The translations under genes were made by a program, and so were the position numbers. The notes beneath the pieces are model-generated. The model had not been told where the DNA came from and did no database searches. It saw nothing but the letters and a program-made list of their open reading frames with translations. Of a stretch of 64,000 nt of DNA, positions 1-64,000 are shown one piece after another. The DNA is from a bacterium. Its GTDB lineage: Bacteria; SAR324; NAC60-12. The stretch is from the NCBI GenBank assembly GCA_965205865.1, contig CBDBHR010000030.1, positions 1,191,866 through 1,255,865 on the forward strand, in the 5' to 3' direction. Numbering within the stretch: the first letter of the stretch is position 1; each line of letters begins with the position of its first letter.

Positions 1-770
1 TTTTTCGCTTCGTTTTACTGTCCTTTTTACCTGTCTCAAAAGCAATCATCTTAGAGAGCTTATTCATCTCCTTGATGAGGAAATCAAAATTTCTTTCACT
101 GATCTCAGCGATTCCAAATGTATCAAGGGAACGCCCTCGATGGTAGCTTCGCTCCACGAGACGAGTCAATATCGACGAATCAGTAGGCCAAGCTGTATTT
201 CCTTTTACAGAGGTGCTATCCAGTTTTAAAATATCAAAATCGTCCAACTCTTCATCGAGAACCATTCGAATTTGAGCATCGAAAATAAACTGTCTGCTCT
301 CGTTGCTGACAGCATTGACATTATCAAGGATTGTACTCGCTCCCGGCATTTTCAATCCACGGTTGAGCAGAAGCAGATGCAGTGTGATTGACTCTGAAAG
401 AAATATTTGGGCCGTTTGGGATTTGATACTTCCTAAATATCCCCGAATCATCATAAAAAGGTAGACTAAAAAAGCCGACATCCGAGGACACCCTATTTCC
501 AGCCTCAGTTCTTCCGGCTTCAATTCCTCATCTTCTACGGGAAGATGAGGAAGCCATGGATTCCGGGCTTCCTGCCATCGTTTATCCTCTAAACGCTCTT
601 TCTTTTTATTTCTTGCGTATTTCTCCAAATCCTGTTCAATTTTGTCCAATATCTCCGGCTCTCGCTCAGACAATTGATCAAGTTCTGATAAGAAATTTTC
701 AAATTCTGTATCAGGAGCGCTTAAAAAAAGATGTTTTTCTGCTCGAATGAATGGTTTCATTTTGGGTGCC
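1..770 (-). CDS. DDE-type transposase, 5' portion (runs off left edge of window); IS4/IS1380-like, family uncertain
   Basis: My own reverse-strand translation from the ATG at 770 gives an uninterrupted >256 aa frame to position 1 (MAPKMKPFIRAEKHLFL...KLDSTSVKGNTAWPTDSSILTRLVERS...). It is absent from the supplied ORF track, presumably because it has no stop inside the window. The DSTxV...WPTDSxL motif is typical of the first catalytic-D region of DDE transposases. Confidence 0.45.
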
Positions 771-913
771 ATAATTCTTAATATTGAAGTTATTCACAGT
801 TATTTCAATGAATTATGGCACTTTTTAACCTCAAGTTTAAAGATATAATTCTAAAAAATACCTTTTCGGCTAGGATCTAGCTAATAACACAACAGCGAAA
901 GCCTGACGCCATC

Positions 914-2097
914 CTAGTGTATTGCCTGTTTAATACATTGTATTATTGGTCATTTGGTAGACAGGTTTGAGTTTGTTGATAATTTCTTCGGCAGTTTTAG
1001 TCCAGACATAGGGTTTTGGGTTGCGATTGTGTGTCTCGATGTAACTATGGATGGCTTCGGTCAACTCGAGCACGCTTTTGAAGGCGCCTCGTCGAATCCG
1101 TTCTGCAGTGATCTTGCCAAAAAAGCGTTCCACCATGTTCAGCCATGAGGAGGAAGTAGGAATGAAATGCGGGTGAAATCGCGGGTGTTTTTTGAGCCAT
1201 TCTTTCACCTTAAGATGTTTGTGGGTGGCGTAATTGTCCAGGATCAAGTGTACCTGCAGTTGCTTCGAGGTAGTCTTGTCAATAAGACGCAGGAAGCGCA
1301 GATACTCTTGGTGTCGGTGCCGTTTTTCACAGCGAGCGAGCACTTCCCCTGTCTGCGTATTCAAAGCAGTAAACAGACAGCAGGTGCCATGACGGATATA
1401 ATCATGAGTTCTGGTGCCATTGCGCCCTGGTTTCAGTGGCAGACCTGGCTGGGTGCGATCGAGTGCCTGGATTTGTGATTTCTCATCGACGCTCAAGACC
1501 AGCGCTTTCTCAGGAGGATTCATGTACAAACCGATGACATCTTTCAGTTTCGCAGTGAAATGCTTATCATGCGACAACTTAAATGTTTTTTCCAGATGAG
1601 GCTTGAGGCGATGGGCCTTCCATACTTTACCGACGGTTGTCTTGCCTACGCCAACTGCCTTGGCCATCGATCGCGTGCTCCAATGGGTACGGTCCTCAGG
1701 CTTCTCTTCAATGGTTTTCTTCACAATCTCCTCGATTTTATCCGCTCCATAAATGCGTGTCCTGCCAGGCCGCGGATCATCATTGAGACCTGTTATTCCT
1801 TTTTCAACAAAGCGCCGTCGCCACTTTCCAACGGCATTACCGCTGGTTCCAAGCGTTTTGGCAATTTCTTGATTCTTAAGGCCATCAGCAGCCAACAGGA
1901 TGATGCGCGCACGACGAGTGTCTCGCATCGCTCCGGTATGACGGCGTGCGGTTTTGCCCAATTCATCCCGTTCTTCCCGGGTCAGTTTTATACTTGGTGC
2001 TTTTCTCATGCTGTCTCCATATATGCAAAAAAAAGGACAGCTCGTAGTATAGCAAACCAAGGATTTTTTTACACATTAATAAAAGAGCGACACACTA
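914..2097 (-). mobile_element. IS630-family insertion sequence, full length, TA-flanked
   Basis: Single transposase ORF with HTH + DDE. Ends are ctagtgtattgcctgtttaatac... / ...gagcgacacactag (imperfect TIR, terminal CTAGTGT/ACACTAG). Both ends are shared with a second, deleted copy at 17197-17658. TA at both junctions, as expected for IS630/Tc1. Confidence 0.8.
930..2009 (-). CDS. IS630-family transposase (HTH + DDE)
   Basis: MRKAPSIKLTREERDELGK...LLAADGLKNQEIAKTLG (HTH) ... LVLSVDEKSQIQAL ... HLILDNYATHKH ... WLNMVERFFG. This is the classic IS630/Tc1 transposase architecture. Start taken at MRK rather than the upstream extension. Confidence 0.85.
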   Translation of the reverse strand: MRKAPSIKLTREERDELGKTARRHTGAMRDTRRARIILLAADGLKNQEIAKTLGTSGNAVGKWRRRFVEKGITGLNDDPRPGRTRIYGADKIEEIVKKTIEEKPEDRTHWSTRSMAKAVGVGKTTVGKVWKAHRLKPHLEKTFKLSHDKHFTAKLKDVIGLYMNPPEKALVLSVDEKSQIQALDRTQPGLPLKPGRNGTRTHDYIRHGTCCLFTALNTQTGEVLARCEKRHRHQEYLRFLRLIDKTTSKQLQVHLILDNYATHKHLKVKEWLKKHPRFHPHFIPTSSSWLNMVERFFGKITAERIRRGAFKSVLELTEAIHSYIETHNRNPKPYVWTKTAEEIINKLKPVYQMTNNTMY

Positions 2098-2122
2098 GCA
2101 TAGGGTGCTGCTCACCTTGAGG

Positions 2123-3261
2123 TTATCGCCAGGTTTCAAAGGGGTCACCTTTTTCTTCCAGGGGAAACGGGACCCGAGCTCCCTTAATGTGAGACACACG
2201 GGCCGCTATGGCCATTTCGGTGCCGATGCGGGCGGCGGGACCCAGACAAAGTTCATATTCCGGGGTTTTTCCATCAATCATGTCTATCATGGCACGGGCC
2301 ATGCGGTGATGGGCATTGAGCCATTTTTCCGGGCCAGAGAGGGTATTGTCTACCAGCACCTCCCAGAGATCATCTCCGGGAAGGGTCGGGTGAGGATGAG
2401 GGTGGTAATAGATGTCCGGTCCATCCCAGATCGCGCCAGGGAGAAAGAGAGTACCTTCGGTGCCATGGATTTCGATACCATACAGGGAGGCTCTTCCCCG
2501 CTCCTGACCTTGGTTGGAACCCAGGATGGAGACAAATTCGACAATGAACCCATCAAATTGGTAGTGTGCCAAAAGTCCATTTCCTGCAGTCCTTTTTACT
2601 CCAAAGGCCCCGGTGGTGAGGTCTGCGGGAGTTGCCGGCCGGCCATCCAGGGTGATGAGTGACTGGCACCAGAGGGGGGTTCCAAAAATTTGACAGATGA
2701 AATCGTAGTGATGTGGAAAGAGATCGAACATCCACTGGTCCCCGCTAAACACATTCCAATCTCCATATTCAGGAGCCCAAGCCGGACAGGGGCCGTGAAT
2801 CCGAGCCCATTGCGGGATTCCAATTTTTCCCTTCCGGATCAGCGGAATTGCCTTTTTTTGAATCTCCGGATGCCCCCGCCAGGGAAGTGCTGTCACCAGC
2901 AGAACGCCTGCGTTCTCACACGCCTCCATCATTGCATCCACAGCTCCCACGGTGGCGGCGAGTGGTTTTTCGACATAAACATGGGCGCCATGTTCGGCTG
3001 CCGCCAACACCATGGGCAGATGAATGTTCAATTCATGGGAGCGATCACCACAACGTCCGGTTTTTCGGTCTTCAACATTTCATGATAATCGGCATAGCCT
3101 GTGGCGGCTCCCGTGAGTTCCATATATTTTTGGCGCCCCGCTTCATCCGGGTCGGCCAAAGCAACGATCTCGGCGCCTGCCACGCTCACAAAGGCCTGGT
3201 CGAAATGATGCCCATAGCCTCCATTGCCTGTTTCACCAATAATTGCTACTCGTTTGCTCAT
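2123..3261 (-). pseudogene. Gfo/Idh/MocA-family oxidoreductase, split by a -1 frameshift in a C/G homopolymer (about 3027-3030)
   Basis: The N-terminal piece (3028..3261) and C-terminal piece (2123..3031) together align end-to-end with the intact paralog at 8678-9814. At the junction CCCATGAATTGAAC reads PMN* where the paralog has PHELN; one extra C restores the frame. Confidence 0.7.
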
Positions 3262-3414
3262 GTGTCTTCTCCAGTTGAGTTTGTAAGGATTGTTTAGTCA
3301 GGAATGGGGGTGAGCAGCCAGTCCGGTTTTACTAGATACTGGTTCCATGTCCCGGAGCGGTCTTCTGAGCCAAGGGTGCCATCCTTGATAAAATCAATGT
3401 TTTTTCTATTTCTA

Positions 3415-4353
3415 TCACCTCGCTTTCAGGGTGGTTTTTTTCACCGAGCCGTAGCCCCCGCTCTTGCCACGCAGACGTGGATCGAGCAGGTCCCTCAGGG
3501 CGTCCCCAAAGACATTGGCGCTATACACCACCGCGGTCAGGCAAAGACCGGGAAACCAGGCCAGTCTCGGGTGTCCTTCCATGAACATGCGGCCTTCCCA
3601 ACTGAGCATCCGTCCCCAGGAGGGGGTTTGGGGTGGCAATCCAAAGCCGAGGAAGCTCAATGCCGCTTCTCCCAAGATCATACCTCCGATGCTGGTGGTG
3701 AAGATGATGAGGATGGGGGCGGTCACATTGGGCAGAATATAGCGCAGCAGCGTTCTCCCGGTGGAGCAACCGGCGGCCTTGGCGGATTCGACATAGGGTA
3801 TCGCTTTGACCGCAATGACTGCGCTGCGCACCACCCGTGACTGGGTGATGCCGACATAGAGACCCATCAGCAGGATGATCTCCACCAACCCCCTGCCAAA
3901 AATCGAGACAAAGGTGACCAAATACAACAATCCCGGAAAGGCATACCAGGCGTCGACAAAGCGCTGGATCACCATGTCGGCTTTGCCGCCAAAATATCCG
4001 GAAAGGCCTCCAACCAGGGAGGCAATCACCACAGCGACCAGACTGCCGCCAAGGCCTACACTGAGTGAGATGCGGGCTCCGTAGATCAGACGGCTGTAGA
4101 AATCCCGGCCATAGCTGTCAGTGCCCAACAGATGTTCCACCGAGGGCCCTTTCAGTCGTTTGACCAACCGCTGTCTGTTGACATCGTGTGTGGCCAACAC
4201 TGGGGCAAACAAGGCCACGATGACCATGAAAAGCAAAATCGTCAGACCGATCGTCCCCAAGAGTTTCTCCCGGAACAGCCGTCTGAAAAAATCCACAACC
4301 ACCGACCGGGATTTGTGTTCAAAAGTGGCTTCAGAAGGGTTGAAATCGGTCAT
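3415..4353 (-). CDS. ABC transporter permease, DppC/OppC-like (cluster 1)
   Basis: Multi-TM protein; conserved LLGTDSYGRD, SLSVGL and GDALRDLLDPRLR permease motifs. Confidence 0.85.
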   Translation of the reverse strand: MTDFNPSEATFEHKSRSVVVDFFRRLFREKLLGTIGLTILLFMVIVALFAPVLATHDVNRQRLVKRLKGPSVEHLLGTDSYGRDFYSRLIYGARISLSVGLGGSLVAVVIASLVGGLSGYFGGKADMVIQRFVDAWYAFPGLLYLVTFVSIFGRGLVEIILLMGLYVGITQSRVVRSAVIAVKAIPYVESAKAAGCSTGRTLLRYILPNVTAPILIIFTTSIGGMILGEAALSFLGFGLPPQTPSWGRMLSWEGRMFMEGHPRLAWFPGLCLTAVVYSANVFGDALRDLLDPRLRGKSGGYGSVKKTTLKAR

Positions 4354-4433
4354 GTTTTGCCTTCTATTGTGTTTTCATCTATCAGCGGTCAGCGATCAGT
4401 CCCCTGAAAGCTGAAAGCTGGTAACTGATACAG

Positions 4434-5384
4434 CTACCTGTAATGTATTCGTGGATCGAGCCAGGCGTATGCGATGTCCACCAGAAAATTCACCAGCACC
4501 AGGAAGGTGCCGACTATCATGTTGATGCCGGACACCGCGGGATAATCCCGTGAAAAGATGGAGTCGATCATCAACGTGCCCAGCCCAGGAAGGGCGAAAA
4601 CGGTCTCGATGATCACCGCCCCTCCTACCATCCAGGGTATTTGGGTGCCCACGACGGTGATGACCGGGATTAAGGCGTTTTTGAGGGCATGGCGCACGAC
4701 CACCACCCGCTCCCGCAAACCTTTGGCCCAGGCGGTGCGGATGTAGTCCTGCCGGAGCACCTCCAGCATCATGGTGCGCATCATCCGCATCGTCATGCCG
4801 CTGATCAGCAACCCCAACACCGTGCCGGGTACCAGGATCATCACCAGATGCCCCAGCGGATCCTCGGACCAGCGGATCATGGTCACCGAGGGAGCCCAGC
4901 CAAACCACAGGACAGGGTAGATCATCACGAGGATGGCGATAAAGAACTCGGGTGTGGAAATGAAAAGGATGGAGATGCTGCGGGTAATATAATCGCCGGC
5001 GGTGTCCTGCCGCAAGGCGGAATAGATTCCGATGGGCAACCCAAAGAGGAGGGAAACCAGCAAGGCGACAAAACCGAGTTCCAGGGTCGGGATGCTGCGC
5101 GGGAAGATTTTTTCAGTCACCGGCCTCTGGTTATCCAGGGAGCGCCCAAAATCGGCATGAAGCAAAATGCCGCGTATCCAGCGGATATATTGTACATGGA
5201 TCGGCACATCCACCCCCAGCTGACGCGCAATCTGCTCCCGATCAAACCCCGCGGTGCGATACTTGCTCAACATGATGGAAACGATATCCCCTGGGAGAAA
5301 ACGCACGGCAATAAAGACGATGGTGCTGAAAAAGAAGAGGGTGGGGATGAGGAGCAGCAATCGCCTGATGATATATCCACGCAT
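4434..5384 (-). CDS. ABC transporter permease, DppB/OppB-like (cluster 1)
   Basis: MRGYIIRRLLLLIPTLF... and ...MRMMRTMMLEVLRQDYIRTAWAKGL are characteristic DppB/OppB motifs. Confidence 0.85.
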   Translation of the reverse strand: MRGYIIRRLLLLIPTLFFFSTIVFIAVRFLPGDIVSIMLSKYRTAGFDREQIARQLGVDVPIHVQYIRWIRGILLHADFGRSLDNQRPVTEKIFPRSIPTLELGFVALLVSLLFGLPIGIYSALRQDTAGDYITRSISILFISTPEFFIAILVMIYPVLWFGWAPSVTMIRWSEDPLGHLVMILVPGTVLGLLISGMTMRMMRTMMLEVLRQDYIRTAWAKGLRERVVVVRHALKNALIPVITVVGTQIPWMVGGAVIIETVFALPGLGTLMIDSIFSRDYPAVSGINMIVGTFLVLVNFLVDIAYAWLDPRIHYR

Positions 5385-5523
5385 TGGGTTCCTCTTACTT
5401 GAAATGGGCGTAGGCGCCTACGTTGAGATTAAGCCGCGACATCTTTTCTTTCCGCTTTAAAAATTCCCACGCTCCATCCGCATACGGGTAGAGCGTGGGA
5501 ACGAGGTCAAATGAAACAAAGAG

Positions 5524-7254
5524 CTAGAAGCCCATTTCCTTTTTGAGGTCTTGATCAATCCAGATGCGGGCATACACGGGGCCTTCTCGCATCAATCCCA
5601 GGAGGATTTCACCATCAAAACCGCCAATGTAAGGATGCCAGACTTGAAAATTCGCATGGGGCAGCAGCGACACTTGATAATGCTGTTCGGTCCAACGCCG
5701 GGTGACCGCCTTCATGGCTTTGACAAAGTCCTCATGAGTCTTGGCGTTGATTGCGGCGTCCATCAAAATTTCCATGGTGGGATCTTTCAATAAGTTATAG
5801 ATGCAACAGGAGGTGGTTCTGGGATCGAATTGCAGCGTTGCCCACAAGAGCGGGTCAATATTCACTGCGGCCCAACCGTAGTGGAGTTCATAACCTGCAC
5901 GGGTTTCGGAGATCATCGTCCAAAAATCCCCCCACTCCATCTCGATGATCTCGGCCTCAATGCCAATCTCGCGAAGATAGCCCGTAGCGATCTGGACGAT
6001 GTTCCAATCCTGTTCCTGCCGCGCGGCATGGATGGTGGTCTTGAATCCGTTGGGGTAGCCCGCATCGGCCAGGAGCCGCTTGGCTCCTTCCGGGTTGTAC
6101 TCATAAGCTTCCCGGATATGCTTCGGCATCTCACTCAAGGGAGTAAAAAATTCCGCAGCTGATTCTCCCAGGGCCGGATAGATGATAGGAGGCACATGCC
6201 CCTGGTAATATTCCGAGGACATCTCCTCGTAATTCATGGCCATCTGCATCGCTTTACGGACCCTTTGGTCGGCCCAGGGATGGTTCGGATCGTCAAACAA
6301 ATACCCGATTGCCCAGGATTCCAAAACCCAGCTCTTCACCTGAATGTCCGGGTGGGTCTTTTTGAGCAGATTAAATTCCTCAATGTTGAGCGCAGCGATG
6401 TTGCCTTTGCCAATATGGTCGACCTGACCGGTGCGAATCGCAGCCATGCGGGTGGCTGTCTCTTTGATGATCAGCCAGCGGACTTGATCCAAAAAGGGCA
6501 GCTTGTACTGTGGATCCAATTCATAGCTTCCCCAGTAGTCCGGATTTTTCTCCCAGGTGACCGAACTGCCTTCTTGATAATCTTTGAGCATCCAGGCCCC
6601 TGTGCCGACTTGTTCTTTCCAATCGGTCAAGTCACCATGTTCTTTCGGGAAGATTTTGTCCGCATTAGACTGCGTGAGAAAAGTATTTTCGAGATGGATG
6701 CTGGGCTTATGCTTGATGACCACCGTATACTCATCTCTGGCCTCAACAGATTTGATACCATAGGGATCCCACGTTTGTCCTCCCTTGGAAGCTTCCGTAA
6801 AACCCGACCCTAGCCCCAGGAGCCGGTGAAAGGAGTAGACGACGTCCTTCGCCGTCATTTCTCTTCCATTGGTCGGGGGTCTGTTATGAAAGTGAATCCC
6901 TTTGCGCAGGTAAAACACCATGGTTTCAGGATCTTCTATTTCATAACGTTCGGCCACCCAAGTGGTACCGCACGCCTTGACCGAATAGTCTATCGTCCAG
7001 GGACACTGATCGCGGGGTTTGCTCCAGTCGCCAAAACCGAGTTGCTCATAGACATAGCTGGGTTGCGGGTTTAAATCAATGTGCGGATCCCAACTGGTGA
7101 TGGTATGGCCCACCGTGGTGAACGTCCCTCCATATTGAGGAGTCTTTGTGGCCATCTTCTGGCCCAAAGTGAAAGTGGGGAAGATCAACAGGATCACCCC
7201 CAATGCAATGAAACCATAAATTCGTTTGAACATGAAATTTTTCAGTACAGACAT
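5524..7254 (-). CDS. ABC transporter substrate-binding protein, family 5 (peptide/nickel/opine type), cluster 1
   Basis: Signal peptide, 576 aa. Shares the QYGGTF, KAMQMA and C-terminal WIDQDLKKEMGF signature with the two other SBP paralogs in the window. Confidence 0.85.
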   Translation of the reverse strand: MSVLKNFMFKRIYGFIALGVILLIFPTFTLGQKMATKTPQYGGTFTTVGHTITSWDPHIDLNPQPSYVYEQLGFGDWSKPRDQCPWTIDYSVKACGTTWVAERYEIEDPETMVFYLRKGIHFHNRPPTNGREMTAKDVVYSFHRLLGLGSGFTEASKGGQTWDPYGIKSVEARDEYTVVIKHKPSIHLENTFLTQSNADKIFPKEHGDLTDWKEQVGTGAWMLKDYQEGSSVTWEKNPDYWGSYELDPQYKLPFLDQVRWLIIKETATRMAAIRTGQVDHIGKGNIAALNIEEFNLLKKTHPDIQVKSWVLESWAIGYLFDDPNHPWADQRVRKAMQMAMNYEEMSSEYYQGHVPPIIYPALGESAAEFFTPLSEMPKHIREAYEYNPEGAKRLLADAGYPNGFKTTIHAARQEQDWNIVQIATGYLREIGIEAEIIEMEWGDFWTMISETRAGYELHYGWAAVNIDPLLWATLQFDPRTTSCCIYNLLKDPTMEILMDAAINAKTHEDFVKAMKAVTRRWTEQHYQVSLLPHANFQVWHPYIGGFDGEILLGLMREGPVYARIWIDQDLKKEMGF

Positions 7255-7306
7255 AGCTTACTCCTTAATGTAATAAATTATTAGATACTCCTCGTCCTTC
7301 AGCAAT

Positions 7307-7505
7307 GAAGAATTCGGCAAAATCAAGAATTAAAAATTCCCAAAAACCTTCCCCTTTTCTCTGGGGAACGGAGATAAATTACCTCAACTAAAAGGTGGGC
7401 TTCAAGAAAAAAAGAAGAATTCGGCAAAATCAAGAATTAAAAATTCCCAAAAACCTTCCCCCTTTTCTCTGGGGAACGGGGATAAAGTACCCCAACTAAA
7501 GAGAG
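7307..7505. repeat. Tandem direct repeat, ~107-bp unit x2, in the divergent intergenic region
   Basis: gaagaattcggcaaaatcaagaattaaaaattcccaaaaaccttcccc(c)ttttctctggggaacgg.gataaa.tacc.caactaaa occurs at 7307-7395 and again at 7414-7502. Confidence 0.8.
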
Positions 7506-7678
7506 ATGTCAAAAAAAAAAAGAGGGAATTGGGATTGACTATTTTCTTTGATGATTTTATAAAAAAAATTGAATGGGACACCGCCCATCCCCCTTGAAGG
7601 AGTTGGGGGCCGTCTCACTCAAAGATTTCAACATATTCTAGTAAAAGTCAGCAGATACAACCATACAAGGAGAAAACA

Positions 7679-8530
7679 ATGACAGAAAACACAGGGAGAC
7701 TGGCCGGAAAAGTCGCAATTGTCACAGGTGGTAATAGTGGCATGGGGGCTGGTACCGTAGAATTATTTGTGAAAGAAGGCGCCCGTGTGGCAATTGCGGC
7801 CCGGGGAGAGGAAGCCGGACTATCCCTGGCGCATCGGCTTGGGGATAATGCGATATTTCATCGCACCGATGTCTCTGATGAAACGAGTGTGAAATCGCTG
7901 GTCGAAGTAACCATGGCCAAGTGGGGAAGGGTGGATGCGCTGTTCAACAATGCTGGGATTGGGCAGAAACACGTCCCGGTGGAAGAATTCACGATGGAGG
8001 ATTTCGAGACGCTCTTTAAAATCAATCTAGCCTCTTGTTACCTCGGCATCAAATACGCTGCACCAATTATGAAACAGCAAGGCAGGGGCAGCATTATCAA
8101 CAACGGCAGCACCGCCGGGGTTACCACCGATGGTTCGGGCCCCCTCTATAGCGGTACCAAAGCCGCAGTGATCCATATGACAAAGGTCTGGGCGGTCGAA
8201 TTAGCCGAACATGGTATCCGGGTCAATTGCATTTCTCCGGGGGCGGTCGTCACCCCGATCTTTTGGGGCGGGCATCATACTCAATCTGATGAAGAAAACG
8301 CCACTCGGGCGCAACGGCTTACCAAATTTTTTGATGAGAATGTAGGGCTCAAACGAGCAGGCACCCCGGAAGACATTGCCTACGCCGCCTTGTATTTAGC
8401 CAGTGATGAGAGCCTTCACACCACAGGTCTCAATTTGCGTGTGGATTCCGGATTGACGTGCCACAATCGCCCCTGGCAAGACCTTATGGAACGTAGGCGA
8501 AGGATTGCTCAACAAATCGAAGAGGAGTAA
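7679..8530 (+). CDS. SDR-family short-chain dehydrogenase/reductase
   Basis: TGGNSGMG Rossmann motif, NNAG, and the YSGTK catalytic Y-x3-K. Confidence 0.85.
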   Translation: MTENTGRLAGKVAIVTGGNSGMGAGTVELFVKEGARVAIAARGEEAGLSLAHRLGDNAIFHRTDVSDETSVKSLVEVTMAKWGRVDALFNNAGIGQKHVPVEEFTMEDFETLFKINLASCYLGIKYAAPIMKQQGRGSIINNGSTAGVTTDGSGPLYSGTKAAVIHMTKVWAVELAEHGIRVNCISPGAVVTPIFWGGHHTQSDEENATRAQRLTKFFDENVGLKRAGTPEDIAYAALYLASDESLHTTGLNLRVDSGLTCHNRPWQDLMERRRRIAQQIEEE

Positions 8531-8677
8531 TCAGAGAAAATCTAAATGTCCCTCTTTAGCAAACTTGACAATGGACACATCTCATATTCTCTTGAATTGA
8601 CAGAGATCTTTCTTCTTTGTCAAACGGGGGAGTATTTCCTTCAGACAACTTAAAAAATCATTAAAAAAGGAGAATAA

Positions 8678-9814
8678 ATGACTAAGCGTATTGCTATTAT
8701 CGGAGATACCCACAATGGAGGCTATGGTCATAATAATGATCTGGCCTTTGTCGGCGTGGAGGGCTCGGAAATCGTCGCCTTGGCCGATCCGGATGAGTCG
8801 GGGCGAAAAAAATACATGGAACGTACAGGAGCAGCTAAAGGATATGCCGATTACGCGGAGATGTTGAAGATCGAGAAACCGGATATTGCGGTGATCACAC
8901 CGCATGAATTGAACAACCACCTGCCGATGGTATTGGCTGCTACGGAGAATGGGGCCCATTCCTATGTGGAAAAACCTCTCGCTGCCACCGTAGATGCGGT
9001 GGATGAGATGATCGAGGCGTGTGAAAAAGCCGGGGTTTTGCTGGTGACCGCTCTTCCCTGGCGGGGACATCCGGAGATTCAAAAAAAGGCCATTCCGCTA
9101 ATCAAGGAAGGAAAAATCGGAGACCCACAATGGGCACGGATTCACGGCAACTGTCCAAGCTGGGCTCCTGAGTATGGACATTGGGATGCGTATGGCGGGG
9201 ATCAGTGGATGATCGATCTCTATCCCCATCACTTCAATTTCATCTGTCAAATTTTTGGCAAACCCCTCTGGTGTCAGTCATTCCTCACCCAGGGGGGCCG
9301 GCCGGCCACTCCCACTGACCTCACTACGGGTGCATTTGGAGTCAAAAAAACTGCGGGAGATGGGATTTTAGCCCACTACCAATTTGAAAGCGCCATTGTT
9401 GAATTTATCGCTATCCTGGGCAGCAACCGTGGTCTGGAGCGAGGAAATTCTACCCTGTATGGTGTCGAAATCCACGGCACCGAAGGCACCTTCTTTCTTC
9501 CAGGCGCGATTGTTGATGGCCCCGATGTATTTTATCATCCCCATCCCCACCCCACTCTGCCTGGTGATGATCTCTGGGAAGTGTTGGTGAACAATTCCAT
9601 GTCGGGTACGGAAAAATGGATCAATTCCCATCACAACATGGCCCGTGCGATGATTGACCTGATTGATGGAAAAACCCCAGAATACGAACTCTGTTTTGGG
9701 CCTTCCGCCCGCGTTGACACCGAAATGGCCATGGCCGCCCGTTTGTTTCACATCAAAGGCGCCCGAATACACTTTCCCCTGAAGGAAACTGGTGATCCTT
9801 TTGATAGTTGGTAA
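8678..9814 (+). CDS. Gfo/Idh/MocA-family oxidoreductase (intact paralog of the frameshifted copy at 2123-3261)
   Basis: N-terminal Rossmann fold IAIIGDTHNGGYGH, the EKPLA motif, and a C-terminal alpha/beta domain. Roughly 80% identical to the split copy. Confidence 0.85.
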   Translation: MTKRIAIIGDTHNGGYGHNNDLAFVGVEGSEIVALADPDESGRKKYMERTGAAKGYADYAEMLKIEKPDIAVITPHELNNHLPMVLAATENGAHSYVEKPLAATVDAVDEMIEACEKAGVLLVTALPWRGHPEIQKKAIPLIKEGKIGDPQWARIHGNCPSWAPEYGHWDAYGGDQWMIDLYPHHFNFICQIFGKPLWCQSFLTQGGRPATPTDLTTGAFGVKKTAGDGILAHYQFESAIVEFIAILGSNRGLERGNSTLYGVEIHGTEGTFFLPGAIVDGPDVFYHPHPHPTLPGDDLWEVLVNNSMSGTEKWINSHHNMARAMIDLIDGKTPEYELCFGPSARVDTEMAMAARLFHIKGARIHFPLKETGDPFDSW

Positions 9815-9819
9815 CAGAT

Positions 9820-9842
9820 AAGGGGTTAAGTCTTGACCCCTT
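9820..9842 (+). terminator. Possible stem-loop terminator after the Gfo/Idh/MocA gene
   Basis: aaggggttaagtcttgacccctt forms a 6-bp GC-rich stem immediately after the TAA stop. There is no clear U-tract, so this is weak. Confidence 0.3.
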
Positions 9843-9983
9843 CAGACCCCGTCATGATATGAAAAAAAGTGGTCTTTCTGGAAAAAGAGAATTTTACCCT
9901 GAAAGCCACTGATTCATCCTGTGCTTAATTCCAGGCGTCAATTTTTTGGATAAACAAATAATGAACCATTAAAAGGAATATAT

Positions 9984-10934
9984 ATGAAAATCGTGATTGA
10001 TATAGCGTTGGAAGCAGATCTTCGTGAACTGATTCAAGAAGCCGCCGCTGACAATGACGTTCTCTTTTTAAAGGATAAGAAGGAACTGATCCCGGAAAGC
10101 AAAGCAGTAGAAATTTATTATGGATTCTGTCACGAAGAAATCTTTCCACATCTTGTCGACTTGAAGTGGATTCAGTCCCACGGCGCAGGCGTGGAGCAAC
10201 AACTGTTTCCGGCATTGCGGGAGAGCCATGTCGTCATCACCAATGCGGCTGGTATGTACGGGACCCAGGTTGCGGATCAGGGATTTGCGCTTTTACTCGC
10301 TTTGACACGTAAACTTCACTATTCCACCCGATTCCAGGACAAACGCCAATGGCAGTTGAACCTCCTCAGCAAATCGGTGATCGAAATCGGCGGGATGACC
10401 ATCGGCATTATAGGCATGGGGGGTATCGGACGGCACATGGCCAGGCGAGCCAGGGGCTTCGAAATGATTGTCATCGCCGTAGACCCTTACCTTAGAGAGA
10501 AGCCGGAACATTGCGATGAATTAGTTGGAATGGATCAATTGCCTGAAATCATCAGTCGAGTTGACGTGATCATGATCGCCTGTCCGCTGACCGATGAAAC
10601 GCGTGGATTGATCAATGCGGAAATGTTGGCGTTGATGAAACCAACGGCCTATCTCATCAATGTCGCGCGCGGACCGATTCATGACGAGTCCGCCTTGATC
10701 GAAGTCCTCAATCAGCATAAAATCACGGGTGCGGGTTTGGATGTGACAGCCGTCGAACCGCTCCCGCAAGATAGTCCGTTGTGGGACATGGACAATGTCA
10801 TCATCAGCCCTCACGTGGGAGGATATTCCCAACACCGTCCTCGCCGCACCGTCGAGTTATTCTGCGAAAATTTGAACCGGTATCTGAAAGGGGACTCTTT
10901 AAAAAACGTCGTGAACAAAGAGTTGGGGTTTTAG
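9984..10934 (+). CDS. D-isomer-specific 2-hydroxyacid dehydrogenase family (NAD-binding)
   Basis: GIIGMGGIGRHMA matches GxGxxG; NVARGPIHDESAL...GAGLDV matches the catalytic region. Confidence 0.8.
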   Translation: MKIVIDIALEADLRELIQEAAADNDVLFLKDKKELIPESKAVEIYYGFCHEEIFPHLVDLKWIQSHGAGVEQQLFPALRESHVVITNAAGMYGTQVADQGFALLLALTRKLHYSTRFQDKRQWQLNLLSKSVIEIGGMTIGIIGMGGIGRHMARRARGFEMIVIAVDPYLREKPEHCDELVGMDQLPEIISRVDVIMIACPLTDETRGLINAEMLALMKPTAYLINVARGPIHDESALIEVLNQHKITGAGLDVTAVEPLPQDSPLWDMDNVIISPHVGGYSQHRPRRTVELFCENLNRYLKGDSLKNVVNKELGF

Positions 10935-11033
10935 AGGGGTGAAGGAGATATCCCGGGTGAAAGGGGTCCAAGTTCCCTCGGGCTGTTCAGGAGGAAGGTT
11001 GGGGGTCCAGCCCTGAGGAGATAAAAAATTTCC

Positions 11034-12503
11034 ATGATGCGAACAATCGCAATCCATAGAAAAGGTAGATTGGGAGTTCGGCCCCGAAGAAACAATCGGT
11101 TCGTAGGTTTTTTCGGAGTGGCTCTTGTACTGGCAGGGTGCGTTAATGTACAGCCTGAAGGTTCCCACAGGCCGCAGAGGGAGTGGGAAATGCCGCAAGT
11201 TCCCATCACGGTGGAGTCGAAACCTCTCAGGGTGGATACTCGTCCCTGCACCGGTTCATTTATTCCTCGTTATTTGTCTCATGACACCCTCGCAACTTCC
11301 GGCCTGTATGGCTATGTAAAAAGCATCACCCGTGGAATGTCCGGTCGCATTGGATTTTATCTGAGCAATGGGGCAGGTGTGGCATTGGCAGACCTGGACA
11401 ACGATGGTTTCATCGATATAGTCTTACCGGGGTTGCATGCGCCGACCAGCATTTACTGGAACCTGGGGGGGATGAAATTTCGATACGAGCAGCTGGACGC
11501 AAAATTCGCACGGGCGGTCAACGTGGTCGATGTGGATGGCGATGGTTTGCCAGACTTGGTATTCACTCATGTGGCAGGCCCGCCCTCGTTGTGGCGTGCT
11601 GGTGCCGGAGCATCAGGACCGGCATATACGCGTCTTTCAGATGATGAATTCCGCGGCGCCTTCAATCTCTATGCGATCGCTTGGGCGGATTTGGATGAGG
11701 ATGGAGATCTCGATATGGTAGGGGCTTCCTATGATTCGGAACTCAATCAACAAGGTCGCGGTTCAGGTGGGGTGTTCCTCTACATGAATGACGGTGGTGT
11801 TCTCACGCCTTTCCGTCTTTCCACCAATGCCACTGCCCTTGCTCTGATCCTCACTGATCTCAATGGGGATAGACGTCGCGACATCCTGGTAGGCAACGAC
11901 TTCCATCCGGCTGATGAAGTGCTTTTCAACACGCCCGAAGGCTGGATCAATGCGACTCCCTTCACCAGCACCACCACCAATACGATGAGCTTTGCGGAAG
12001 GAGACATCGATAACGATGGGATCCCGGAACTGCTGGCTACCGATATGAAGCCCTACCGTCAGGATGAAGCCATTGCGCATGCTTGGGCTCCGATGCTGGA
12101 AAACGAGCAAGGTTTGGAACCGGGGGACGGGGTGCAAATCGTGGCCAATGTTCTACAATCTCGTGAGCAGGGAGGCTTGGAATTTGTGGATCGTGCTGAA
12201 GAAGTCGGCGTGGACGCCACCGGTTGGAGTTGGTCGGCCCAATTTGGAGATCTGGACAACGATGGATTCCTCGACCTCTATGTCGTCAATGGCATGATTG
12301 CCATCCAACTTTTTGAGCATTTACCCGGTGACGAGTTGGTAGAAGAGAACCAAGCCCTGCGCAACGACGGAACCGGTCATTTCGTACCAGCTCTAGTTAA
12401 ATATCATTTAAAAAAGATTCCCGGAGAGGATCGATCGTTTTCAAGTCCTCCCACGATATTGTTCAATCGATCGGGAACCCTCTCGTTCATTAAAACAACT
12501 TAG
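11034..12503 (+). CDS. FG-GAP/VCBS-repeat lipoprotein (ASPIC/UnbV-like)
   Basis: LAGC lipobox. Six or more DxDGDGxxD-type repeats (DLDNDGFIDIV, VDVDGDGLPDLV, DLDEDGDLDMV, DIDNDGIPELL, DLDNDGFLDLYV). The last ~30 codons are supplied by a dispersed repeat element (from 12411). Confidence 0.7.
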   Translation: MMRTIAIHRKGRLGVRPRRNNRFVGFFGVALVLAGCVNVQPEGSHRPQREWEMPQVPITVESKPLRVDTRPCTGSFIPRYLSHDTLATSGLYGYVKSITRGMSGRIGFYLSNGAGVALADLDNDGFIDIVLPGLHAPTSIYWNLGGMKFRYEQLDAKFARAVNVVDVDGDGLPDLVFTHVAGPPSLWRAGAGASGPAYTRLSDDEFRGAFNLYAIAWADLDEDGDLDMVGASYDSELNQQGRGSGGVFLYMNDGGVLTPFRLSTNATALALILTDLNGDRRRDILVGNDFHPADEVLFNTPEGWINATPFTSTTTNTMSFAEGDIDNDGIPELLATDMKPYRQDEAIAHAWAPMLENEQGLEPGDGVQIVANVLQSREQGGLEFVDRAEEVGVDATGWSWSAQFGDLDNDGFLDLYVVNGMIAIQLFEHLPGDELVEENQALRNDGTGHFVPALVKYHLKKIPGEDRSFSSPPTILFNRSGTLSFIKTT

Positions 12504-12900
12504 CAAAGGCATCATTCTATTACACAAAAACCCAATGTCAACCCCCCAAGGCAAAATAAATGCGGGATTCGCAAAAAAAATAAAAAATCAATAAATCTGC
12601 TCAAATCCGGGGACAGTCAGAAGCCGTTCAGTTCAATAACGTTGAAAAAAGATTCCCGAGGAGTATCCATCACTTCACTTCCTCCCGCACTTATTTTGAA
12701 TCGAACGGGCGGGAACCCTCCCAAGATTTTGTTCAATCGATCAAGCGGGAACCCTTTTCTTCCCTAAAACAACAAGGCATGATTTTAGTACAACAACTAA
12801 CAACGCAGCTTCAAGCCCCCAAAAAAAAAATAAGCGGAGTCCGCGAAAAAAATAAAAAAACCATGAAGGGATCGATTGTTTTTTTAAGTTAGTTGGTCAA
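12411..12900. repeat. Dispersed repeat family, two tandem ~230-270-bp units; an inverted copy set lies at 28863-29110
   Basis: Shared blocks: aaaaagattcccgg..., ttgttcaatcgatc..gggaaccct, ctaaaacaac...atgattttagta, and caaaaaaaataaaaaa. Reverse-complement matches occur at 28863-29110. Confidence 0.7.
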
Positions 12901-13129
12901 GGTTTGGAAGACAACTATGAAGAGAGCGGGGGTACGTTGACCTGAGGAATGAACAGTTGCTTTCATTGGAATTGAAGAGGTGATTCGAGAGGGAGTCTAT
13001 GAGATTCAGATCAAGTTCTCAAATGGATTTCTCTTGAAGAGATTCAGAGATATCTTGAAAACAAAAAAAGACTGAAACGAACCATTTTGAAGTTTCCGGA
13101 GACACTCAGAAAGGATTGGAGCGAGAAAC

Positions 13130-14030
13130 TAGGTAAGCTCATAATTTTCCCTTCCGTTCAAAACTTATCCTTCGCAATAAGCTTACCGGCGAGAACTGTT
13201 CCCATGCGCCACGCAGATAAGGCTTCGAGTCCTCCGGCAATGACTTGCCAGGCTTCTACGCTCTTTGCACTTCGATGGCGCATGCTTCTCCGTTGATATC
13301 CCATTCGGCTCCACGTCGACCGGACATCAGGTGACCACTGGGAATAGCTTCCAGGTGATTGGCAAGAGTTTCCGTCTTGATAAACTGATCAAATCGCGTG
13401 ACTGCTGTTTGCACGAATTGTGAAGTTTGATAACGAACATGAATACGCGCCATCACGTCGAACGCCTGCTCTTTTCTCATATTCTGTACTTTATTGACGA
13501 ATTCCCGGGCAAATCCTTCCTGTTGCAAGTCAATTGTCAGTTCCGTATTCAGGGCAACGGTCACATTGTTTTCCGTCTGCGCCAGTAAGCCTTCTTTTTC
13601 ATGACGTTGCAAAAGCACGTCTTCGGGTGCTAAGATAATAGTTTCTCCATCCAACTCCAATGTCGTCCGTTTGCCATCCCGCAGCCGAAAAATAGCGGAG
13701 GAATCGAGCTCCACAATGGTTCGGGCGACTTGTTTCATGCGAACTCCGAGCTTCGGTCCGAGCACACTGTAATTGGCCTTGGCGCTGTAAGTCACTAAAT
13801 CTTCTTCATTATCAGCCACGACGACTTTCTTGATATTCAACTCTTCCGTGATCAATTCTTCCATGTCGTTCAAAATCGCTACGGCTTCCGGGTCACGGGT
13901 CACCAGAAAAATGCTGGCAAGGGGTTGTCGTATTTTCAATTGATGCTTGTTACGCAAGGCGCGTCCCATGCTGACTGCCGAGAGCACCAATTCCATTTTC
14001 TTTTCGATTGCAGGGTCCCGATATTGGGGT
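13130..14030 (-). pseudogene. ileS: Duplicated 3' fragment of ileS (last ~246 codons plus 3' UTR), detached from the gene
   Basis: Nucleotide sequence 13130-14023 is near-identical to 17660-18550. ORF 13256..13996 equals the C-terminus of the 1044-aa IleRS. Homology stops abruptly at about 14023. Confidence 0.85.
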
Positions 14031-14037
14031 CAGGCTG

Positions 14038-15642
14038 TGCGCCAGGAAAGCTGGCAAGAAATAGAGAGTGAAAGTCTCTTACTCGGTAAGGCAGTAACGA
14101 CCCGCCGAGTCCCCGAGTCATGAGTGGTTATTCGCAAGGATAGGCGCTAAGCGTTGACAGGGGAGAACATAGGCTCGGTATTGAGCTCCGAAATCATAGT
14201 CTCAGGCGCTGACCTTGTGGTCTGGTGGGGAAGGCAATATCAACCGAAGGCGTTAGCGTGAGTCTCGGCTGAGCCTGGCGGAGTCAAAGACCCGGTGCAT
14301 GTGTGGAAGTTTCTTGATCGGAACCTGGGAGATCCTGAAGACGACTGTCAACATTCTATTGGTAGTCGGATCGGGAAAATTAATAAATAACCCCGATATC
14401 TACGTCTTCAGGAAGTCGGACAAGTTCGTAGTAGCGTGAGCAGCCGACAAGGCTGTGGATTTTGGAGAGTGAAAGTCTCTCTGTCGTCAGTTTCCCATTC
14501 GGGCGACTAGCATATCCGGTGCGCTTAGCAGGTAACTGCTTTGCGTTCTGCCCGGAAGTAAAAGTCACCGTCTGCTTTGGACGAGAGTCCATAGTGGGAG
14601 CCAACAGGGTGGCGAGCAAACCTGGAGGCCTGAACATTAGTGAATGATTGCAGCTCCGAAAGAGACTTCCGTCGTGAATTGGCTTGACGGTGTGTTGCCC
14701 AACCGCCGACCCGCTCGCTACTCGGGGAAGGCCGAAGTTCCAAGGGAAGTAATGGGAACAGGCACCTTGGAGGGAGCCGGAGTATGGATCCAAGCATCCA
14801 GGGAAAGATCCACAGAGATAACGTCGGGAAGGGCCAACTTCCAGCAGGGACTCGCAATAACCTGCAAGGACCTACCGTATAGGGTAACACCGAAATCGGC
14901 AGGAGGATTTTGGTCTGGCGCATGAGTCCGTATGAGCGATGAAGACCGGGTAACGCTGGTCGAGGGGATGCTTGGACATCTCCCTTTTGGAGGTAACACC
15001 TCTAAAAGGCAAAGGGGCTCTCGGTAAATGGCGGGCATTTCATGAACCACTGCCGAACTTGTGTCGGTCAAGAGTGTCACCACAAAGAATGTCGAGCTGG
15101 AGATCAAATCACTCACTCCAGGGGTGAATGCAGGCGAGTGCTTAAGCTTCGGATTGGGTGGGAAGGGTTTCTGGGGAAACGCTGTTGCTGCCAACCGGAC
15201 TCGGGAAATCCGACCGTCCGGGATGAGAGGGGGGCTTGCGGAAACGTGATGCAGGGTCTGACGCCCTTTTGCCACGAAACCGGAAACGGGGGATACATTG
15301 GAAGTCGTTGACCTAAACATGCGCGCGCCGTATTTCTACCCGGCATGAAGCGGCGAACAATGAGATCATTTGCAGAGAGTAACAATGCAAAGGAAATCAA
15401 CGGAGCCTGTGGAGCAAAGGGACTTGGCTGAGAGGAATTCTGCTTGCCCTCCTGTGTTCGGAACTCAGAGGCCGTAAAATCAGAGAGCGGTTTAAGCAGG
15501 GTGCGCCAAACGGCAACGTTTGAGCGTCTGACTCGAAGCAGGAGCCGGATGCGTTAGCAGCGCACGTCCGGATCTGTACCGGAGGAATGACGAAAGGTGG
15601 CTGGAAACCACTATAAGTCAGTTCTTTACGGTGACTGCATAC
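14038..15642 (+). ncRNA. Group II intron RNA, apparently ORF-less (no intron-encoded RT/maturase); 3' boundary approximate
   Basis: Starts GUGCG at 14038, followed by the GCCAG-GAAA-CUGGC hairpin (DI). The D3-like block ...gggtaacgc...ggcaaagggg resembles Ll.LtrB-type IIA introns. Domain V candidate at 15542-15575: GAGCCGGAUGCG-loop-CGCACGUCCGGAUC with the AGC triad. The D6-like region follows. No ORF with RT motifs exists on either strand. Confidence 0.55.
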
Positions 15643-15826
15643 TTGTATTTAAATCGTGAAATGCCACTCAGACAAAGGACTGAGACTTTGTTCCTTTCTG
15701 AGACCTTCCTTGCTGAACAGACAACGCATTGCTTTTCAAACCTAGATGAGAGTCAATCTTCAGATAGATGAAAAACTCATGCACTTTAGACAATTTCTTA
15801 ATACAAATACCCCAGCCTGCCCCCAT

Positions 15827-16999
15827 TTATGTGTTCGTCCTTTTTTTCGCATAGGACTTGAGTTTAGATTGATATTCGCTGATTCGGTGGTCCTTTCCAG
15901 CAATAGATGGGCCATTGGCAATCATCCTCCTGGCCAACCGAAAGACGCGAAATGGCATACCGAGGTTTGGAATGACTTTGAGCTTGGAGACATTCATCTC
16001 ACAAGCCGTCAGGTAGCGCATATCACCTTGATGCATGTAACCGCAGAAATTCCGTTCCAAACAATCCGCCAGTTCGCGATTTATAAAGGAAACAAGGAAG
16101 ACAATACAATGAGTCACCCAAGAGGGCGGTACGCGGGGAACACCATCTGCTGCGTTGACGATACGGTATATTGGCGCGCGAATCTCTTCACCGAATTCCT
16201 CATTGCCCACACGCGGACTGCCATACGTGTAGCAGGCGGCTAGCGAATCACGTTCCAATTCCTCGCATGCGACAACTGCAAGAGCGCCACCCAGGGAATG
16301 ACCGGTAATATAGAGGGAAAAACCTTCCGGTAAATTATCGACTGCGGATTTGACTTGATCACTTACCTGATTGTACGCGGCTCGGAAACCGCTATGAATT
16401 TTAACGCCCGCTTCGCCCTTGTAAAATCGGGTATTCAAATCTGTCTTGACGTCATTCCAACTATTCGCTTCAGTACCGCGAAACGCGAGAACGGCGATTT
16501 TATCTTTTTCGCGTCCAGCAAGAAATGCCTGCGTATCGTTTATGTTGAAGGTACAAATAAGATTGAAACAGGCATCAGCAAGAGCGTCTTTTAGTTTCTG
16601 AAGACCGGGAGGCGTCTTAGCGTCGCCATCGAGTTTTTGGGCGATATAATTCTTCAGATTTTCTTCCAGTTCCGTAATTCGTCCGGCCGTTCCCTCTCCT
16701 CTATCTTTTTTCCATGCAATTTTTGCAAGCTTGGCTATTGCATCGAGTACTTCCTTGAACTGGTATTCGCCCTCGAATTGCAAATATGCAAGCGCACTCA
16801 TCTCGCTCATCATCCAAGCCGTGCGATCACTGTATGCAGCCCGGTTTGTCGGCAAGACTTTCAAATTTTCCGGTACATTAAAGTAATCACTCATTTTGTG
16901 CGCTATCGTATTACAGTGTTTATCGAAGGGATGTTTGCTTAGATTGCAAGCCCAGTCTCGAAATGGTCTCCCGATGTGGTTTTCCCGGACGTCAAGCAT
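15827..16999 (-). CDS. Class-3 (fungal-type) lipase family alpha/beta hydrolase
   Basis: GHSLGGALA nucleophile elbow, YTYGSPRVGN, and downstream D/H residues fit the Lipase_3 fold. Confidence 0.75.
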   Translation of the reverse strand: MLDVRENHIGRPFRDWACNLSKHPFDKHCNTIAHKMSDYFNVPENLKVLPTNRAAYSDRTAWMMSEMSALAYLQFEGEYQFKEVLDAIAKLAKIAWKKDRGEGTAGRITELEENLKNYIAQKLDGDAKTPPGLQKLKDALADACFNLICTFNINDTQAFLAGREKDKIAVLAFRGTEANSWNDVKTDLNTRFYKGEAGVKIHSGFRAAYNQVSDQVKSAVDNLPEGFSLYITGHSLGGALAVVACEELERDSLAACYTYGSPRVGNEEFGEEIRAPIYRIVNAADGVPRVPPSWVTHCIVFLVSFINRELADCLERNFCGYMHQGDMRYLTACEMNVSKLKVIPNLGMPFRVFRLARRMIANGPSIAGKDHRISEYQSKLKSYAKKRTNT

Positions 17000-17196
17000 C
17001 CCGCAAGAACATGGATTTTAAAAAAAAACATTTTCATGTTCCTCTTTTTATTCAGAATTGCTCAACTCGAGTAAGAGTTAAAGCAGGGATGACAGGCTCG
17101 GTAATTTTCGAGCAATATTCACTGCTGTTTTTCCCAGAGCTTTCACTTGTTTCACCAAGGCGGCCTGATTGAGATTTTGTTGCGTCGCTTCCTGCA

Positions 17197-17658
17197 CTAG
17201 TGTATTGCCTGTTTAATACATTTGTATTATTGGTCATTTGGTAGACAGGTTTGAGTTTGTTGATAATTTCTTCGGCAGTTTTAGTCCAAACATATGGTTT
17301 TGGGTTGCGATTGTGCGCTTCGATGTAACTATGGATGGCTTCGGTCAACTCGAGCACGCTTTTGAAGGCGCCTCGCCGTCGCCACTTTCCAACGGAATTG
17401 CCGCTGGTTCCAAGCGTTTTGGCAATCTCTTGATTCTTAAGGCCATCAGCAGCCAACAGGATGATGCGCGCACGAAGAGCGTCTCGCATCGCTCCGGTCT
17501 GACGGCGTGCGGTTTTGCTCAATTCATCCCGTTCTTCCCGGGTCAGTTTTATACTTGGCGCTTTCCTAATGCTGTCTCCATATATGCAAATAAAAAGACA
17601 GCTCTAGTATAGCAAACCAAGGAATTATTTACACATTAATAAAAGAGCGACACACTAG
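17197..17658 (-). mobile_element. Internally deleted IS630 derivative (MITE-like), ~462 bp
   Basis: Both termini are identical to the 914-2097 element, but about 725 bp of the interior (corresponding to ~1090-1815) is missing. The remnant ORF fuses the transposase N-terminal HTH to its C-terminal tail (17052..17522). Confidence 0.8.
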
Positions 17659-17781
17659 GTAAGCTCATAATTATCCCTTCCGTTCAATACTTATCCTTCG
17701 CAACAAGCTTACCTGCGAGAACTGTTCCCATGCGCCACGCAGATGAGGCTTCGAGTCCTCCGGCAATGACTTGCCAGGCTT

Positions 17782-20700
17782 CTACGCTCTTTGCACTTCG
17801 ATGGCGCATGCTTCTCCGTTGATATCCCATTCGGTTCCACGTCGACCGGACATCAGGTGACCACTGGGAATAGCTTCCAGGTGATTGGCAAGAGTTTCCG
17901 TCTTGATAAACTGATCAAATCGCGTGACTGCTGTTTGCACGGATTGTGAAGTTTGATAACGAACATGAATACGCGCCATCACGTCGAACGCCTGCTCTTT
18001 TCTCATATTCTGTACTTTATTGACGAATTCCCGGGCAAATCCTTCTTGTTGCAAGTCAATTGTCAGTTCCGTATTCAGGGCAACGGTCACATTGTTTTCC
18101 GTCTGCGCCAGTAAGCCTTCTTTTTCATGACGTTGCAAAAGCACGTCTTCGGGTGCTAAGATAATAGTTTCTCCATCCAACTCCAATGTCGTCCGTTTGC
18201 CATCCCGCAGCCGAAAAATAGCGGAGGAATCGAGCTCCGCAATGGTTCGGGCGACTTGTTTCATGCGAACTCCGAGCTTCGGTCCGAGCACCCTGTAATT
18301 GGCCTTGGCGCTGTAAGTCACTAAATCTTCTTCATTGTCAGCCACGACGACTTTCTTGATATTCAACTCTTCCGTGATCAATTCTTCCATGTCGTTCAAA
18401 ATCGCTACGGCTTCCGGGTCACGGGTCACCAGAAAAATGCTGGCAAGGGGTTGTCGTATTTTCAATTGATGCTTGTTACGCAAGGCGCGTCCCATGCTGA
18501 CTGCCGAGAGCACCAATTCCATTTTCTTTTCGATTGCAGGGTCCCGATAGCGTCTCCGGACTTGGGGAAAGTTCGCCAGGTGCACGCTCTCTTCATCTCG
18601 TTCGTTTCGCAGATTGCGGTAAATTCCTTCGGCAATAAAGGGCACAAAGGGTGCGATCACTTTGGAGAGCTCCACTAAGACCTGATAAAGTACCGCATAG
18701 GCTTCCTGCTTGTCTTTTCCCTGTCCCGCCTTCCAAAATCGGCGGCGGCTGCGTCTAATATACCAATTGGTCAACAAGTCGATGAAGCCCACGAAAGGAG
18801 CAACGGATTTATTCAAATCGTAGGCGTCCATGCTGGCTCTCACTGTTTCGATCAGTCCCTGCAATTTGGACAATATCCAGCGATCCAGGGGATTGGAGGG
18901 CATGCTCAGTATTTCCCCGGAGGGCTGCCAGCGGTCGATAGCGGCATAGGTGGTCAGAAAGGCCAGAGCATTCCAAAGGGGCAGCAAAATAGAACGGGTG
19001 GTGTCCACCAGTCCTTTTTCCGAAAACCTGAGATCGTCTCCGCGTACTGCCGGGGAATTGAGCATGTAGAGACGAATGGCATCCGCTCCATATTGGTCCA
19101 ACATGTTGATAGGATCCGGATAGTTTTTCAGTCGTTTGCTCATTTTTTTACCATCTTCAGCCAGGACGAGTCCGTTGACGATGACATTGTGAAAGGCCGG
19201 TTTGTTGTACAATGCCGTCCCGACGACGACCAGAGAATAGAACCAGCCTCTTGTTTGATCCAACCCCTCACAAATAAAATCCGCAGGGAAATTGGCGTCA
19301 AATCTTTCTTTGTTTTCAAAAGGGTAATGTTCCTGACCATAGGGCATAGAGCCGGATTCGAACCAACAATCGAGCACTTCGGGAATCCGCTTATATATTT
19401 TGTCATTTTGAACTATCACCAGATCGTCCACCAAGTGTTTGTGCAAATCTTCCACTTTTTGTCCGCTCGCTTCTTCCAGTTCTGCCACGCTACCGAAACA
19501 GAGACAATCTCCATCCTCACTCTTCCAAATCGGCAATGGGGTTCCCCAGAAACGATTTCGACTGATGGCCCAGTCTCTCGCATTTTCCAACCATTTGCCA
19601 AAACGTCCATCCCGGATGTGCCCCGGTACCCAATGAATGGTCTGATTATTTTGCACCATCTGGTCTTTGATTGCTTCCACCTTGACGAACCAGGTCGAGA
19701 TGGCTTTATAGATGAGGGGGGTGTCCGTTCGCCAGCAGAAGGGATAACTGTGTTCGATGGTTTCGTGTCTGAGAATTTTGTTCTTGTCTTTCAAATAGCG
19801 GATGATCGTTTTGTCGGCCGCCTTGATATTCAACCCTGCCAGGAATCCCATGTAGGATTGAAAATTTCCGTCATCGTCCACCGGGTCGAACAGGGGTAAA
19901 CCTTCCCGCAGGCCAATCCGCAAGTCATCTTCACCAAAGGCTGGCGCTTGGTGGACAATGCCGGTTCCACTTTCATCACTGATATAATCGTCGACCAGCA
20001 CCCGCCATACCCGGCTGCTGTCCACTCGTCCAATGGCAAAGTCAAACGGTGGATGATAAGTTTTGTTCCGCAAATCGCTGCCTTTCAAGGCGTCAAGCAC
20101 TTCATATTCACCGGCTTGCCAATAAGCAGGTATGCGGTTGGTTGCCAGGTAATAGTTTTCTCCACTGGCCTTTTCCCTGATTTTGACGTAATCTATTTCC
20201 GCTCCGACACAGCATGCCAGATTTGCGGGGATGGTCCAGGGAGTGGTGGTCCATCCTAAATAATAAGTGTTTTCCTCATCAGTCGCCTGGCATTTGAAAG
20301 TAATCGAAGGATCCTGCGTCTCCTGATAGTTGAGGTTGGCTTCGAAATTGGAAAGAGGAGTTGAAAGCCGCCAGGAATAAGGCACCACTTTTCTGCCTTC
20401 GTAGATGAGATTCTTCTGCCATAATTGTTTCATCACCCACCAAACAGATTCCATGTAGGAGCGATCCATGGTTTTGTAATCGTTGTCAAAATCTACCCAA
20501 CGGGCCATACGATCCACGGTTTCCCGCCATTCCCTGGTGTATCGTAATACGATTTTGCGACATGCTTCATTGTAATTCCCTATACCAAATTCGATGATAT
20601 CCGGACGCCCTTCTAATTGGAGCGCTTGTTCCACCTCAAACTCGACCGGCAGTCCGTGGCAATCCCAACCAAAACGCCGTTCCACTCGATGGCCTCGCAT

Positions 20701-20916
20701 GGTTTTGTAACGAGGAATGACGTCTTTGATGGTACCGGCAAGCAAATGACCATAGTGAGGCAATCCTGTCGCAAAAGGAGGTCCATCATAAAATACGAAT
20801 TCACGATCTTTGGGACGTTGTTCGATCGATTTTTCAAAGATTTGTTGATGCTTCCAAAACGCCAGAATCTCGCTTTCAAGATCGGGGAAATTTATTTTAT
20901 TGGAAATTTCTTTCAT
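17782..20916 (-). CDS. ileS: Isoleucine--tRNA ligase, type 2 (eukaryote-like)
   Basis: 1044 aa; HYGH (HIGH) and KMSKR (KMSKS) motifs; CP1 editing domain. Confidence 0.95.
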   Translation of the reverse strand: MKEISNKINFPDLESEILAFWKHQQIFEKSIEQRPKDREFVFYDGPPFATGLPHYGHLLAGTIKDVIPRYKTMRGHRVERRFGWDCHGLPVEFEVEQALQLEGRPDIIEFGIGNYNEACRKIVLRYTREWRETVDRMARWVDFDNDYKTMDRSYMESVWWVMKQLWQKNLIYEGRKVVPYSWRLSTPLSNFEANLNYQETQDPSITFKCQATDEENTYYLGWTTTPWTIPANLACCVGAEIDYVKIREKASGENYYLATNRIPAYWQAGEYEVLDALKGSDLRNKTYHPPFDFAIGRVDSSRVWRVLVDDYISDESGTGIVHQAPAFGEDDLRIGLREGLPLFDPVDDDGNFQSYMGFLAGLNIKAADKTIIRYLKDKNKILRHETIEHSYPFCWRTDTPLIYKAISTWFVKVEAIKDQMVQNNQTIHWVPGHIRDGRFGKWLENARDWAISRNRFWGTPLPIWKSEDGDCLCFGSVAELEEASGQKVEDLHKHLVDDLVIVQNDKIYKRIPEVLDCWFESGSMPYGQEHYPFENKERFDANFPADFICEGLDQTRGWFYSLVVVGTALYNKPAFHNVIVNGLVLAEDGKKMSKRLKNYPDPINMLDQYGADAIRLYMLNSPAVRGDDLRFSEKGLVDTTRSILLPLWNALAFLTTYAAIDRWQPSGEILSMPSNPLDRWILSKLQGLIETVRASMDAYDLNKSVAPFVGFIDLLTNWYIRRSRRRFWKAGQGKDKQEAYAVLYQVLVELSKVIAPFVPFIAEGIYRNLRNERDEESVHLANFPQVRRRYRDPAIEKKMELVLSAVSMGRALRNKHQLKIRQPLASIFLVTRDPEAVAILNDMEELITEELNIKKVVVADNEEDLVTYSAKANYRVLGPKLGVRMKQVARTIAELDSSAIFRLRDGKRTTLELDGETIILAPEDVLLQRHEKEGLLAQTENNVTVALNTELTIDLQQEGFAREFVNKVQNMRKEQAFDVMARIHVRYQTSQSVQTAVTRFDQFIKTETLANHLEAIPSGHLMSGRRGTEWDINGEACAIEVQRA

Positions 20917-21284
20917 TCGTACTCCTGATTTCGCTGCCGAATTTTGTCATTGCGTTTCAATCTCATGCGGATGAGAGCAAGGATCAATGATGGCTGAAGC
21001 CCTACAACATTCAAGCGCAATGTCCGCTGACCGTGCTTTACAGAGCTTCCGATCCCGGAGTGTAGCTTCCAACAATCGTTTGTCATTCTTGCCTGTTCAA
21101 CTATGATCACGTCGACCAGGAAGCTTGCATACGCAAATGAGAATAGGAAGCAAAAGATCGATCCGACGTCGATTTTGGATTTCTTTATTGTCTCGAGCAT
21201 GGCATCCATTCCAAAGATCCGAAAAGATGGCGTGACGAAAAAAAGCCTTTCTTTCAGATGACCACTGGATTTTGAAGAATACAT
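20913..21284 (-). CDS. Hypothetical small protein (possibly spurious), overlaps the ileS start by 4 bp
   Basis: ORF only; no recognisable motifs. Confidence 0.15.
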   Translation of the reverse strand: MYSSKSSGHLKERLFFVTPSFRIFGMDAMLETIKKSKIDVGSIFCFLFSFAYASFLVDVIIVEQARMTNDCWKLHSGIGSSVKHGQRTLRLNVVGLQPSLILALIRMRLKRNDKIRQRNQEYE

Positions 21285-21411
21285 GCGCTAAGATCAAGCA
21301 ATCACATTCAAAGTCAGGAAGAGAATTCCTCATTTTGATTTCTGACTGCCAGCATATCAGATTAGTCTTCCGCCAACCAAACCTTGACTTGGAAATTCAG
21401 AAAGGACTGTC

Positions 21412-23919
21412 ATGTCGCAAGAAGATCGATATTCCGAGGTAAACACCCCCATCCAAATTCCCATGCTGCCCATGAGAGACATTGTGGTTTTCCCCCGCAT
21501 GACCGCGCCTTTTTTCATCGGGAGAGCCCCCTCCATGGCTGCCTTGGAAAAAGCTCTGGCAACCGATCGCCGGGTTTTTGTAGTAGCGCAGCAGGATCCC
21601 ATGATTGAATCACCCTCTGCGAAAGATTTGTTCCGGATGGGGACCATAGGCCAGATCCTCCAGATCATGCGTCTACACAATGGCACCATCAAAGCCCTGT
21701 TCGAGGCCAAAACTCGCGGCATGCTGATTGAAGCCAGTCTGACAGGTTCTTTTTATTCGGCACTTGTCGAACCCCTCCCGGAAGCCGTGTTTCATACTCC
21801 GGAATTGGTTGCATTGAGCAAAAATGTCCGGCATGAGTTGAAACGCTATCTCAAAGAAGTCAAAAAGCACACTGAACGTATTGAAAAGCTGGCCCTGGAT
21901 AAGGAAGAACCCTGCCACCTGGCCGACCGCATTGCGCCGCTATTGAACATGGATCTGAAGAAAAAACAGGAACTCCTGGAAATTTCAGATGCTCAAAGAC
22001 GACTGGAAATCGTTTACGAGCGGATGCTGGAAGAAAATGAATTGAAAAAAGTGGAGCGCAAACTCAAAGAACGCGTCCAAGGGCAAATAGGCAGAACTCA
22101 AAAGGAATACTATCTCAACGAACAAATCAAAGCTATCCAAAAAGAGCTGGGACAAGGAGAAGACGGAAAAGCGGAAATTGAAGAATACACCAAAAAAGTC
22201 GCAGACACCCCGCTTTCCAAGGAAGCCGGAGAGGTGGCTGTAAAGGAAGTAAAAAAACTGAAAATGATGCAACCGATGTCGGCAGAGGCCAATGTGGTGA
22301 GGAATTATCTGGATTGGTTGCTGGGCATGCCCTGGGGTGAAAAAACCGAAGATCATTTTGAATTAGGAGATGCCGAGAAAGTTCTCGACGTCGAGCATTA
22401 TGGTTTGAGAAAAATAAAAGAGCGGATTATTGAATATTTAGCGGTTGCGCAGAAAGTAGGACAGATGAATGGTCCGATCATTTGTCTGGTGGGGCCTCCG
22501 GGTGTGGGGAAGACCTCTCTTGCCCGCTCAGTCGCCAAAGCGCTTGGCAGAAAATTCGTACGCATGAGTCTGGGAGGGGTGCGGGACGAAGCAGAAATCA
22601 GGGGGCACCGTCGTACTTACATTGGCGCTCTTCCCGGAAAAATCATTCAGTCGGTCCGTAAGGCGAAAAGCACCAACCCTCTGATGCTGCTCGACGAGTT
22701 GGACAAGATGACCTATGGAGTTATGGGCGACCCTGCTGCCGCCTTGTTGGAAGTGTTGGACCGGGAACAAAACCACTCTTTCATGGATCACTATCTGGAG
22801 ATTGAATTCGATTTATCCGATGTCCTTTTCTTTTGTACCGCCAACGTCGACCAAAATATCCCTCTCACTTTGAAAGATCGGATGGAAGTCATCACTTTAT
22901 CCGGATACACCGAATTGGAAAAAGAGCACATCGCCGCACGGCATTTGATTCCCAAACAGATTGAAGAAAACGGATTGAAAAAGGAGCAGATCAGGTTCCA
23001 GCGTAAAGGATTGACAGAAATCATCCAGCGCTACACGCGAGAAGCCGGGGTGCGGGATCTCGAACGCTCCATTTCCAAGGTCTGCCGCAAAGTAGCCCGC
23101 CAGATTGTACAAAAGCATGGGGCTAAAAACCCCTCCCCCGGCCCCTCCCTCAAGGGGAGGGGAGAACTGATCGATAAAACAATTGTGGTGACGGAGAAAC
23201 GAATTCACGATTATCTGGGAGTTCCATGTTATAAACACAAGGAAATCGCAGAGAAAAATGAAATTGGAACCGCGTGCGGACTGGCCTGGACATCGGTAGG
23301 TGGTAAATTGCTCACCAATGAAGTGTGCCTGATGAAGGGAAAAGGCAATCTGAAATTAACGGGGCAATTGGGCGAAGTGATGAAAGAATCCGCAAAGGCC
23401 GCTTTGAGCTATGTGCGCAGCAATGCGAATATGCTCGGAATTTATTCATCGGTCTTTCAAGAAACCGACATCCATATCCATGTTCCGGAAGGTTCCGTTC
23501 CCAAAGATGGTCCATCGGCTGGAATTACCATGACCACCTCCTTGATAAGCGCCTTCACCAGCATTCCTGTGAGAAAGGAGGTTGCCATGACCGGAGAAAT
23601 CACCTTACGGGGAAGAATTTTGCCCATTGGTGGACTGAAAGAGAAATTGTTGGCTGCCAAACGGGGAGGAGTTCAAACCGTCTTGATTCCTGATAAAAAT
23701 GAAAAAGACTTGGTAGAGATTCCGGTTGAGATCAAAAAAGAGTTGACGATTGTCCCTGTCACTTTTGCGGAGGATGCCTTGAAAGTGGCGTTGGAACGTC
23801 TACCAGTTGCCGTGGAAGATCCTCCGAAGGAAGAAGAAAACGCCCGTGAAACTGCAACCAACGTGATTGCGGAGGAATCTTTCACTGAGCATGAAGTCCC
23901 CAGTTTTCCTCACAATTAA
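21412..23919 (+). CDS. lon: ATP-dependent Lon protease (endopeptidase La)
   Basis: N-terminal Lon domain, Walker A GPPGVGKTS, and protease S-K dyad context PKDGPSAGIT...KEK. Contains a 15-aa insertion derived from the palindromic repeat at 23125-23168. Confidence 0.95.
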   Translation: MSQEDRYSEVNTPIQIPMLPMRDIVVFPRMTAPFFIGRAPSMAALEKALATDRRVFVVAQQDPMIESPSAKDLFRMGTIGQILQIMRLHNGTIKALFEAKTRGMLIEASLTGSFYSALVEPLPEAVFHTPELVALSKNVRHELKRYLKEVKKHTERIEKLALDKEEPCHLADRIAPLLNMDLKKKQELLEISDAQRRLEIVYERMLEENELKKVERKLKERVQGQIGRTQKEYYLNEQIKAIQKELGQGEDGKAEIEEYTKKVADTPLSKEAGEVAVKEVKKLKMMQPMSAEANVVRNYLDWLLGMPWGEKTEDHFELGDAEKVLDVEHYGLRKIKERIIEYLAVAQKVGQMNGPIICLVGPPGVGKTSLARSVAKALGRKFVRMSLGGVRDEAEIRGHRRTYIGALPGKIIQSVRKAKSTNPLMLLDELDKMTYGVMGDPAAALLEVLDREQNHSFMDHYLEIEFDLSDVLFFCTANVDQNIPLTLKDRMEVITLSGYTELEKEHIAARHLIPKQIEENGLKKEQIRFQRKGLTEIIQRYTREAGVRDLERSISKVCRKVARQIVQKHGAKNPSPGPSLKGRGELIDKTIVVTEKRIHDYLGVPCYKHKEIAEKNEIGTACGLAWTSVGGKLLTNEVCLMKGKGNLKLTGQLGEVMKESAKAALSYVRSNANMLGIYSSVFQETDIHIHVPEGSVPKDGPSAGITMTTSLISAFTSIPVRKEVAMTGEITLRGRILPIGGLKEKLLAAKRGGVQTVLIPDKNEKDLVEIPVEIKKELTIVPVTFAEDALKVALERLPVAVEDPPKEEENARETATNVIAEESFTEHEVPSFPHN
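23125..23168. repeat. 45-bp GC-rich palindromic repeat, copy 1 (inside the lon CDS, in frame)
   Basis: aaaaacccctcccccggcccctccctcaaggggaggggagaactg, with the cccctccctc/ggggagggg hairpin. Translates as NPSPGPSLKGRGEL within Lon. Confidence 0.75.
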
Positions 23920-23920
23920 G

Positions 23921-23966
23921 AAAAACCCCCTCCCCCGGCCCCTCCCTCAAGGGGAGGGGAGAACTG
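23921..23966. repeat. 45-bp GC-rich palindromic repeat, copy 2 (immediately after the lon stop)
   Basis: Near-identical to copy 1; may also act as the lon terminator hairpin. Confidence 0.75.
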
Positions 23967-23975
23967 GGGGATTGG

Positions 23976-25288
23976 TCAAAGTTCTTGTAGGGCCAGTTTA
24001 ACGGCATGCGCAGTTTTCTCCAAATCCGCTTCCGAGTGTACCGTGGATATAAAGAGGGATTCGAAAGCGGAGGGGGCGAGATAGATTCCTGCCGCCAACA
24101 TTTCTTTGAAAAACTTCTTAAATCCCGCTACGTCCGTTTGTAAGGCATCTTGATAATTGCGTACCGGGTTTGCGGCAAAGAAAAAACCAAACATCCCTCC
24201 CATGTGATGGGCTTGAAAAGGGAGGCCTGCTTTTTCGAACAGACTCGTCATTTCATTGACCAGCCACGAACATTTTTGGCTGAGATCCGCATAAACTCCT
24301 TCACATTTGAGCAATTGAAGGGTGGCAATGCCCGCTGCTACCGCAATGGGATTGCCCGACAAGGTGCCTGCCTGATAAACCGGGCCGACAGGGGCAACTT
24401 GCAACATGATATCCTGACGGCCGCCATACGCGCCCACAGGTAAACCTCCTCCAATCACTTTGCCAAAAGTGGTGAGATCCGGCTGAACGTTTAAAAGAGC
24501 TTGCGCCCCTCCGTAATCCACGCGGAAACCGCTCATCACTTCATCAAAATAAGCACCATCCCTTCCCGATTACACAAATTCCGCAATCCCTGCAAGAATC
24601 CATGTTCCGGTAAAATCATTCCCATGTTTCCCGCCACCGGCTCGACGATCACTGCCGCTATTTCCTGAGGATGAAGATCCAGCAGTTCGATCACCGAATC
24701 GAGATCATTGTAACGCGCCAACAGAGTCAACTCCACAAATGCTTGTGGCACTCCGGCAGAATCAGGTTTGCCCAAAGTGGTGGCACCCGAACCGGCTTGT
24801 ACGAGTAAGGGATCCACGCTGCCGTGATAACATCCTTCGAACTTTATGATCTTGTCTTTTCCGGTATAGCCACGCGCAGTCCGGATTGCCCCCATAGTGG
24901 CTTCACCGCCGGAGTTGACGAGCCTCAGAATCTCGATGCCCGGCACGGCTTCTTTGACCATCTCCGCTAAAACGACCTCGTTTTCAGTAGGGGCGCCGAA
25001 TGAGGTACCGGCATGCAGCGCTTTTTCCACTGCCTCCATCACCGCTTGATGACAATGACCTAAAATGAGGGGTCCCCAAGAGCCCACATAGTCGATGAAC
25101 TCGTTGCCATCAATATCATAAATTTTTGATCCTTTGCCTCGCTCAATGAAAAGGGGGTGTGTCTCCACGGATTTGAATGCGCGAACGGGACTGTTTACGC
25201 CTCCTGGAATCGATAGTTGCGCACGCTCGAAAAGTTGAAGAGATCGACTGAATTTCATGGCTATGTCCTTATCAAAGAGAGCCTGCAA
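23976..25288 (-). pseudogene. hemL: Glutamate-1-semialdehyde 2,1-aminomutase, interrupted by a -1 frameshift in a T/A run (about 24545-24549)
   Basis: The N-terminal piece (24536..25288) and C-terminal piece (23976..24539) together match HemL end-to-end. At the junction LILMK* and MSGFRV should read [12 protein letters not shown]; one extra T restores the frame. Possibly a sequencing artefact. Confidence 0.8.
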
Positions 25289-25310
25289 CGCGGGCTGCTG
25301 GTAATAACGC

Positions 25311-25356
25311 CACTCCCCCCTCCCCTAACCCCTCCCTCGTGGGGAGGGGGACTCCT
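25311..25356. repeat. 45-bp GC-rich palindromic repeat, copy 3 (divergent variant)
   Basis: cactcccccctcccctaacccctccctcgtggggagggggactcc, lying between the M16 peptidase and hemL genes. Confidence 0.65.
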
Positions 25357-25441
25357 TCCGAGCCATAGAAAAGCAAGAAAAGACCCTCGAGCAATGGATC
25401 GACTGATTGGGAAAGATTTGTCACAAAATGATAGCAGCAGA

Positions 25442-28400
25442 CTATGGATTTTGTTGCGAATCTTTAAATTGGTCAAAGGATTGGACTATGATTCCCGACC
25501 CTGGAATATCCGTGTGTGATTGACCCACCATGCGAATTGCCAAATAGGGATTTTCTTCAAGAGAGAGCGTGTTTTCCAAAATCTCCACCACTTCGTCCCG
25601 TGTCACTTCCTCAATGGCTTTGATATTTTCACTGACGTAATCAAAGTCTGCGTCTTTTTCAAAAGCTTGATAAAACAGGAAATTCGCTTCTTCGGAAATC
25701 GTGGCGTATTTCTCCAGTTGGGAATTGATCACGGATTGCCGGAAATTTTCAAATTCACCATCAGGCAACTGTTTAAACTCTTCAATGAATTTGGGAATAT
25801 AGGCTTCTACTCGTTCTTGCAGCAGACCTGGAGGATATTTACCGGATTGCACCATCAACATCCACCCCAGGGTTTTTTCCATCCATGATATATCGCCAAA
25901 AACGGTATATCCCAACTGTTGCTCGGTCCTCAATTCACTATATGCCCAGGAGCGCAAAGCGGTGGCAATGATCAGCATCGCTCCCCGCAGCCGGGGATTG
26001 CTTGCTCCTACCTGAACTTCAAAGAGCAAGGCGGAATTGTCGATTTTCACTTTTTTGGAAAAAATGAAATCTTTGCTATTGTTGATCCGCACAATTGTAT
26101 TCTCAAAAAGTTCCTCTCGGGGCAGAGGCTGTCCCTGCAAATTTCGCAACATTTCCTGAAGGGCTTGCCGGGCCTTTTCTTTTTCCAGATTTCCATAGAC
26201 CACTCCCTGGACGTAGAAAGAGCGATAGAGTGTTTTTGTATAAGCTATCAAATCATCCAAGGTGATGTTTTTAATTACTTCCTGATATTGGTCTATTGAA
26301 AATTTCTTTTCTTCCATGAGCAATGAACGCGCATAAAACGCTTGCTGATAGGCTTGATTGAACTGGAAATTCTGGTAGATACGCAGACGCCGCTCCTTCA
26401 AGGATTGAAACGTTGCTTCATCAATGGTGATCTCCTGCAGTTTGGTCAACAGGATTTTAGAAAGAGTGAAAATGCGATCTGAATAGCCACTGACATTGAC
26501 TGTGATTCCCTCTTTACCGGTTCTGATCCCAAATTCCAATCCGGCAATCCGCACCGCATAGCCAAATTCGTTCAATCCTTCATTGATGGCATTGGTATAC
26601 AATTGGGAGAGCACCGCTGATTTCGGAGAACTGTAAACCTGAGGCGTATGAATCAGCAATGTCAGTTCCGCTTTCGGGGTGTGAAAGCGTAAATCCTGCT
26701 GAAACCAGACTTCCCCTTGCTCATTGTCCAGGATTTTTTGAGGACGGGCCATGGCGTGTTTGAAGATCAACTTGCGAAATGGTTGAATCTCTTCCGCACG
26801 GCCCGGGAATAACTGCTCTTGAAATTCTTGCCAGGACGCCCAATATTTTCCCTGATGCGTCTCCAGCACATTGAGGATGGGCTGGGGAATTTGCTCTTGT
26901 TTCAATCCAACCAGGGACTGATAGGCGAGCATAAACTGAGTGATTGAAGAAACCAGATTCAGATTTTCCGGGATAAAAATATTCTTTTCCGGCAAATCCA
27001 TTTCTTCATGAGGCTGGACTTTCTGCAGCGTACGAATGAAATCCGGATTGTCTTCGGTATAAGAATAATTGGCTCCGAAATAAGGCTCGGTCTTGTCTGT
27101 TTTCAAGCCCTTGGCCATCAAAGTGACCAGCATGTTGTCCGCAGTGAGGCGAAACAGAATGCTGTCGAAATGGTGAGGTTCGTAGCGATCATAAAGAAAT
27201 GGCGCCGTTTCTACCAAGTCCATTGGAATGTAGTGGAGTAAGGAAGCAAAGCCGATGACCAGATCCGTGCCATCGGTTTTTTCCTCAAAACGATAATCGA
27301 TCACCGCCATCTGCTCGAGTTCCTCAAAAAGCTCTTCTTGAAAGCCCGTGCGTCTTAAAAGTCGGATGTATTGAAAAATCCGTTTGACGACCGTTTCATA
27401 TTGTTCCAATCCTTTCGGCGTCAGTTGCACTGTAACAGTAAATCGCCCATAGGCTTTTCCGGAAGAACCTCCTGCGGAAAGACCTGTGGCCAGACCTTCC
27501 TTTTTGAGCAAGGAGAGGAGGCTTCCTTTTCCTTCGTGACCAATGAGGTGTCCTAAGGCATAGCTGGGTTTGGTTTCATAGAGCCTTTGGATACTGGGCA
27601 GCGGAAAGATGAGTTTAAGGGAACGGGTATCTTTGAGCGGTTCAATCCGGACCACCCGAAACTGATCGCTTTTCTTCAAATAAGTTTGAGGGATCCTGAT
27701 TGGACTGACCGGCAGATTGCGAATCTGGCTGAAGTACGTCTCCACCCATTCATGCAGAGTGTCCAGATCCTGCTTTCCCAAAACAGCCAGTGTCATCGAG
27801 TTCGCAGAATAGTATTTGTCGTAAAATTCCAGCAAATCCTCTCTGGTGGTGTTTTGCAAGGTCGCCACGTTGCCAATACGAAAATTTTGTGCCGGGTGAT
27901 TGGGGGTAAATAAGGAAGCCTCCACTTGCGACACGCGCCAATGATCGCTGGGTCGCTTTTGGGTATATTCTGACTCCACCACTTCCAATTCACGCTTGAC
28001 ATATTCCGGATTGAATAGAGGGGCGATAAAAAACTGGGCAAAGCGATCGAGCGCTTCTTCCAAATGCTCCCCGGCCACTTGAAAATAATAGTTAGTCGTC
28101 TCGTTCGTTGTGAATGCGTTGCTGAATCCGTCATGACTGGTAAGAAAATCTTTGTCGTCGTCAACATCCGGGTATTTTTCAGTCCCTAAAAACAACATGT
28201 GTTCTAAAAAATGGGCTATTCCCTGATGCTCGGGGGGATCGCTCAAAGATCCGACTGCCACACTGAGCGACGCCGCTCCGTGATGCGCGGTGGGATCAGA
28301 AACTAAAATGACCTTCAAGGAATTGGGAAGGATAAATCGACGATATTGCCGCTGCTCATAACGTGGGTCCGTTCTGTCTGTTGCCCAGGTGTTTAAATGT

Positions 28401-28459
28401 TGAGAAGGAAAAAGAAAGAAAAACACAAAAAATATAAATAGATATCTCATGGTATTCAT
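25442..28459 (-). CDS. Secreted M16-family (pitrilysin/insulinase-like) zinc metallopeptidase
   Basis: Signal peptide, inverted zinc motif HFLEH, ~1000 aa two-half clamshell architecture. Confidence 0.85.
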   Translation of the reverse strand: MNTMRYLFIFFVFFFLFPSQHLNTWATDRTDPRYEQRQYRRFILPNSLKVILVSDPTAHHGAASLSVAVGSLSDPPEHQGIAHFLEHMLFLGTEKYPDVDDDKDFLTSHDGFSNAFTTNETTNYYFQVAGEHLEEALDRFAQFFIAPLFNPEYVKRELEVVESEYTQKRPSDHWRVSQVEASLFTPNHPAQNFRIGNVATLQNTTREDLLEFYDKYYSANSMTLAVLGKQDLDTLHEWVETYFSQIRNLPVSPIRIPQTYLKKSDQFRVVRIEPLKDTRSLKLIFPLPSIQRLYETKPSYALGHLIGHEGKGSLLSLLKKEGLATGLSAGGSSGKAYGRFTVTVQLTPKGLEQYETVVKRIFQYIRLLRRTGFQEELFEELEQMAVIDYRFEEKTDGTDLVIGFASLLHYIPMDLVETAPFLYDRYEPHHFDSILFRLTADNMLVTLMAKGLKTDKTEPYFGANYSYTEDNPDFIRTLQKVQPHEEMDLPEKNIFIPENLNLVSSITQFMLAYQSLVGLKQEQIPQPILNVLETHQGKYWASWQEFQEQLFPGRAEEIQPFRKLIFKHAMARPQKILDNEQGEVWFQQDLRFHTPKAELTLLIHTPQVYSSPKSAVLSQLYTNAINEGLNEFGYAVRIAGLEFGIRTGKEGITVNVSGYSDRIFTLSKILLTKLQEITIDEATFQSLKERRLRIYQNFQFNQAYQQAFYARSLLMEEKKFSIDQYQEVIKNITLDDLIAYTKTLYRSFYVQGVVYGNLEKEKARQALQEMLRNLQGQPLPREELFENTIVRINNSKDFIFSKKVKIDNSALLFEVQVGASNPRLRGAMLIIATALRSWAYSELRTEQQLGYTVFGDISWMEKTLGWMLMVQSGKYPPGLLQERVEAYIPKFIEEFKQLPDGEFENFRQSVINSQLEKYATISEEANFLFYQAFEKDADFDYVSENIKAIEEVTRDEVVEILENTLSLEENPYLAIRMVGQSHTDIPGSGIIVQSFDQFKDSQQNP

Positions 28460-28862
28460 TAGTTCGAGTTAATGCATGTTTCTATGAAATGCTCATTAGA
28501 GAATTTGAGGGTTACACTTTGAATAGTTTATTTTATTTATCTTTGTTTTTTTGTCAAGTTGCGTTCGAGGGAGTTTAATTGAAAAATAACTATTGCATTT
28601 CCCCTCATTCCTCTTATCTGAAAACCGTTGCTCCCTACCTTCCTGTTATTTCGCCGCTCAAAGGAATCTTTCAGACCTCTACCCTGAAAAACTTAAAAAA
28701 CCAATAACCTTCTTCATTGAGTTTATGTTTTTTTAATCTCTTAGGGTCTGATTCCCCGCAGTCTTGCTGCGATGAAAATGATTTACCAATAAATACGCCG
28801 CTGCTTGCCGCAGGGTAGTTCATTTTTTTCGCGAATCCTGTTTTTTTAGGCTATACGTTGTA

Positions 28863-29110
28863 TAGTAGTGCTAAAATCATGACTTGTTGTTTCAGGGAAG
28901 AAGAGGGTTCCCGCTCGATCGATTGAACAATGCCGTGGTAGGGCGTGAAAACGATGGATCCTCCCCGGGAATCTTTTTTCAACATTTTTGTATTTTAGGC
29001 TTGATCCTGAGGATCCTAAGTAGTAGTAGTGTTAAAATCATTTCTTGTTGTTTTGGGAAAGAGAGGGCGTGAAAACGAGTCATCCCCCCCGGGAATCTTT
29101 TTTCAACTTT
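28863..29110. repeat. Dispersed repeat family (same family as 12411-12900, opposite orientation), two tandem sub-units
   Basis: tagtagtgctaaaatcatgacttgttgtttcagggaagaagagggttcccgctcgatcgattgaacaa...gggaatcttttttcaac is repeated with variation. Confidence 0.7.
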
Positions 29111-29602
29111 TTGCTATTCTTATGAACTCGAGAGTGACGAATTCTTGTCAGTCAATGAAATTAAAATCACTGACTGATACACATTCTCATTTCCGCGAAA
29201 GCGCATTGGATCAACTTAAGAGTCCGTATATTATTTCAGTTACTTGGAGTCAAAAATAGAATTCCACACCCCTGGAAAGATGGGCCAGGGGAGCGGGAAT
29301 CCGTAGTGTTTTCATAGGCTAATGAAGACTGGATCCCGCATCAAGTGCGGGATGACACGAGAATTCGTAACTCAAGAGCAATGAGAGTAGGCGCGATGAG
29401 ACGTAGAATCAATAGCAGGCAGTTAACTTCTGACAAAAGAGGAATTATGAAAGATAAAATCAAAAAAAATATCAATCAACTTCTGAAAAAGGAGAAATTA
29501 TGCGACATCCAATAAATCAAATCCAATTCACTTCTAATAAAGAAGAAGCAATGGAACATCCAAGGAATCTTAACCCAAATCAAAGTGAAAGAGGAGGAAT
29601 CA

Positions 29603-31359
29603 TGGAAAAAAGTATAACCAGAAAAATCAATTCATTGTTGTTGACCCTCATCCTGATGGTGACCGTCCTGTGGGTCGGGTCGGTCGTTGCTGCTGAGAAA
29701 GAGATGGTCACCGACCCCACCACCGGTAAAATGGTGAGCGCACCGGAGTATGGCGGGACATTCAGCTGGGGCGATGCGCTCGAGCCTCCGCACTGTGACC
29801 CCTACCTGCATGGCCATGGGCCAAGGGTCATCGATGAAGTTGGAGAGAAGCTGGGCCTCGGGAACTGGGCAGTAGATCGGGCCGAACATAGCTTTTCAGA
29901 CCCGTGGATCCCTTCCCATTTCATGACAGGGGCGCTGGCGGAAAGCTGGGAGATGGCTGACCCACTGACCTATGTCTTCCACATTCGCCAGGGCATTCGC
30001 TGGCACGACAAGGCGCCGATGAATGGTCGGAAGTTCATTGCCCAGGATGTCGTCTATAACTTTCACCGTTATACAGGTACGGGCAGCGGCTTCAGCGAAC
30101 CGAGCGCCGGTGCCGGCAATCTCGCCTCAATACCATTCGAATCGATAACGGCCAGAGACGATGCGACGGTTGTCTTCAAACTGACGAAGCCAAAGGTAGA
30201 CCTGCCTGACGTTCTCCTGGTCGACTGGTATGCGTGGATATTACCCCCTGAGGTCATCGAGCAGCATGGCGACCTGACGGACTGCGACAACATGGTCGGC
30301 ACCGGGCCCTATATGCTGACCGAATGGGTCAAGGGCAGCTCCCTGACCTATTCCAAGAATCCTGACTACTGGGACTTCGACGAAAAATACCCGCAGAACC
30401 GCTTACCCTACATCGACCAGATAAATCGGTTGATCATGCCGGATAAGGCAACATCGCTGGCGGCGCTGCGCTCGGCCAAGCTCGATTACGTCGGTCAGCC
30501 TGGCATCAATCAGTTACAAGCGTCCCAGGTAGAGAGCCTCGAGCGCACCAACCCCGAAATCGTAGTATGGCCGTGGGCCTTTCGGTCGGAGACCTCCGCT
30601 GCATTCAACGTGCGCCACCCGTCGCCCTTTCAAGACATCCGGGTGCGTAAGGCCATGCAGATGGCCATTGATATCGAAACCATTAACAAGACCTACTTTG
30701 GGGGCTTTGGAATGACGACGCCCCAAGGGATTATAGGGGATGGTCTGAAGGGGTACTTCGTCCCATTCGAAGAGTGGCCCGAAGAGACCAAGAACGTCTT
30801 TACTTATGACCCGGAAGGGGCGATGCGGCTTCTGGCTGAAGCGGGCTATCCCAATGGCTTCAAGGCCGTCCATAACCCTTTGCCCTCATGGGGGCTGGGC
30901 TATCAAGAGATAGTCGTTGAATACTGGGCTGCGATTGGCGTTGACGTAGAGATCAAGACGCATGAAGGCACTCAGTTGACGGGATTAATAACTGACGGTT
31001 CGTATGAAGGCATGACCTTTATGGATCTCGGCAATGACACCTCGCCTCCCTTGCTGCTAAACCGGCTTCAAATCGGGGCGGTGTGGGGCCGCACCGGACA
31101 CCAGGACCCCGTGATGCAGTCCAAGGTTGAAGCCGCTATGGCCGCTCCCACCCTCGAGGAGCAGCAGCGGCTGACCGCGGAGGCAGATTTGTACATGATC
31201 GAGCAGCATTGGTACATATGGGGTCCCAAAGTTCCCCAATTCGACGCGATCCAGCCGTGGGTGATAGGTTTCAACGGTGAAATCTTTGTTGGCAACTCAC
31301 ATGCGCCGTTCTCCCGTCTGTGGATCGATAGTGCGCTGAAGAAAGAAATGGGGCATTAG
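29603..31359 (+). CDS. ABC transporter substrate-binding protein, family 5 (cluster 2)
   Basis: GAGGAGG Shine-Dalgarno 6 nt upstream of the MEKS start; signal peptide; EYGGTF, KAMQMA and WIDSALKKEMGH signature. ~60% GC versus ~45% for the backbone. Confidence 0.85.
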
Positions 31360-31464
31360 GAGCTGTGTTAAAACCTTGTTCCCCCTCTCCTGGTGGGAGG
31401 CAGAGAAGCAGTTTGGCCACAGGCGTGGCCAGTAAAAACTACTGAACGCGGGAGGGGGCATCAT

Positions 31465-32421
31465 ATGAAAGCCTATCTCATCCGGCGGGTATTGCTGGTA
31501 ATCCCCACCCTGTTTATCCTGAGCATCCTGGTCTTTCTCTCGGTGCGCTTCATCCCCGGCGACGTCGTAGATGCCATGTTGGGTCAGCTGCAGTCGACAA
31601 TAGGGAGGATAGACCGTGCAGCCGTTGAGCGTCGGCTGGGACTGGACGTGCCGGTCTGGGAGCAGTATGGACGCTGGATCGGCCAGATTCTCCGGCATGG
31701 CAGCCTGGGCAAATCCCTGTGGGGCGAATGGACGGTAGAGGAGAGGATACTAGCTAGCCTGCCGATCACCCTTGAGCTTGGCGTCCTGGCCATCGTAATC
31801 GGGCTTGTGATCGCGCTGCCCGTGGGTATCTACTCGGCGATGCGCCAGGATACGGTCGGCGATTACGCGGGGCGTTCCCTGGCCATCATCGGCCTGGCCA
31901 CGCCGAACTTCTGGCTGGCCATTATGGTGATACTCTACCCGGCCATCTGGTGGGGCTGGACGCCGCCGATGCAGTGGGTTCCTTTCACCAAAGACCCGCT
32001 GGGGAATCTCGGGATATTCCTCATTCCCAGCGCGATTCTGGGGACAGCCATGGCCGCCGCCACCATGCGCATGACGCGCACTATGATGCTGGAGGTGCTC
32101 CGGCAGGACTATATCCGCACCGCTTGGTCCAAGGGCCTCAGGGAGCGGGTCGTGATTATCCGGCACACCATCAAAAATGCCCTCATCCCGGTGGTAACTC
32201 TGATCGGCCTGCAGTTGCCGATCCTGGTAGGGGGCGCGGTGATCATGGAGAATATCTTCAACCTGCCGGGACTCGGTCGTCTCATGCTGGATGCCCTGCA
32301 ACACCGGGACTACCCGGTGGTCCAGGGAACCAACCTGTTTTTCGCGACCGGGGTGGTGCTGCTCAATCTTTTGATCGACCTGATATATCCCTATTTGGAC
32401 CCCAGAGTCAGATATGAATAG
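31465..32421 (+). CDS. ABC transporter permease, DppB-like (cluster 2)
   Basis: MKAYLIRRVLLVIPT...MRMTRTMMLEVLRQDYIRTAWSKGL; Shine-Dalgarno GGAGGGGG. Confidence 0.85.
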   Translation: MKAYLIRRVLLVIPTLFILSILVFLSVRFIPGDVVDAMLGQLQSTIGRIDRAAVERRLGLDVPVWEQYGRWIGQILRHGSLGKSLWGEWTVEERILASLPITLELGVLAIVIGLVIALPVGIYSAMRQDTVGDYAGRSLAIIGLATPNFWLAIMVILYPAIWWGWTPPMQWVPFTKDPLGNLGIFLIPSAILGTAMAAATMRMTRTMMLEVLRQDYIRTAWSKGLRERVVIIRHTIKNALIPVVTLIGLQLPILVGGAVIMENIFNLPGLGRLMLDALQHRDYPVVQGTNLFFATGVVLLNLLIDLIYPYLDPRVRYE

Positions 32422-32464
32422 TCGTTATGCTTCTGGTAAATATAGGTTTGAGATTCGTCTGTCA

Positions 32465-32885
32465 GAAGTAGTCCCTGAGGGACGAAAGGAAGTAGCCCAG
32501 CGATTCATCGCTGGGAACAAAAGATAGTCTCCTTCAAAGTCCCGGAGGGACGATACAACAATGAGGTTTCATGTCCCATTCCTACATCAGCAATCATCTT
32601 CATGGTGTCTTTTGCGCAAAAAACCGAGTTGAGATGATGACTCCTGAAATCAAAAAGCGCCTTTTTCCTTATTTGACATCATGAGCGTTATATTTGGGAG
32701 TAACTCGCTGGATCGAAGAAGTGTCGTCCCTCCGGGACTAGCTGAGGAGGAGGGGGGTTCCTTTCCCAGCGATGAATCGCTGGGCTATTCCCTTTCGTCC
32801 CTCTGGGACTAGCTGAGGAGGGGGTTCCTTTCCCAGCGATGAATCGCTGGGCTATTCCCTTTCGTCCCTCCAGGACTGCATTATA
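32465..32885. repeat. Cluster of short hairpin repeats inserted between the two permease genes of cluster 2
   Basis: Hairpin cccagcgattcatcgctggg at 32496, and its reverse complement twice (32766, 32833) inside a tandem ~70-bp unit. Multiple gtccctNNgggac palindromes. Confidence 0.7.
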
Positions 32886-32899
32886 GAAAAATCGAGAAC

Positions 32900-33868
32900 A
32901 TGAGCGACAGCATAGAGACGCCATCCCCGATCATTGAGTCCAAGCGACGGGGCCGGTTTGTGGATTTCTTCATCAGGCTGATCAGGGAAAAGCCCCTCGG
33001 GACGTTTGGCGGGATAGTCACCTTGATCTTTATTTTGTTGGCGATCTTTGCCGAGCTTCTGGCGCCTTATCCCTATCGGGAAATACACCTGGCCGACATA
33101 CTAAAAGGCCCAGCCGCCCAGTATCTGCTGGGGACCGACCATTTGGGGCGAGACCTGTTGAGCCGCCTTCTCTACGGGGCTCGTATTTCCTTGACCGTCG
33201 GTCTGGCCGCGACGGTGCTGAATGTGGTGGTCGCTGTCCTGATTGGCGGCACTTCCGGATTCCTGGGGGGGAAAGTGGACCTGGCGGTGCAGCGCTTTGT
33301 CGATGCCTGGATGGCCTTCCCGGGGCTGCTCTTGTTGTTAACCATCATGTCCATCGTGGGACAAGGCCTCCTCCAGATCATCGTGGTGTTGGGGATTACC
33401 GGAGGTGTCGGCGGCTCCCGAGTCATCCGAGGCGCCGTGGTGGGCATCAAAGAGAATGACTATTTCCTGGCAGCCAGGGCCGTAGGCACTCCCACGCGCC
33501 ATATCCTGACCCGCCATGTGCTGCCCAATATTATGGCGCCCCTCATCATCATCTTCTCGATCAACATTGGCGGCGTAATCATCGCCGAGGCGTCGCTGAG
33601 CTTCCTGGGATTCGGGCTGCCCCTCAAGGTTCCCAGCTGGGGAGGAATGCTCAGCCGGGAAGGGCGGGAATTCATGGAGCGGGCGCCCCGGCTGGCGCTC
33701 TGGCCGGGGCTGTGCCTGACGATTGTCGTCTACTCTCTCAACATGTTCGGAGACGCCATGCGAGACCTGCTGGATCCCCGGCTGCGAGGCGGACAGGGAA
33801 GTTACGGCGCCACGGGGAAACGCAAACGAGGTCTCTTGGCCCGACTGATCAACCCTTTCAACTGGTAA
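32900..33868 (+). CDS. ABC transporter permease, DppC-like (cluster 2)
   Basis: LLGTDHLGRD, SLTVGL, GDAMRDLLDPRLRG. Confidence 0.85.
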   Translation: MSDSIETPSPIIESKRRGRFVDFFIRLIREKPLGTFGGIVTLIFILLAIFAELLAPYPYREIHLADILKGPAAQYLLGTDHLGRDLLSRLLYGARISLTVGLAATVLNVVVAVLIGGTSGFLGGKVDLAVQRFVDAWMAFPGLLLLLTIMSIVGQGLLQIIVVLGITGGVGGSRVIRGAVVGIKENDYFLAARAVGTPTRHILTRHVLPNIMAPLIIIFSINIGGVIIAEASLSFLGFGLPLKVPSWGGMLSREGREFMERAPRLALWPGLCLTIVVYSLNMFGDAMRDLLDPRLRGGQGSYGATGKRKRGLLARLINPFNW

Positions 33869-33931
33869 GCGCGCAATATGAAATATACTCGCCTGAATCG
33901 AATGGTCTCTTAAGAGACCTCAATAGTAACC

Positions 33932-35386
33932 TTGAATATTAAAATGCGATCCCATATCTTGGTTCCTGTTCTCAACTCGAATCGATATCCTGCTTTGCCG
34001 GTCCTTCTTACAGATGCCATAGAAAATAAAATGAACTCTAATAAAGTCAGAGATTCGGTGGTTGCCCTTTTTACCTGCAAAGATCGTGTATTTGTCATCC
34101 AAAGGCAGTCTTATTTGACGGTTTTCCCCGGTTATCATTCATTTCCGGGAGGCAAAGTGGATCGGGAAGATTCGCATCAACCCTATGAGATTCGTTTTCT
34201 CCGTGACCACAAAGCCCAGATGATGCATGCCCTTTGTCGTGAAGTTGAAGAAGAATTGAATTTTGATTTGGCAGCCGCCATTTTAAGGGGTCAGGTCGAA
34301 CATTTTTCAAAATTCGGATATGCCATCACTCCTGTTTTCAATCCTGTTCGTTTCAATGCCCGATTTTATAGAATAGAACTGACCTCCCGGGTGGAATTCA
34401 ATGTGGACAGTAACGAAACGGCATGGGCGAGTTGGCTTTCTGCGCAGGATTTTATGAAGCAATACCAACAGGGACAGATTTTGGCTGCCGTTCCCACACT
34501 GCGCGTGATGGAGAGGTTGGCTGAAAATCCGAATGTCAATAATTTGGCAGAACTGCATTTGAGTTATGATCCGCAAAACGAAGTGCCTTGTATGCAGCCC
34601 GTCTATCAAGTAGTGCAGCTGCCGGTTCCATCGAATACTCTTCCTCCTGCGGAAAGCACGAATGCCTTCATTCTGGGCGATGATCATTGCGAGCGTTATC
34701 TGGTAGATCCTTCGCCGGCATCTCCGGAGGTGTTGGCACGTTTGCATCATGTGGTCCGTTCCTTCCGAATAACGGGTGTTTTTTTAACGCACCATCACCC
34801 GGATCATCATCAATTCTGCAACAAACTGGCCCGTGACTTTCAAGTTCCAATAAAAATGAGCCGGGATTCCTATGAACGGATTTGTAAGAAATTCGGCCAT
34901 GAATATTTTGACAAGCTTGAAATCCAGTTTGCTCAGGAAGGGGACATTCTCACTCAATGGCTGGGTAAAGATATCCAAATTTTTGAGATTCCAGGGCATG
35001 ATGAAGGGCAATTGGGGTTGGCGCCAACGACGATGGACTGGTTTCTGGTAGGAGATTTGATGCAGGGCGTCGGAACTGTCGTGATTGCAGCGCCGGAAGG
35101 AAATATGAAAAAATATTTTGCGTCCCTGGAGAAGGTCATCTCGTTGGACCCCAAGATCATCATTCCTTCTCATGGCATACCTCTGAGAACCACGTTGTAC
35201 CTCAAAAGAGCCCTGGAACATCGGCAGATGAGAGAGCGACAGATTCTACAACTTTACAAGGAGGGAAAATCAAAAGAGGAAATGTTGTCGACACTCTATC
35301 AGGATATCGACCCTCGATTACTGCAGGCAGCCTTGCGCAATATCGAATCCCATCTGGCAAAGCTGCAAACAGACCATTTGATTTGA
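33932..35386 (+). CDS. Fusion protein: N-terminal NUDIX hydrolase domain + C-terminal MBL-fold metallo-hydrolase domain
   Basis: Nudix box GGKVDREDSHQPYEIRFLRDHKAQMMHALCREVEEELN. MBL motif LTHHHPDHH plus downstream H/D ligands. The true start may be the internal MNSNK. Confidence 0.65.
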   Translation: MNIKMRSHILVPVLNSNRYPALPVLLTDAIENKMNSNKVRDSVVALFTCKDRVFVIQRQSYLTVFPGYHSFPGGKVDREDSHQPYEIRFLRDHKAQMMHALCREVEEELNFDLAAAILRGQVEHFSKFGYAITPVFNPVRFNARFYRIELTSRVEFNVDSNETAWASWLSAQDFMKQYQQGQILAAVPTLRVMERLAENPNVNNLAELHLSYDPQNEVPCMQPVYQVVQLPVPSNTLPPAESTNAFILGDDHCERYLVDPSPASPEVLARLHHVVRSFRITGVFLTHHHPDHHQFCNKLARDFQVPIKMSRDSYERICKKFGHEYFDKLEIQFAQEGDILTQWLGKDIQIFEIPGHDEGQLGLAPTTMDWFLVGDLMQGVGTVVIAAPEGNMKKYFASLEKVISLDPKIIIPSHGIPLRTTLYLKRALEHRQMRERQILQLYKEGKSKEEMLSTLYQDIDPRLLQAALRNIESHLAKLQTDHLI

Positions 35387-35491
35387 TATCTGAATCTTCA
35401 AGACCCTGATTTGATTATAGTGCCAGATGACACCAGATGAAAAATCAGAAACTTCCGGAGCATTGAATACGAAGGTTACGATAAGGACCGA

Positions 35492-35875
35492 TTATGCCCG
35501 GAGTTGTTTTGTTAGAATCGTATTTTCCCTTTTCAAAACTCTGAATTGTTCATCGAGTGCTGCAATGACGCTATTTTTCATGTGCAGCAATTCCAGGAGG
35601 GTTTCATCACACTCTCCGACGCGCACCAAGGACGTGCTCACCACCATCTCTTCTCTTCCAGTCTCATACCAAGTCGGATTGAGCCCATATTTAATCTGCA
35701 TGAGCATGACGGTTTGTTGGGACGGGTTGCTTTCCCCCCGTTTGATCTTGTAGAGCGCCTGCACTGAAATACCGATATTGTCCGTAACCTTTGTGAGTGA
35801 ATATCCTTTATCTGATTTTAAATAATCAAGAAATTCAGAAAAGCGCTTCCTTTGCGCATTGGATCGAACCGTCAT
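35492..35875 (-). CDS. XRE-type HTH regulator with coiled-coil tail (paralog 1)
   Basis: LTKVTDNIGISVQALYKIKRGESNPSQQTVMLM fits a helix-turn-helix; about 60% identical to the N-terminus of the neighbouring ORF. Confidence 0.6.
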   Translation of the reverse strand: MTVRSNAQRKRFSEFLDYLKSDKGYSLTKVTDNIGISVQALYKIKRGESNPSQQTVMLMQIKYGLNPTWYETGREEMVVSTSLVRVGECDETLLELLHMKNSVIAALDEQFRVLKRENTILTKQLRA

Positions 35876-35941
35876 TTTCTTATTTTTTAAAAGAGGTATG
35901 GATTTTATTCAAAAAGATGCTTGCAAAAATTTACCCTTGTT

Positions 35942-36619
35942 TCAGGAAGTTTTTCTATTTCGCGCGATCTTTTTTTCGAGTTCCTGCAGAAAATATTGGC
36001 GCAATCGCTCATCGACTTTTTTTGGAACCAGTTTTGTACCCCCGGCGATTATAGCGCTCAATGTTTTTTCCGGATTTTCTTCCGACACTATTTTTCCCTT
36101 GATCAGTAGCTTTTGGTCCATGGATAGTCCTGTTAACAATTTTTTTAATGCCAGTCCCGTCAGTCTTTCTTGGAGCAATTGTTTGTATTCATTGTATTTG
36201 GCCCGATTCAACTGGTTCACATTAACCGGCGCCTTTTGCCCAATTTTCTTTTGCATGATCGCATTTTTCTTTTTCAAGGACTCGTTTTGATGAGTTAACT
36301 CTTCAATCACATGATTCTTCATGCGGATCAATTCCATCAAAATCTCGTCCGAACGTTCAAGGAGACCCGAACCTTCCCTGACCTCCATCGTGCCTTGTCC
36401 GGTCTCGTACCAATTGGTATTCAATCCGTATTTGATCTTGAGTAACATAACGGTTTGTTTGGAAGGATTGATTTCTCCTCGTTTGATTTTGTAGAGTCCC
36501 TGTACCGAAATTCCGATGTTCTCAGCAACTTTAGAATAAGAAAATCCCTGATCTGATTTTAGATTCTCCAAAAATTCAGAGAACCTTCTTCTATGTAAGG
36601 CATCCCTATTAACACTCAT
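35942..36619 (-). CDS. XRE-type HTH regulator with extended coiled-coil C-terminus (paralog 2)
   Basis: The same HTH block (VAENIGISVQGLYKIKRGEINPSKQTVMLL) plus a ~120-aa K/E-rich tail. Confidence 0.6.
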   Translation of the reverse strand: MSVNRDALHRRRFSEFLENLKSDQGFSYSKVAENIGISVQGLYKIKRGEINPSKQTVMLLKIKYGLNTNWYETGQGTMEVREGSGLLERSDEILMELIRMKNHVIEELTHQNESLKKKNAIMQKKIGQKAPVNVNQLNRAKYNEYKQLLQERLTGLALKKLLTGLSMDQKLLIKGKIVSEENPEKTLSAIIAGGTKLVPKKVDERLRQYFLQELEKKIARNRKTS

Positions 36620-36749
36620 TGTTGAATTCTTTCATTTGAGATTAGCATTCCGGATCCACCCCCGAAATCGCGAATTGGGGCACTGTCCTTGTCATTACAA
36701 CAGACTTCCTTTGGAAAAGTTTTCTCCGGTTTTCAAGATATTATTAAAA

Positions 36750-36985
36750 TAACCTGAGTTCGACATAAATCTTCAATAATATGAGTATCCTAGCGTATAT
36801 GTCATCCTCGCGAAACTTGTCCCCGCGAAAGCGGGGAGCGGGGATCCGGATTTCAGTCTGGCTGCATACCTCCGGATTCCTTCCCTGCGTACGCAGGGAT
36901 CTCGCAGGAATGACAAGGTTTCTCTAAGATATGAAGATTCCATAACATATTGAATTTATTAAATTCTTATCTCGAACTCAGGTTA
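36750..36985. mobile_element. MITE copy A (~236 bp, Tc1/IS630-like, TA-flanked), inverted relative to copies B and C
   Basis: TIR TAACCTGAGTTCGACATAA ... TTATCTCGAACTCAGGTTA. Internal palindromes ccctgcgtacgcaggg and ccccgcgaaagcgggg. TA dinucleotide at both junctions. Confidence 0.8.
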
Positions 36986-37090
36986 AAATAGTCACCATAA
37001 AGCGTCGAATCGAACACTCCGGGAGCAAGTGAGCTGATGAAATTCAAATCATCCCGATTTATTTGCAGATTCTCCGAGTGGGAATGAAGG

Positions 37091-37702
37091 TTAAAGAATA
37101 TGCGAACTTTGTAGTAACGTAATACCGGCGGATTTCATTTCTTCCAGTGCGTTTTTCACGTCCCCTGAATTGAGATCGACTCCGCGCGTGCCGTCAGTGA
37201 TGAGATGAGTTTGATACCCCAAAGCCTGGGCATCCAATGCGGTGAATTTGACACAATAATCTGTCGCCAATCCCACCACATAAACCTCTGTCACACCTTT
37301 CTCTTTCAAATTCGAGTCCAGCCCGGTGGCGCTTTGGTGATCGTTGTCGAAAAATCCACTGTAGCTGTCGACGGTTTTTTTCATGCCTTTTTGGCATACG
37401 CAGGCAATTTTTGCCGTATTCAAACCTGCGATAAACGCTGCTCCTTCCGTGCCCTGCACACAATGCGCCGGCCACAGTATTTGTTCAATACCATGGAGCA
37501 TGATGATTTCCCCGGGTTCTTTGCCATGATGAACCGCAAAACTTTCATGGTCGGCAGGGTGCCAGTCCTGCGTTGCCACAACCAAGTCGAATGCGTTTTG
37601 CAATTGGTTGATCAAGGGAATGATTTGATCCCCTTGCGGAACTGGCAAGGCGCCACTCGGGGTAAAATCGTTTTGCAAGTCAACCAGGATCAATGCCCGC
37701 AT
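37091..37702 (-). CDS. pncA: Nicotinamidase/pyrazinamidase (isochorismatase family)
   Basis: LILVDLQNDF, the catalytic C in TDYCV, and K/D residues; 203 aa. Confidence 0.85.
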   Translation of the reverse strand: MRALILVDLQNDFTPSGALPVPQGDQIIPLINQLQNAFDLVVATQDWHPADHESFAVHHGKEPGEIIMLHGIEQILWPAHCVQGTEGAAFIAGLNTAKIACVCQKGMKKTVDSYSGFFDNDHQSATGLDSNLKEKGVTEVYVVGLATDYCVKFTALDAQALGYQTHLITDGTRGVDLNSGDVKNALEEMKSAGITLLQSSHIL

Positions 37703-37743
37703 AAGCCTTACCGTGCTGGAGGTTATTGGTAATAAACCTGAGT

Positions 37744-37984
37744 TCGAGATAAAAATTTAATAAATTCAATATGTTATGGAATCTTCATATCTTAGAGAAA
37801 CCTTTTCATTCCTGCGAGATCCCTGCGTACGCAGGGAAGGAATCCGGAGGTATGCAGCCAGACTGAAATCCGGATCCCAGCTCCCCGCTTTCGCGAGGAC
37901 AAGTTTCGCGGGGACAAGTTTCGCGAGGATGACATATACACTAGGATACTCATATTATTGAAGATTTATGTCGAACTCAGGTTA
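37744..37984. mobile_element. MITE copy B (~241 bp)
   Basis: Same element as 36750-36985 in the opposite orientation, with a short internal duplication (gacaagtttcgcg x2). Confidence 0.8.
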
Positions 37985-39448
37985 ACAATAGTTTTCCCGG
38001 ATCTGAAGAATCAGTTGAGTTTTCAAATCAAAAAGGGATTTTTCAATCCCCACCGGATATTGATGGGGATTGACGAATCGCGCGATACCGGGATGAAACT
38101 GGCACAATCCTTGCCGTACCTTCTTTCTGATTTGTTGAATGGAAGGCGTAGTATACACTTTTTTTCCTTTTTTGAAAATAGGAATCAACAAGTCTTCGGA
38201 TTGCATACCTGCAGGAATTTTTCGCTGCCGGGTCATGTCTAAGGGATCGACGATGGTGCATCCCTTGCTCAAGTCCGAATGGATGTCAAAAATCACATCT
38301 GCGCTATTTTCCTGCTCTGTGCGATAACGTCGAACCTGTTGAACGCCGGGTGTCGTCACTTTCACGGCTTGTTCAGAGATTTTGACGCGATGTTCCCAGG
38401 ACTGGCCGGGCTCTCGGGTTGCCGCAAGTTTATAGACACCGTCTAATGCCGGCTGGTCATAGGCAGTAGCCAATTTTGTACCGACACCCCACATGTCGAT
38501 TTTTGCATTTTGGTTTTTCAAACTGGCAATGATGAATTCGTCCAATTCATTGCTGACGACAATTTTTGTATCGGAAAACCCATTTTCGTCCAGCATCTTT
38601 CGCGCTTCAATGCTCAGGTACGCCAAATCCCCCGAATCCAGTCGGATTCCCAACAATGGATAGCCCTGAGCTTTCAGCCAACGTCCGGTTGCAATGGCAT
38701 TTTTCACGCCTTGCAGAGAAGAATAGGTATCGACGATGAGTACGCAGTTATTGGGTGAGGATTCAGCATAAGTCTGAAAGGCTTCCGCCTCTCCCGCAAA
38801 GCTCATCACCCAACTATGGGCGATGGTTCCGACAACCGGAATGCCGAAATTTTTCCCTGCCAATACGTTTGAAGTCCCCGCGCACCCTCCGATAAAAGAT
38901 GCCCGGCTGACCGTTAAACCACCGTCCACTCCTTGCGCGCGTCGAAGCCCGAATTCCAGAACAGGATCGCCTTTTGCGGCCAGACAGACGCGCGCGGCTT
39001 TGGTGGCAATCAAAGTCTGAAAGTTGATGATATTGAGTAAAATGGTTTCCAGTATCTGGCACTGCGCAAGGGGCCCCTGCACCCGTATCAGGGGTTCATA
39101 GGGAAAGACCACCGTTCCTTCGGGAATTGCATCGACATCGCATTGGAAACGAAGGGTTTTCAGATAACGCAAAAAATCTCTATGAAAGAGGGCTTTCTCA
39201 TCAATGCCTTGCAAAGAAGCCAGGTAGTCGAGTTCTTCCTGTTCAAAGCAGAAATTGTCCAGTAATTCGATGACGTTTTCTAAACCGCAGACGATGCCGA
39301 ATCCTCCTTTAAAAGGAAGGGTTCTGAAAAATAAATGAAATACGCTTTCTTTGGAAGCAATGCCGCTTTTCCAGTACCCGTAAGCCATGGTGAGTTGATA
39401 GAGATCTGTCAAAAGAATAGAATAACGTGAAATTCCTGGAGCTGTCAT
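37982..39448 (-). CDS. pncB: Nicotinate phosphoribosyltransferase
   Basis: 488 aa; LTDLYQLTMAYGYW N-terminal signature of NAPRTase. Confidence 0.9.
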   Translation of the reverse strand: MTAPGISRYSILLTDLYQLTMAYGYWKSGIASKESVFHLFFRTLPFKGGFGIVCGLENVIELLDNFCFEQEELDYLASLQGIDEKALFHRDFLRYLKTLRFQCDVDAIPEGTVVFPYEPLIRVQGPLAQCQILETILLNIINFQTLIATKAARVCLAAKGDPVLEFGLRRAQGVDGGLTVSRASFIGGCAGTSNVLAGKNFGIPVVGTIAHSWVMSFAGEAEAFQTYAESSPNNCVLIVDTYSSLQGVKNAIATGRWLKAQGYPLLGIRLDSGDLAYLSIEARKMLDENGFSDTKIVVSNELDEFIIASLKNQNAKIDMWGVGTKLATAYDQPALDGVYKLAATREPGQSWEHRVKISEQAVKVTTPGVQQVRRYRTEQENSADVIFDIHSDLSKGCTIVDPLDMTRQRKIPAGMQSEDLLIPIFKKGKKVYTTPSIQQIRKKVRQGLCQFHPGIARFVNPHQYPVGIEKSLFDLKTQLILQIRENYC

Positions 39449-39521
39449 TAGTATTTTTCCGAGTCGAATGGGTGCAGTGGGATCAAATCTATTCAGTCAA
39501 AAAAAGAGGCGAACATCTTGG

Positions 39522-40976
39522 CTATTCTTTCCAAAAAGAAGGATAAAACAGGACAATCACCGCAAACATTTCCAATCGCCCTGCCAGCATATTGAAAGAG
39601 AGGAACCATTTTCCAATGACGGAAAAATCATTAAATTGATGGCCAGGTCCCACTTCTCCGAATCCCACGCCGACATTCATGATTGTGGCGATAACGGCAC
39701 ACATCGAACTGAAGTACTCCATCTCTTCCGTCAGTGCCAGCAAACCGCCTCCCAGCAAGATCCAAAGGATATTGACAATGAAAAAACTGAGGACCAATTC
39801 CACGGCTTTCACATCGAGCGAACGTCGGTCGATGCGGATGGGTCTCACTTCCAGGGGCTGCATCATTTTTCTAATCGTGGCATGCAAATATTTCAAGATA
39901 ATAACGTAATGTATAATTTTGATCCCGCTGGTGGTCGATCCTGCCGACGCGCCAATGAACAATGTAATGAAAAGAAACATTTGAGCCGGGTGAGGCCATA
40001 ATTCATAATCGACCGTCGTGAATCCGGTGGTTGTGAGCAGAGAGACGACTTGAAATGTTCCATGGCGGAGAGCGTCTGTCGGGGAATACGCATTTTCCCG
40101 CCATAATACCAGGGAAACGATGCTACAAATAAACAAGGTGATGCCAATGTACCAGCGAATTTCCGTGTTGATTTTCACAGATTCCCAGTTTCTTTTCAAG
40201 AGTTGATAGTGGAAAATAAAACTCATTCCTCCTAAAAACATAAAAAGGATCGTCACCCAGTCGACATAAGCATTGTTGTAATGCCCTATACTGGTGTTTT
40301 GGAGAGAGTAACCGGCAGTAGCCACCGTTCCGAAAGCATGGCAGAAAGCGTCAAACAAGGGTATACCTCCTCCCCGGAGCATGACACCATTCAAAAAAAC
40401 AATTCCCAGATAGATCAGGCAAAGCCGAATTGCCATTCCTTTCATCCGCAGAGGGAATTTTTTCGGAGTGACGACTTGCCCCGGATCTGCTTCTGATGAA
40501 TAGAATGCCATCCCCCCTGATGACATGACAGGCAGGATAAAAATGGCGATCAGGAGAATAACCATCCCTCCCAGAAAATGGGTAAAGCTTCGCCAGAAAA
40601 GCAGCCCGTGCGGAAGGGATTCAATATCCGTTAAAATGGTAGCCCCGGTTGTCGTGAAACCGGACATCATTTCAAAAAAGGCATCGGTAAACGAAGGGAT
40701 CGCGCCATGAATCATAAAAGGCAACGTTGAAACGAAACAGATCAGGATCCATCCCACCGAAACAACGACGAAACCGTCCTTCACGCTCAATCTGGAATGC
40801 CTGCGAAAAAATTGCCAAAACAGCAATCCGACGATGATGGCAATGGCTGCGGTGAGGAATAACGCGGAAGCGTCTCCGTCGCCATAAATAAGGGCCACCA
40901 GAAAAGGAAACACCATCATGCAACCCGTCACGACGGTCAAGATCCCCAAAACATACAAAATAGCAAAAAAATTCAT
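39522..40976 (-). CDS. trkH: TrkH/KtrB-family K+ uptake membrane subunit
   Basis: 484 aa polytopic protein with repeated selectivity-filter-like motifs TTGFT/TTGAT and GASAGSTTSGIKI. Confidence 0.85.
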   Translation of the reverse strand: MNFFAILYVLGILTVVTGCMMVFPFLVALIYGDGDASALFLTAAIAIIVGLLFWQFFRRHSRLSVKDGFVVVSVGWILICFVSTLPFMIHGAIPSFTDAFFEMMSGFTTTGATILTDIESLPHGLLFWRSFTHFLGGMVILLIAIFILPVMSSGGMAFYSSEADPGQVVTPKKFPLRMKGMAIRLCLIYLGIVFLNGVMLRGGGIPLFDAFCHAFGTVATAGYSLQNTSIGHYNNAYVDWVTILFMFLGGMSFIFHYQLLKRNWESVKINTEIRWYIGITLFICSIVSLVLWRENAYSPTDALRHGTFQVVSLLTTTGFTTVDYELWPHPAQMFLFITLFIGASAGSTTSGIKIIHYVIILKYLHATIRKMMQPLEVRPIRIDRRSLDVKAVELVLSFFIVNILWILLGGGLLALTEEMEYFSSMCAVIATIMNVGVGFGEVGPGHQFNDFSVIGKWFLSFNMLAGRLEMFAVIVLFYPSFWKE

Positions 40977-41254
40977 CCAACCCCTTCTCCAAAAACAATG
41001 AGGACAGGGTCCACTGACCTGAAAAATGCCACTTCTTGATCTCTCATAGCAGAAAAACCCGCATGAGGCACTTGAATTTTATTGGAATCACAATCATTCT
41101 TTTCCCATGATTTTTTTGTCATCCTTCAAAAAAGGGAGTAGCGCAGTTTGCGGGATTGCATCAGCATTTGTGTCAATTCGCGAGACGATATGTTACATTG
41201 AACACGTTCTTTTCAAATTGCTATCATACCTGTTATTTTTTTGGGAAAGGCAGA

Positions 41255-41899
41255 ATGGGACAGGAAAAAACTGCATTGATTGTTTGCAATGGAGTACCTC
41301 CCACAAAAGAATTGATACGGCAATTGTGGCAAAAGGTTGATTTAAAAATCTGTGCTGATGGGGGAGCGAATCATGTGATTTCGCAGGGATTCCAGCCAGA
41401 CGTCGTGGTGGGAGATATGGACTCGATTCTTCCTGAAATCCGGCAGCAGCTTGCTCCTGAACGACTGATTCAAATTGCGGATCAAATTACCAATGACGGA
41501 GATAAGGCCCTGCGTTATTGTTTGATGCGTCAAATTCAAAAAGTGTACGTCTTAGGAGCAGCTGGAAGTCGCAGTGACCATTTTTTGGCCAATATCGAAT
41601 TACTCTATAAATATGGTTCTCATCTGAAAATTATTTTATGGACCGGATGCGAACAAATCGAAGTGATTGATGGGGAATGGCAGGGAATTTTTCCTCCGGG
41701 CACGACATTGTCGTTGCATCCTTTGTTTGGTGCGGTTCATGGGATAACCACGAGCGGGTTGGCTTGGCCTTTGAAGAAGCAAACATTACAAATGGGAAAA
41801 GATCCCATGGGAGTTTCAAATAAAACTACAAAACCCACCGTCCATATTTCCATGGAGGAGGGGAAACTATTGTTGATCACCCAGAATTTCTGCTGTTGA
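41255..41899 (+). CDS. Thiamine pyrophosphokinase
   Basis: ALIVCNG...ADGGANH...VGDMDSI...LGAAGSRSDHFLANI; Shine-Dalgarno GGGAAAGG upstream of MGQEK. Confidence 0.8.
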   Translation: MGQEKTALIVCNGVPPTKELIRQLWQKVDLKICADGGANHVISQGFQPDVVVGDMDSILPEIRQQLAPERLIQIADQITNDGDKALRYCLMRQIQKVYVLGAAGSRSDHFLANIELLYKYGSHLKIILWTGCEQIEVIDGEWQGIFPPGTTLSLHPLFGAVHGITTSGLAWPLKKQTLQMGKDPMGVSNKTTKPTVHISMEEGKLLLITQNFCC

Positions 41900-42025
41900 T
41901 TACCCCTGCCATTTATGATGTTTCGTGATCCAAATCTTTATACCAATATGACTCTTGGCGTGACTTCATTTCCTCTTTTTCAATAAATTTTTTCACTGAC
42001 CTTGGTAGGAAAAAAGAAAATTTAC

Positions 42026-42053
42026 TTGACAGAAATATTTCCAATACTATAAT
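42026..42053 (+). promoter_or_regulatory. Sigma70-type promoter of the hrcA operon
   Basis: TTGACA (42026-42031), 16-bp spacer, TATAAT (42048-42053). Confidence 0.75.
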
Positions 42054-42079
42054 TAGCACTCATAGCAAGCGAGTGCTAA
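42053..42079 (+). promoter_or_regulatory. CIRCE operator (HrcA binding site)
   Basis: Perfect TTAGCACTC-N9-GAGTGCTAA inverted repeat immediately downstream of the -10 box. Confidence 0.9.
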
Positions 42080-42144
42080 TACTAATCAGACACCAGATGA
42101 AGATTATCAGAAGTGGTCGTAAGGTTCATGTGGGAGACGGATCT

Positions 42145-43221
42145 ATGAAGAAAGAAGGACAGATTTTGGAGAAAAATTTGCCAGAAATTGATGATCGCAC
42201 CCAAAGGGTATTAACAGGGATCATTGACAACTATATACAGACCACCGAACCCGTGGGTTCACGCACGCTATCAAAGACGTTGGATGTTGAACTTTCACCG
42301 GCAACCATTCGTAACATCATGGTCGATTTATCGGAAATGGGTTATTTGAAGCAAACCCACACGTCTGCAGGAAGGATTCCAACGGACAAGGCATATCGCT
42401 TTTATGTGGATTCTCTTGCAGTGGCCAATGATTTACCGAAGAGTATTCAGACGACGCTCAATGAAGTTTCTCATCTCAGTGGACCTCAAGTGGAGCAACT
42501 CTTGGTCAACACCACTCGAGTATTGGCAAATTTGACGGAATTCATATGCGTGGTTTCCGCTCCAAAAGCGGAAGCAAGTCTTCTCCAGCGTATCGAATTC
42601 ATCAAGGTCAACTCACGTGAAATTTTGGTGATCCTTATTACCAAATCGGGGTTGGTGCGTAACAAAATTATTGAATCAAGCGAAGGGTTGTCTCAAAATT
42701 TTCTCAATTCAGTGGCGCAATTCCTCAATGAACAATTTCAAAACTCATCACTTCTGGAAATTCGTAATAAGATCCTGGAAAGTATGTTGGAAGATAAGGA
42801 ACGCTACGACACCTTGCTGGCACAGGCGGTGCGTTTGGGGAAAAAGGCATTTGAACTCGACACGCCACCGGAATTGTACGTGGAGGGACAGATTGGTTTA
42901 ATGTTGAGTACGAAATTCAAGAAGCAAGAGACCATCAAGTCCTTGTTAGAAGCATTCGAGGAAAAGAGTACCATCATGGCAATTGTCGACAACACCCTGG
43001 CGGCGGACCGGATTCAAATTTTTATAGGGGTAGAAAACAAATACCAGGGATTGCAGGAATGTTCCATGATCACTGCGGCGTATGGTTTAAAAAACAATGT
43101 TCTTGGAATGGTGGGGGTGGTTGGACCGACTTGCATGGATTATCAGCGCATCATACCTGTGGTCGATTATACCGCAAAAATCCTGACGGCATCCCTTTCG
43201 GAACACGCCCAAATTGAATAG
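42145..43221 (+). CDS. hrcA: Heat-inducible transcription repressor HrcA
   Basis: RTQRVLTGIIDNYIQTTEPVGSRTLSK (winged helix) plus C-terminal HrcA domain. Start chosen downstream of CIRCE with a GGAG Shine-Dalgarno. Confidence 0.9.
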   Translation: MKKEGQILEKNLPEIDDRTQRVLTGIIDNYIQTTEPVGSRTLSKTLDVELSPATIRNIMVDLSEMGYLKQTHTSAGRIPTDKAYRFYVDSLAVANDLPKSIQTTLNEVSHLSGPQVEQLLVNTTRVLANLTEFICVVSAPKAEASLLQRIEFIKVNSREILVILITKSGLVRNKIIESSEGLSQNFLNSVAQFLNEQFQNSSLLEIRNKILESMLEDKERYDTLLAQAVRLGKKAFELDTPPELYVEGQIGLMLSTKFKKQETIKSLLEAFEEKSTIMAIVDNTLAADRIQIFIGVENKYQGLQECSMITAAYGLKNNVLGMVGVVGPTCMDYQRIIPVVDYTAKILTASLSEHAQIE

Positions 43222-43265
43222 CAAGCAATTGGCAAAAAGAGGTCTTTCAACTTTGTATAAAAATC

Positions 43266-44000
43266 ATGAGAGTAAATAATCCTAAAGAGGTGAAAGAAGA
43301 AAACTATAATATGTCAGAAGAATCAGAAGATAAAATTTCCTCGTCTGAAAATCCACATGAAAAGGAAATCGCAAACGAAACAAACAACGGACTTGAATCC
43401 CGGAAAAACCAAACACCGGATTTACAAGAAGATTCGGTTGCAAATGGAGTAACAGAAGGGCAGCCAGAGACTTCCGAAACAAGAGAGGTCGAATCAACAG
43501 AGAGTGAGGATACGCCTCCGGAAGTCAAGCCGGAGGAGCAACTGGAACAAGCGCAACAACAAGTCGAAGCATTACAAGATCGTTTGCTACGCATGAACGC
43601 CGAATTTGAGAATTACAAGAGACGCATAGCCAAGGAGAACGCAGAAAGATTCAAATTTTATCACATGGGTTTGGTGAAAGAATTGCTGCCTGCGTTGGAC
43701 AGTTTGGAGAGGGCCATCGAGCATGGTCAAAAAGAAAATACGACAACTCAAGCAATGCTGGAAGGAATTCAGATGGTTTATAAGCTCAATCAAGAAGCAC
43801 TCGAGAAATTTTCAGTGTCTAAAATTGAAGCAATTGGAGAGCCATTTGACCCTGCTGTTCATCAAGCGGTAGGGACGGTTGAATCAAACACGGTTCCGGA
43901 AAATCATGTGGTCGATCAATTCCAGATCGGTTATCTGCTACATAAGCGGGTGATTCGACCGGCTATGGTTCGTGTGTGTCAAAAAAACAACAATGAATGA
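43266..44000 (+). CDS. grpE: Nucleotide exchange factor GrpE (start could be the internal ATG at 43311)
   Basis: LQDRLLRMNAEFENYKRRIAKE, and LLPALDSLERA. Confidence 0.9.
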   Translation: MRVNNPKEVKEENYNMSEESEDKISSSENPHEKEIANETNNGLESRKNQTPDLQEDSVANGVTEGQPETSETREVESTESEDTPPEVKPEEQLEQAQQQVEALQDRLLRMNAEFENYKRRIAKENAERFKFYHMGLVKELLPALDSLERAIEHGQKENTTTQAMLEGIQMVYKLNQEALEKFSVSKIEAIGEPFDPAVHQAVGTVESNTVPENHVVDQFQIGYLLHKRVIRPAMVRVCQKNNNE

Positions 44001-44039
44001 GGCGTAGAACGCGACGCCGAATGAAACAAGGAGCGATTT

Positions 44040-45965
44040 ATGGGAAAAGTTATTGGAATTGATTTAGGAACAACAAACTCTTGTGTGGCTGTTATGGAAG
44101 GGGGAGATCCCAAAGTCATTCAGAACGCGGAAGGGACGCGGACTACGCCTTCCATGATTGCATTCAATGATGCGGGAGAGCGTCTCAGTGGTCAAATCGC
44201 AAAACGACAAGCAGTCACCAATCCCAGCCGCACTATTTTTTCCATCAAGCGATTGATGGGACAAAAATTGGTGGCGGAAGAAGTGAAACGCCTGGAAGCT
44301 GTAGCCCCTTACAAAGTGATGGCAGGACCTTCCAATCTCGCCTATGTGGAAATCGACGGGAAAAAATACTCTCCTCCTGAAATTTCCGGATTCGTTTTGC
44401 AAAAAATGAAACAGACGGCGGAAGATTATCTGGGTGAAGAAGTGACCGATGCCGTCATCACAGTGCCTGCTTATTTCAATGACAGTCAGCGACAAGCCAC
44501 AAAAGATGCGGGTAAAATTGCGGGTTTGAATGTTTTACGGATCATCAATGAACCAACCGCCGCCTCGCTGGCTTATGGCCTGGATAAGAAAAGCGACGAG
44601 AAAATCGCCGTTTTTGATTTAGGAGGGGGAACTTTTGATATTTCCATTCTCGAGATTGGGGATGGTGTCTTTGAAGTGAAGGCAACCAATGGAGACACGT
44701 TTTTAGGGGGGGATGATTTTGACAATCGCTTGATCAATTTTCTGGCAGATGAATTCAAAAAAGAACAGGCGATCGATCTCAGACAAGACAAGATGGCACT
44801 TCAACGATTGAAAGAAGCGGCTGAAAAAGCCAAACATGAGCTCTCTTCGAGTATGCAAACCGATGTCAATCTCCCTTTCATTACAGCAGATGCTTCAGGC
44901 CCCAAGCATATGAATCTCAAAATTTCCCGTGCTAAATTCGAACAGCTTGTCGAGGAGTTGACCCAACGCTGTTTAGAGCCTTGTAAACGGGCATTGCGGG
45001 ATGCGAAATGCACGGCCAGCGACATCGATGAAGTGATTCTGGTAGGAGGAATGATTCGCATGCCCCGTATACAGGCTCTGGTCAAAGACTTTTTTGGCAA
45101 GGAACCTCATAAAGGTGTCAATCCGGATGAGGTGGTTGCAATTGGCGCCGCAATTCAAGGGGGCGTGCTCAGAGGAGACGTAAAGGATGTCTTATTGCTG
45201 GACGTGACGCCGCTTTCCCTCGGAATCGAAACCCTGGGAGGGGTGATGACTAAATTGATTGAACGCAACACGACCATTCCTACCCGTAAGAGCCAGACCT
45301 TTTCCACTGCCGCCGACAATCAACCTGCAGTGAGCATTCATGTCTTGCAGGGAGAGCGCGAAATGGTTGCTGGCAATAAAACCCTCGGACGATTTGAATT
45401 GGTTGGCATTCCTCCGGCACCTCGTGGAATTCCTCAGATCGAAGTCACCTTCGACATCGATGCGAACGGCATCGTGCATGTCAATGCCAAAGACTTGGGA
45501 ACTGGCAAAGAACAAAAGATCAAAATCACGACCTCCAGCGGACTTTCAGAAGAAGAAGTGGAAAGAATGGTCCGCGAAGCGGAGCAATATGCGGAGGATG
45601 ATAAAAAGCAACGTGAAAAAGTAGAAACAAAAAACGAAGCGGAAACATTGATCTACAGTACGGAAAAATCCCTCGGTGAAGTGGGAGACAAATTGCCCGA
45701 AACCGACAAAACCAATATCCGGGCTGCCATCGAACAATTGAAAAAAGATGTGGAAGGTGGGGATGTGGAAACCATAAAAGCCAGCATCGGCACCCTGACG
45801 GAAGCCTCTCATAAACTGGCGGAGTTCCTCTATGCCCAAGCAACTCGACAACAGGCGGCTGCAGGCGAGGAGACGACTTCGACTGAGAGTTCTACTGATT
45901 CTGAGAAGCCGGATGATGATGACAATGTGGTGGATGCCGAATTCGAAGAAATCAAGAAAGATTAA
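44040..45965 (+). CDS. dnaK: Molecular chaperone DnaK (Hsp70)
   Basis: [31 protein letters not shown]; 641 aa. Confidence 0.97.
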
Positions 45966-45988
45966 ACGGAATTTAAGAGAGAAGTCTT

Positions 45989-47113
45989 TTGGCAAAACGC
46001 GATTATTACGAGGTTCTTGGTGTTTCCAAATCCGCATCTGACGATGATCTAAAAAAAGCCTATCGTAAAGTTGCATTAAGATACCACCCCGACCGCAATC
46101 CTGGAGATAAGAAAGCGGAAGAAAAATTCAAGGAAGCGACTGAAGCATACGAAGTGCTCAGCAATGCTGAAAAGCGCACTCGTTATGATCGTTTCGGGCA
46201 TGCCGGTGTGGGTCAAGGTTCCGAAGGGATGGGAGATCCGTTTTCAAATTTTGGAAGCGGTGGGCTTGGAGACGTATTCGATGACATTTTCGGTCAATTT
46301 TTTGGCGGATCGTCTCGTAACAGCGGATCAAGGAGAGCTCAGCGAGGTGCGGACCTGCAATATAATCTGGAAGTTACTTTTGAGCAGGCCGCTTTTGGAC
46401 ATAGCGCTGAACTCGATATTCCCCGTTTGGAAACCTGCGGACAGTGTGGTGGTCTCGGAGCCCGTTCTTCGAAGGATATCGAAATATGCGGTGTCTGCCA
46501 GGGAACCGGACAGCAAAGTGTGCAGCAGGGTTTCTTCAGTGTTGCCACCGCCTGTAATCGTTGTCATGGAGAAGGAAAAATCATCCGCAGACCCTGCCCC
46601 GCCTGTCAAGGGAGCACTCGTATCACAAAGACTAAAACACTGCGTGTCAATATTCCTGCAGGGGTGGACAATGGATCCCGTATCAAAATAACCGGTGAGG
46701 GTGAACAAGGTCCGCATGGTGGACCTGCCGGTGATCTCCATGTCGTGCTTCAAGTCAGGCAACATCCCATTTTTGAACGTGTGGAAAGTGATCTGTATTG
46801 CGAAGTGCCGATCAGTGTCAGCAAAGCGGCACTGGGAACGGAAATTGAAGTACCAACCTTGGAAGGAGCTGCACGACTCAAAATCCCCCCTGGTTCACAA
46901 ACTCACAGAGTATTTCGCCTCCGCAACAAGGGCATTGTCCATCTGAGAACTAACAGAAGGGGAGATTTGCATGTCAGAATCGTCGTTGAAACCCCCACAA
47001 ACCTGACATCCAAGCAACAGGAATTATTGGAAGATTTCGAAAAAATTTCCAATGAACGAAGCCATCCCTTACATACGAAATTCGTAGACAAAATCAAAGA
47101 ACTGTTTTCCTGA
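45989..47113 (+). CDS. dnaJ: Molecular chaperone DnaJ (TTG start)
   Basis: J domain [18 protein letters not shown] region, and four CxxCxGxG zinc-finger repeats. Confidence 0.95.
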
Positions 47114-47223
47114 TTCTTGCTATAAACCCGGTATTTCTCCACTTCGTAAGGACTAGGCATTCAGATTTCTTAGTTGCTCACAAGGTATTCAGCCGGCAAA
47201 GCAATTGCCATGAAAGTCCATTT

Positions 47224-48384
47224 ATGAATCATTCTGACAATGTCCATCGACTGCAACTGAAAGACAAGGAAGTGCTTCTCATTGGGACAGCCCACATTTC
47301 TCGAGAAAGTACCAACGAAGTGATGCAGGTGATTGAACACGAACAGCCCAAGACGGTTTGTGTCGAACTGTGCAAGTCTCGATATGAAGCTCTTTCCCGC
47401 AAAGACCACTGGAAAAGCATGGACATATTCAAAGTTATCCGGGAGAAAAAAACTTTTTTACTCCTGGCCAATATCATCCTGGCTTCTTTTCAAAAAAGGC
47501 TGGGGAACAAATTGGGCATTCAACCCGGCCGGGAAATGATCGTAGCCATTGATTCGGCAAAAGCCATTCAGGCAAACATTGTGCTGGCAGATCGAGACGT
47601 ACAAACCACCTTTCTGAAAACCTGGCGCATGCTTCCTTTTCGGGAAAAAGTGAAAGTGCTCATGCAGATGATGATGAGTGTTTTTGTCTCGGAGGAAATC
47701 AGCCGAGACGATATCGAAAAAATGAAGACCCAGGATGTGTTGACAGAAACCATGGAGATCTTCTCCCGTCAATCACCAATGATGAAAAAGGTTCTCATTG
47801 ACGAACGAGATCAATATCTTGCAGAAAAAATCAGGACGGCGCCCGGGGAAAAAATCGTCGCGGTGGTGGGCGCAGGACATGTACCTGGAATAAAAAAAGA
47901 AATAAACCACTCGCACGACTTACCTGTCTTGGAACAGGTACCATCTCCTGCGCGGTGGGGAAATTGGTTGAAATGGGGTATTCCTGCCTTGATCATCTCC
48001 TTGATTGCTTATGGTTTTTTTCTCGCCGATTGGAATGTTGGCATTGAAATGGTAAAACGCTGGTTTTTGATCAATGGGATTTTGTCGGCTCTCGGAGTAG
48101 TACTGGCGGCAGGTCATCCTTTGACCATCCTTTCTGCTTTCATTGCCGCCCCTTTCACGTCTCTGAATCCTACCATCGCAGCAGGTTGGGTTGCCGGGTT
48201 GGTCGAAGCGTTTGTGCGTAAACCACAGGTTCGGGATTTTGAAAACCTCATGGAGGACATCACCCATATCTCCGGATTCTGGAGAAACAAAGTCACCCGT
48301 ATTCTTCTGATTGTTGTTTTTGCGAATGTCGGCAGTATGGTGGGGACATTCATTGGCGGTGGGGCCATCATCGAACTATTGTAA
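47224..48384 (+). CDS. TraB/GumN-family protein with C-terminal TM segments
   Basis: LIGTAHIS...TVCVELC...VVGAGHV motifs of the TraB family. Confidence 0.75.
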   Translation: MNHSDNVHRLQLKDKEVLLIGTAHISRESTNEVMQVIEHEQPKTVCVELCKSRYEALSRKDHWKSMDIFKVIREKKTFLLLANIILASFQKRLGNKLGIQPGREMIVAIDSAKAIQANIVLADRDVQTTFLKTWRMLPFREKVKVLMQMMMSVFVSEEISRDDIEKMKTQDVLTETMEIFSRQSPMMKKVLIDERDQYLAEKIRTAPGEKIVAVVGAGHVPGIKKEINHSHDLPVLEQVPSPARWGNWLKWGIPALIISLIAYGFFLADWNVGIEMVKRWFLINGILSALGVVLAAGHPLTILSAFIAAPFTSLNPTIAAGWVAGLVEAFVRKPQVRDFENLMEDITHISGFWRNKVTRILLIVVFANVGSMVGTFIGGGAIIELL

Positions 48385-48595
48385 CCTGAGTTCGAGATAA
48401 GAATTTAATAAATTCAATATGTTATGGAATTTTCATATCTTAGAGAAACCTTGTCATTCCTGCGAGATCCCTGCGTACGCAGGGAAGGAATCCAGAGGTA
48501 TGCGGCCAGACTGAAATCTGGATCCCCGCTTTCGCGAGGATGACATATACACTAGGATACTCATATTATTGAAGATTTATGTCGAACTCAGGTTA
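48383..48595. mobile_element. MITE copy C (~213 bp)
   Basis: TAACCTGAGTTCGAGATAA...TTATGTCGAACTCAGGTTA with TA on each side. Same internal palindromes as copies A and B. Confidence 0.8.
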
Positions 48596-48620
48596 TTGTG
48601 AGAATCTCGGGAGAACACGG

Positions 48621-49238
48621 ATGTTGCGGTTTTTTTTCGATGTCGATGGAGTTTTACTCAATTTTGAAAAGAGTTATGTCCGTGTCTTGAAGGACTATTT
48701 TAAATTGGACGTTCCTGATGATTTCGAGATGGCAGACTGGTTTTTCAAGGATGTGCTGGATGAGAATCAACTCAAAGAAAGCTGGGAATATTTTATCGGC
48801 AGCGACCATTTTAGCCGACTCTCTCCGCTAATCAACCCGGAACGGTTCAATCGTGTCTTTGGGGCCTACCCAGTGCATTTCATCACAAATATCCCTCGAC
48901 AGTATTTAGAAAAGCGAAAACAAAACCTGAAAGATGCTGGATTTCGCTGGCATTCCCTGCATTGTGGCGGAATGGTATCCTTTGATTACAATCCTCCGGT
49001 GACCAAGGCAGAAATTATCCGTCAGCTGGCGCGGGATGAGGAGATATTGGTATTCGTGGATGATCATCCGGACAATTGTATGAACGTTCATGAGCATTTT
49101 TCTCAAGCAAAAGTCTGGCTTATTTCTCGTCCTTTCAATCAACATTTCACTCATTCCGTGATTCGCCGCGCCGATCATTGGGATACCCTCATTGCCTTTT
49201 CAAAAGACTTGATCAACGCCGTAGTGAATCACCGCTGA
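48621..49238 (+). CDS. HAD-superfamily hydrolase, 5'(3')-deoxyribonucleotidase-like
   Basis: FFDVDGVL (HAD motif I, DxDGV) at the proposed start; ~205 aa. Confidence 0.5.
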   Translation: MLRFFFDVDGVLLNFEKSYVRVLKDYFKLDVPDDFEMADWFFKDVLDENQLKESWEYFIGSDHFSRLSPLINPERFNRVFGAYPVHFITNIPRQYLEKRKQNLKDAGFRWHSLHCGGMVSFDYNPPVTKAEIIRQLARDEEILVFVDDHPDNCMNVHEHFSQAKVWLISRPFNQHFTHSVIRRADHWDTLIAFSKDLINAVVNHR

Positions 49239-49526
49239 GCCTCTCTGCACTGCCCTCTTGAAGCCAGAACCCAGGACCCACATGGCGTGGCCTGCGCCTG
49301 GATTCCCGCTCAAGCCAGGAATGACAAAAATTGAAAATCACAGACTGCTGTCTAAACTAATCCGGAGAATAAAGGGGAAGTCCCGGCACTTGTTCTTGGG
49401 GAGAGATGGCAACGTCAGCATGAAGTGATTTATTTGGAAGTCTGAATATCTGCGGGGAATTCAAGCATAGTCAGAACTGGACGCAAAGTGAAAAAAAATC
49501 TGCCGCTTTTTTTAAACCGGAAGGAC

Positions 49527-51068
49527 TCAAAAAGAATAAAAAATCCGAGCCACTAGATGAGTGATGGGTTCATTCCTTTCCAGAGGGGTATGATTGTCAT
49601 TGTAATTGAATGCTTCTCCTGCCATGAAAAAGTTGATTTCCAGCTCCGTATGCAAGTGCTTGTCCCATTTCCAAAAAAGCGTGTTATCCCACTCCAGGCC
49701 GATATTACTCACTTGCTTTCCAATCGCATTCAGGGTTGGCTTGCTACGAGCGAGCTGGAACAATCCCCCTCGATACATGAAGGAATATTCCTCCAATGTC
49801 AATTGGTACCATCCTCCAAACATGTTGGTATTGCTGACCGAATGCCCCAAACCGGTTCCGCTTGTCAACCCCAATCCCCCACCATTGAAGTAAAAATTGG
49901 TTCCTTGATAAGTGCCTGGAACGATTTCATGGTAGCCATTCAAAGTTCGTAAGAAGTTGGCGCCGCTGTTATCAGGATCATTTATTTCCTCGTCACCAGA
50001 CGCTATCAAACCTCGAAAACCAATTTGATGGTTATCAAGCTGATAACTCAGTTCCAATTCGCTGGCCACACCCGCTATCGATTGTTTGCTCCGTTCTGAG
50101 CTATCTTTTAAATGGTAACGGCGTTTTCCCTGATTGCCGGTTAGATCGAATCTCAAATTAAGTGGATATAATTCCCAGTTCACCAAAATTCCAAAATATT
50201 CTTGCTCTCTTGCATCATAGTACCAACCCTTTTCCCCTGTTGTTGCTTGCATTGTTGTCGTCTCGCGAAAGACGGGACCGTTGCCTCTGCCCAGAGGAAC
50301 ATCACGCTCCGTATAAAGGATACGGAATATTTCTATATCCAATAAGCGCGATGTGGCGCCATCCTCATTTTGTTCATGAAAGACGGGATAATTCAGGGAA
50401 CCATAGTACAGCCATTCGGCTGAATGCCGGCCAATTTTGGCTGCTCCTAACTGGTAACACCAAGTTCCTATTGTACAATCTTGAGAAATACCTGTGAGGA
50501 TTCCCGAAAAAACTTTGCCTCGACGGTCTCCAATATTGAATGCGTGTTTCCCTGCTCTCAGAATATTCCGTGGATTGGAGTTGTATTCCAAAAATGCCTG
50601 CCGTGCCTGAACCTGGGCCGATTGAGAATCCGGTACCTTTCTCAAGGAATTTTCTTCTCTCAAATTTGCTTCCTGCCAAGGTCCTTGCCGGATTTCCAAT
50701 TCGGCATTGATAGAAAGATTGCGATGGAAGATGGAATGCAATCCGATTCTCAGTTCGTGTTCGAAAGACAAGTCCTTGGGGTTGATTTCGTTTTCTCCAT
50801 AGGGAGGAAAGGTACTGCTGTCCATATGCCTGACATGCAAGCGATAATCTGCCGAAATTTTCAAACCTGCAGAAAACATCAGGGTATCCTCCCTTTCTTC
50901 TACGTCTTCCGCACTCATAGGGGTAAAATTTGATTGAGCGAACGCATTGCCTGCAATCCATGCAATTGCGATCCAACTGACAAGGAAGATTTGCAAGAAA
51001 AAGTATACGGACCGCTCGTAGCTCAGGGGAACCAGCCGTCTACCAATTTTCGGAAAAAAATGTTTCAT
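49527..51068 (-). CDS. Putative outer-membrane beta-barrel protein
   Basis: Signal peptide ending AFA-Q, alternating amphipathic strands, and a C-terminal ...RIFYSF with terminal aromatic residue. Confidence 0.45.
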   Translation of the reverse strand: MKHFFPKIGRRLVPLSYERSVYFFLQIFLVSWIAIAWIAGNAFAQSNFTPMSAEDVEEREDTLMFSAGLKISADYRLHVRHMDSSTFPPYGENEINPKDLSFEHELRIGLHSIFHRNLSINAELEIRQGPWQEANLREENSLRKVPDSQSAQVQARQAFLEYNSNPRNILRAGKHAFNIGDRRGKVFSGILTGISQDCTIGTWCYQLGAAKIGRHSAEWLYYGSLNYPVFHEQNEDGATSRLLDIEIFRILYTERDVPLGRGNGPVFRETTTMQATTGEKGWYYDAREQEYFGILVNWELYPLNLRFDLTGNQGKRRYHLKDSSERSKQSIAGVASELELSYQLDNHQIGFRGLIASGDEEINDPDNSGANFLRTLNGYHEIVPGTYQGTNFYFNGGGLGLTSGTGLGHSVSNTNMFGGWYQLTLEEYSFMYRGGLFQLARSKPTLNAIGKQVSNIGLEWDNTLFWKWDKHLHTELEINFFMAGEAFNYNDNHTPLERNEPITHLVARIFYSF

Positions 51069-51308
51069 AAGGATTCGTCCGGAGTGGTTGCGCAAGAGGA
51101 TAAATAGATTACTTTCGCTGTGATTTATAAAGAAAAAATTTTGCTTTCACAAGTGTTTTTTAGAACTCTCTGAAAAAAACTGGCTTTTCCAGGGTGCCTT
51201 GATTACAAATATTGATCCGGCACTTTATAAATAGCTCGGACCACAGCAAAAGAGCCCATCTTTGGTAGGCTGATTCGTCGCATTGGCGTACTTCATTGAG
51301 GAATTCTT

Positions 51309-53066
51309 ATGACAGCGACCCAACTTTCCAAACAGAAAATCTGGAGTTTTCTTCCCTCTCCGGAACCCGATCTCTTACGGAAAGTGAGTGGAGAATTCCG
51401 CTTGTCTAAATTGGTCAGCAGCATTTTAGTCAGGCGGGGTTATTCGACGTCGGAGTCCATATACGCTTTTTTGCATCCTCAGCTTTCAAACTTGCGCAAT
51501 CCTTACTTGATGCGAGATATGCGAAAAGGCGTGGATTTATTGAAATGGGCAATTTTTGCGCAAAAACGCATTGTTATTCTGGGCGACTATGATGTTGATG
51601 GGATCACGGCGACCGCCATGTTGATGTTGTTTCTGAAATCTTGTGGATGCCGGAACATCGACTATTTCATTCCCAATCGCTTTGATCATGGATATGGTTT
51701 GACCCAAGCCAGCGCAGATGTTTTGCTGGAAATGCAACCGGATCTTGTAGTCACCGTAGATAATGGCATCACTGCCCTCCGCGAAATTCAAACCCTGCAA
51801 CAACGTGGTATCCGAACTTTGATAACCGATCATCATCTTGCGGATTCCAGCGGAACGGCGCTCTTTAGCGGACATCCCCCTCAAATCCCCGATGGAGTGG
51901 TAATCAACCCCAACCGACCGGATTGTGACTATCCTTTCAAGGGAATTTCAGGTTGCGGGGTTGCCTTGAAGCTTTTGACGGCATTGAGAAAGGATTTGCG
52001 AGATGCCAACTTTTGGACTCTTGAAAAACCACAACCCAATCTGAAAGCATACCTCGACTTGGCCGCTCTCGGCACCGTCGCCGACGTTGTTCCTTTAGTG
52101 GATGAAAATCGCATTTTGGCGCATTGTGGTATCCAGTGCATGAATGCGCAACCTCGCGTTGGCATTCAAGCGCTCTCTCGCTTGAAAAACATCAGGAGCG
52201 TCGATACTCAGACTCTCGCTTTCCAATTTGGTCCACTTTTAAATGCGGCAGGACGAATGTACAATGCCGCCATCGGAGTGAAATTGCTCTTGAGTGATGA
52301 TTTTAACGAAGCAGAGAAAATTGCAAGACAACTGGATCAAGCCAATCAGGAACGCCGTGAAACCGAAGCCCGAATGTTGGAAATTGCCACGGAACAAGCA
52401 CGAGTCCTCCAACATCAGCACGGTCTGGTGCTGCAATCATCTCAATTTCACGAAGGCATCAGTGGCATTGTGGCAGCAAGGATGGTTGAACAATTTTATA
52501 AACCAACGATTGTCTGCGCAAAAAATGGAAATTATTACAAATGCTCCGCGCGGTCCATTCCGGAACTCCATATCAAAAACGTTTTGAATCAGTGCGCTGA
52601 ACAACTAGAGAAATTTGGAGGTCATGCCGGAGCGGCTGGTTGTACCGTTCATGAGGAACAGTTTGAAACCTTTATTGAGAAATACGAATCGACTTGCAAA
52701 AAATTCCTGACGGTCGACGGACAGATTCAGATTCCGCAGCCTCGGCTGATGCTCGAAGGAGAACTGACTCTTGATGCCATTGATTGGCATCTGATTGATC
52801 AATTGGAATTGCTGCAACCTTTTGGCGCCGCCAATCCAACTCCTCTTTTTTCTATCCCAACCCCTCGGCAAGCGTTCCATACGTTGAAAGAAAAGCACCT
52901 CAAATGGGGCACGCGAGGAAAAGATATCATCGGGTGGAATTTAGCCGGACCTTTTTTAAACGCGCAGGCAATGAATCGAGTCCCTCAAAAACTTGCAGTC
53001 CTTCTTGGAGTCAATGTATTCCAAGGTCGGCGATCCATTCAACTGGTGATTCAAGATTATCAGTGA
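51309..53066 (+). CDS. recJ: Single-stranded-DNA-specific exonuclease RecJ
   Basis: DHH motifs (ILGDYDVDGITA, ITDHH) and DHHA1 (GGHAGAAG). Confidence 0.9.
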   Translation: MTATQLSKQKIWSFLPSPEPDLLRKVSGEFRLSKLVSSILVRRGYSTSESIYAFLHPQLSNLRNPYLMRDMRKGVDLLKWAIFAQKRIVILGDYDVDGITATAMLMLFLKSCGCRNIDYFIPNRFDHGYGLTQASADVLLEMQPDLVVTVDNGITALREIQTLQQRGIRTLITDHHLADSSGTALFSGHPPQIPDGVVINPNRPDCDYPFKGISGCGVALKLLTALRKDLRDANFWTLEKPQPNLKAYLDLAALGTVADVVPLVDENRILAHCGIQCMNAQPRVGIQALSRLKNIRSVDTQTLAFQFGPLLNAAGRMYNAAIGVKLLLSDDFNEAEKIARQLDQANQERRETEARMLEIATEQARVLQHQHGLVLQSSQFHEGISGIVAARMVEQFYKPTIVCAKNGNYYKCSARSIPELHIKNVLNQCAEQLEKFGGHAGAAGCTVHEEQFETFIEKYESTCKKFLTVDGQIQIPQPRLMLEGELTLDAIDWHLIDQLELLQPFGAANPTPLFSIPTPRQAFHTLKEKHLKWGTRGKDIIGWNLAGPFLNAQAMNRVPQKLAVLLGVNVFQGRRSIQLVIQDYQ

Positions 53067-53092
53067 AGAAGAAAAATGATTTTATTGCAGTC

Positions 53093-54133
53093 TCATTGTG
53101 ACGAAGACTCCATGGTCCGCTGAGAGATTTTTGCCAGCACGAGCACAAGAACAATCCCCACAATCATCAAAATCACCGCCAAGAGTAATTGGATATCAAA
53201 TTGTGCAGGCAAAATGTTTTGTTCTTCTAAAATATGGATTTCTCCATGAATGACTTTGCTTTCCAATATTTCCTTCCAGGGCCAGATTTTCCGCATGGCT
53301 CCAACCATAACCCCTGTCAACAACGCCATGGTGGCACTGCGATAATGACTCAAAAGGGATTTTAAAATTCGGGAAAACCCCACAATGCCAATCACACAAC
53401 CCAAGGCGAAGAGGAAAATCACCAGCATGTTGTCGAGATTGAAGGGGTTTTTGACGGCTCCCGTAACAAATTCATACTTTCCCAGAATCAATAAAAGGAA
53501 GGATCCACTCAAACCAGGCAAGACCATTGCGCAAATAACTATGATGCCACTGAAAACCAGAAACCACCAAGTTTCAGGAGTGGTGAGGGGAATCACGCCG
53601 ACGATGAAATAGGCGCTCAGTCCTCCTCCCCCGGCAAAAAGAATGGTGGTACCTTGCCAGGAATCGATTTCCTTACCGACTATGAAAATGGATGCGAGGA
53701 TCAATCCGAAGAACAAAGACCAGGTCAAAACCGCGTGGGTTGTGATCAAATAATGCATCAGCCTTGCAGTACTGACGATTGCGACACCAATTCCAAACAA
53801 AAGAGGCAGTAGGAAACGCAAATGAATTTCGGCCAAAGCGCTCTTCCATTCAAATCGAAGGAGACTCCTGACAAAGACCGGATTGATGGAAACAATTGCC
53901 CCTAACCATTGGGAATAAATTCCACTAATGAAAGCAATAGTGCCTCCGGAAACACCTGGAACGATATCCGCAGTTCCCATGCAAAATCCTTTCAGCATCA
54001 GTAGCTGAAAATCCTTCCGAGTACGGGGTCCCGGACTGAAAAGCCATGCTGCTTTCCAGCTGCTCGGTTGGGAACCGCTGCTTATTGAAGTTTTATTCGC
54101 GTTTGGTAAATCAGATGGAGTGGGTACTTCCAT
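53093..54133 (-). CDS. DUF368-family integral membrane protein (N-terminal ~45 aa of the ORF may not be translated)
   Basis: ADIVPGVSGGTIAF motif and 8+ TM helices. Confidence 0.65.
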   Translation of the reverse strand: MEVPTPSDLPNANKTSISSGSQPSSWKAAWLFSPGPRTRKDFQLLMLKGFCMGTADIVPGVSGGTIAFISGIYSQWLGAIVSINPVFVRSLLRFEWKSALAEIHLRFLLPLLFGIGVAIVSTARLMHYLITTHAVLTWSLFFGLILASIFIVGKEIDSWQGTTILFAGGGGLSAYFIVGVIPLTTPETWWFLVFSGIIVICAMVLPGLSGSFLLLILGKYEFVTGAVKNPFNLDNMLVIFLFALGCVIGIVGFSRILKSLLSHYRSATMALLTGVMVGAMRKIWPWKEILESKVIHGEIHILEEQNILPAQFDIQLLLAVILMIVGIVLVLVLAKISQRTMESSSQ

Positions 54134-54205
54134 AGCAAAATAGGAGAGGGCGCTTTTTCAGTCATCAAGGAGGAAAGTGATTTATATTGAATGCCAGGAA
54201 ATAGA

Positions 54206-54649
54206 TCAAACTAAAAAGCTGTCGTCACTCTCCTTTACAAAAAAATGATCGACATAGGCTTCATATATTCTCTGATTAAAATTTTTATAAAATGTTTTAT
54301 CATCAAACTGTTCCAGACATATCGTACAATATTGCCTCAATTTTAAAACCGACCCTGCCTCGTTCCTGACAAACTGATTGACAAATACTTGCACCTCCCA
54401 CGAAAACGTTTGCAGCGACATTTCAAAAAGGAAGCAATCTTCGGCATGTTCAATCAACAATTCCGTCGCAACGTGATCAATCAGTGCGAAAAAATCCCTT
54501 CCCAGCACATTCAAAGATGTGATTTCTTGACGAGTGAGTTTTTCTGCTAAATTCTGATAGAATGTCCGGTAGTGGAAATCCTTGGTTTGTAGTTGTTGGA
54601 CTAAAACGTCTTTTTGCATAATTCGTTGATTGAGTTGTCTTTTTTCCAC
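54206..54649 (-). CDS. Hypothetical protein
   Basis: 147-aa ORF in a compositionally normal region; no motif recognised. Confidence 0.35.
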   Translation of the reverse strand: MEKRQLNQRIMQKDVLVQQLQTKDFHYRTFYQNLAEKLTRQEITSLNVLGRDFFALIDHVATELLIEHAEDCFLFEMSLQTFSWEVQVFVNQFVRNEAGSVLKLRQYCTICLEQFDDKTFYKNFNQRIYEAYVDHFFVKESDDSFLV

Positions 54650-54684
54650 ATTTCAATAAAATATCAGCAAAATATGCAAGAATC

Positions 54685-56112
54685 ATGACAAATGCGGAAG
54701 ACAACATTCTGATGACAACCATTGCTGATGAGATATTGAGAGAAGCGCTGCGTCGCAAAGGCATTGGACCGAAAGGAAGTAAAAAGCTACCCGCTTCGAT
54801 GTTGCAACAAGTCCTCCCTATGCTTTCGGAAGCAGAAACCAACCGAACCACCGCGGCTGCTTTCTGGACAGCCTGTTTGTTGTTGGATAATTCTGATGAA
54901 GAAGAACAATACATCGCTCCCGTCAAACAACAACCAGGTCGATTTCTTTTACCGGAATTGCAGGCATTGACTACCCTAACAACGGATCGGAAATTTTCCG
55001 CCGAATTTTTAGCGATCATTCGTAAGTTGATTGAAAGGCGCGATCTGTCCGTTGCGGAAGCGCAAAATGCCATGGAATATTTTTGGAAAGATAGTGTTCC
55101 GGAATGGATGAAAGGGGCTTTCCTGCAAGCAGAGAGGATCAAACGGGAAAGTTTCGAGGAAAATATTGTATTTTTTGATTCCCTTTGGGTCCAAGGACAA
55201 CGCATCGAAGTGGATCTGCCCACTTTAGTGGATTTATGTGATAGTTATGATGGCACCAATCGCAGTTACCATTTGACCCCTTTTGTCGCGGCGCTGCTTG
55301 GCGCATCAGGGGTTCCCACCGTATTGCATGGCATTGAATCACTGGGTCCCAAATACGGCATCACTACGGCCCAAATTCTTCGCCAGGCCGGTAAATCCAC
55401 AACGCACTCTTTGCGGCAAGCCAAAGAAAACCTGCTCAATCCGGATATTCATTGGTGTTACGTTGATCAATCCGTCTCCTTTCCGCAATTGTTTGCCATG
55501 CGCCGATTGCGTCATGATATGGTCAAACGTCCTTTTTTGGCGACTTTTGATAAATTGCTGCAACCCATTCACAATCGAAGGGGCAACATTGTCATTACCG
55601 GCTATGTCCATGCCCATTACCGAAGCGAGATCATCAAACTCCTGAGCCTGCGCAATCAGAACCACATGGCTTTCAACTTAAGGACCATTGAAGGGTCCAC
55701 AAACTGCTGGGGGAAAAAACCCACTCCTTATATTGGTTTCCATCGAGGGGCCAACAATCTGAATTTGGGAGGAATGCAACTCCCCTGTTCAATGAATCCG
55801 GAACTTCCGGTTGCAGAGTTCCTCACTACAGAGGGGAATCATCTCGTAGAAGGAGAACTGTTGCCTGAAGATTTTGGCATTCACCGTGAGGATCATCGCT
55901 TGATCAAAGGGATTACGGCTTTGCAAACGGCTCGAGGCGGGCTCTCGGCTTTGCAAGGGGAACGCGGATTGATCCACGATTTACTGATCTATCAAGCCGC
56001 CGCATTTCTGTGGCTCAGTCGCGTGGCGCCCGGTAAAAGAGAGGCTGCTGAACAAGCTCGAGAGACTCTTCAATCAAAAAAAGCCTGGAGGCATTGGCAA
56101 AAACAAATCTGA
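54685..56112 (+). CDS. TrpD-like protein (glycosyl transferase family 3 / anthranilate phosphoribosyltransferase-like), divergent
   Basis: N-terminal helical Glycos_trans_3N-like segment, and CDSYDGTNRSYHLTPFVAALLGASGVPTVLHG resembling the TrpD GTGGD...KHGNR core. Confidence 0.55.
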   Translation: MTNAEDNILMTTIADEILREALRRKGIGPKGSKKLPASMLQQVLPMLSEAETNRTTAAAFWTACLLLDNSDEEEQYIAPVKQQPGRFLLPELQALTTLTTDRKFSAEFLAIIRKLIERRDLSVAEAQNAMEYFWKDSVPEWMKGAFLQAERIKRESFEENIVFFDSLWVQGQRIEVDLPTLVDLCDSYDGTNRSYHLTPFVAALLGASGVPTVLHGIESLGPKYGITTAQILRQAGKSTTHSLRQAKENLLNPDIHWCYVDQSVSFPQLFAMRRLRHDMVKRPFLATFDKLLQPIHNRRGNIVITGYVHAHYRSEIIKLLSLRNQNHMAFNLRTIEGSTNCWGKKPTPYIGFHRGANNLNLGGMQLPCSMNPELPVAEFLTTEGNHLVEGELLPEDFGIHREDHRLIKGITALQTARGGLSALQGERGLIHDLLIYQAAAFLWLSRVAPGKREAAEQARETLQSKKAWRHWQKQI

Positions 56113-56188
56113 ATTTCACCTCTGTTTTATTTTTTTTACCACCTGACCGCTAGAAAATTCTCTGGTCTGAATAAAAGAAAAATATATT

Positions 56189-57436
56189 ATGTCTACTGCT
56201 CAAAAAGAATTATACGAACTCGGAGAAATGCCGGAACCGGGAATGGTTCCACAGAAAATGCATGCCTTCCTGGTACGTCAGGATCGCTTTGGTGAACCTC
56301 GCAATGCCTGGAAAAGGGAAATCATCCCCACTCCCGAAATTGGCCCGAAAGACGTCCTGGTTTATGTGATGGCCAGCGGCATTAACTACAATAACGTTTG
56401 GGCTGCTTTGGGTTATCCGCTCGACGTGATTGCAGATCGTCAGAAAAAAGGGGAGTCCGAAGATTTCCATGCTGGCGGCAGCGACTGTTCCGGGATTGTC
56501 TGGAAAGTAGGGAATGCGGTGAAAGACTGGAAAGTGGGGGATGAAGTGGTCGTTCACAGTGGTTGGTGGAAACCGGACGATCCCTGGGTGCTTTCAGGAA
56601 AAGATCCGATGCTTGCTTCCAGTACTCGAATTTGGGGTTATCAGACCAACTATGGCAGTTATTGTCAATTTGCCCGGGCGCAATCCCATCAATTGCAACC
56701 GAGGCCCCGGCATCTCACCTGGGAAGCCTCGGGTTGCTATATGTTGTGCGCATCCACGGCATACCGCATGCTGATGGGATGGGAATCTCATATCGTCGAG
56801 AAGGACGACGTGGTTCTGGTCTGGGGAGCTGCCGGAGGACTCGGCAGTTTGGCATTACAAATCACCGCTGCTCACGGAGGGAAACCGGTTGCAGTGATTT
56901 CTGATGAAGACAAACGACAATACTGTTTGAACCATGGCGCTGTAGGAGTGATCAACCGCAAGGACTTTGACCATTGGGGTCCCATGCCTGACACGACGAC
57001 AGCGGAATATAATCCTTGGATTAAAGCGGCGCGTTCTTTCGGCAAAGCAATTTGGCAAATCCTGGGAGAGCGTAAAAATCCCCGCATTGTCTTTGAGCAT
57101 CCTGGAGAATCCACCTTACCCACTTCTGGCTTTGTATGTGACACGGGTGGTATGATTGTGATTTGCGCAGGAACCAGCGGATACAACATCACTATGGATT
57201 TACGTTACCATTGGATGATGCAGAAACGCTTCCAGGGCAGTCACCTTTCCAATGATGAGCAGGCTGCCGCCGTAAACCGGCTTATTGCTGATAAAAAAGT
57301 GGATCCCTGCTTATCCGAGACCTTGACTTTCGACCAAATTGGCTATGCCCATCAGATGATGCATGAAAACAAACACCCCTATGGCAATATGGCCTGCCTG
57401 GTCAACGCCACGGAGAAAGGGCAGGGCGCTTCTTGA
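56189..57436 (+). CDS. ccr: Crotonyl-CoA carboxylase/reductase family enoyl reductase (MDR superfamily)
   Basis: LYELGEMPEPGMVP...SGINYNNVWA...AGGSDCSGIV...VWGAAGGLGSLA: a CCR-family pattern. Confidence 0.75.
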   Translation: MSTAQKELYELGEMPEPGMVPQKMHAFLVRQDRFGEPRNAWKREIIPTPEIGPKDVLVYVMASGINYNNVWAALGYPLDVIADRQKKGESEDFHAGGSDCSGIVWKVGNAVKDWKVGDEVVVHSGWWKPDDPWVLSGKDPMLASSTRIWGYQTNYGSYCQFARAQSHQLQPRPRHLTWEASGCYMLCASTAYRMLMGWESHIVEKDDVVLVWGAAGGLGSLALQITAAHGGKPVAVISDEDKRQYCLNHGAVGVINRKDFDHWGPMPDTTTAEYNPWIKAARSFGKAIWQILGERKNPRIVFEHPGESTLPTSGFVCDTGGMIVICAGTSGYNITMDLRYHWMMQKRFQGSHLSNDEQAAAVNRLIADKKVDPCLSETLTFDQIGYAHQMMHENKHPYGNMACLVNATEKGQGAS

Positions 57437-57723
57437 TGATAAAAATCAATCACTGTAACGATTCGGGATTCTTCGGAGACTCCTTCGATTTGAGCACGCA
57501 TTTTGCGTCATGAAATAGAGAAAGGATTTTATGTTTTGGGTGGTATTCAGGATACAGATCTTATGGAGGATGGGAGAACAGATGCTCTTTCTGTTTGACC
57601 TAGTCCAGTTGTTTCTCCAGGTAGTAACTGATGTTACGTGCACGATTTTTGCAGTTATGCGTCTCATCGAGTTGTCATTCCTGGCGAAGACCAGGAATCC
57701 ACTTTGCTAGCGATCCAGGGTGA

Positions 57724-58008
57724 CTAAAACGTTTCATATAAATCTATCCATTGAGGATTATTTTTCTCAATGAGTTCGATTTTCCAAGCTCGTTTCCATT
57801 TCTTACGTTGTTTTTCTCTCCGGAGAGCAGCTGTTACCTCTGAAGTGGTCTCATGGTATATCAATTGATGTACTTGGTATTTACTGGTAAATCCTTCTAT
57901 GAGATTGTTTTTATGTTCATAAACTCTTCTAAGAAGATCATTGGTCACTCCAATATATAAAGTGCCAATTCTTTTACTTGCTAAGATATAAACGTAGTAG
58001 GTTTTCAT
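57724..58008 (-). CDS. GIY-YIG nuclease-domain small protein
   Basis: YYVYILASKRIGTLYIGVTNDLLRRVYEHK is a GIY-YIG motif; ~95 aa. Flanked by inverted copies of gtcattcctggcgaagaccaggaatcc (57676-57706 and 58018-58050). Confidence 0.75.
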   Translation of the reverse strand: MKTYYVYILASKRIGTLYIGVTNDLLRRVYEHKNNLIEGFTSKYQVHQLIYHETTSEVTAALRREKQRKKWKRAWKIELIEKNNPQWIDLYETF

Positions 58009-58329
58009 GATGGCGACTCCTGGATTCCTGGTCTTCGCCAGGAATGACACACTTGTGGGGAAGCGTATTCATGGAAACCGCTGAATGCAAAAAATATTCA
58101 TGTAACATGACGTCTCGACTTTGAACATTTTATCCAACTTTTGGGTTTAATAAAATCAATGTCTTACGAATCTGTATTGGAATTAATACAGGTCGTATCA
58201 TCAAAAATGGAAAACAGTAACCTGTATTAATTTTTTACAGAATTTCAACCAATTGATATTATTGAATAATGAAAATTAAAAGAATAAAGAATCCACCTTC
58301 TTAGAAGGTGGTTTTGATGGGCCCCTGGA

Positions 58330-58500
58330 AGGGGCGGCTCGTGATCGTACTCGTGAGCCGTGCTCGTGAACGAAACGGCATCCCAGAGAATCCAGGATTC
58401 CCTGCCGTCTCTTCTATTCGTAATCCCCATCTCAAGGGAATCGGGAACGTTTCTATCGAGCACGTGCACGAGCACGATTACGAACACGAGCACGTTTCTG
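58330..58500. repeat. Imperfect long inverted repeat (~40-bp arms around a ~70-bp spacer)
   Basis: ctcgtgatcgtactcgtgagccgtgctcgtgaacgaaacg ... cgtttctatcgagcacgtgcacgagcacgattacgaacacgag. Confidence 0.4.
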
Positions 58501-59055
58501 GCAGAGCCGATTATCTCTGACCACGCCCAAAGGACGTGGTTTCATCAGATAAAATAAATCGAATGTCCAAAGTCCAGGAGGGGGAATAAAGTTGTTGTTT
58601 TTTTCTGAGGGTTAAAGAATTTCTGCTGGTCTTTTGCTTTCTCTTGTGATAGTTCTCGAGAAATCGTCTTTGGCTGAAGGTTTTATTTCAATTTCGCTCA
58701 TATTTATTTAGCCGAAAGTCATGTAAAACATCATATCCTCACCAGAGGATTTTTAGAAACTGTCAACGGGGAATTGAAAAGTGCCAAAAATGTTGACTTC
58801 CGTATTTCTATATGAAAAAGTATTTTCGTTGATCATAAGAATACACTCATGAATGAATGAGTCGCCATATTTAAAAAAATCTTGATACGTTTGCAGAGCG
58901 ATTATAATATTTTATTCCAGGGACGGAAAAGCAATAATGAGATCCTTCGCTTTGCCGCTCGGCGTACCGTCAGGATGACATGAAAGTCTGAAATTAACCC
59001 GTTTCAAGTATAAAAAATCTTGATAATGAGGTGGATATGAGAGTAAACTCAAAAA

Positions 59056-59123
59056 CCAGTTCCCAGTTCCCAGTTCCCAGTTCCCAGTTCCCAGTTCCCA
59101 GTTCCCAGTTCCCAGTTCCCAGT
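59056..59123. repeat. Microsatellite (CCAGTTCC)x8.5
   Basis: Perfect 8-bp tandem repeat read directly from the sequence; degenerate gttccc copies continue to about 59230. Confidence 0.9.
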
Positions 59124-59365
59124 AATAAGTTCCGAGCACCAAGCTCCCAATCACAAGTTCTACCTCCTTATATTATCTCGACTTCAGGGAGAGATCCCTA
59201 AGATTCCTCGTTCCCAATTCCCCGTTCCGGGAACGGAACGGCAATGGGGAATTTGGAAAATCATCGACGCCTGAGTGCGTCGGTTTATGGTTCATTGCCC
59301 AATCCTGGAGCCAATGAATCGGTTTTTTGATCACTTGAAAATGAAGGAGACCCAATGTGTAGAGC

Positions 59366-59525
59366 AATCGTCGAGAACATGCTTTCTGGAACGAAAGCAG
59401 GTTTTAAAGCAACCCGCAATCTTGTTTTTAATCAAAAAGCAAAAAGGAGCACCATGAACCGTCAAAAAAGTAGAGAAATCGTCGAGAACGTGCTTTCGGG
59501 AATCAAAGCAGGTTTTAAATCAATC
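59366..59525 (+). repeat. Duplicated ~47-bp hairpin-containing segment in the leader of SBP-3
   Basis: aatcgtcgagaacatgctttctggaacgaaagcaggttttaaagcaa and aatcgtcgagaacgtgctttcgggaatcaaagcaggttttaaatcaa, 111 bp apart; each carries a tgctttc/gaaagca stem. Confidence 0.6.
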
Positions 59526-59558
59526 CTTAATTATGAACATCCATTCGAAAGGAAAAAG

Positions 59559-61328
59559 ATGTTTAATCAAAGAAGCAGCTCAAAATTGAGCGCAACCCTG
59601 CTGGCTCTCATCCTGGGAGCAAGCGTCTTCATGGCTGGCCAGGTCTGGGCAGCCAAGTATGTGACGGACCCCACCAACGGCAAGATAGTGACCGCTCCGG
59701 AATACGGCGGGACATTCACCTATGCCATGAATAACGAACCTACCGCAGTTGACGTCTGGTTCCACCACGGGGCGGTACCTGTCATCAGTGGTGTTTTAGA
59801 GAAGCTAGGCACCGTGAACTGGGGAATAGATAGGGCCGAATATAACTTCGTGGGTCTGGTCCAGCCTGAATTTGCCACGACAGGGCAGCTGGCGGAAAGC
59901 TGGGAGATGCCCGACGACAGAACCATTGTCGTCAAAGTCCGCCAAGGCGTTCACTGGCATAATAAGGCACCGATGATCGGTCGGGAGCTGACTGCCAAGG
60001 ATATCGAATACAACTTTCACCGCTTGATGGGTCTGGGCAAGTTTGCCGAAGCCGGACCTACCAACATTACCCAGGTTCTCAGAACTGTGTCATTCGAATC
60101 GATAACGGCCACCGACAAATGGACGGTTGTTTTTAAGCTGAAGAAGCCACACCTCGGTGCGCTGATGGGTATCCTCGAGGACTGGATTGCTTATATGTAC
60201 CCCCCCGAGGTATTCGAGCAATACGGCGACGCTCAGGATTGGAGGAACCTGGTCGGTACCGGGCCCTTTATGCTGACTGACTGGGTCGAGGGCAGCTCTA
60301 TGACCTGGGACAAGAATCCTGACTACTGGGGCTACGACGAAAAATACTCGCAGAACCGGCTGCCCTATGTTGACCAGATAAGGGCCCTGACTATGCCCGA
60401 AGTGGCAACACAACGGGCGGGACTGCGCTCGGGTAAGCTTGATGGCTTGTATGGCGGGACTGCGATAAAGTCTGTCGACGCGGCAGAGAGCCTTGAGCGG
60501 GCCAACCCCGAAATCAAGCTGTGGAAGAGGGTCACTGCTTCGGTCTTTAGTACTGGTCTTAACATCAATAAGCCGCCCTTTAACGACATCAGGGTGCGCA
60601 AGGCAATGCAGATGGCACTGGACCTTGAGACAATTAACAGTGCCTTCTTTAAGGGTCATGGAGATACGACACCTCACGGGCAGGTAGGGGATGCTGTCCC
60701 CGGGTATTTCATCCCATTTGAAGAGTGGCCCGCCGAGCTCAAGAAAGTCTATGACTATAACCCGGAAGGGGCAGAAGCCTTGATTGATGCGGCTGGGTAT
60801 CCGCGCGGCGCCGACGGCATTAGATTCAAGACCAAGTTGATGCACAACGTGCACAAGGATTTGAACTATTACCAATTACTCGCTGCATACTGGAATAAGA
60901 TTGGCATTGACGTTGAGATTGATTTTCCGCCTATTGCTACCTGGGTGGCTAGAAGAACCTCTCGGGATTTCGAAATGATCGAACACGAAATGGCCTATGG
61001 GAGTCTGTCTGATCCTCTCAATCCTGTGAACCGCTTTACCAACGTTCCGTGGAACAGCGCCGCAGTGGAGGACCCGGTTTATGACGCCATGTTTGAAGCC
61101 GCCGGAGCCGCTACCACCATCGAGGAGCTGCAGAGGCTGGTTAAAGAGCTGGATATGTACGCGATAGAGAGGCACTGGACCGTATGGAGTCCTATGAATC
61201 CAAATTTTGACGCCTTCCAGCCGTGGATCAAAGGTTACGACGGTGAATTCACGTTGTCATACATTCATAGACATTTCGTCCTCGCCCGCCTCTGGATTGA
61301 CCAGGAACTGAAGGACAGGACCCAGTAA
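59559..61328 (+). CDS. ABC transporter substrate-binding protein, family 5 (cluster 3); start taken at MFNQ
   Basis: Signal peptide; EYGGTF, KAMQMA and WIDQELK signature; ~60% GC. Confidence 0.8.
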   Translation: MFNQRSSSKLSATLLALILGASVFMAGQVWAAKYVTDPTNGKIVTAPEYGGTFTYAMNNEPTAVDVWFHHGAVPVISGVLEKLGTVNWGIDRAEYNFVGLVQPEFATTGQLAESWEMPDDRTIVVKVRQGVHWHNKAPMIGRELTAKDIEYNFHRLMGLGKFAEAGPTNITQVLRTVSFESITATDKWTVVFKLKKPHLGALMGILEDWIAYMYPPEVFEQYGDAQDWRNLVGTGPFMLTDWVEGSSMTWDKNPDYWGYDEKYSQNRLPYVDQIRALTMPEVATQRAGLRSGKLDGLYGGTAIKSVDAAESLERANPEIKLWKRVTASVFSTGLNINKPPFNDIRVRKAMQMALDLETINSAFFKGHGDTTPHGQVGDAVPGYFIPFEEWPAELKKVYDYNPEGAEALIDAAGYPRGADGIRFKTKLMHNVHKDLNYYQLLAAYWNKIGIDVEIDFPPIATWVARRTSRDFEMIEHEMAYGSLSDPLNPVNRFTNVPWNSAAVEDPVYDAMFEAAGAATTIEELQRLVKELDMYAIERHWTVWSPMNPNFDAFQPWIKGYDGEFTLSYIHRHFVLARLWIDQELKDRTQ

Positions 61329-61597
61329 CAGGCCGACTGGAAGTACTTATGGACCGGGCAGTACTGCCCGGTCCACTCTAGTACTGCTGTCAGAAAATGG
61401 TTTGACCTTCTGTTAAGGTAATAATGAGTCCTGTTTGTCATTCCGGGCGAAGACCCGGAATCCGGGGGACTTACCCTAGAACTCCCAGATCCCGGATCAA
61501 GTCCGGGATGACACAGAATGGGTCAATCACTTCGTAACGCCTGTACCAGGATACACCGCGTTTCCCTGCCAATTTCAAAAATGATGAGGTCCGTCCC

Positions 61598-62605
61598 ATG
61601 AGAGCCTATATCATCAGGCGCTTATTGCTGATAATCCCCACCTTGTTTATATTGACCATCCTGGTCTTTCTCTCGGTGCGCTTCATCCCGGGCGATGTCA
61701 TAGACGTAATGATGAGTAGGATGGAAATGTACTTTAACTGGGACGAACGTGACCGTGAAGTTCTTGAGCATAAGCTGGGATTAAACGTGCCTGTGCACGT
61801 GCAGTATGGACGCTGGATAGGAGTGTTGCCGACCCCTGACTGGGTTACCGGTGAGTCCCGCTACAACGGTCTCCTCCAGGGCACCCTTGGCCAGTCACTG
61901 CTTCGCGGCCAGGAGGCGGTAGAGGAGAAGATAATAGGTAGATTGCCAGTGACCATTGAGCTTGGAGTCATGGCAATCGTGATCGGGCTCGTGATAGCGC
62001 TGCCAGTCGGCATCTATTCGGCGATTCGGCAGGATACAGCCGCCGACTACGCGGGGCGCTCCATCGCCGTCATCGGCCTGGCAACGCCTAACTTCTGGCT
62101 GGGCATCATGGTCATGATCTTCCCGGCACTCTGGTGGGGCTGGTCGCCACCGATGGAGCTGGTTTCTTTCACGGAAGACCCGCTGGGGAATCTCGGGGTG
62201 TTCCTCATTCCCAGTCTGATTCTGGGGACGGCCATGGCTGCAGCCACAATGCGGATGACGCGCACCATGATGCTGGAGGTGCTCAGGCAAGACTATATCA
62301 GGACCGCCTGGTCAAAGGGACTCAAGGAGAAGGTCGTGGTGATCAGACACGCCCTCAAGAATGCCCTCATCCCGGTCGTGACCCTGATCGGCTTGCAGTT
62401 GCCGATCCTGGTCGGCGGCGCCGTGATCATGGAGAACATCTTCAACCTGCCGGGGCTCGGGCGTCTCTTGCTGAATGCCCTCAATGACAGAGACTACCCG
62501 ATGGTTTCCGGAATAAACCTGGTTTTCGCCACTGGCGTGGTGGGGATCAATCTATTTATCGACCTGTTCTATGCCTTCTTGGACCCAAGGGTGCGGTATG
62601 AGTGA
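61598..62605 (+). CDS. ABC transporter permease, DppB-like (cluster 3)
   Basis: MRAYIIRRLLLIIPT...MRMTRTMMLEVLRQDYIRTAWSKGL. Confidence 0.85.
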   Translation: MRAYIIRRLLLIIPTLFILTILVFLSVRFIPGDVIDVMMSRMEMYFNWDERDREVLEHKLGLNVPVHVQYGRWIGVLPTPDWVTGESRYNGLLQGTLGQSLLRGQEAVEEKIIGRLPVTIELGVMAIVIGLVIALPVGIYSAIRQDTAADYAGRSIAVIGLATPNFWLGIMVMIFPALWWGWSPPMELVSFTEDPLGNLGVFLIPSLILGTAMAAATMRMTRTMMLEVLRQDYIRTAWSKGLKEKVVVIRHALKNALIPVVTLIGLQLPILVGGAVIMENIFNLPGLGRLLLNALNDRDYPMVSGINLVFATGVVGINLFIDLFYAFLDPRVRYE

Positions 62606-63344
62606 ATCAAAGCGACGGGGCCGGCTGTCGGATTTCTTCATCAGGCTGCTCAAGGAGAAGCCGCTCGGTACTGTCGGTCTGGCCGCGACGGCGCTGAATG
62701 TGCTCATCGCAGTCCTGATCGGCGGCACTTCCGGATTCATTGGCGGGAAATTCGACCTGGTGGTGCAGCGCTTTGTCGATGCCTGGATGTTTCCCGGGAC
62801 TGCTGCTCTTGTTAACCATCATGTCCATCGTGGGGCGGGGTTTGCCACAGATCATCCTGGTCCTGGGGGTCACCGGAGGCATCGGCGGCTCCCGAGTCAT
62901 CCGAGGTGCCGTAGTGGGCATTAAAGAGAATGACTATTTTCTGGCAGCCCGGCCGTAGGCACTCCCACGCGCCATATCCTGATCCGGCATGTCCTGCCCA
63001 ATATCATGGCGCCCCTGATCATCATCTTCTCGATCAACATTGGCGGCGTTATCATTACCGAGGCATCGCTGAGCTTCCTCGGATACGGGCCGCCCGTCGA
63101 GTTACCCAGCTGGGGTGGCATGCTCAGCCGGGAAGGACGCACCTACATGGAGATGGCGCCCTGGCTGGCGCTCTTTCCCGGTCTTGCCCTGACGATTGTC
63201 GTCTACTCCCTCAACATGTTCGGCGATGCCATGCGGGACCTGCTCGATCCCCGGCTTCGGGGTGGTGAGGGTCGTTACGGCACCGCAAAAGGGAGACGCA
63301 AAAGAGGTCTCCTGGCCCGATTGATCAACCCTTTCAACTGGTAA
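62571..63344 (+). pseudogene. DppC-like permease (cluster 3), inactivated by an internal ~186-bp deletion, indels near 62790 and a premature stop at 62955
   Basis: Alignment to the cluster-2 paralog: KPLGT joins directly to VGLAATALNV (losing TM1 and the GTD motif); a frame change follows VDAWM; AARP* replaces AARAVGTPTRH. The remaining frame (63006..63344) still encodes the conserved C-terminus. Confidence 0.8.
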
Positions 63345-63581
63345 GCGCAAAAAATTAGAGGTGGCTGCATTTAAGGAGAAGCCTTGGAATCTCTGTAAAA
63401 ATCCCCCTAATTCTGTCAGCTCTCTCTTGTTACGACATCCAACAATGAGTTCTAGTTCTGTAATCACACTAATTCCTATCGAACTCTGAGCCTCAATTCG
63501 TTTCAAGTAATCAATGGCTTCCTGTACGTCTCTTCCAACATCAATGAGAATATCGGTATCAATCAAAATGATTTCTGCCAT
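63345..63581 (-). pseudogene. VapC-like PIN-domain toxin, 3'-truncated remnant
   Basis: MAEIILIDTDILIDV...ISVITELELIVG gives the first two PIN acidic positions. The frame then runs antisense into the permease pseudogene, so the distal catalytic residues are missing. AT-rich relative to its flanks. Confidence 0.5.
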
Positions 63582-63730
63582 TTCTGGCTCTCCACTCTTG
63601 TTTTCTTACCCTTTGAACCCATGAGGAACTATCTTCCATATCTTTTCTATCTCTCCACATCCCCACAAATGCATCTTTTCCCAAATCTGAATAGTCGCCT
63701 TTTGATTGGTTTTGATACCGTTGAGCTAAA
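63582..63730 (-). pseudogene. VapB-like antitoxin remnant (no in-frame start codon)
   Basis: ...DLGKDAFVGMWRDRKDMEDSSSWVQRVRKQEW resembles the C-terminal region of the small antitoxins paired with PIN toxins. Its stop overlaps the vapC ATG. Confidence 0.3.
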
Positions 63731-64000
63731 GAATTATGGTTAACAAGAGCAGCAGCCCCGGGAAGGCCATCCAGGCATCGACAAAGCGCTGCACCGCCAG
63801 GTCCCATTTCCCTCCCAGAAACCCCGAAATGCCACCGATGAGGAGCGCGACGATGACATTGAGCGCCGTGGCGGCCAGACCGACGGTTAAGGAAATGCGA
63901 GCCCCGACGATCAGGCGGCTCAACAAGTCACGCCCCGTATGGTCGGTCCCCAGCAGATACTGAGCGGAGGGACCAGTCAGCCGATCGGCCATGCGCATTT
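63726..64000 (-). CDS. DppC-like permease, 5' portion of a fourth copy (enters the window from the right; truncated at 63726)
   Basis: LLGTDHTGRD...VDAWMAFPGLLLLLTIIL*; homology to the other copies ends right after gttaaccat, at the junction with the AT-rich vapBC segment. Confidence 0.65.
   Translation of the reverse strand, partial: MRMADRLTGPSAQYLLGTDHTGRDLLSRLIVGARISLTVGLAATALNVIVALLIGGISGFLGGKWDLAVQRFVDAWMAFPGLLLLLTIIL

What the first reader, a model, noticed from the sequence alone, without database searches (positions are those of the whole stretch)
12411..12900. Dispersed ~250-bp repeat family that donates the C-terminus of the FG-GAP lipoprotein
Two tandem units lie at 12411-12900 and an inverted pair at 28863-29110. 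They share blocks ttgttcaatcgatcgggaaccct, ctaaaacaac..gattttagta and poly-A/ataaaaaa tracts. The first unit overlaps the last ~30 codons of ORF 11034-12503, so the repeat supplies that protein's terminal residues and stop codon. Both loci lie in long intergenic regions just upstream of or beside the imported ABC clusters and ileS.
Basis: seen in the sequence. Interest (0 to 1): 0.5.

Follow-up and report, generated by a model that had tools for sequence, protein, structure and literature searches.

The report
Repeated promoter-leader cassette truncating a gene
A lineage-specific repeat of about 200-260 bp, most likely a portable promoter plus structured leader that normally sits in front of nutrient-uptake genes, has landed by rearrangement against a truncated FG-GAP/CRTAC1 gene and supplies its last 36 codons and stop; this is a real feature of a known, fairly ordinary kind.

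Summary
The repeat is real. There are four units: U1 12394-12633 and U2 12628-12885 (written on +), and U3 28800-28996 and U4 29020-29112 (written on -). Locus 2 is a tandem direct pair on the opposite strand, not an inverted pair.

Near-identical strains match the window up to base 12393 and then diverge. Their FG-GAP/CRTAC1 gene continues for about 137 more residues, including a UnbV_ASPIC domain.

It carries a T-rich tract, a TTGACA-N16-TAGAAT or TGnTAAAAT promoter, and a leader that holds 0-3 copies of a 37-nt hairpin module; where modules are present a long helix with G·U pairs encloses them.

Exact-pattern scans of public genomes and metagenomes found the family only in one related, unclassified MAG. 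There it lies directly upstream of non-homologous genes (SBP_bac_5, Peripla_BP_4, a ricin-type lectin), always pointing at the gene and ending at the same base.

Best reading: a putative mobile promoter/leader cassette, possibly MITE-derived. Locus 1 is an orphan copy at a rearrangement junction. There is no Rfam match, covariation is too thin to judge, and transcription is untested.

The parts
12394..12633 (-). Unit U1 (type A). The sense strand is minus. Its gene-proximal end is truncated: it stops at ...ATATTTAACTA(G), about 33 nt short of the normal terminus ...CAGAGACCTGAATAGTTAC.
   Evidence: nhmmer E=2e-56; alignments; 91% identical to the unit upstream of the SBP gene in strain contig L023.
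12514..12541 (-). Sigma-70-like promoter of U1: TTGACA, 16-nt spacer, TAGAAT (11 of 12).
   Evidence: scan_promoters_terminators. The same perfect TTGACA box is present in L007, L008, L009 and L010a.
12445..12482 (-). 37-nt hairpin module of U1 (GGGUUCCC-GAUCGAUUGAACAAUAUC-GUGGGAGG).
   Evidence: Covariance model R1, 60.2 bits; pair counts.
12628..12885 (-). Unit U2 (type B, no good -35 box). It carries two modules (12679-12720 and 12721-12756) and lies upstream of U1 on the sense strand.
   Evidence: nhmmer E=4e-64; R1 hits of 59.3 and 35.1 bits. The U2/U1 junction is conserved at 90% in L010 of MAG OZ242383.1.
12395..12503 (+). The 36 codons plus stop (12501-12503) that U1 adds, read on its antisense strand, to the truncated FG-GAP/CRTAC1 ORF.
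   Evidence: ORF list; ortholog alignments end at residue 453.
11034..12393 (+). The part of the FG-GAP/CRTAC1 gene that is shared with its orthologs. The homology breakpoint is at 12393/12394; base 12394 is ambiguous.
   Evidence: blastn against L001-L006; sequences; Pfam shows FG-GAP_3 only and no UnbV_ASPIC.
28800..28996 (+). Unit U3 (type B). Its sense strand is plus, pointing at the SBP gene. It has an extended -10 TGCTAAAAT at 28869-28877, a module at 28903-28944 and GGGAATCTTTTTT at 28967-28979.
   Evidence: nhmmer E=2e-59; R1 hit of 61 bits; sequence.
29020..29112 (+). Unit U4, a short type B unit with no module and no 5' arm of the long helix. It has TGTTAAAAT at 29030-29038.
   Evidence: nhmmer E=1e-22; alignments; its fold is no better than shuffles (z=+1.1).
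28746..29420 (.). Strain-specific segment that contains U3 and U4. The flanks are shared with strain contigs L025 (up to 28745) and L023 (from 29421).
   Evidence: blastn.
29575..29700 (+). RBS plus signal-peptide-coding module of the SBP gene (29602-31359). It is shared at nucleotide level with the SBP paralogs of L007 and L010.
   Evidence: Alignment A4. The full-length proteins are only 41-46% identical to the window SBP's homolog set. Orthologs P0002 and P0003 have different N-termini.

Best explanation
The units are copies of a lineage-specific promoter-plus-leader cassette. It fits the definition of a 'putative mobile promoter' and may be MITE-derived.

Read 5' to 3' on that strand, a full unit has:
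- a T-rich tract;
- a sigma-70-type promoter (TTGACA-N15-18-TAnAAT in type A units; only TGnTAAAAT in most type B units);
- a small hairpin;
- a long helix (GGGUUCCC pairing with GGGAAUCU, including G·U pairs) that encloses one to three copies of a 37-nt hairpin module (the short unit U4 lacks both);
- a U-run;
- a fixed terminus, ...CAGAGACCTGAATAGTTAC, which in the related MAG lies about 25-160 nt before the start codon of whatever gene follows.

Its likely role is to supply transcription, and a structured 5' UTR, to the downstream gene, mostly ABC-transporter binding proteins. In the window, U3 and U4 occupy this position in front of the SBP operon at 29602. U2 and U1 are an orphan tandem pair. 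A strain-specific rearrangement joined a 5'-truncated leader of U1 to codon 453 of the FG-GAP/CRTAC1 gene, so the gene now reads 36 codons of U1's antisense strand and stops.

Shown: the repeat itself, the breakpoints, the truncation, the promoter consensus, the orientation and the sharp terminus. Inferred: actual transcription, mobility, and any role of the RNA fold.
For: Repeat and copy number.

Truncation.

Promoter: U1 scores 11 of 12 on the minus strand. A perfect TTGACA box with an 11-of-12 promoter lies on the sense strand in 5 of 9 units, and no antisense promoter was found in any window unit. The -10 block TGCTAAAAT is aligned across copies.

Orientation and position: in L007, L008, L009, L010, L023 and window locus 2 the sense strand points at the next gene's start. 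The unit ends at AGTTA(C), followed by five different flanks.

Non-homologous downstream genes: SBP_bac_5, Peripla_BP_4 and Ricin_B_lectin. The 150 nt upstream of the L007 and L009 start codons are 90.2% identical over 123 nt. This meets the operational definition of a putative mobile promoter in PMC3488235.

Association with rearrangement: both window loci lie in strain-specific segments. Copies are interrupted by an IS5-type transposase end (L023) and by a MITE (L008). L009 has a terminal inverted repeat of about 27 nt, 560 bp apart.

Strand-specific fold: sense strands fold at -28 to -36 kcal/mol with z-scores of -1 to -3.2; the four antisense strands folded gave -20 to -25 kcal/mol with z-scores of -0.2 to -1.7. 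In the module hairpin 90.7% of cells are paired, against 39-69% in slid controls, and 4 cells show compensatory changes.

Narrow distribution: exact-pattern scans hit only MAG OZ242383.1 among the genome collection. All 12 metagenome hits were chance matches.
Against: No expression data exist.

Four of nine units (U2, U3, U4, L010b) lack a usable -35 box.

In the window the nearest unit ends 490 nt before the SBP start codon, and locus 1 has no downstream gene at all.

No target-site duplication, no autonomous parent element and no empty site were found. Window copies have no terminal inverted repeats.

The sample is only about 10 units from two genomes, so the orientation bias (5 or 6 loci) is weak statistics.

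The structure pairs are nearly invariant, so covariation cannot support or reject the fold. I also derived the tested structure from these same sequences.

Among SBP_bac_5 paralogs the similarity continues into the RBS and signal peptide. Part of the spread could therefore be gene duplication or gene conversion rather than mobility.
Confidence: 0.55

Rival explanations
1. The units are passive relics of segmental duplication and gene conversion among the 5' regions of paralogous SBP/ABC operons. On this view the element is not mobile and was not selected as a promoter. The repeats simply mark where paralogous upstream regions were copied and later broken by IS-driven rearrangement.
For: The window holds three paralogous ABC clusters (D2-D4, D7, D9, D11, I1, I2). 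The RBS plus signal-peptide region is shared by the window, L007 and L010 SBP genes at about 80-88%, although the full-length proteins are only about 42-46% identical. The U2/U1 tandem junction is inherited: it is the same in L010.
Against: The same unit, ending at the same base, also precedes a Peripla_BP_4 gene and a ricin-type lectin gene that share nothing with SBP_bac_5. Most SBP paralogs in the window lack the unit.
Confidence: 0.2
2. The conserved part is a functional structured RNA. It would be either a cis-acting regulatory leader (protein- or ligand-responsive, with hairpin modules as binding sites) or a small RNA gene. Its spread would reflect wiring of a nutrient-uptake regulon.
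For: Strand-asymmetric folding with invariant G·U pairs in the long helix. The module hairpin is kept through U-A/C-G and A-U/U-A/U-G exchanges; only 2 of 500 shuffles reach the observed score. Four of five downstream genes encode periplasmic binding proteins and the fifth a secreted lectin. The leader ends in a U-run.
Against: There is no Rfam match at E-values up to 10 on either strand. No canonical terminator or RBS-sequestering hairpin was found. Module number varies from 0 to 3, and MFE folds differ between copies. The downstream genes use different substrates. The copies are too similar (80-90%) for real covariation, and the shuffle test is known to be exceeded by related sequences.
Confidence: 0.15
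3. The FG-GAP/U1 junction at 12393/12394 is an assembly chimera. On this view the truncation is not biological.
For: Five other assemblies of near-identical strains match up to 12393 and then differ, three of them showing the complete gene. The region is rich in repeats and IS elements. The window's own truncated protein is not on record in the gene-position index.
Against: A chimeric join normally occurs inside a shared repeat, and the FG-GAP side of the junction is unique sequence. The same region differs among the other strains too (L001 versus L002/L003), so real rearrangement here is common. Read-level data could not be examined.
Confidence: 0.07

Closest known systems
Putative mobile promoters (PMPs; Matus-Garcia et al. 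2012, NAR 40:10032, PMC3488235)
   Same: Highly similar non-coding DNA (at least 50 nt at 80% identity or more) lies within 150 nt upstream of non-homologous CDSs in one genome. L007 and L009 share 90.2% over 123 nt in front of SBP_bac_5 and Peripla_BP_4 genes.
   Different: PMP is an operational class, not a sequence family, and this sequence is not one of its published families as far as I could test. In the window itself the units lie outside the 150-nt zone (locus 2) or have no downstream gene (locus 1). The units also occur as tandem pairs and contain a variable-number internal module.
Promoter-bearing MITEs such as Neisseria Correia elements, and IS elements with outward-facing promoters (comparison from my own knowledge; the reviews PMC9330008 and PMC6382973 came up but I did not read them)
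   Same: A short non-coding repeat with a defined terminus, found next to gene starts. It carries a sigma-70-type promoter that reads outward across the terminus, and it sits at strain-variable sites. One copy (L009) has inverted termini 560 bp apart.
   Different: No target-site duplication and no cognate transposase were found, and most copies lack terminal inverted repeats. There is no sequence similarity to Correia elements; I did not test for one of their features, the IHF site. The promoter is internal and complete rather than a hybrid formed at the junction.
REP/BIME/REPIN-type intergenic repeats
   Same: Lineage-specific, hairpin-forming modules of variable copy number in intergenic DNA.
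   Different: REPs are about 20-40 nt palindromes, usually found after genes and in hundreds of copies. Here the whole unit is about 200-300 bp with a promoter, lies upstream of genes, and is present in few copies in the DNA available.
Riboswitch or leader RNAs upstream of ABC-transporter operons
   Same: The position (5' of binding-protein genes) and a stable, strand-specific predicted fold.
   Different: There is no match to any Rfam family, no recognisable expression platform and no phylogenetic breadth. The copies are recent duplicates inside one lineage.

Membership tests
Putative mobile promoter (PMC3488235) | At least 50 nt at 80% identity or more between regions within 150 nt upstream of start codons in the same genome | tested here: met
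   L007 versus L009 (both from OZ242383.1): 90.2% over 123 nt. Not met for the window's own two loci, which are 490 nt from a start codon or have no downstream gene.
Putative mobile promoter (PMC3488235) | Downstream CDSs (and upstream CDSs) are not homologous | tested here: met
   Downstream: SBP_bac_5 versus Peripla_BP_4 versus Ricin_B_lectin. Upstream: Gp49-like versus DAP_epimerase.
Putative mobile promoter (PMC3488235) | Actual promoter activity | not testable with these tools
   Only consensus matches are available: 11 of 12 in 5 of 9 units on the sense strand.
MITE (non-autonomous DNA transposon) | Terminal inverted repeats | tested here: inconclusive
   L009 has GTAACTATTCAGGT at 6339(+) and 6885(-), extendable to about 27 nt. 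L007 has only a weak match. Window copies have none.
MITE (non-autonomous DNA transposon) | Target-site duplication flanking the element | tested here: not met
   The flanks of the L009 element (..AGGTG | GGATG..) share at most 2 nt. No other complete copy was available.
MITE (non-autonomous DNA transposon) | A parent IS with the same ends, and empty sites in related strains | not tested
The strain contigs differ at both window loci, but by larger rearrangements rather than clean presence/absence.
Known RNA family (Rfam 15) | Score at or above the gathering threshold of any covariance model | tested here: not met
   No relevant hit, even at E-values up to 10, on either strand.
Cis-regulatory RNA / riboswitch (generic) | Conserved secondary structure supported by covariation | tested here: inconclusive
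   RNAalifold predicts 17 pairs with 1 compensatory change. In the module hairpin 90.7% of cells are paired, with 4 compensatory cells; 2 of 500 shuffles reach the observed score. There are only 9-10 closely related sequences, and the structure was derived from them.
Cis-regulatory RNA / riboswitch (generic) | An expression platform (intrinsic terminator or RBS-sequestering helix) | tested here: not met
   No terminator-like site was found on the sense strand. The U-run follows only the long-range helix.
Small RNA gene | Own promoter plus own terminator, independent of neighbouring genes | tested here: inconclusive
   A promoter is present but no canonical terminator. In L007, L008 and L009 the terminus lies only about 25 nt from the next start codon, which argues for a 5' UTR rather than a separate gene.
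CRTAC1 / ASPIC-UnbV family (the truncated gene) | FG-GAP repeats followed by a C-terminal UnbV_ASPIC domain (PF07593) | tested here: not met
   The window ORF has FG-GAP_3 and FG-GAP only. Homologs carry PF07593. The alignment ends at residue 453 of 489. It is therefore a truncated member.

The most novel reading that the evidence does not exclude
The units would encode a new strand-specific structured leader RNA: a long G·U-containing helix enclosing one to three copies of a 37-nt hairpin. It would act as a regulatory platform, for example a binding array for an RNA-binding regulator, and would spread as a promoter-plus-leader (and, for SBP genes, plus signal-peptide) cassette. In that way it would wire nutrient-uptake and surface genes of an uncultivated, SAR324-related lineage into one regulon.
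Probability: 0.12. Interest if true: 0.6.

Novelty: new member of a known kind. Interest (0 to 1): 0.3.

Why it matters
For annotation, ORF 11034-12503 should be flagged as a truncated CRTAC1-family gene whose last 36 residues are repeat-derived, not as an intact lipoprotein.

For biology, the family is a clear small example of promoter and 5'-UTR reuse in an IS-rich, uncultivated genome. The same approximately 270-bp cassette, ending at the same base, precedes unrelated transporter and lectin genes. It also marks strain-variable junctions.

If the promoter and leader are active, the cassette would explain how horizontally acquired ABC clusters become expressed in this lineage. It would also predict an antisense transcript running into the 3' end of the truncated gene. 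None of this changes a general principle.

Tried and rejected
- **Chance or low-complexity repeat:** rejected on shuffle statistics and nhmmer E-values.
- **Coding repeat:** the 41-44 aa ORFs inside U2 and U3 change frame between copies because of indels. Rejected on that basis; I did not look for ribosome-binding sites.
- **Known RNA family:** four Rfam searches, including relaxed thresholds, gave only noise. The weak CrcZ hits (E = 0.07 to 4.7) are A-tract artefacts.
- **Intrinsic terminator at GGGAATCTTTTTT:** the scan found none on the sense strand.
- **Wider distribution:** the genome-collection pattern scan hit only one MAG. The degenerate metagenome scan gave 12 hits, all failing the unit profile.
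- **More diverged copies:** nhmmer and covariance model R1, run over 194 kb of lineage DNA, found nothing beyond the known units.
- **Simple inversion between the two inverted loci as the origin of the FG-GAP junction:** rejected, because the missing 3' part of the gene is nowhere in the window.
- **L010 SBP as ortholog of the window SBP:** rejected (about 42% identity). The true ortholog in that MAG, P0003, has a different N-terminus.
- **Exact-protein look-ups that found nothing:** the window's FG-GAP, ileS and M16 peptidase proteins, and P0002.
- **L024** (an SBP 83% identical) is an unrelated GC-rich genome without the unit.
- **Taxonomy:** protein clusters carry no names. The only indication is that the nearest named ileS relatives are SAR324 cluster MAGs at 67-74% identity.
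Full report
**1. The observation**

The sequence at 12394-12885 and at 28800-29112 contains four related units.
- The repeat finder links the two loci through seven inverted pairs of 37-79 nt at 72-89% (I12, I14, I17-I19, I21).
- The block TTGAAAAAAGATTCCCGG occurs four times at up to 1 mismatch, against 0.28 expected from shuffles.
- A profile built from the units finds exactly four hits in the 64 kb, with E-values from 4e-64 to 1e-22.

The limits are U1 12394-12633, U2 12628-12885, U3 28800-28996 and U4 29020-29112. U1 and U2 lie on one strand, U3 and U4 on the other. Locus 2 is therefore a tandem direct pair that is inverted relative to locus 1; it is not an 'inverted pair'. U4 is short (about 93 nt) and lacks the TTGTTCAATCGATC block, while U2 carries that block twice.

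**2. The C-terminus of the FG-GAP gene**

The neighbouring 2-hydroxyacid dehydrogenase is encoded, with an identical sequence, on eight public contigs.
- Five of the six contigs fetched match the window at 99.3-99.9% up to base 12393 (one, L006, runs out at 12384). The sixth, L004, ends earlier, at window 11525.
- None of their downstream sequence occurs anywhere in the window.
- In those strains the gene is 538 aa as called (590 aa from the upstream start) and carries a UnbV_ASPIC domain.
- A database search found 2244 homologs. Nearly all of the 120 listed are 520-640 aa with PF07593.
- BLASTP to the 92% ortholog (P0122) and to the 74% ortholog (P0123) ends at residue 453, '...GHFVPA'.
- The window ORF has FG-GAP repeats only.

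The gene is therefore truncated at 12393/12394 and loses about 137 residues. It reads 36 codons and a stop out of unit U1. The caveat is that this is an accidental tail on a broken gene.

**3. Distribution**

An exact-pattern scan of 185,579 species-representative genomes hit only one genome, MAG OZ242383.1 ('bacterium', 4.26 Mb), at four loci, L007-L010. A degenerate scan of the metagenome collection gave 12 hits, none of which matches the unit profile.

The nearest named relatives of the window's ileS are SAR324 cluster MAGs at 67-74% identity. Within the limits of exact-pattern scanning, the family is confined to one uncultivated lineage.

**4. Anatomy and the informative strand**

Aligning nine units in reverse orientation shows, 5' to 3':
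- GGGGGTTGACA;
- a -10 block, TGCTAAAAT;
- a short hairpin (CACUAA/UUAGUG in 'type A' units);
- AGAGGGUUCCC;
- zero to three copies of a 37-nt module, GGGTTCCC(N0-4)GATCGATTGAACAAnATC..GGGAGG;
- GUGAAAACGAUnGAUCC;
- CCGGGAAUCUUUUUU;
- in complete copies, AACUGAACGGGUUUUUCAGAGACCUGAAUAGUUAC.

The promoter scan scores U1 at 11 of 12 on the minus strand (TTGACA, 16-nt spacer, TAGAAT). Applying a similar rule, with the spacer widened to 15-19 nt, to all units gives a perfect TTGACA box and 11 of 12 on the sense strand in U1, L007, L008, L009 and L010a. The 'type B' units U2, U3, U4 and L010b have no acceptable -35 box; U3, U4 and L010b keep TGn plus a -10 hexamer, and U2 keeps only TAAAAT. No antisense promoter appears in any window unit.

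Sense strands fold at -28 to -36 kcal/mol with z-scores of -1 to -3.2. The four antisense strands that were folded gave -20 to -25 kcal/mol with z-scores of -0.2 to -1.7. The asymmetry comes from G·U pairs in a 12-bp long-range helix (AGAGGGUUCCCG with CGGGAAUCUUUU).

RNAalifold recovers that helix and an inner helix (GAUCGAUUG with CGAUnGAUC), but 16 of its 17 pairs show no compensatory change. For the 37-nt module taken as a hairpin, 90.7% of cells are paired, against 39-69% when the partner is slid. Four cells show changes on both sides, and 2 of 500 shuffles reach the observed score. This is suggestive only: the sequences are close relatives and I derived the structure from them.

No Rfam family matches either strand, even at E-values up to 10. 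No canonical terminator was found on the sense strand.

**5. Context**

In the related MAG the sense strand always points at the next gene.
- In L007 the unit's last base is 28 nt before the ATG of an SBP_bac_5 gene.
- In L009 it is 25 nt before a Peripla_BP_4 gene that is followed by an ABC ATPase.
- In L008 it is 25 nt before a secreted ricin-type lectin gene, and a 220-bp MITE has inserted inside the unit.
- In L010 a type B then type A tandem precedes another SBP_bac_5 gene.
- In strain contig L023 (98% identical to the window), a U1-like unit (91% to U1) sits in front of the same SBP gene that starts at 29602 in the window. That unit is cut at CTAAG by the end of a DDE_Tnp_1_2 transposase gene.

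After the terminus ...AGTTA(C), the five flanks are all different.

The 150 nt upstream of the L007 and L009 start codons are 90.2% identical over 123 nt, while the genes downstream and upstream are unrelated. This meets the operational definition of a 'putative mobile promoter': at least 50 nt at 80% identity or more, upstream of non-homologous CDSs (PMC3488235).

One copy (L009) has the terminal 14-mer repeated in inverted orientation 560 bp away, extendable to about 27 nt. It has no convincing target-site duplication. Window copies have no such inverted ends.

**6. The two window loci**

Locus 2. Strain contig L025 is collinear with the window up to 28745 and then carries a DDE_Tnp_1_4 transposase gene instead. 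L023 is collinear from 29421 onward. U3 and U4 therefore lie in a 675-bp strain-specific segment in front of the SBP operon, with their sense strand pointing at it, but 490 nt from the start codon.

Locus 1. The strain-specific segment runs from 12394 to 13118, between the FG-GAP breakpoint and a 902-nt duplicate of the ileS 3' end. On the sense strand the order is U2 then U1. The U2/U1 junction (AAATCCGGGGACAGT|CAGAAG) is the same as in L010, at 90% over 286 nt, so the tandem predates the split of the two genomes. U1's leader stops about 33 nt short of its normal terminus, exactly where FG-GAP homology ends.

The simplest reading is a deletion or illegitimate recombination with one end in FG-GAP codon 453 and the other in U1's leader. 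A simple inversion between the two loci is excluded, because the missing 3' part of the gene is not in the window. I could not examine reads, so a chimeric assembly remains possible but unlikely: the FG-GAP side of the junction is unique sequence.

**7. Interpretation**

Best explanation (about 0.55): a lineage-specific promoter-plus-leader cassette that has spread to the front of unrelated genes and marks rearrangement-prone sites. At locus 1 it is an orphan that fortuitously terminates a broken gene.

Rivals:
- Passive relics of duplication and gene conversion among SBP 5' regions (about 0.2). This is supported by the shared RBS and signal-peptide module. It is contradicted by the Peripla_BP_4 and lectin cases.
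- A functional structured RNA (about 0.15).
- An assembly artefact at the junction (about 0.07).

**8. Novelty**

Repeated promoter-bearing intergenic elements, and genes truncated at repeat junctions, are both well known. This is a new member of a known kind. Two unusual details are the variable-number hairpin module inside a G·U-containing long helix, and the extension of the shared cassette into the signal peptide for some SBP genes. Interest 0.3.

Noticed in passing
window 29575-29700; L007 6050-6200(-); L010 5600-5760(-): The RBS and the first ~20 codons (signal peptide, M-x-KS-x-TRKI-x-SLLLTLILM) of three SBP_bac_5 genes are about 80-88% identical at nucleotide level. The full-length proteins are only about 42-46% identical, and the 90-91% orthologs of the window SBP (P0002, P0003) have different N-termini. 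This looks like exchange of a 5' expression and export cassette between paralogs.
   Followed up: partly
window 7332-7532 (minus strand is sense): A different tandem repeat (two units of about 100 nt, 76% identical) lies just upstream of the SBP gene 5524-7254(-). Each unit has TTGACA/TTGAAG-N17 promoter-like boxes and a CCCC..GGGG hairpin. This is the same 'tandem promoter module in front of an SBP gene' design, but in an unrelated sequence.
   Followed up: partly
window 13122-14023 vs 17645-18550; 14071-14293: The last ~900 nt of ileS, plus about 135 nt of its downstream flank, are duplicated at 97-98% identity, giving a 246-aa DUF5915 fragment ORF at 13256-13996(-). A group II intron D1-D4 match (168 bits) lies next to the duplicate. 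The strain contig L025 is arranged differently here.
   Followed up: partly
window 32470-32515(-), 32765-32810(+), 32832-32877(+): Three copies of the Acido-Lenti-1 RNA motif (Rfam RF01687, 51-54 bits) lie between two permease genes of the ABC operon.
   Followed up: no
window 36750-36985, 37735-37984, 48382-48595; L008 700-900; L023 3801-4004, 7853-8081, 8824-9042: A MITE-like family of about 220-250 bp with terminal inverted repeats TAACCTGAGTTCGA. One copy has inserted inside a promoter unit in L008.
   Followed up: no
window 914-2098 and 17222-17644: An IS630-family element (DDE_3 transposase 930-2060, ends CTAGTGT...) and an internally deleted copy downstream of ileS. About 15 nt of the same end (GAGCGAgAaACTAG) precede the ileS duplicate at 13104-13118.
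   Followed up: partly
window 59042-59160: A CCAGTTC heptamer is repeated about 10-12 times upstream of the second SBP paralog (ORF 59355-61328).
   Followed up: no
window 59355-59500; L009 6200-6314(-): A segment that reads as (R)EIVENxxSGTKAGFKA and contains the hairpin AAACCUG...CAGGUUU recurs at the 5' ends of two unrelated binding-protein ORFs. It occurs twice in the window. It may be non-coding rather than part of the proteins.
   Followed up: no
window 29421-29568; L023 757-905: A segment of about 148 nt lies between the unit terminus (AGTTAC) and the shared RBS module. It is absent at the same place in L007 and is flanked by TTA on both sides, so it may be a small insertion.
   Followed up: no
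L007 6494-6811; L002/L003 13348-13372; window 12605-12617: The 18-mer AAATCCGGGGACAGTTAC occurs as an inverted pair 300 bp apart in L007, singly in L002/L003, and as a 15-nt piece at the U1/U2 junction. It shares GTAACT.T with the unit terminus GTAACTATTCAGGT. It may be the end of a related element.
   Followed up: partly
window 23125-23169, 23922-23966, 25312-25356: A 45-nt GC-rich palindromic repeat (CCCCTCCCC...GGGGAGGGG) occurs three times around the genes at 23976-25288; it resembles REP elements.
   Followed up: no
L024 (ERZ24894577 contig, 660 kb): An SBP 83% identical to the window's lies in a clearly GC-rich genome with different neighbours. This is consistent with horizontal transfer of this ABC cluster between unrelated bacteria.
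   Followed up: no

Follow-up and report, generated by a model that had tools for sequence, protein, structure and literature searches.

A 905-bp direct repeat of the ileS 3′ end in a mobile-element-rich stretch of a SAR324-like bacterium

Bacterial tandem duplications that arise by illegitimate recombination and are remodelled by deletion leave direct repeats and one novel joint between points that were once apart. An essential gene is kept in one copy, the leftover partial copy appears to decay, and RecA may act on the repeats to delete or amplify the segment. A related X-Y-X order, with an intact upstream gene and a 5′-truncated downstream fragment, results from Campbell-type integration and from aberrant excision of the lambda dgal kind with subsequent re-integration. 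Prophage e14 in icd and many islands in tRNA genes reconstitute the 3′ end of their target gene, and the displaced 3′ end then forms a direct repeat at the far side of a hotspot locus. Among mobile elements, members of the IS630 family insert at TA and are excised via double-strand breaks (PMC2170065), and the account given there, which cites Tenzen & Ohtsubo 1991, places the TA duplication preferentially within CTAG.

We analyzed a window of 64,000 nucleotides from a SAR324-like bacterium in which the 3′ end of ileS, the gene for isoleucyl-tRNA synthetase, is present twice. The repeat is real, but it is an ordinary scar of rearrangement within a strain-variable region rich in mobile elements. 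It has all the features of remodelled tandem duplications listed above, but only 905 bp of a 4.5-kb unit are still duplicated, and its formation is inferred from sequence. The structure also looks old (about 0.7% private divergence on one copy), whereas tandem duplications are usually transient.

The repeat and the elements around it

Local alignment of positions 13119-14023 (copy A) with 17645-18549 (copy B, minus strand) extends over 905 bp without a gap, with 13 mismatches and 892 of 905 positions identical (98.6%), which rules out a chance match. The copies lie in direct orientation, 4526 bp apart from start to start, and are separated by 3,621 bp; the same pair (13119/17645) was also seeded by a repeat search of the window. 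In each copy, 768 nt of ileS (255 codons and the stop) are followed by a trailer of 124 nt, the TA of a CTAG and a further 11 nt. The first-pass annotation had proposed near-identity of 13130-14023 and 17660-18550, a scar left by duplication or recombination at the ileS 3′ end, and a group II intron, a class-3 lipase gene and a deleted IS630 element in the interval. The alignment bears out the near-identity, with the limits shifted by about 10-15 bp on the left and 1 bp on the right; the scar is supported as well, and the three elements were correctly named according to Rfam, Pfam and alignment to a full-length IS.

Copy B consists of the IS tip, the CTAG, the 124-nt trailer and the last 255 codons of the intact ileS (17782-20916, minus strand; Pfam tRNA-synt_1, Anticodon_1 and DUF5915), and is thus the 3′ end of this gene. 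The gene encodes a class I tRNA synthetase of 1,044 aa with a DUF5915 C-terminus, which differs from the conspecific protein P0121 at 4 aa. Copy A, on the same strand, contains an 11-nt stub, GAGCGAGAAAC (13119-13132), the non-coding trailer (13133-13255) and the fragment ileS′, that is, the last 255 codons and the stop (13256-14023; DUF5915, E 8.6e-60). The fragment retains residues 790-1044 (DUF5915) only; the tRNA-synt_1 and Anticodon_1 domains are missing by Pfam, and with them the catalytic part. Its open reading frame, from an internal ATG at 13996, spans 246 aa. The final C of the stub opens the CTAG, and the stub resembles the right tip of IS630, GAGCGACACAC. In copy B, the terminal 11 nt form the tip of the IS630 derivative; the stub is identical at 9 of 11 positions to this tip (17645-17655) and to that at 2085-2095.

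The IS630-family internal-deletion derivative (17200-17655, minus strand; 456 bp) is flanked by CTAG at 17197-17200 and 17655-17658. Its full-length parent, an element of 1,179 bp (917-2095, minus strand) with CTAG at 914-917 and 2095-2098 and a 376-aa DDE_3 transposase (DDE_3 1.8e-22, plus HTH_23/HTH_32), is found in the same window. Alignment matches 17197-17378 to 914-1094 (96%) and 17374-17658 to 1813-2098 (95%), so that the derivative lacks a 718-bp interior and keeps both ends, including the terminal inverted repeats. It retains only HTH_23 by Pfam and is therefore non-autonomous; the full-length element is a possible source of transposase in trans. With terminal inverted repeats, a TA duplication inside CTAG, a full-length copy carrying DDE_3 and an N-terminal HTH, and a deleted copy with intact ends, the pair matches IS630/Tc1-mariner elements and their MITE-like derivatives. 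The derivative is an ordinary member of this group without notable difference, and only its position connects it with the repeat boundary.

The class-3 lipase gene (15827-16999, minus strand; Pfam Lipase_3, E 4.7e-27) is intact. Its true start is probably an internal Met, since homologues measure 352-366 aa; the best of them are 88% and 86% identical. Conspecific copies carry a 463-bp deletion of 16302-16764, and the gene described here is the only intact allele seen in the species.

The group II intron (14037-15635, plus strand; 1,599 nt) has no reverse-transcriptase ORF. It starts with GTGCG at 14037 and matches RF02005 at 14071-14293 with 168 bits (gathering score 49). A local search placed D5/D6 at 15540-15635 through RF00029, at 31 bits and E 0.001, which is below the gathering score of 40; this alignment displays a D5 helix with AGC, plus D6. 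The three sense frames gave no Pfam match, their longest ORFs being 89-93 aa, and tblastn with an intron RT N-terminus found no match for the intron. ORF-less bacterial group II introns likewise combine a 5′ GUGCG, a D1 matching Rfam group-II-D1D4-6 and no intron-encoded protein; their D5 with an AGC triad and their D6 have candidate counterparts here. Compared with them, the present intron is unusually long (1.6 kb), has ~900 nt without recognizable coding remnant from D1-D3 to D5, and contains a second D1-like motif at 14463-14639. Spacer "c" (15636-15826), which leads from the intron 3′ end to the lipase stop, has no match in any relative. We also observed that intron debris adjoins the lipase gene in three unrelated genomic contexts.

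Directly 5′ of the intron lies a 13-nt spacer, TTGGGGTCAGGCT (14024-14036, plus strand). Its last 12 nt accompany the intron copies of other strains as well: the homology to L083, L085, L086 and L087 begins at 14025, while the flanks differ and the orientation is opposite. The spacer is a putative IBS2-IBS1 target motif. For the EBS1/EBS2 pairing, complementary 7-mers at 14391 (to ATTGGGG) and 14627 (to TCAGGCT) are candidates whose place in D1 is not validated; the 12 nt of 5′ exon that intron copies in different contexts have in common lend it indirect support.

To the left of copy A, a CRTAC1-family gene (FG-GAP + UnbV_ASPIC) is truncated to its 5′ 452 codons (11034-12393, plus strand). Its homologues measure 560-590 aa with PF07593, and their coverage of the query stops near residue 452; at the nucleotide level, homology with the intact L088 gene ends at 12393, and the ORF continues to 12503 through unrelated sequence. 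The missing 138 codons were not found in the window. The junction filler "d" (12394-13118; repeat families D2 and D3) follows. Its first part, 12394-12852, is an interspersed repeat, R, with internal subrepeats of ~235-270 nt and further copies at 28865-29110 of the window (inverted) and at 1953-2403 in L085/L086 (81% identical); 12853-13118 had no match anywhere.

Divergence of the two ileS copies

Copies A and B differ at 6 sites in the 768 coding nucleotides. They have three substitutions in common (13433, 13424 and 13313) that are missing from six conspecific contigs. Between copy B and the nearest strain, L083, there are 7 differing sites, and the distance between A and B is smaller than that between any two different strains sampled. 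On these comparisons, A and B are each other's closest relatives. The common derived sites could alternatively stem from later gene conversion between the copies.

All five private coding changes fall on copy A and none on copy B. Four of the five alter an amino acid (R>S, A>V, S>F and T>A) at residues that copy B has in common with 14 conspecific proteins and nearly all SAR324 relatives. The private changes on A (4N:1S) were compared with the changes among functional alleles (14N:20S), a difference that is not significant (Fisher p = 0.16). The non-coding trailer, where divergence within the repeat peaks (5 mismatches from 13147 to 13219 of copy A), has changed in both copies. Such a pattern is the one expected of a pseudogene next to a constrained gene, and copy A looks to be decaying while the intact ileS stays conserved. 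The lineage-specific changes common to A and B, together with the private changes on A, suggest that A is an intragenomic, drifting duplicate.

The locus in related strains

The eight conspecific contigs show hypervariable DNA 3′ of the ileS stop. Here, islands carry Opp transporters, luciferase-like genes, a type I RM system or MmeI/GmrSD, or ferrochelatase follows directly. Ferrochelatase is the core neighbour of ileS, as seen in L090 and in L001, which belongs to another species. Divergence sets in at the stop codon in L090, 59 nt beyond it in L089, and in other haplotypes at the CTAG, 124 nt beyond the stop; every haplotype that carries the whole trailer diverges at this CTAG, each with a different TA-flanked element. 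None of the conspecific haplotypes diverges at ileS codon 790. The left end of the repeat coincides with the CTAG used by the IS630 family, and its right end abuts the 12-13 nt motif associated with the intron.

In L083, L085, L086 and L087, the same IS630 derivative and lipase lie directly downstream of a single-copy ileS, which indicates that both predate the duplication. The earlier reading of a mosaic insertion thus holds for the scar and its named elements, but not for a block inserted between the FG-GAP gene and ileS with the repeat as its bracket, as the derivative and the lipase are resident in these four strains. An FG-GAP/ileS adjacency without the insert, which that reading suggested looking for in related genomes, is shown by none of them, and the FG-GAP gene itself is truncated at 12393. 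The arrangement with copy A is unique among nine conspecific-level contigs, and the junction 26-mer is absent from JGI metagenomes. As judged from these haplotypes, the novelty of this genome lies in copy A and in the junction that connects it with the intron.

Origin of the duplication and alternatives

The model that we favor, with slightly better than even confidence, is the duplication of a 4,526-bp unit via one illegitimate joint, followed by a deletion, or an equivalent re-integration of a circle. In this model, copy A would be a genuine, non-functional, 5′-truncated duplicate of ileS from the strain's own lineage. The duplicated unit would begin with the 13-nt intron target motif, take in the intron, the lipase and the IS630 derivative, and end at ileS codon 790, and the novel joint, at 14023/14024, would connect ileS-internal sequence to TTGGGGTCAGGCT and the intron. 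Initially, one illegitimate recombination would have produced a tandem duplication or, equivalently, a 4.5-kb circle that was re-integrated by homologous recombination. The second intron-lipase-IS copy would then have been lost through a deletion with its start point 11 nt within the IS tip; in a recipient already without the block, integration alone would yield the present structure. As ileS is essential and one complete copy must survive, a breakpoint inside the gene is seen as a duplication. Afterwards, the fragment would drift while the intact copy stays conserved. The predicted precursor, which would combine an intact lipase with a convergent intron and lack copy A, was not found in the sampled strains. 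With mismatches to the IS tip at 2 of 11 positions, the stub at the left end is far more divergent than the remainder of the repeat. It may therefore be the tip of a different TA-targeting element, which would favor the one-step integration variant.

An unlikely but serious alternative is that conspecific donor DNA with the order ileS-3′-trailer-ISd-lipase-intron, either a 4.5-kb circle from aberrant excision or a linear fragment, integrated into an "ileS-trailer-CTAG-d-CRTAC1′" recipient. Integration would proceed by Campbell-type homologous recombination within the 905 bp, or one end would be joined by homology and the other illegitimately. X-Y-X would thus arise in one step, with one repeat copy donor-derived and the other native. 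This makes a second deletion step unnecessary; a recipient carrying "d" is plausible as haplotypes split sharply after the CTAG, and it would explain the imperfect IS-like stub. The A/B differences at 13520, 13219 and 13178 are polymorphisms also present in other strains, and the intact lipase cannot derive from the deleted allele of L083, so that the segment would be of different ancestry. However, the three derived sites of A and B that six conspecifics lack require donor and recipient to be of nearly the same lineage, and no recipient haplotype without the block was found among the eight conspecific contigs. The locus resembles Campbell-type and lambda dgal-like events in its gene order, and a circle would have the size of the repeat spacing (4,526 bp). 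Unlike those systems, the 3.6-kb block has no replication, transfer or integration function and no phage, plasmid or integrase genes, and the circle is hypothetical.

It is improbable that a mis-join or strain chimera in the metagenome placed the ileS 3′ end of a second strain beside the intron. In favor of such an artefact, the arrangement is unique among the nine contigs, no independent sequence contains the junction, and related assemblies are low-coverage long-read contigs with frameshift errors (ileS is split into P0244 and P0247 in one of them). Yet the functional allele of a second strain would have neither four private replacements at invariant residues nor three lineage-specific substitutions in common with copy B. 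The 13 differing sites do not fit a collapsed or duplicated set of identical reads, and copy A ends at the CTAG and at the intron target motif, not at arbitrary positions. The sequence evidence thus argues against a collapse or strain-chimera artefact.

We consider very improbable a site-specific island that integrated in the 3′ part of ileS, reconstituted the gene with a copy of the gene end of its own and displaced the native end, with the 905-bp repeats as extended attL/attR, as in elements of the e14/icd type. The intact gene upstream, the displaced 5′-truncated 3′ fragment downstream, the direct orientation and the hotspot agree with this. But neither the interval nor the ORFs near copy A encode an integrase or recombinase; only the lipase, the IS remnant and spurious intron-internal ORFs were found there. 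Other islands at the locus begin at or after the stop codon and not at codon 790, strains that lack the repeat carry the intervening block as a resident, and typical att duplications are shorter by a factor of about 10. Template switching is a known property of group II RTs, and the ileS fragment lies only 13 nt from the intron 5′ end, but a switch by an RT acting in trans from intron RNA to ileS mRNA, with a cDNA of the mRNA 3′ end inserted next to the intron, is hardly credible, as the trailer end would be expected beside the intron where the codon 790 end is found, ileS′ is antisense to the intron, and no RT gene occurs in the intron or the window region.

Recombination between long direct repeats belongs to general recombination biology, and RecA could in principle use the two 905-bp repeats to delete or amplify the lipase block. 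We regard as very doubtful that the repeats are maintained and not a passive scar, with the intact lipase as a recombination-switchable cassette. If this were true, RecA exchange between A and B would, at the level of the population, reversibly delete or amplify the lipase-intron-IS block and generate strain-level on, off or gain variation of the lipase. A related, similarly doubtful idea, prompted by the intron debris beside the lipase, is that the lipase and the RT-less intron form a co-mobile module.

The duplication by one illegitimate joint, as favored above, is a matter of ordinary genome plasticity; it opens or settles no larger question, and its significance is mostly one of annotation hygiene. 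As a case study, it shows that where a partial copy of an essential gene lies near mobile elements, population data should be checked before an insertion with target duplication is called. It also flags the only intact class-3 lipase allele in the population, and records, for an uncultured SAR324-like lineage, that a hypervariable island lies immediately behind ileS and that the CTAG of the IS630 family recurs there as a breakpoint.

The repeated ileS 3' end and its boundaries

Local alignment resolved the duplicated ileS 3' end into a single ungapped block of 905 bp, with copy A at 13119-14023 and copy B at 17645-18549 (892 identities, 13 mismatches, spacing 4,526 bp). The same pair was seeded independently by a repeat search. 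The alignment bears out the near-identical direct duplication reported in the first-pass annotation, whose coordinates were essentially correct, as was its inventory of the DNA between the copies (a group II intron, a class-3 lipase gene and an IS630 deletion derivative). Copy B is the 3' end of the intact ileS gene (17782..20916, minus strand; 1,044 aa with tRNA-synt_1, Anticodon_1 and DUF5915 matches), while copy A carries ileS', a fragment consisting of the last 255 codons and the stop (13256-14023). Beyond the coding part, both copies contain a 124-nt trailer, a CTAG and 11 further nt, which form the tip of the IS630 derivative in copy B and are matched at 9 of 11 positions in copy A. The left repeat end (13129-13132 / 17655-17658) is this CTAG adjoining the IS tip, and the right end (14023/14024) falls at codon 790 within ileS. 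Between this end and the first base of the intron there are 13 nt, TTGGGGTCAGGCT. This spacer opens with TTGGGG (14024-14029), which recurs at 18562-18567, 12 nt past the repeat end of copy B; the pair may be due to chance, or may be the trace of a microhomology join followed by a 12-nt deletion.

On the other side of copy A, the gene previously described as FG-GAP belongs to the CRTAC1 family (FG-GAP/UnbV_ASPIC), whose members are 560-590 aa long and end in an UnbV_ASPIC domain. Its homology ends at 12393, and the whole window lacks the final 138 codons; the annotated 489-aa ORF (11034-12503) finishes in unrelated repeat sequence. In the relative L088, the gene is intact and lies within the same upstream synteny block, with unrelated genes after it. 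The filler between the truncated gene and copy A (12394-13118) starts with an interspersed repeat of ~460 nt (12394-12852; other copies at 28865-29110 and in L085 and L086, at 1953-2403 in L085) and ends with 266 nt (12853-13118) without a match. Because the CRTAC1 gene is truncated at 12393 and joined to this repeat and to the unmatched 266 nt, copy A sits between two rearrangement joints and not at an ancestral gene boundary. The repeat belongs to an interspersed intergenic family of ~235-270-nt subunits containing AAAAAAGATTCCCGG.G.GGAT, found at several synteny breakpoints. We found no inverted-repeat partner for the 11-nt stub, and the two termini of 12394-13131 are unrelated, which speaks against this interval as a single TA-flanked MITE. 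Elsewhere in the window of this SAR324-like genome, three matches to the Acido-Lenti-1 RNA (32470-32877; 51-54 bits, gathering threshold 37), two on the plus and one on the minus strand, lie inside a ~5-kb stretch (~28600-34000) that breaks synteny with L001.

Conspecific haplotypes downstream of ileS

The IleRS of the closest species-level genome, L001 (OZ242383.1), is 88% identical, followed by those of SAR324 MAGs. A protein search placed 21 near-identical IleRS in one cluster, and the conspecific protein P0121 differs at 4 of 1,044 residues. Exact-protein look-ups with the IleRS and the lipase of the window gave no identical record. We compared eight conspecific contigs, including L083-L087, L089 and L090. 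All have Lon, an aminotransferase and an M16 peptidase upstream of ileS; what follows ileS differs in all of them. In L090 the stop codon leads directly to an HTH gene and then ferrochelatase. Ferrochelatase also lies directly downstream of ileS in L001 (75% aa identity to that of L090), and the ileS-ferrochelatase neighbourhood is the core arrangement. L089 retains 59 nt of the trailer, followed by IS fragments, an MmeI-type enzyme and GmrSD, and L084 has the trailer up to CTAG, then another TA-flanked element (starting TAGTGCC) and a type I RM system. In L083 and L087, the trailer and CTAG are followed by the IS630 derivative of the window, a lipase gene frameshifted by a 463-bp deletion, 404 nt, a truncated intron in ileS orientation and Opp genes. 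L085 and L086 resemble these two, except that a further ~200-bp MITE sits at CTAG, the intron is a 910-nt deletion derivative and luciferase-like genes are present.

Since the conspecific contigs all differ downstream, the region following ileS is a hypervariable island that begins right at the stop codon. In every sampled haplotype with a whole trailer, the divergence point is the CTAG 124 nt past the stop (17655-17658; TA at 17656-17657). The compared conspecific contigs carry no second ileS fragment within 10 kb of ileS and no FG-GAP gene near it. As the IS derivative and the lipase gene follow ileS in conspecifics without a second fragment, they are resident features older than the duplication. 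Overall, the observation of a duplication stands and its earlier interpretation as a mosaic insertion is supported in part only: the scar is confirmed, an ancestral FG-GAP/ileS boundary finds no support in the compared conspecifics, and the IS and lipase are resident. Diverged paralogous Opp-type transporter cassettes (SBP_bac_5, OppB, OppC; 66-86% mutual nt identity) recur in the variable regions of the species, at 29600-33900 and 59500-63990 in the window, at 15340-19300 in L083 and L087, and in L088.

Elements between the two copies

The IS630 derivative (17200-17655, 456 bp) has CTAG on either side, and both of its ends are 95-96% identical to those of a full-length, CTAG-flanked IS630-family element of 1,179 bp at 917-2095 with a gene for a 376-aa DDE_3 transposase. 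Members of the IS630 family target TA, classically inside CTAG, and transpose by a cut-and-paste route that involves double-strand breaks (PMC2170065). No plasmid record matched the IS remnant, and a terminator and promoter scan of 12300-18000 returned counts indistinguishable from those of shuffled sequences. The lipase gene (15827..16999, minus strand) is intact in the window only, the 463-bp deletion being common to four conspecifics. Two ~88%-identical relatives (L081 10001-12100; L082 8768-11059) have the lipase gene alone (~1.1 kb, 88-90% nt identity) in unrelated neighbourhoods. In both it lies next to remnants of a group II intron, in L081 a convergent 5' fragment that includes a reverse-transcriptase N-terminus, in L082 a D6-like 50-mer. 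The 191-nt spacer from the intron 3' end to the lipase stop (15636-15826) has no match in any relative.

The group II intron (14037-15635, plus strand, antisense to ileS) starts with GTGCG and matches the Rfam model group-II-D1D4-6 with 168 bits, and Rfam places a candidate D5/D6 at 15540-15635. Of its 1.6 kb, ~900 nt between D1-D3 and D5 are unassigned, and a second D1-like motif lies at 14463-14639 (RF02003, 33 bits). Neither Pfam on three frames nor tblastn with the reverse-transcriptase N-terminus from L081 detected a reverse-transcriptase ORF or remnant. Homology to the copies in L083, L085, L086 and L087 extends from 12 nt 5' of the intron to 1 nt 3' of it (14025-15636). In these four strains the intron points the other way with respect to the lipase gene, and both flanks are unrelated to those in the window (the 191-nt spacer and ileS'); given the differing flanks, a simple inversion was rejected. 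The most complete copy is that of the window, and the conspecific copies (L085 15251-16160; L083 15044-15343) are independent deletion derivatives: L085 and L086 lack 14196-14889, deleted between CCGAAATC repeats, and L083 and L087 lack 14130-14428 and everything past 14643. The 12-nt 5' exon shared across contexts has the length and position of an IBS2-IBS1, and in L085 a near-identical motif occurs twice, inverted, a short way downstream. We infer from these sequence features that the motif 5' of the intron, TGGGGTCAGGCT, is a putative intron target (IBS). Candidate EBS sites are present. The intron may have inserted beside an ileS' end that was already there, or ileS' may have become joined to a motif and intron resident at the site. 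A metagenome scan with the first 30 nt of the intron gave no match and hence no other intron homes.

Divergence of copy A and proposed origin of the duplication

Differences between the copies were polarised against six conspecifics over 768 coding nt. Three substitutions (13433, 13424 and 13313) are common to both copies and absent from these strains. The copies differ at 6 coding sites; five of these changes are private to A and none to B, the sixth being a polymorphism also found in L084. Four private changes of A alter the amino acid (R>S, A>V, S>F, T>A), at positions where the ancestral state is retained in B, in 14 conspecific proteins and in nearly all SAR324 relatives, although the replacement excess is not significant (non-synonymous:synonymous 4:1 vs 14:20; Fisher p = 0.16). 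The non-coding trailer has changed in both copies. Such a pattern is expected of an intragenomic duplicate released from constraint, and does not fit easily with a collapsed repeat or the functional allele of a second strain. The 26-mer spanning the ileS'-intron junction had no match in the metagenome scan. Copy B differs from L083, its nearest strain, at 7 coding sites, against 6 from A; measured by strain divergence, the duplication is therefore not a recent one.

One novel joint, between ileS codon 790 and the 13-nt motif, delimits the 4,526-bp unit; at the opposite end of the repeat is the IS630 CTAG, next to an IS-tip-like stub. We propose that one illegitimate recombination between codon 790 and the motif would have created a tandem duplication of this unit or, alternatively, a 4.5-kb circle re-integrated by homology. 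From a point 11 nt into the second IS copy, a deletion would then have removed the second intron-lipase-IS block with adjoining DNA, and the same event would have brought in the filler and the truncated CRTAC1 gene. Since ileS is essential, a breakpoint inside it would be recovered only as a duplication. One-step integration of the unit into a recipient already carrying the filler at CTAG is possible and would account better for the imperfect stub, but donor and recipient would then have to be almost identical. A microhomology join at TTGGGG fails as a simple explanation because it needs the extra 12-nt deletion. A site-specific island was rejected, as there is no recombinase and other islands begin at or after the stop codon, and retro-duplication by reverse-transcriptase template switching has the wrong orientation. 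Judged from the assembled sequence, the feature is a bona fide, ordinary genome-plasticity scar in a mobile-element-rich island, and provides another instance of a kind of scar already known.

Follow-up and report, generated by a model that had tools for sequence, protein, structure and literature searches.

In Thermosynechococcus elongatus, the 'driver' reverse transcriptases (RTs) of related introns mobilise ORF-less group II introns (TeI3/TeI4) in trans, and the TeI3 introns are recent deletion derivatives, restricted to one genome, in which remnants of the ORF are still visible (Mohr, Ghanem & Lambowitz 2010, PMC2882425). For Methanosarcina acetivorans, PMC4424553 relays from Dai & Zimmerly 2003 that introns, whether ORF-less or encoding an RT, have homed time and again into other group II introns, without the involvement of a host gene. 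In Trichodesmium, Pfreundt & Hess 2015 (PMC4649490) describe a twintron, one bacterial group II intron inside another, for which sequential splicing is reported.

In this study I describe a locus in a stretch of bacterial DNA of 64,000 nucleotides (hereafter the window), in which positions 14037-15635 of the plus strand are most probably a group II twintron of two ORF-less introns, the inner of which, designated Y, was reverse-spliced into the outer one; I put the probability of this reading at roughly 0.86. The arrangement differs from those described before in several respects. Whereas TeI3 occupies one site, in an RT ORF, the sites of Y are diverse and comprise, within introns, the loop of D5, loops of D1 and the junction of D2 and D3. 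Unlike TeI3, Y shows no RT remnant, as judged from the window copy, and its relatives occur across many phyla, at 56-68% identity; unlike TeI3/TeI4, it has a 5' end that is not GUGYG and a D5 with A-A-C. The introns of M. acetivorans, as relayed in the source mentioned, target the ORFs of related introns, whereas here both partners are ORF-less and the target is a conserved motif of the RNA core. Splicing is reported for the Trichodesmium twintron, whereas the twintron of the window was recognised in DNA sequence and lies outside any same-strand gene. In terms of Rfam models, D1 of the outer intron is a full-score match to RF02005, D1 of Y resembles RF02003, and the outer D5/D6 resembles RF00029. 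The coordinates of all features are collected in Table 1.

Table 1. Features of the twintron locus and its neighbourhood, in window coordinates
Feature	Position	Strand	Basis
Duplicated ileS 3' end (ORF 13256-13996, 246 aa) plus 137 bp downstream	13119..14023	-	Pfam DUF5915
5' flank of outer intron, 12 nt (UGGGGUCAGGCU)	14025..14036	+	accompanies the intron in either strain
Outer intron, 5' part (GUGCG, domain 1, domain 2, up to CGUAGUAGCG)	14037..14436	+	RF02005, blastn, colinearity with L139/L227
IBS1 of Y (AGUAGCG), in outer D2/D3 junction motif	14430..14436	+	complementary to EBS1
Inner intron Y (UGAGCAGCC... to ...UUUCUACCCGGC)	14437..15344	+	family homology; nhmmer, blastn
EBS1 of Y (CGCUACU), loop of hairpin CCCG/CGGG	14716..14722	+	column complementarity; fold
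EBS3 of Y (U)	14785	+	pairs with A15345
Y domain 3 (GGGUAACGC...GGCAAAGGGG)	~14946..15024	+	conserved in M. riyadhense, Niallia and other family members
Y domain 5	15192..15225	+	34-nt hairpin, 2-nt bulge; fold; covarying closing pair
Y domain 6 (unpaired A15338, 6 nt before 3' end)	15230..15344	+	long helix; covariation
Outer intron, continuation (AUGAAGCGG..., domain 3 GUGGAGCAAAGGG, short ORF-less domain 4)	15345..15541	+	colinear with L139, L227
Outer domain 5 (AGC triad, 2-nt AC bulge)	15542..15574	+	RF00029 31 bits
Outer domain 6 (bulged A15628), 3' end ...GAC	15578..15635	+	fold; RF00029 alignment
Class-3 lipase gene	15827-16999	-	Pfam Lipase_3
IS630-like transposase, N-terminal fragment	17052-17522	-	Pfam HTH_23
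Intact ileS (17782-20916) and the other 905-bp repeat copy (17645-18549)	17645..20916	-	Pfam tRNA-synt_1, Anticodon_1, DUF5915

The outer intron and its interruption

The initial annotation had recognised a group II intron RNA in this region, and the covariance models bear this out: RF02005 (group-II-D1D4-6) matches 14071-14293 (+) with 168.1 bits (gathering score 49, E = 9e-49). The 5' GUGCG and the GCCAG...CUGGC hairpin that had been noted are present as well, with the start at 14037 and not 14038; the sequence GUGCG (14037-14041), which is of the GUGYG type, is followed by the hairpin GCCAG-GAAAG-CUGGC, and a blastn match to introns on Rhizobiales plasmids begins exactly at 14037. At the other end, the D5-like hairpin with its AGC triad is found at 15542-15574, and the D6-like tail is present with its bulged A15628 located 7 nt before C15635, which is the 3' end instead of the annotated 15642. 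The stretch 15536-15640 folds as D5 plus D6 (z = -3.95). With RF00029, these two domains score 31 bits (E = 0.003), below the gathering score of 40, and D5 is capped by a loop other than a GNRA tetraloop. A D5 of this type is present in at least 120 metagenome contigs, at least 10 of which also carry an outer-type 5' part. A cursory inspection yielded no convincing EBS1 for the outer intron.

What could not be upheld is the view of a single intron, 1.6 kb in length, in which domain IV is empty. Both the GUGCG and the terminal D5/D6 are parts of an ORF-less outer intron of 691 nt in total, composed of 14037-14436 and 15345-15635, and the 908 nt between these parts (14437-15344) are the likewise ORF-less intron Y. 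Two differing intron 5' modules stand in tandem and have the motif GAGAGUGAAAGUCUCU in common; the second one, at 14437-14640, had been missed initially. With plasmid sequences, blastn returns two unrelated sets of matches, to query 1-296 (from GUGCG) and to query 400-1212. Y interrupts a conserved motif of the outer intron at CGUAGUAGCG/AUGAAG, where the slash marks the point of insertion, and after its excision in silico the flanks are colinear, end to end, with the uninterrupted, ORF-less introns of loci L139 and L227, at an identity of just 56-60% in global alignments. Jointly, the flanks of Y restore the conserved motif over 16-18 nt, which reads CGUAGUAGCG/AUGAAGCG in the window, CGUAGUAGUGACGAAGCG in L139 and CGUAGUACCGAUGAAG in L227. 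Y has a complete end on either side, and without it the two parts of the outer intron form one continuous stretch.

A single ORF-less group II intron of 1.6 kb, with a domain IV that was expanded or degenerated after the loss of its RT gene, would be in line with a 5' end marked by a single GUGCG, with a 3' end marked by a single canonical D5/D6, and with the lack of any ORF with a Pfam match. However, such an intron is not expected to contain a second complete D1-D3 module with a D5 and a D6 of its own, the ends of which are sharp at over 100 loci whose flanks are unrelated, and the EBS1 and EBS3 of which pair with the bases flanking that very module. Removal of the module restores colinearity with relatives of 0.7 kb, and tblastn with four intron RTs detects no RT remnant, outer domain 4 included. 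I consider a single intron barely tenable.

At one stage the outer intron itself had been considered as a possible internally deleted fragment, since RF01999 was absent and 15345-15540 remained unmatched among the genome loci; this idea was overturned by its ORF-less, colinear metagenome relatives. The outer intron is of the RF02005 type, the members of which normally bear an RT/maturase, and this copy probably descends from an ORF-less lineage. No RT was found in L139 and L227, and at eight metagenome loci a full-length RT accompanies an outer-type D1 and the same D5; the RTs of these autonomous relatives measure 430-440 aa.

Ends, exon-binding sites and catalytic core of Y

More than 117 relatives of Y, with sharp ends, are found in many phyla, and the family is present in more than 100 species-level genomes, some of which hold five or more copies. 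Family homology (more than 100 loci) begins at 14438 and stops at 15342-15344, and from one locus to the next neither the 5' nor the 3' flank is related. The 5' end of the family is GGAGCAGCC (GGAGC, and UGAGC in the window copy) rather than GUGYG. That the G is the first base of Y was judged from host-intron D5 loops, which are restored to 5 nt, and from tandem junctions of the form CGAC/GGAGC; this base is a G in 55 of 56 relatives, and a U in the window copy. Initially, GUGAG (14436-14440) was considered as the 5' end of Y, until the family flanks showed that the start lies one base later, at (G/U)GAGCAGCC. A conserved block at 15194-15248 was considered as a D4a RT-binding site and dropped after the 3' end of the family (...CUACCCGAC) had been mapped, and ATGAAGCGG at 15346 was rejected as the remnant start of an RT, as the family 3' end lies just upstream and tblastn finds no RT remnant. 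For D1 of the window copy, RF02003 (group-II-D1D4-4) gives a sub-threshold score of 33 bits (gathering score 49), and the copies in the window, L001, L044 and L060 range from 33 to 47 bits, all below the gathering score.

Among 53 copies, the EBS1 column is complementary to the copy's own 5' flank in 42-45, compared to 7 at most in 30 shuffles, and EBS2 follows in 18-20 (shuffle maximum 5-7). The EBS3 column forms a Watson-Crick pair with the first base of the 3' flank in 49 of the 53 (shuffle maximum 0.55). The window copy follows the EBS1 rule, with complementarity at all 7 positions, as well as the EBS3 rule, and thereby conforms at both junctions, which argues that Y arrived by reverse splicing. 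Beside EBS1, where IIA introns would have delta-delta', stands a U that hardly varies and shows no correspondence with position +1, whereas the distant EBS3 column does, and from this EBS3-IBS3 rule Y would be classified as a IIB-like group II intron. The initial annotation had likened a block in this region to D3 of Ll.LtrB-type IIA introns. A D3-like block is indeed present, at approximately 14946-15024, except that it is part of Y, which has its own D5/D6 at 15192-15344; the IIA assignment was abandoned, as the pairing rule is of the IIB type, an RT is lacking and the resemblance to Ll.LtrB is limited to this D3 motif.

Y has in common with HYER and with circularly permuted group II RNAs that all are protein-less group II derivatives with several copies per genome. 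HYER ribozymes derive from compact IIC introns. In the circularly permuted RNAs, D5-D6 precede D1 (Roth et al. 2021, PMC8637638). Y was assigned to neither of these, as its domain order is normal, its D1 is large and IIB-like, and its targeting involves EBS1, EBS2 and EBS3.

The D5 of Y, C-A-A-CCGGAC-UCGG-GAAAU-CCGA-[CC]-GUCCGG-[GA]-U-G, has A-A-C instead of the AGC triad (or CGC), and a 1x2 internal loop with a purine-purine mismatch where a G.U pair is expected; RF00029 does not match it even at E <= 10. The pair that closes it is a C-G in 16 sequences, a G-C in another 12, and broken in none. The differences flanking D5 in the window were at first taken for decay, and instead mark a second subfamily, in which a compensatory change preserves the closing pair. 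In 14 of the 31 predicted pairs of D5 and D6, most of them in D6, compensatory changes have altered both sides while the pair is kept. The unpaired A in the D6 of the family lies 6-7 nt before ...CGAC, and the 3' motif UUUCUA(U)CCCGAC, present in 105 of 121 extracts, resembles the 3' ends of the RT-encoding introns L063 and L057. With respect to A-A-C, which may be less general than these copies suggest, the collection is biased, because the 20-mer with which the family was gathered includes the middle A; independently of the 20-mer, only the copies of the window, M. riyadhense and Niallia were found. An nhmmer search for Y copies without the 20-mer yielded only truncated 5' parts, so that the view of D5 is still not unbiased. 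A scan of viral contigs with the 5' 18-mer of Y gave only chance matches in coding DNA.

Given the non-canonical 5' end and D5, the blindness of RF00029 to the latter, and the nesting of at least 39 of 104 copies (38%) in other introns, Y might alternatively be a structured RNA of group II descent that no longer splices, having lost catalysis, and that is spread solely through recombination or through being carried along by host introns. However, at dozens of insertion sites that are unrelated to each other, some of them outside introns, the EBS sites covary with the flanks at both ends, which requires precise reverse splicing by Y itself, and the ends of Y are exact to the base. In addition, L066 has a host intron that encodes an RT and whose D5 also reads A-A-C, and the terminal D5 of L120, likewise with A-A-C, passes RF00029 with 42 bits. 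A Y devoid of splicing therefore appears highly improbable.

The ileS neighbourhood and a sister contig

The initial annotation had observed that the element adjoins the end of an ileS fragment, and indeed the ileS duplicate stops 13 nt short of the GUGCG. The two copies of the repeat, 13119-14023 and 17645-18549, are identical at 892 of 905 positions, and the Pfam domain of the fragment, DUF5915, is the C-terminal domain of ileS. By its homologs, the intact ileS points to an organism close to the SAR324 cluster. The lipase and ileS proteins of the window have no exact match on record; homologs led to a sister contig (L122), 98-99.5% identical, which contains a single ileS copy and a remnant of the intron on the opposite strand, that is, inverted. 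Compared with this contig, it is the fragment that carries the derived state at all six coding differences, four of which alter the amino acid; judged by these substitutions, the ileS 3' copy is a decaying pseudogene copy. The single ileS and the inverted remnant of the sister contig indicate that the ileS duplication is a strain-specific rearrangement, and a tie between the duplication and the insertion of the intron does not hold. A full copy of the transposase, with HTH_23 and DDE_3, is present at 930-2060, and has 92-95% DNA identity with the region of the IS630-like fragment.

The homology between the window and the sister contig starts at 14025, and upstream of this position the two are completely different. 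In the sister contig, bases 1-93 of the outer intron are followed by bases 1-207 of a truncated Y, the 5' end of which (U-GAGCAGCC) is the same as in the window, joined to another base of the outer intron. As Y is found at outer base 93 there, and not at base 400, recombination or a second insertion also acts at this boundary.

A patchwork of unrelated intron fragments, put together by illegitimate or homologous recombination in an area prone to rearrangement, would suit such surroundings, with their 905-bp ileS duplication, IS630 fragment, inversion relative to the sister contig, and the truncated and differently joined version of the introns in the latter; moreover, intron fragments are reportedly common in bacteria. 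However, recombination of this kind is not expected to place both junctions exactly at the family-wide ends of Y, next to a 5' flank that fits EBS1 at every position and a 3' flank that fits EBS3, nor to leave flanks that rebuild the conserved motif together with a full-length, colinear outer intron. I regard a patchwork as unlikely, and return to the twintron.

For the insertion itself, I infer that Y would reverse-splice into the conserved D2/D3 junction motif of the outer intron, in single-stranded form, whereby EBS1 (CGCUACU) would pair with AGUAGCG, which occupies positions -7 to -1, and the U of EBS3 with the A at +1. A DNA copy of the inserted Y would then be made by an RT supplied in trans. 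The window copy of Y is probably inert today, because its first base is a U, compared to the G of nearly all relatives, and because it lies on the strand opposite to its neighbours, among abundant debris of mobile elements. As Y breaks the catalytic junction of the outer intron, splicing of the latter would be possible only after the removal of Y.

RT supply and the biology of the Y family

Neither Pfam searches of the ORFs nor tblastn with the four intron RTs, against 13900-15900 and against the whole 64-kb window, found an RT, and the internal ORFs, including one of 200 aa on the minus strand, have no Pfam match. This agrees with the initial annotation, which had seen no credible ORF or RT in the element, and had reasoned that the element could splice or move only with a protein acting in trans. 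An intron RT is present at 29 of 117 Y loci, always on the same strand as Y. Apart from the sites in introns given above, Y is also inserted at non-intron sites. The frequent insertion into group II introns would place Y beside a source of the enzyme, and Y may reverse-splice into the RNA of the host intron itself.

As part of the reading to which I assigned the probability given at the outset, the Y family, which is widespread, would not be mobile on its own and would depend on the enzyme of another intron. A more far-reaching combination of claims, which I put forward tentatively and consider possible rather than probable, is that Y is mobile with a non-canonical core, eludes the standard D5 detectors, and survives by way of the loops of RT-encoding host introns. 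The non-canonical core would consist of A-A-C with a mismatch, as opposed to AGC with G.U, in D5, and of GGAGC as opposed to GUGYG at the 5' end; by targeting the D5 loop, D1 loops and D2/D3 junction of RT-encoding introns, Y would travel with the supplier of its enzyme. The family looks new, as no description of it was found in the literature searched, a search that did not reach the survey of ORF-less introns by Simon et al. 2008; ORF-less twintrons as such are already known from Thermosynechococcus.

For the locus, these observations amount to a corrected annotation, namely two nested selfish elements, probably inert, in a graveyard of mobile elements beside ileS, and the twintron has no evident effect on a host gene. 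For the family, they point to introns whose exon-binding sites have changed target between one copy and another, and in which a D5 without AGC is missed by the usual model. If Y introns splice and move, they would constitute a natural test of the variability of the catalytic triad, and surveys based on RT genes or on RF00029 would undercount introns. In that case, the Y family would also offer an experimentally tractable bacterial parallel to a dependence of the SINE/LINE type.

Architecture of the intron region

The region beside the detached ileS 3' fragment reads, with a probability of roughly 0.86, as a twintron in which one ORF-less group II intron, here called Y, sits inside another, the outer intron, which is likewise ORF-less. 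The features listed in the initial annotation are all found in the sequence (see table), among them the GUGCG end with its GCCAG hairpin, the D5-like hairpin with AGC triad and D6-like tail, and the close neighbourhood of the ileS fragment, which ends 13 bases before GUGCG. Its group II assignment is borne out by the match to RF02005 (Rfam group-II-D1D4-6), whose 168 bits lie well above the gathering score of 49. For domains 5 and 6, the 3'-terminal stretch takes up the expected fold (z = -3.95), and RF00029 stays at 31 bits (E = 0.003), below its gathering score of 40. As claimed, there is no credible ORF or reverse transcriptase (RT): the internal ORFs of the intron region have no Pfam match, and tblastn with intron RTs found none in the region or in the 64-kb window.

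Features of the intron region and its surroundings (window coordinates)
Feature	Position	Strand	Remarks
Outer intron	14037-14436, 15345-15635	+	691 nt, ORF-less
5' end, outer intron	14037-14041	+	GUGCG, then hairpin GCCAG-GAAAG-CUGGC
RF02005 match	14071-14293	+	
Domain 5, outer intron	15542-15574	+	AGC triad, AC bulge
Domain 6, outer intron	A15628	+	bulged A, seven bases ahead of 3' end C15635
Inner intron Y	14437-15344	+	908 nt, ORF-less
5' flank site of Y	14430-14436	+	AGUAGCG
EBS1, Y	14716-14722	+	CGCUACU
EBS3, Y	14785	+	U; first 3'-flank base A at 15345
Domain 5, Y (conserved block)	15192-15225	+	34-nt hairpin, 2-nt bulge on 3' strand
ileS 3' duplicate	13119-14023	-	
Intact ileS	17782-20916	-	
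IS630-like transposase	930-2060	-	HTH_23/HTH_32 plus DDE_3
HTH ORF	17052-17522	-	156 aa
Acido-Lenti-1 (RF01687)	32470-32515	-	
Acido-Lenti-1 (RF01687)	32765-32810	+	
Acido-Lenti-1 (RF01687)	32832-32877	+	

A second 5' module starts at about 14437; it has the 16-mer GAGAGUGAAAGUCUCU in common with the first module, diverges after it, and reaches a sub-threshold 33 bits with a different D1 model, RF02003. In blastn against plasmids the query falls into two unrelated sets of matches: bases 1-296 resemble Rhizobiales-type introns, the match starting exactly at GUGCG, and bases 400-1212 resemble loci in Niallia, Bacillus and Mycobacterium riyadhense. Aligned with the latter loci, homology runs from GAGCAGCC (14438) through D1-D3 to a strongly conserved block (15194-15248).

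I scanned metagenome contigs for the outer intron's terminal D5 pattern and obtained at least 120 of them, at least 10 of which hold a 5' part resembling 14037-14335 within the same intron; in eight of these a full-length RT of 430-440 aa lies between the 5' part and D5. Two relatives, L139 (from a microbial-mat metagenome) and L227, are without RT and only about 0.7 kb long. When Y is deleted in silico (14025-14436 plus 15345-15650), the window is colinear with both from GUGCG through D6, and a conserved junction motif is rebuilt (window CGUAGUAGCG joined to AUGAAGCG; L139 CGUAGUAGUGACGAAGCG; L227 CGUAGUACCGAUGAAG). Identity is a modest 56-60% overall between the window and these two, and 52-60% among all three. 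The colinearity and the restored motif argue that the outer element, 691 nt long, is complete, that it belongs to a branch of the RF02005 type without an ORF, and that it is broken at the D2/D3 junction. As L139 and L227 are ORF-less at 52-60% identity, the outer intron, too, comes from a lineage that has persisted without an ORF. In this clade, many introns have a purine-purine mismatch (G.A, A.G or A.A) in place of the usual G.U wobble in the middle of the D5 triad helix; examples are the window's outer intron and the host introns of loci L121, L057, L090 and L064.

Family, target recognition and catalytic domains of the inner intron

The Y family was gathered by scanning contigs of one genome per species for a 20-mer of the conserved block, which gave at least 117 loci in Bacillota, Solirubrobacterales, Mycobacterium, Acidobacteriota, Planctomycetota, Desulfobacterota, Gammaproteobacteria, Chlamydiae and others, with five or more copies in several genomes. 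Members also occur in two archaeal-labelled bins, L052 (Sifarchaeum MAG) and L078 (Bathyarchaeota MAG), either genuinely or through a binning artefact. Homology with the window starts at 14438 and ends at 15248-15253 or 15342. The left flanks are unrelated among loci right up to (G)GAGCAGCC, and the right end reads ...GCGCGCGCCGUAUUUCUA(U)CCCGAC before unrelated sequence (105 of 121 extracts have this 3' motif). Full-length copies are 805-965 nt long, and identity across phyla is 56-68%. The invariant G ahead of GAGCAGCC is most plausibly intron base 1, since only then do interrupted host D5 loops regain five bases, as in an uninterrupted relative, and since head-to-tail tandem copies (L078, L102) also join ...CGAC to GGAGCAGCC. 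EBS1 of the second tandem copy does not match the junction; such joins would be expected from copying of circular or lariat RNA, or from recombination.

In an alignment of 53 distinct copies, the EBS1 hairpin loop is perfectly complementary to the copy's own 5' flank in 42-45, against at most 7 in thirty flank shuffles, and a single column, EBS3, is Watson-Crick to the first 3'-flank base in 49 (best shuffle 0.55). EBS2 gives a weaker signal: in 18-20 copies it pairs with positions -9 to -15, where shuffles give 5-7. At both of its junctions the window copy conforms to the rules for EBS1 and EBS3, and Y has the appearance of a real intron that would insert by reverse splicing. Pairing through EBS3 is a IIB-type rule, which leaves the D3 motif as the sole basis for the Ll.LtrB-type IIA class initially proposed. 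Four copies in Gracilibacillus massiliensis (L008, L041, L053, L086) have a common target motif, AACCGCUYCGGCUUGYCC(A/G) to the left and (C/U)UU(C/U)(C/G)CUUUCCG to the right, which suggests homing into a dispersed repeat.

Downstream of the D5 hairpin of Y comes a long D6 helix, in which an A six or seven bases short of the end is left unpaired. The closing pair of the hairpin is C-G in 16 and G-C in 12 of 28 sequences and never broken, and 14 of the 31 predicted D5 and D6 pairs, mostly in the long D6 helix, are kept through two-sided change; the 3' end is similar to that of RT-encoding introns of the same data, e.g. L063 (...CUACUCGAC). The core is non-canonical: Y starts GGAGC, not GUGYG, D5 reads A-A-C at the expected AGC position, and a small internal loop, with one A opposite G and A, takes the usual place of the G.U pair. 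The hairpin went undetected by RF00029 at a cut-off as loose as E <= 10. The sample is biased towards A-A-C, as the gathering 20-mer includes its middle A, and support outside the 20-mer is limited to three blastn-found copies, L066 (a host intron that encodes an RT and has an A-A-C D5) and L120 (an A-A-C D5 passing RF00029 at 42 bits). With two modules present, and Y having its own ends, EBS pairing, D5 and D6, the single 1.6-kb intron first described has to be given up; the ORF-less group II part of that interpretation is retained.

The ileS duplication and the sister contig

The ileS duplicate corresponds to 17645-18549 (892 of 905 bases identical), and ileS homologs put the organism near the SAR324 cluster. 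Its coding part (13256-13996, minus strand, vs 17782-18522, minus strand) has six differences, four altering an amino acid. All six are derived in the fragment, the intact copy keeping the state of the sister contig L122, and the fragment is decaying.

L122 is 98-99.5% identical to the window; it carries a single ileS, the IS630-type fragment that the window has as well, and a lipase gene that is shortened. On its ileS strand beside an opp operon, the 12-nt flank and outer-intron bases 1-93 are joined directly to Y bases 1-207 (15032-15343), the Y 5' end (U-GAGCAGCC) following outer base 93 instead of 400 and Y breaking off after 207 nt. In AGUGGUU, the site at this join, 6 of 7 positions pair with EBS1. 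This join could stem from a second insertion with subsequent recombination between copies, or from an exact deletion. Since L122 has a single ileS and an intron remnant on the other strand, the window's duplication and orientation are strain-specific rearrangements.

The window has an intact class-3 lipase gene, of which 463 bp (window 16302-16764) are missing in L122 (at 14153). Window 914-2098, at the full IS630-like transposase, is 92-95% identical to L122 13259-13721, the region of an HTH gene beside ileS; as that gene is the counterpart of the window's HTH ORF, the latter is probably a piece of an IS. The intergenic stretch 12395-12867, immediately left of the ileS fragment, holds several imperfect direct-repeat families (36-52 nt units, spacing about 235-272 nt). 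The three Acido-Lenti-1 RNA motifs score 51-54 bits (gathering score 37), in a host whose ileS groups with SAR324, not with the namesake Acidobacteria or Lentisphaerae.

Proposed mobility and significance

An intron RT occurs in the examined stretch of 29 of the 117 Y loci, always on Y's strand. Of the 104 copies whose 3' flank could be used, 23 lie in the D5 terminal loop of another intron, 16 in an RF02005-type D1 and 2 in tandem. These counts support the likely course of events in the window: Y RNA would have reverse-spliced into the conserved junction of the outer intron, as DNA or as host intron RNA, and would then have been copied to DNA by an RT made elsewhere. Aiming at conserved, exposed parts of RT-encoding introns would hold an intron with a borrowed RT near its supplier. 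The window's copy is probably inert, as its first base is U (G in 55 of 56 relatives), it deviates at 9 of 255 highly conserved columns (median copy about 3), and it blocks the outer intron's core.

In Thermosynechococcus elongatus, ORF-less introns are mobilised in this way, by an RT made elsewhere, and twintrons occur too (PMC2882425). This and two further reports, on Methanosarcina (PMC4424553) and Trichodesmium (PMC4649490), establish both twintrons in bacteria and archaea and the mobilisation of ORF-less introns in trans, and the window's arrangement is a new instance of this known type. The Y family, in contrast, looks new in that it lacks an ORF throughout, extends across phyla, changes its target between copies and has a D5 that the standard model misses; no description of it was found in the open-access papers searched. 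The locus itself is ordinary selfish DNA; it is the Y family that merits specialist attention.

Follow-up and report, generated by a model that had tools for sequence, protein, structure and literature searches.

A GC-rich repeat with BoxC/PIT/TM_ECO architecture inserted in frame in the lon gene of a SAR324 bacterium

The lon gene of the SAR324 bacterium studied here contains a 51-nt GC-rich repeat in frame, and two related copies lie close by, on either side of hemL. The most probable reading, to which we assign a probability of about 0.75, is that the element, short, GC-rich and non-autonomous, belongs to the BoxC/PIT/TM_ECO class of repeats and that discrete copies of it have been added at three sites of the lon–hemL–M16 region in part of one SAR324 species, the copy in lon being a tolerated passenger. 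Our verdict on that copy is that it is not an exploited module, and that a repeat of known class here occupies an unusual site. In Escherichia coli, BoxC/PIT/TM elements were recognized decades ago. In-frame insertion appears to be new for this class, whose E. coli members are described as lying between genes in every case (PMC4666352, PMC5100583). The lon copy adds a 17-residue loop, which is absent from other strains of the species; such repeats can therefore enter housekeeping genes and be tolerated there. Empty, full and internally deleted alleles are found at the same lon codon within this one uncultured species, and the class member acts as a discrete unit whose boundaries are exact and whose insertion left no target duplication.

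Copies of the repeat and their alleles

The window (the whole stretch of DNA analysed, 64 kb) carries lon at 21412–23919 on the forward strand, an ORF encoding the ATP-dependent Lon protease (835 aa). The product is identical to the database protein P0126; a search with it returned 8000 Lon matches, the closest of them named SAR324, and it matches E. coli Lon (6u5z) with E=6e-242. On the reverse strand lie hemL (glutamate-1-semialdehyde aminotransferase, 23976–25288) and an ORF for an M16-family peptidase (25442–28459), whose Pfam families were assigned from the syntenic contig L116. In the window, hemL is split by a 1-nt deletion in an A5 run, probably an indel error; the gene is intact (427 aa) in five other contigs of the conspecific cluster, L116 and L123–L126.

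Copy 1 occupies 23119–23169 on the forward strand, consists of GGGGCT followed by AAAAACCCCTCCCCCGGCCCCTCCCTCAAGGGGAGGGGAGAACTG, and encodes GAKNPSPGPSLKGRGEL, residues 570–586 of Lon. The preliminary description had rightly recognized a GC-rich repeat in frame inside lon, with a 45-nt unit placed at 23125–23168, and had given the insertion as 45 nt or 15 aa; comparison of filled and empty alleles corrects this to 51 nt and 17 aa. Copy 2 (23921–23966, forward strand), placed by the same description directly 3' of the lon stop, is indeed there: a 46-nt insertion with a 1-nt G ambiguity at its junction, which fills the lon/hemL spacer between the convergent stops at 23919 (lon) and 23976 (hemL). 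On the minus strand the copy 2 motif, located directly after hemL, is followed by TTTTT (end ...GGGGAGGGGGTTTTTC). Between the M16 peptidase gene and hemL a third, diverged copy had been proposed. Its presence and its divergence are both borne out by the alignment of filled, empty and sister-species sequences, but it is not a simple insertion, as a 71-nt segment holding the diverged element (25290–25360, forward strand) stands where the empty allele has 19 AT-rich nt. Its core, at 25317–25349, has a first loop ACGA and a second loop of the TTA type. With respect to hemL, the segment is upstream, some 32 nt from the probable ATG (25258); it is downstream of the stop of the M16 peptidase gene (25442), its upstream neighbour.

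A search of the window with the 34-nt core gave two exact matches (23130–23163 and 23927–23960), to which a relaxed hairpin pattern added a third (25329–25349); shuffled controls gave 0 matches. Repeat detection recovered a single family, composed of 23125–23169, 23922–23966 (98%) and 25312–25356 (67%). Copies 1 and 2 are identical at 44 of 45 positions, share their orientation and are 797 bp apart, and all three copies are on the same strand within 2.3 kb. No fourth copy was found in the 64-kb window by the core and pattern searches, and none in the flanks of the five other contigs of the cluster. The copies known in the species are thus the three described here, confined to 2.3 kb, and the description of the element as 'dispersed and mobile' is therefore unsupported for this genome. 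Mobility is deduced from presence and absence only; target duplication, terminal repeats and a transposase were looked for and none was found. No candidate copying enzyme or mechanism was found either, and the locus has no adjacent transposase, terminal inverted repeats or target-site duplication. The only transposase detected in a Pfam scan of ten window ORFs is IS630-like (DDE_3), at 930–2060, 20 kb from the element and with no link to it; no Y1 transposase was found among the same ten ORFs.

Alignment of Lon orthologues confirms that a dispersed repeat has indeed been inserted into lon and that the segment is not an ancestral Lon block. Among the 30 closest Lon proteins, 29 lack the 17 aa (P0002–P0030, orthologues down to 70% identity). 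The segment is likewise missing from the sister species, whose syntenic contig (L115) is devoid of all three copies, and from three conspecific contigs obtained from three different samples (L123, L124 and L125), which have the exact empty lon site, QKH|IDK. The refuting condition named in the preliminary description, namely orthologous Lon proteins with the same segment in relatives that lack the repeat family, was therefore not observed. The junction of filled and empty alleles, GCAT|ATCG, is clean, without target duplication or microhomology. A third lon allele has a 12-nt deletion within the insert, giving a series of +0, +39 and +51 nt (818, 831 and 835 aa) in which every allele is in frame. 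At the second site, the empty sequence TTAA|GGGGGATTGG is found in L123–L125 and in the sister species, and the alleles measure 0, 46, 60 and 61 nt, the 60- and 61-nt variants being those of L126 and L116. Nine distinct 835-aa Lon sequences are encoded on separate contigs, in addition to the 831-aa and 818-aa alleles, and most of the distinct Lon sequences in the cluster carry the insert.

The empty state is ancestral, since the empty allele of site 3 is homologous to the sister-species sequence, which it resembles. For the same reason, seamless excision in the element-free strains, an option raised by their being closest to the window, was set aside. In a SNP tree the window groups with the element-free strains (99.2–99.6% identity versus 97.7–98.0%), so that presence and absence are not clonal, and either recombination or repeated events are required. 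We tentatively suggest that recombination may account for this conflict.

Architecture and distribution of the element

The unit is composed of two C4TC4-type boxes (C4TC4 / C4TC3), between which lie 3 nt of spacer, either CGG or TAA, followed by a 5-nt loop and a single complementary G4AG4 box. Its hairpin is CCCCTCCC/GGGAGGGG, with 8 bp and a 5-nt loop. The unit had been called palindromic, and this is true of the 8-bp GC hairpin only; the hairpin is preceded by a second C-box that is also able to pair with the G-box. The predicted hairpins have 8–9 bp, and their fold z-scores, -0.4 to -2.3, are weak, since stable folds arise from the composition alone.

Read on the G-rich strand, the order is C-box, TTGA, G-box, CCG or TTA, and G-box; in copy 1 the triplex-motif core is CCCCTCCCC-TTGA-GGGAGGGG-CCG-GGGGAGGGG (23130–23162, minus strand). 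The class is described variously as an intrastrand triplex motif or as a G-quadruplex–hairpin(–duplex) switch, HPG1/HPG2 (PMC4666352, PMC5100583); the literature on it includes Holder et al. 2015 (PMC4666352) and Kaplan et al. 2016 (PMC5100583), with Hoyne & Maher 2000/2002 cited therein. All three copies match the pattern CCCCTCCCC N3-6 GGGAGGGG NNN GGGGAGGGG on the minus strand. Their second loops are CCG in copies 1 and 2 and TTA in copy 3, that is, both of the types defined for TM_ECO (A, TTA; B, CCG; PMC4666352). When GGGAGGGG, read 3'>5', is aligned with GGGGAGGGG, read 5'>3', A stands opposite A and eight triads, G*G.C and A*A.T, are in register. The published TM_ECO consensus, CCCTCNCCC N3-6 GGGNGAGGG N3 GGGNGAGGG, has 0 matches in the window, because the boxes here are C4TC4/G4AG4 and not CCCTCNCCC/GGGNGAGGG. 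Copies 2 and 3 are intergenic, as is the rule in E. coli MG1655, and copy 1 is not. For both lon and copy 2, close relatives carry deleted or mutated forms of the element at the corresponding site. The E. coli copy between deoB and deoD reads CCCTCACCC-CGG-CCCTCTCCC-TCAAG-GAGAGGG-TGAAAAC; spacer and loop are as here and the stems covary, the similarity to E. coli copies being short, with a BLAST E-value of about 1 taken alone.

When single-stranded, the unit could fold as the 8-bp hairpin, and its G-rich strand could also adopt a triplex of the purine-motif type or a G-quadruplex built on four tracts; judged from sequence, such alternative DNA structures may form. The element sequence CCCCTCCCCTTGAGGGAGGGGCCGGGGGAGGGG is itself a candidate former of a hairpin, triplex or G4. 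Triplex or G-quadruplex formation in vitro has been reported for E. coli and archaeal sequences only (PMC4666352, PMC8044849). The motif is locally unstable, as reported for its E. coli relatives; the lon allele with the 12-nt deletion and the copy 2 variants of 60 and 61 nt show this. The locus offers a handle on how these motifs move and on whether local instability stems from their potential to form a triplex, G4 or hairpin.

Among the matches listed, the exact core occurs at over 114 loci in genomes of many phyla, and it is also present in 17 plasmids and 3 viral contigs; the class reaches far past the Proteobacteria. The Acetobacteraceae MAG SMAG_U5148 is rich in copies, and plasmids of Sphingomonas parapaucimobilis also carry the motif. 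The loop contains AA in 138 of the 146 exact-core copies, and the spacer, the loop and an RGAA right flank are common to unrelated phyla, plasmids and E. coli. The sister species has, among the matches listed, one copy at an unrelated locus. A SAR324-specific 30-mer had 0 matches in JGI metagenomes, the cultured-phage collection gave no meaningful match, and a 45-aa concatemer of three insert variants returned no candidates from the protein database. Analysis of ORFs and GC3 at the retrieved loci identified further in-frame copies: in TsaD of a Bdellovibrionales MAG, where the insert falls within a single Pfam stretch and a gap of about 17 aa is seen against 3zet; in the interdomain linker of RibD of a Tepidisphaeraceae MAG; and in a phage head-morphogenesis ORF. 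In-frame copies in housekeeping genes are thus found in several phyla, as with the Rickettsia RPEs. For annotation, segments of the type 'PSPxPSLKGRGE / PLPxPLPQGEG / SPPLEGGxGGG', rich in Pro and Gly, should be flagged as repeat insertions when they appear in conserved proteins.

Tolerance in Lon and alternative explanations

The insertion maps on the Lon structure to a variable surface loop that follows the final AAA+ lid helix. Its position corresponds to about 560–566 of E. coli Lon, a gapped and variable stretch in alignments, and in the AlphaFold model it is a coil (pLDDT <50 over residues 571–587) between the helix 548–570 and the strand 591–593. Between the lon genes of the window and L116, 27 codons differ synonymously and 10 nonsynonymously, none of them within the insert; with a pN/pS of about 0.11, comparison of these sequences indicates that the insert-bearing lon is under purifying selection. 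Of the six reading frames, four are open in the 51-nt insert, five in the 45-nt unit of copy 2 and four in copy 3. The lon copy would have survived by virtue of a length of 51 nt, a multiple of three, without a stop in the lon frame, of a Pro/Gly/Ser-rich peptide likely to be a coil, and of its situation in a surface loop of low conservation, which connects the final AAA+ lid helix to the strand leading to the protease domain. Because the insert is in frame, free of stops, a coil and in such a loop, Lon is expected to be functional, and its function is probably retained. It had been suggested that the element tolerates or exploits in-frame coding insertion; purifying selection agrees with the former, while the coexistence of empty, partial and full alleles and the disordered loop speak against the latter.

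Co-option would mean that the insert is a regulatory nucleic-acid structure in lon (a pause, an attenuator or a template-strand G4) or a new surface loop of Lon, and that copies 2 and 3 tune hemL. We regard this as improbable. Insert-bearing alleles are the most numerous among the distinct sequences and the insert is invariant between the window and L116, and the positions of the other copies, with a minus-strand G-box followed by TTTTT directly after hemL and a diverged element just upstream of the hemL start, would suit such a role; against this, empty and partly deleted alleles persist in close strains and the peptide is predicted to be disordered. Copy 2 has a GC hairpin and T run that might suit a terminator; a consensus scan did not call it, terminator-like sites are not enriched, and the terminator/promoter scan found nothing at the elements beyond chance. 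In E. coli, the related elements showed neither promoter nor terminator activity, and they were not linked to the function of genes (PMC4666352). Still further from the data is the idea that the segment is an ancestral Lon linker lost by relatives, or an assembly or sequencing artefact. The window does hold at least one probable indel error (the hemL frameshift in the A5 run), and this region of Lon is variable among orthologues; but the 29 orthologues without the segment, the near-identical intergenic repeat 797 bp away, the same 51 nt on independent contigs from several samples and the match of empty alleles to sister-species junctions effectively refute it.

Local templated duplication deserves more weight, although we consider it unlikely. 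According to this explanation copy 1 would derive from copy 2 by template switching or break repair, and the family resemblance would reflect convergent selection for C-rich/G-rich hairpins. The near-identity and common orientation of copies 1 and 2, the confinement of the three copies to 2.3 kb, with none in the other sequence of the species examined, and the failure to find a target duplication or transposase are all as it predicts. It is at odds with the lon junctions, which lack microhomology, with the 6 extra nt of copy 1 (GGGGCT), which have no counterpart beside copy 2, and with the sister-species copy at an unrelated locus; moreover, a spacer, loop and right flank common to unrelated phyla are hard to explain by convergence. 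A broader and equally doubtful proposal is that BoxC/PIT/TM-type repeats are pan-bacterial discrete mobile DNA, moved without target duplication by a single-strand-specific enzyme or by structure-driven replication or repair. They would repeatedly seed surface loops in essential proteins across phyla (Lon, TsaD, RibD, phage head), because most frames are stop-free and encode a Pro/Gly-rich coil. If this were true, the filled, partial and empty SAR324 alleles would be the first natural system in which to follow movement of the element.

Comparison with known repeat systems

The element had been called REP-like. Like the REP/BIME-RAYT system (Di Nocera et al. 2013, PMC3733652), it is a short GC-rich hairpin; REPs are 20–40 bp long, mostly extragenic, often between convergent genes, and cause no target duplication. 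Unlike them, it has no GTAG/CGTC tag at either strand end of the three copies and possesses a third box that REPs lack, and no RAYT gene was seen among the ten window ORFs scanned; the REP/RAYT reading was rejected for want of the tag, and its class is BoxC/PIT/TM_ECO instead. The MITE reading was rejected as well, since neither terminal repeats nor a target duplication are present: AAAAAC... and ...GAACTG, at its two ends, do not form an inverted repeat, and the unit measures 45–51 nt versus about 100–200 bp for the MITE/RPE type. The in-frame fusion at permissive surface positions of conserved genes that characterizes the MITE/RPE type is nevertheless seen in Lon, TsaD and RibD. Rfam gave chance-level matches only, all with E>3.

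In-frame insertion had been presented as uncommon; the phenomenon is already known from RPE, ERIC and Correia elements (Ogata et al. 2000; reviewed in PMC2229807, PMC10969869), and it is for the BoxC/PIT/TM class that it is apparently unreported. Those small repeats also lie in frame in housekeeping genes, the proteins are functional and the insertions apparently neutral. RPEs are 100–150 bp long, AT-rich and genus-specific, with terminal inverted repeats, whereas the present element is 45–51 nt, extremely GC-rich, found in many phyla and without terminal repeats or target duplication. The potential G-quadruplex repeats of Methanomicrobiaceae (Chashchina et al. 2021, PMC8044849) resemble it in being interspersed and in having two G-boxes and a complementary C3TC3-type tract; they show a hairpin/triplex/G4 equilibrium in vitro, and about half of the copies are between convergent genes. 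They differ in their archaeal host, in the C-tract placed 3' of the G-boxes (mirrored) and in being all intergenic, and no homology is claimed.

The closest correspondence is with the TM_ECO/PIT elements of E. coli, reported as always intergenic in MG1655 (PMC4666352, PMC5100583). Both are about 37–45 nt long and share the order, on the G-rich strand, of a 9-nt C stem, a 3–6-nt loop, a G stem, a 3-nt loop and a mirror G stem. Some E. coli copies have the CGG spacer, the TCAAG loop and an (A/T)GAA right flank, and inverted pairs of copies occur in some genomes. The usual place of TM_ECO, between operons or near 3' ends, is that of copy 2. The E. coli motif is reported without mobile-element association; in contrast, one SAR324 copy is intragenic and in frame, and the present family extends to plasmids and viral contigs and far beyond the Proteobacteria.

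Three GC-rich units and their class

One short GC-rich unit occurs three times in the window, every copy on the forward strand. The exact 34-nt core CCCCTCCCCCGGCCCCTCCCTCAAGGGGAGGGGA is found at two sites (23130–23163 and 23927–23960), and the hairpin pattern CCCCTCCC-N-GGGAGGGG locates a third (25329–25349) with no match in shuffled controls; a repeat search aligns 23125–23169, 23922–23966 (98%) and 25312–25356 (67%) as a single family. The feature reported in the preliminary description is real and correctly located, and no additional copy or half-copy is present in the 64 kb window. Copy 1 lies within an intact 835-aa reading frame (21412–23919) that represents lon (8000 matches, the nearest named ones from SAR324/Lambdaproteobacteria; E = 6e-242 with E. 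coli Lon 6u5z). Copy 2 occupies the spacer of the convergent lon and hemL stops, and copy 3 is located in the gap that separates the M16 peptidase stop from the hemL start. In the hemL gene (23976–25288, minus strand), the loss of one nucleotide from an A5 run at about 24545 creates two separate reading frames. The gene is intact (427 aa) in five related contigs, and the split reflects either an error in homopolymer sequencing or a pseudogene specific to this strain.

The element had been described as a REP-like palindrome. It is palindromic only in part, with an 8-bp stem (CCCCTCCC/GGGAGGGG) and a 5-nt loop; a second C-box precedes the stem and is predicted to be able to pair with the same G-box. 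Composition alone is enough to give stable folds, so the fold z-scores are weak; no Rfam family matches the element. On the G-rich (minus) strand, copies 1 and 2 read CCCCTCCCC-TTGA-GGGAGGGG-CCG-GGGGAGGGG, and copy 3 reads ...-ACGA-...-TTA-.... The E. coli intrastrand triplex motif TM_ECO has the architecture CCCTCNCCC N3-6 GGGNGAGGG N3 GGGNGAGGG, with two subtypes defined by the second loop, TTA or CCG (PMC4666352); it is also known as PIT elements, BoxC or the G-quadruplex-hairpin-duplex switch (PMC5100583). The window copies share this architecture, with CCG (copies 1 and 2) and TTA (copy 3) as second loops. However, the published consensus has no match in the window, so the element is a variant of the class and not a strict TM_ECO member. 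Judged from its box and loop sequences, it belongs to the BoxC/PIT/TM-type triplex motifs, and the REP-like assignment is not retained.

Insertion alleles in lon and their tolerance

When the 30 closest Lon proteins are aligned, GAKNPSPGPSLKGRGEL is present only in the window Lon and in P0001, a 99% identical homologue from an independent assembly; 17 residues are missing at this position from P0002 (89% identical) and from 28 further proteins with identities as low as 70%, which confirms the segment as an insertion. The 90%-identity cluster of the window Lon contains three kinds of allele. The full-insert allele (835 aa) is represented by nine distinct sequences, one of which, P0126 from a 1.38-Mb contig, is identical to the window Lon. 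The partial allele (831 aa, two sequences) has a shortened insert, GAKNPSLKG(R/K)GEL, and lacks 12 nt corresponding to the first C-box and spacer. The empty allele (818 aa) is a single sequence, shared by three contigs that each come from a different sample, in which QKH is directly followed by IDK. Insertion in frame is therefore upheld by the gap in 29 relatives and the empty conspecific alleles, and its size, first given as 45 nt and 15 aa, is corrected by the DNA of filled and empty alleles to exactly 51 nt (17 aa; 23119–23169, flanked by GCAT and ATCG), with neither target duplication nor junction microhomology seen. The lon copy has the additional nucleotides GGGGCT at its 5' end.

At site 2, the insertion is 46 nt, with a 1-nt ambiguity, and variants of 60 and 61 nt occur in the element-bearing conspecific loci L126 (12503–12560) and L116 (12516–12570), respectively. 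In their copy 2, an extra 14–15 nt (GCGCCGAGGAACCCC) separate the first C-box from the spacer, shift the opposite-strand second G-box and break the triplex/G4 register. At site 3, 71 nt (25290–25360) stand in place of 19 AT-rich nt; the empty state is ancestral, since the 19-nt stretch is homologous to the sister-species sequence. The sister-species locus keeps the ileS-lon-hemL-M16 synteny and lacks all three copies; the sister species has one copy at an unrelated intergenic site.

The insert length of 51 nt is divisible by three, and the lon frame runs through it without a stop codon. Of its six frames, four are open; the counts are five of six for the 45-nt unit of copy 2 and four of six for copy 3, and every open frame gives a Pro/Gly/Ser-rich peptide. 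Alignment with the Lon proteins of E. coli and Thermus places the insert in a short stretch with gaps (E. coli Lon about 560–566), after the last AAA+ lid helix and before the strand preceding the protease domain; in an AlphaFold model (mean pLDDT 70.5), residues 571–587 are coil (pLDDT <50) between helix 548–570 and strand 591–593. The window and L116, both insert-bearing, differ by 2% in DNA, and their lon genes by 27 synonymous and 10 nonsynonymous codons, none in the insert (pN/pS about 0.11). Because of the open frame, the gapped and variable position, the predicted coil and this ratio, Lon is considered to tolerate the insert, and we infer that the insert-bearing enzyme is still active; of the earlier wording, 'tolerates or exploits', only the first part holds.

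Population pattern and genomic surroundings

The element-free conspecific loci (L123–125) are 99.2–99.6% identical to the window, and the element-bearing L116 and L126 98.0% and 97.7%. At 52 variable sites the window groups with the empty strains, and at 44 it groups with the filled ones; several of these 44 cluster beside elements 1 and 3. All three known copies of the species have one orientation and span 2.3 kb; the flanks of five more contigs of the species yielded no further copy. Shared derived SNPs between the elements argue against the import of all three copies as a single block. From these SNPs and the grouping of the variable sites, it follows that the three insertions are segregating alleles, either shuffled by recombination or repeatedly gained and lost. 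No transposase adjoins the element, the only one found being an IS630-like gene 20 kb away.

This IS630-like transposase (DDE_3 + HTH) lies at 930–2060, and a truncated HTH-only copy adjoins ileS (17052–17522; region listed to 17944). A second copy of the C-terminal DUF5915 fragment of ileS, about 97% identical, is found at 13256–13996. This combination points to IS-mediated rearrangement upstream of ileS, where synteny with related strains ends. Two paralogous Opp/Dpp-type ABC transporter operons (29500–33900 and 59355–63400; 74–89% DNA identity, about 30 kb apart) each encode a substrate-binding protein and two permeases. A heptanucleotide tandem, (CCAGTTC)n, of about 12–17 units (59042–59160) precedes the second substrate-binding-protein gene by about 200 nt and could be phase-variable. 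Direct repeats of about 260 nt, 95–100% identical (37735–37984 and 48383–48595, with a third partial copy at 36750–36985), flank a 10.6-kb segment of lower GC content (0.44–0.47) and may be boundaries of an inserted element; no tRNA is present in the window. An imperfect tandem of a 93-nt unit (7332–7424 and 7440–7532; 76% identical) with a TTCCCC...GGGGAA hairpin is unrelated to the lon element.

Distribution and comparison with known repeats

In GTDB genomes, the pattern CCCCTCCCC NNN CCCCTCCCTC NN GGGGAGGGG (28 fixed bases) has more than 114 matching stretches, a lower bound. The matches listed include Acetobacteraceae, Rhodospirillaceae, Nevskiales, Tepidisphaeraceae, Planctomycetales, Bdellovibrionales, Syntrophaceae, Omnitrophota, Abditibacteriales and the sister SAR324; the core is also on three IMG/VR contigs. 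Among the 146 copies listed, whose counts are dominated by one genome, 138 have AA as the two free loop bases, 135 have an A directly before the core, and all have a purine directly after it. The Acetobacteraceae MAG SMAG_U5148 (L001, L003, L006, L017, L019, L023 and other loci) carries very many identical-core copies. They frequently form inverted pairs, spaced by 64 nt, on either side of a conserved CATCCGCGGTCGGTGGATG palindrome, and some are tandem partial duplications; the family is present here in an expanded, composite form. The lon-hemL spacer of a more distant SAR324 (GCA_015231825.1; L122, 12452–12506) has a different, terminator-like hairpin, CCCTCTCC-N10-GGAGAGGG followed by TTATTCTTTTT, whose boxes resemble the E. 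coli-type motif.

The majority of copies elsewhere are intergenic or inside spurious high-GC reading frames. Three lie within real genes, using three different frames and orientations: in TsaD of a Bdellovibrionales MAG, where the Pfam TsaD match runs across the insert as a single stretch (a gap of about 17 residues against Salmonella TsaD), in RibD of a Tepidisphaeraceae MAG, where the copy follows the deaminase tail and precedes the RibD_C domain, and in a phage head-morphogenesis ORF.

The E. coli deoB/deoD intergenic copy, CCCTCACCC-CGG-CCCTCTCCC-TCAAG-GAGAGGG-TGAAAAC, has the same spacer and loop as the window element and a similar right flank, with stems altered on both sides; plasmid copies from Geobacter, Sphingomonas and cyanobacteria have the same layout. 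A Methanomicrobiaceae repeat for which a hairpin/triplex/G4 equilibrium was demonstrated in vitro is analogous, in mirrored order (PMC8044849). The E. coli motif is reported to be always intergenic and without association to mobile elements (PMC4666352). In-frame insertion of a repeat, presented earlier as uncommon, has precedents as such. A similar outcome is known from Rickettsia palindromic elements and other small repeats within genes, although these are longer than the present element and have terminal repeats (PMC2229807, PMC10969869). The location and behaviour are new for the BoxC/PIT/TM class, and so are the series of alleles within one species and the wide range of the family.
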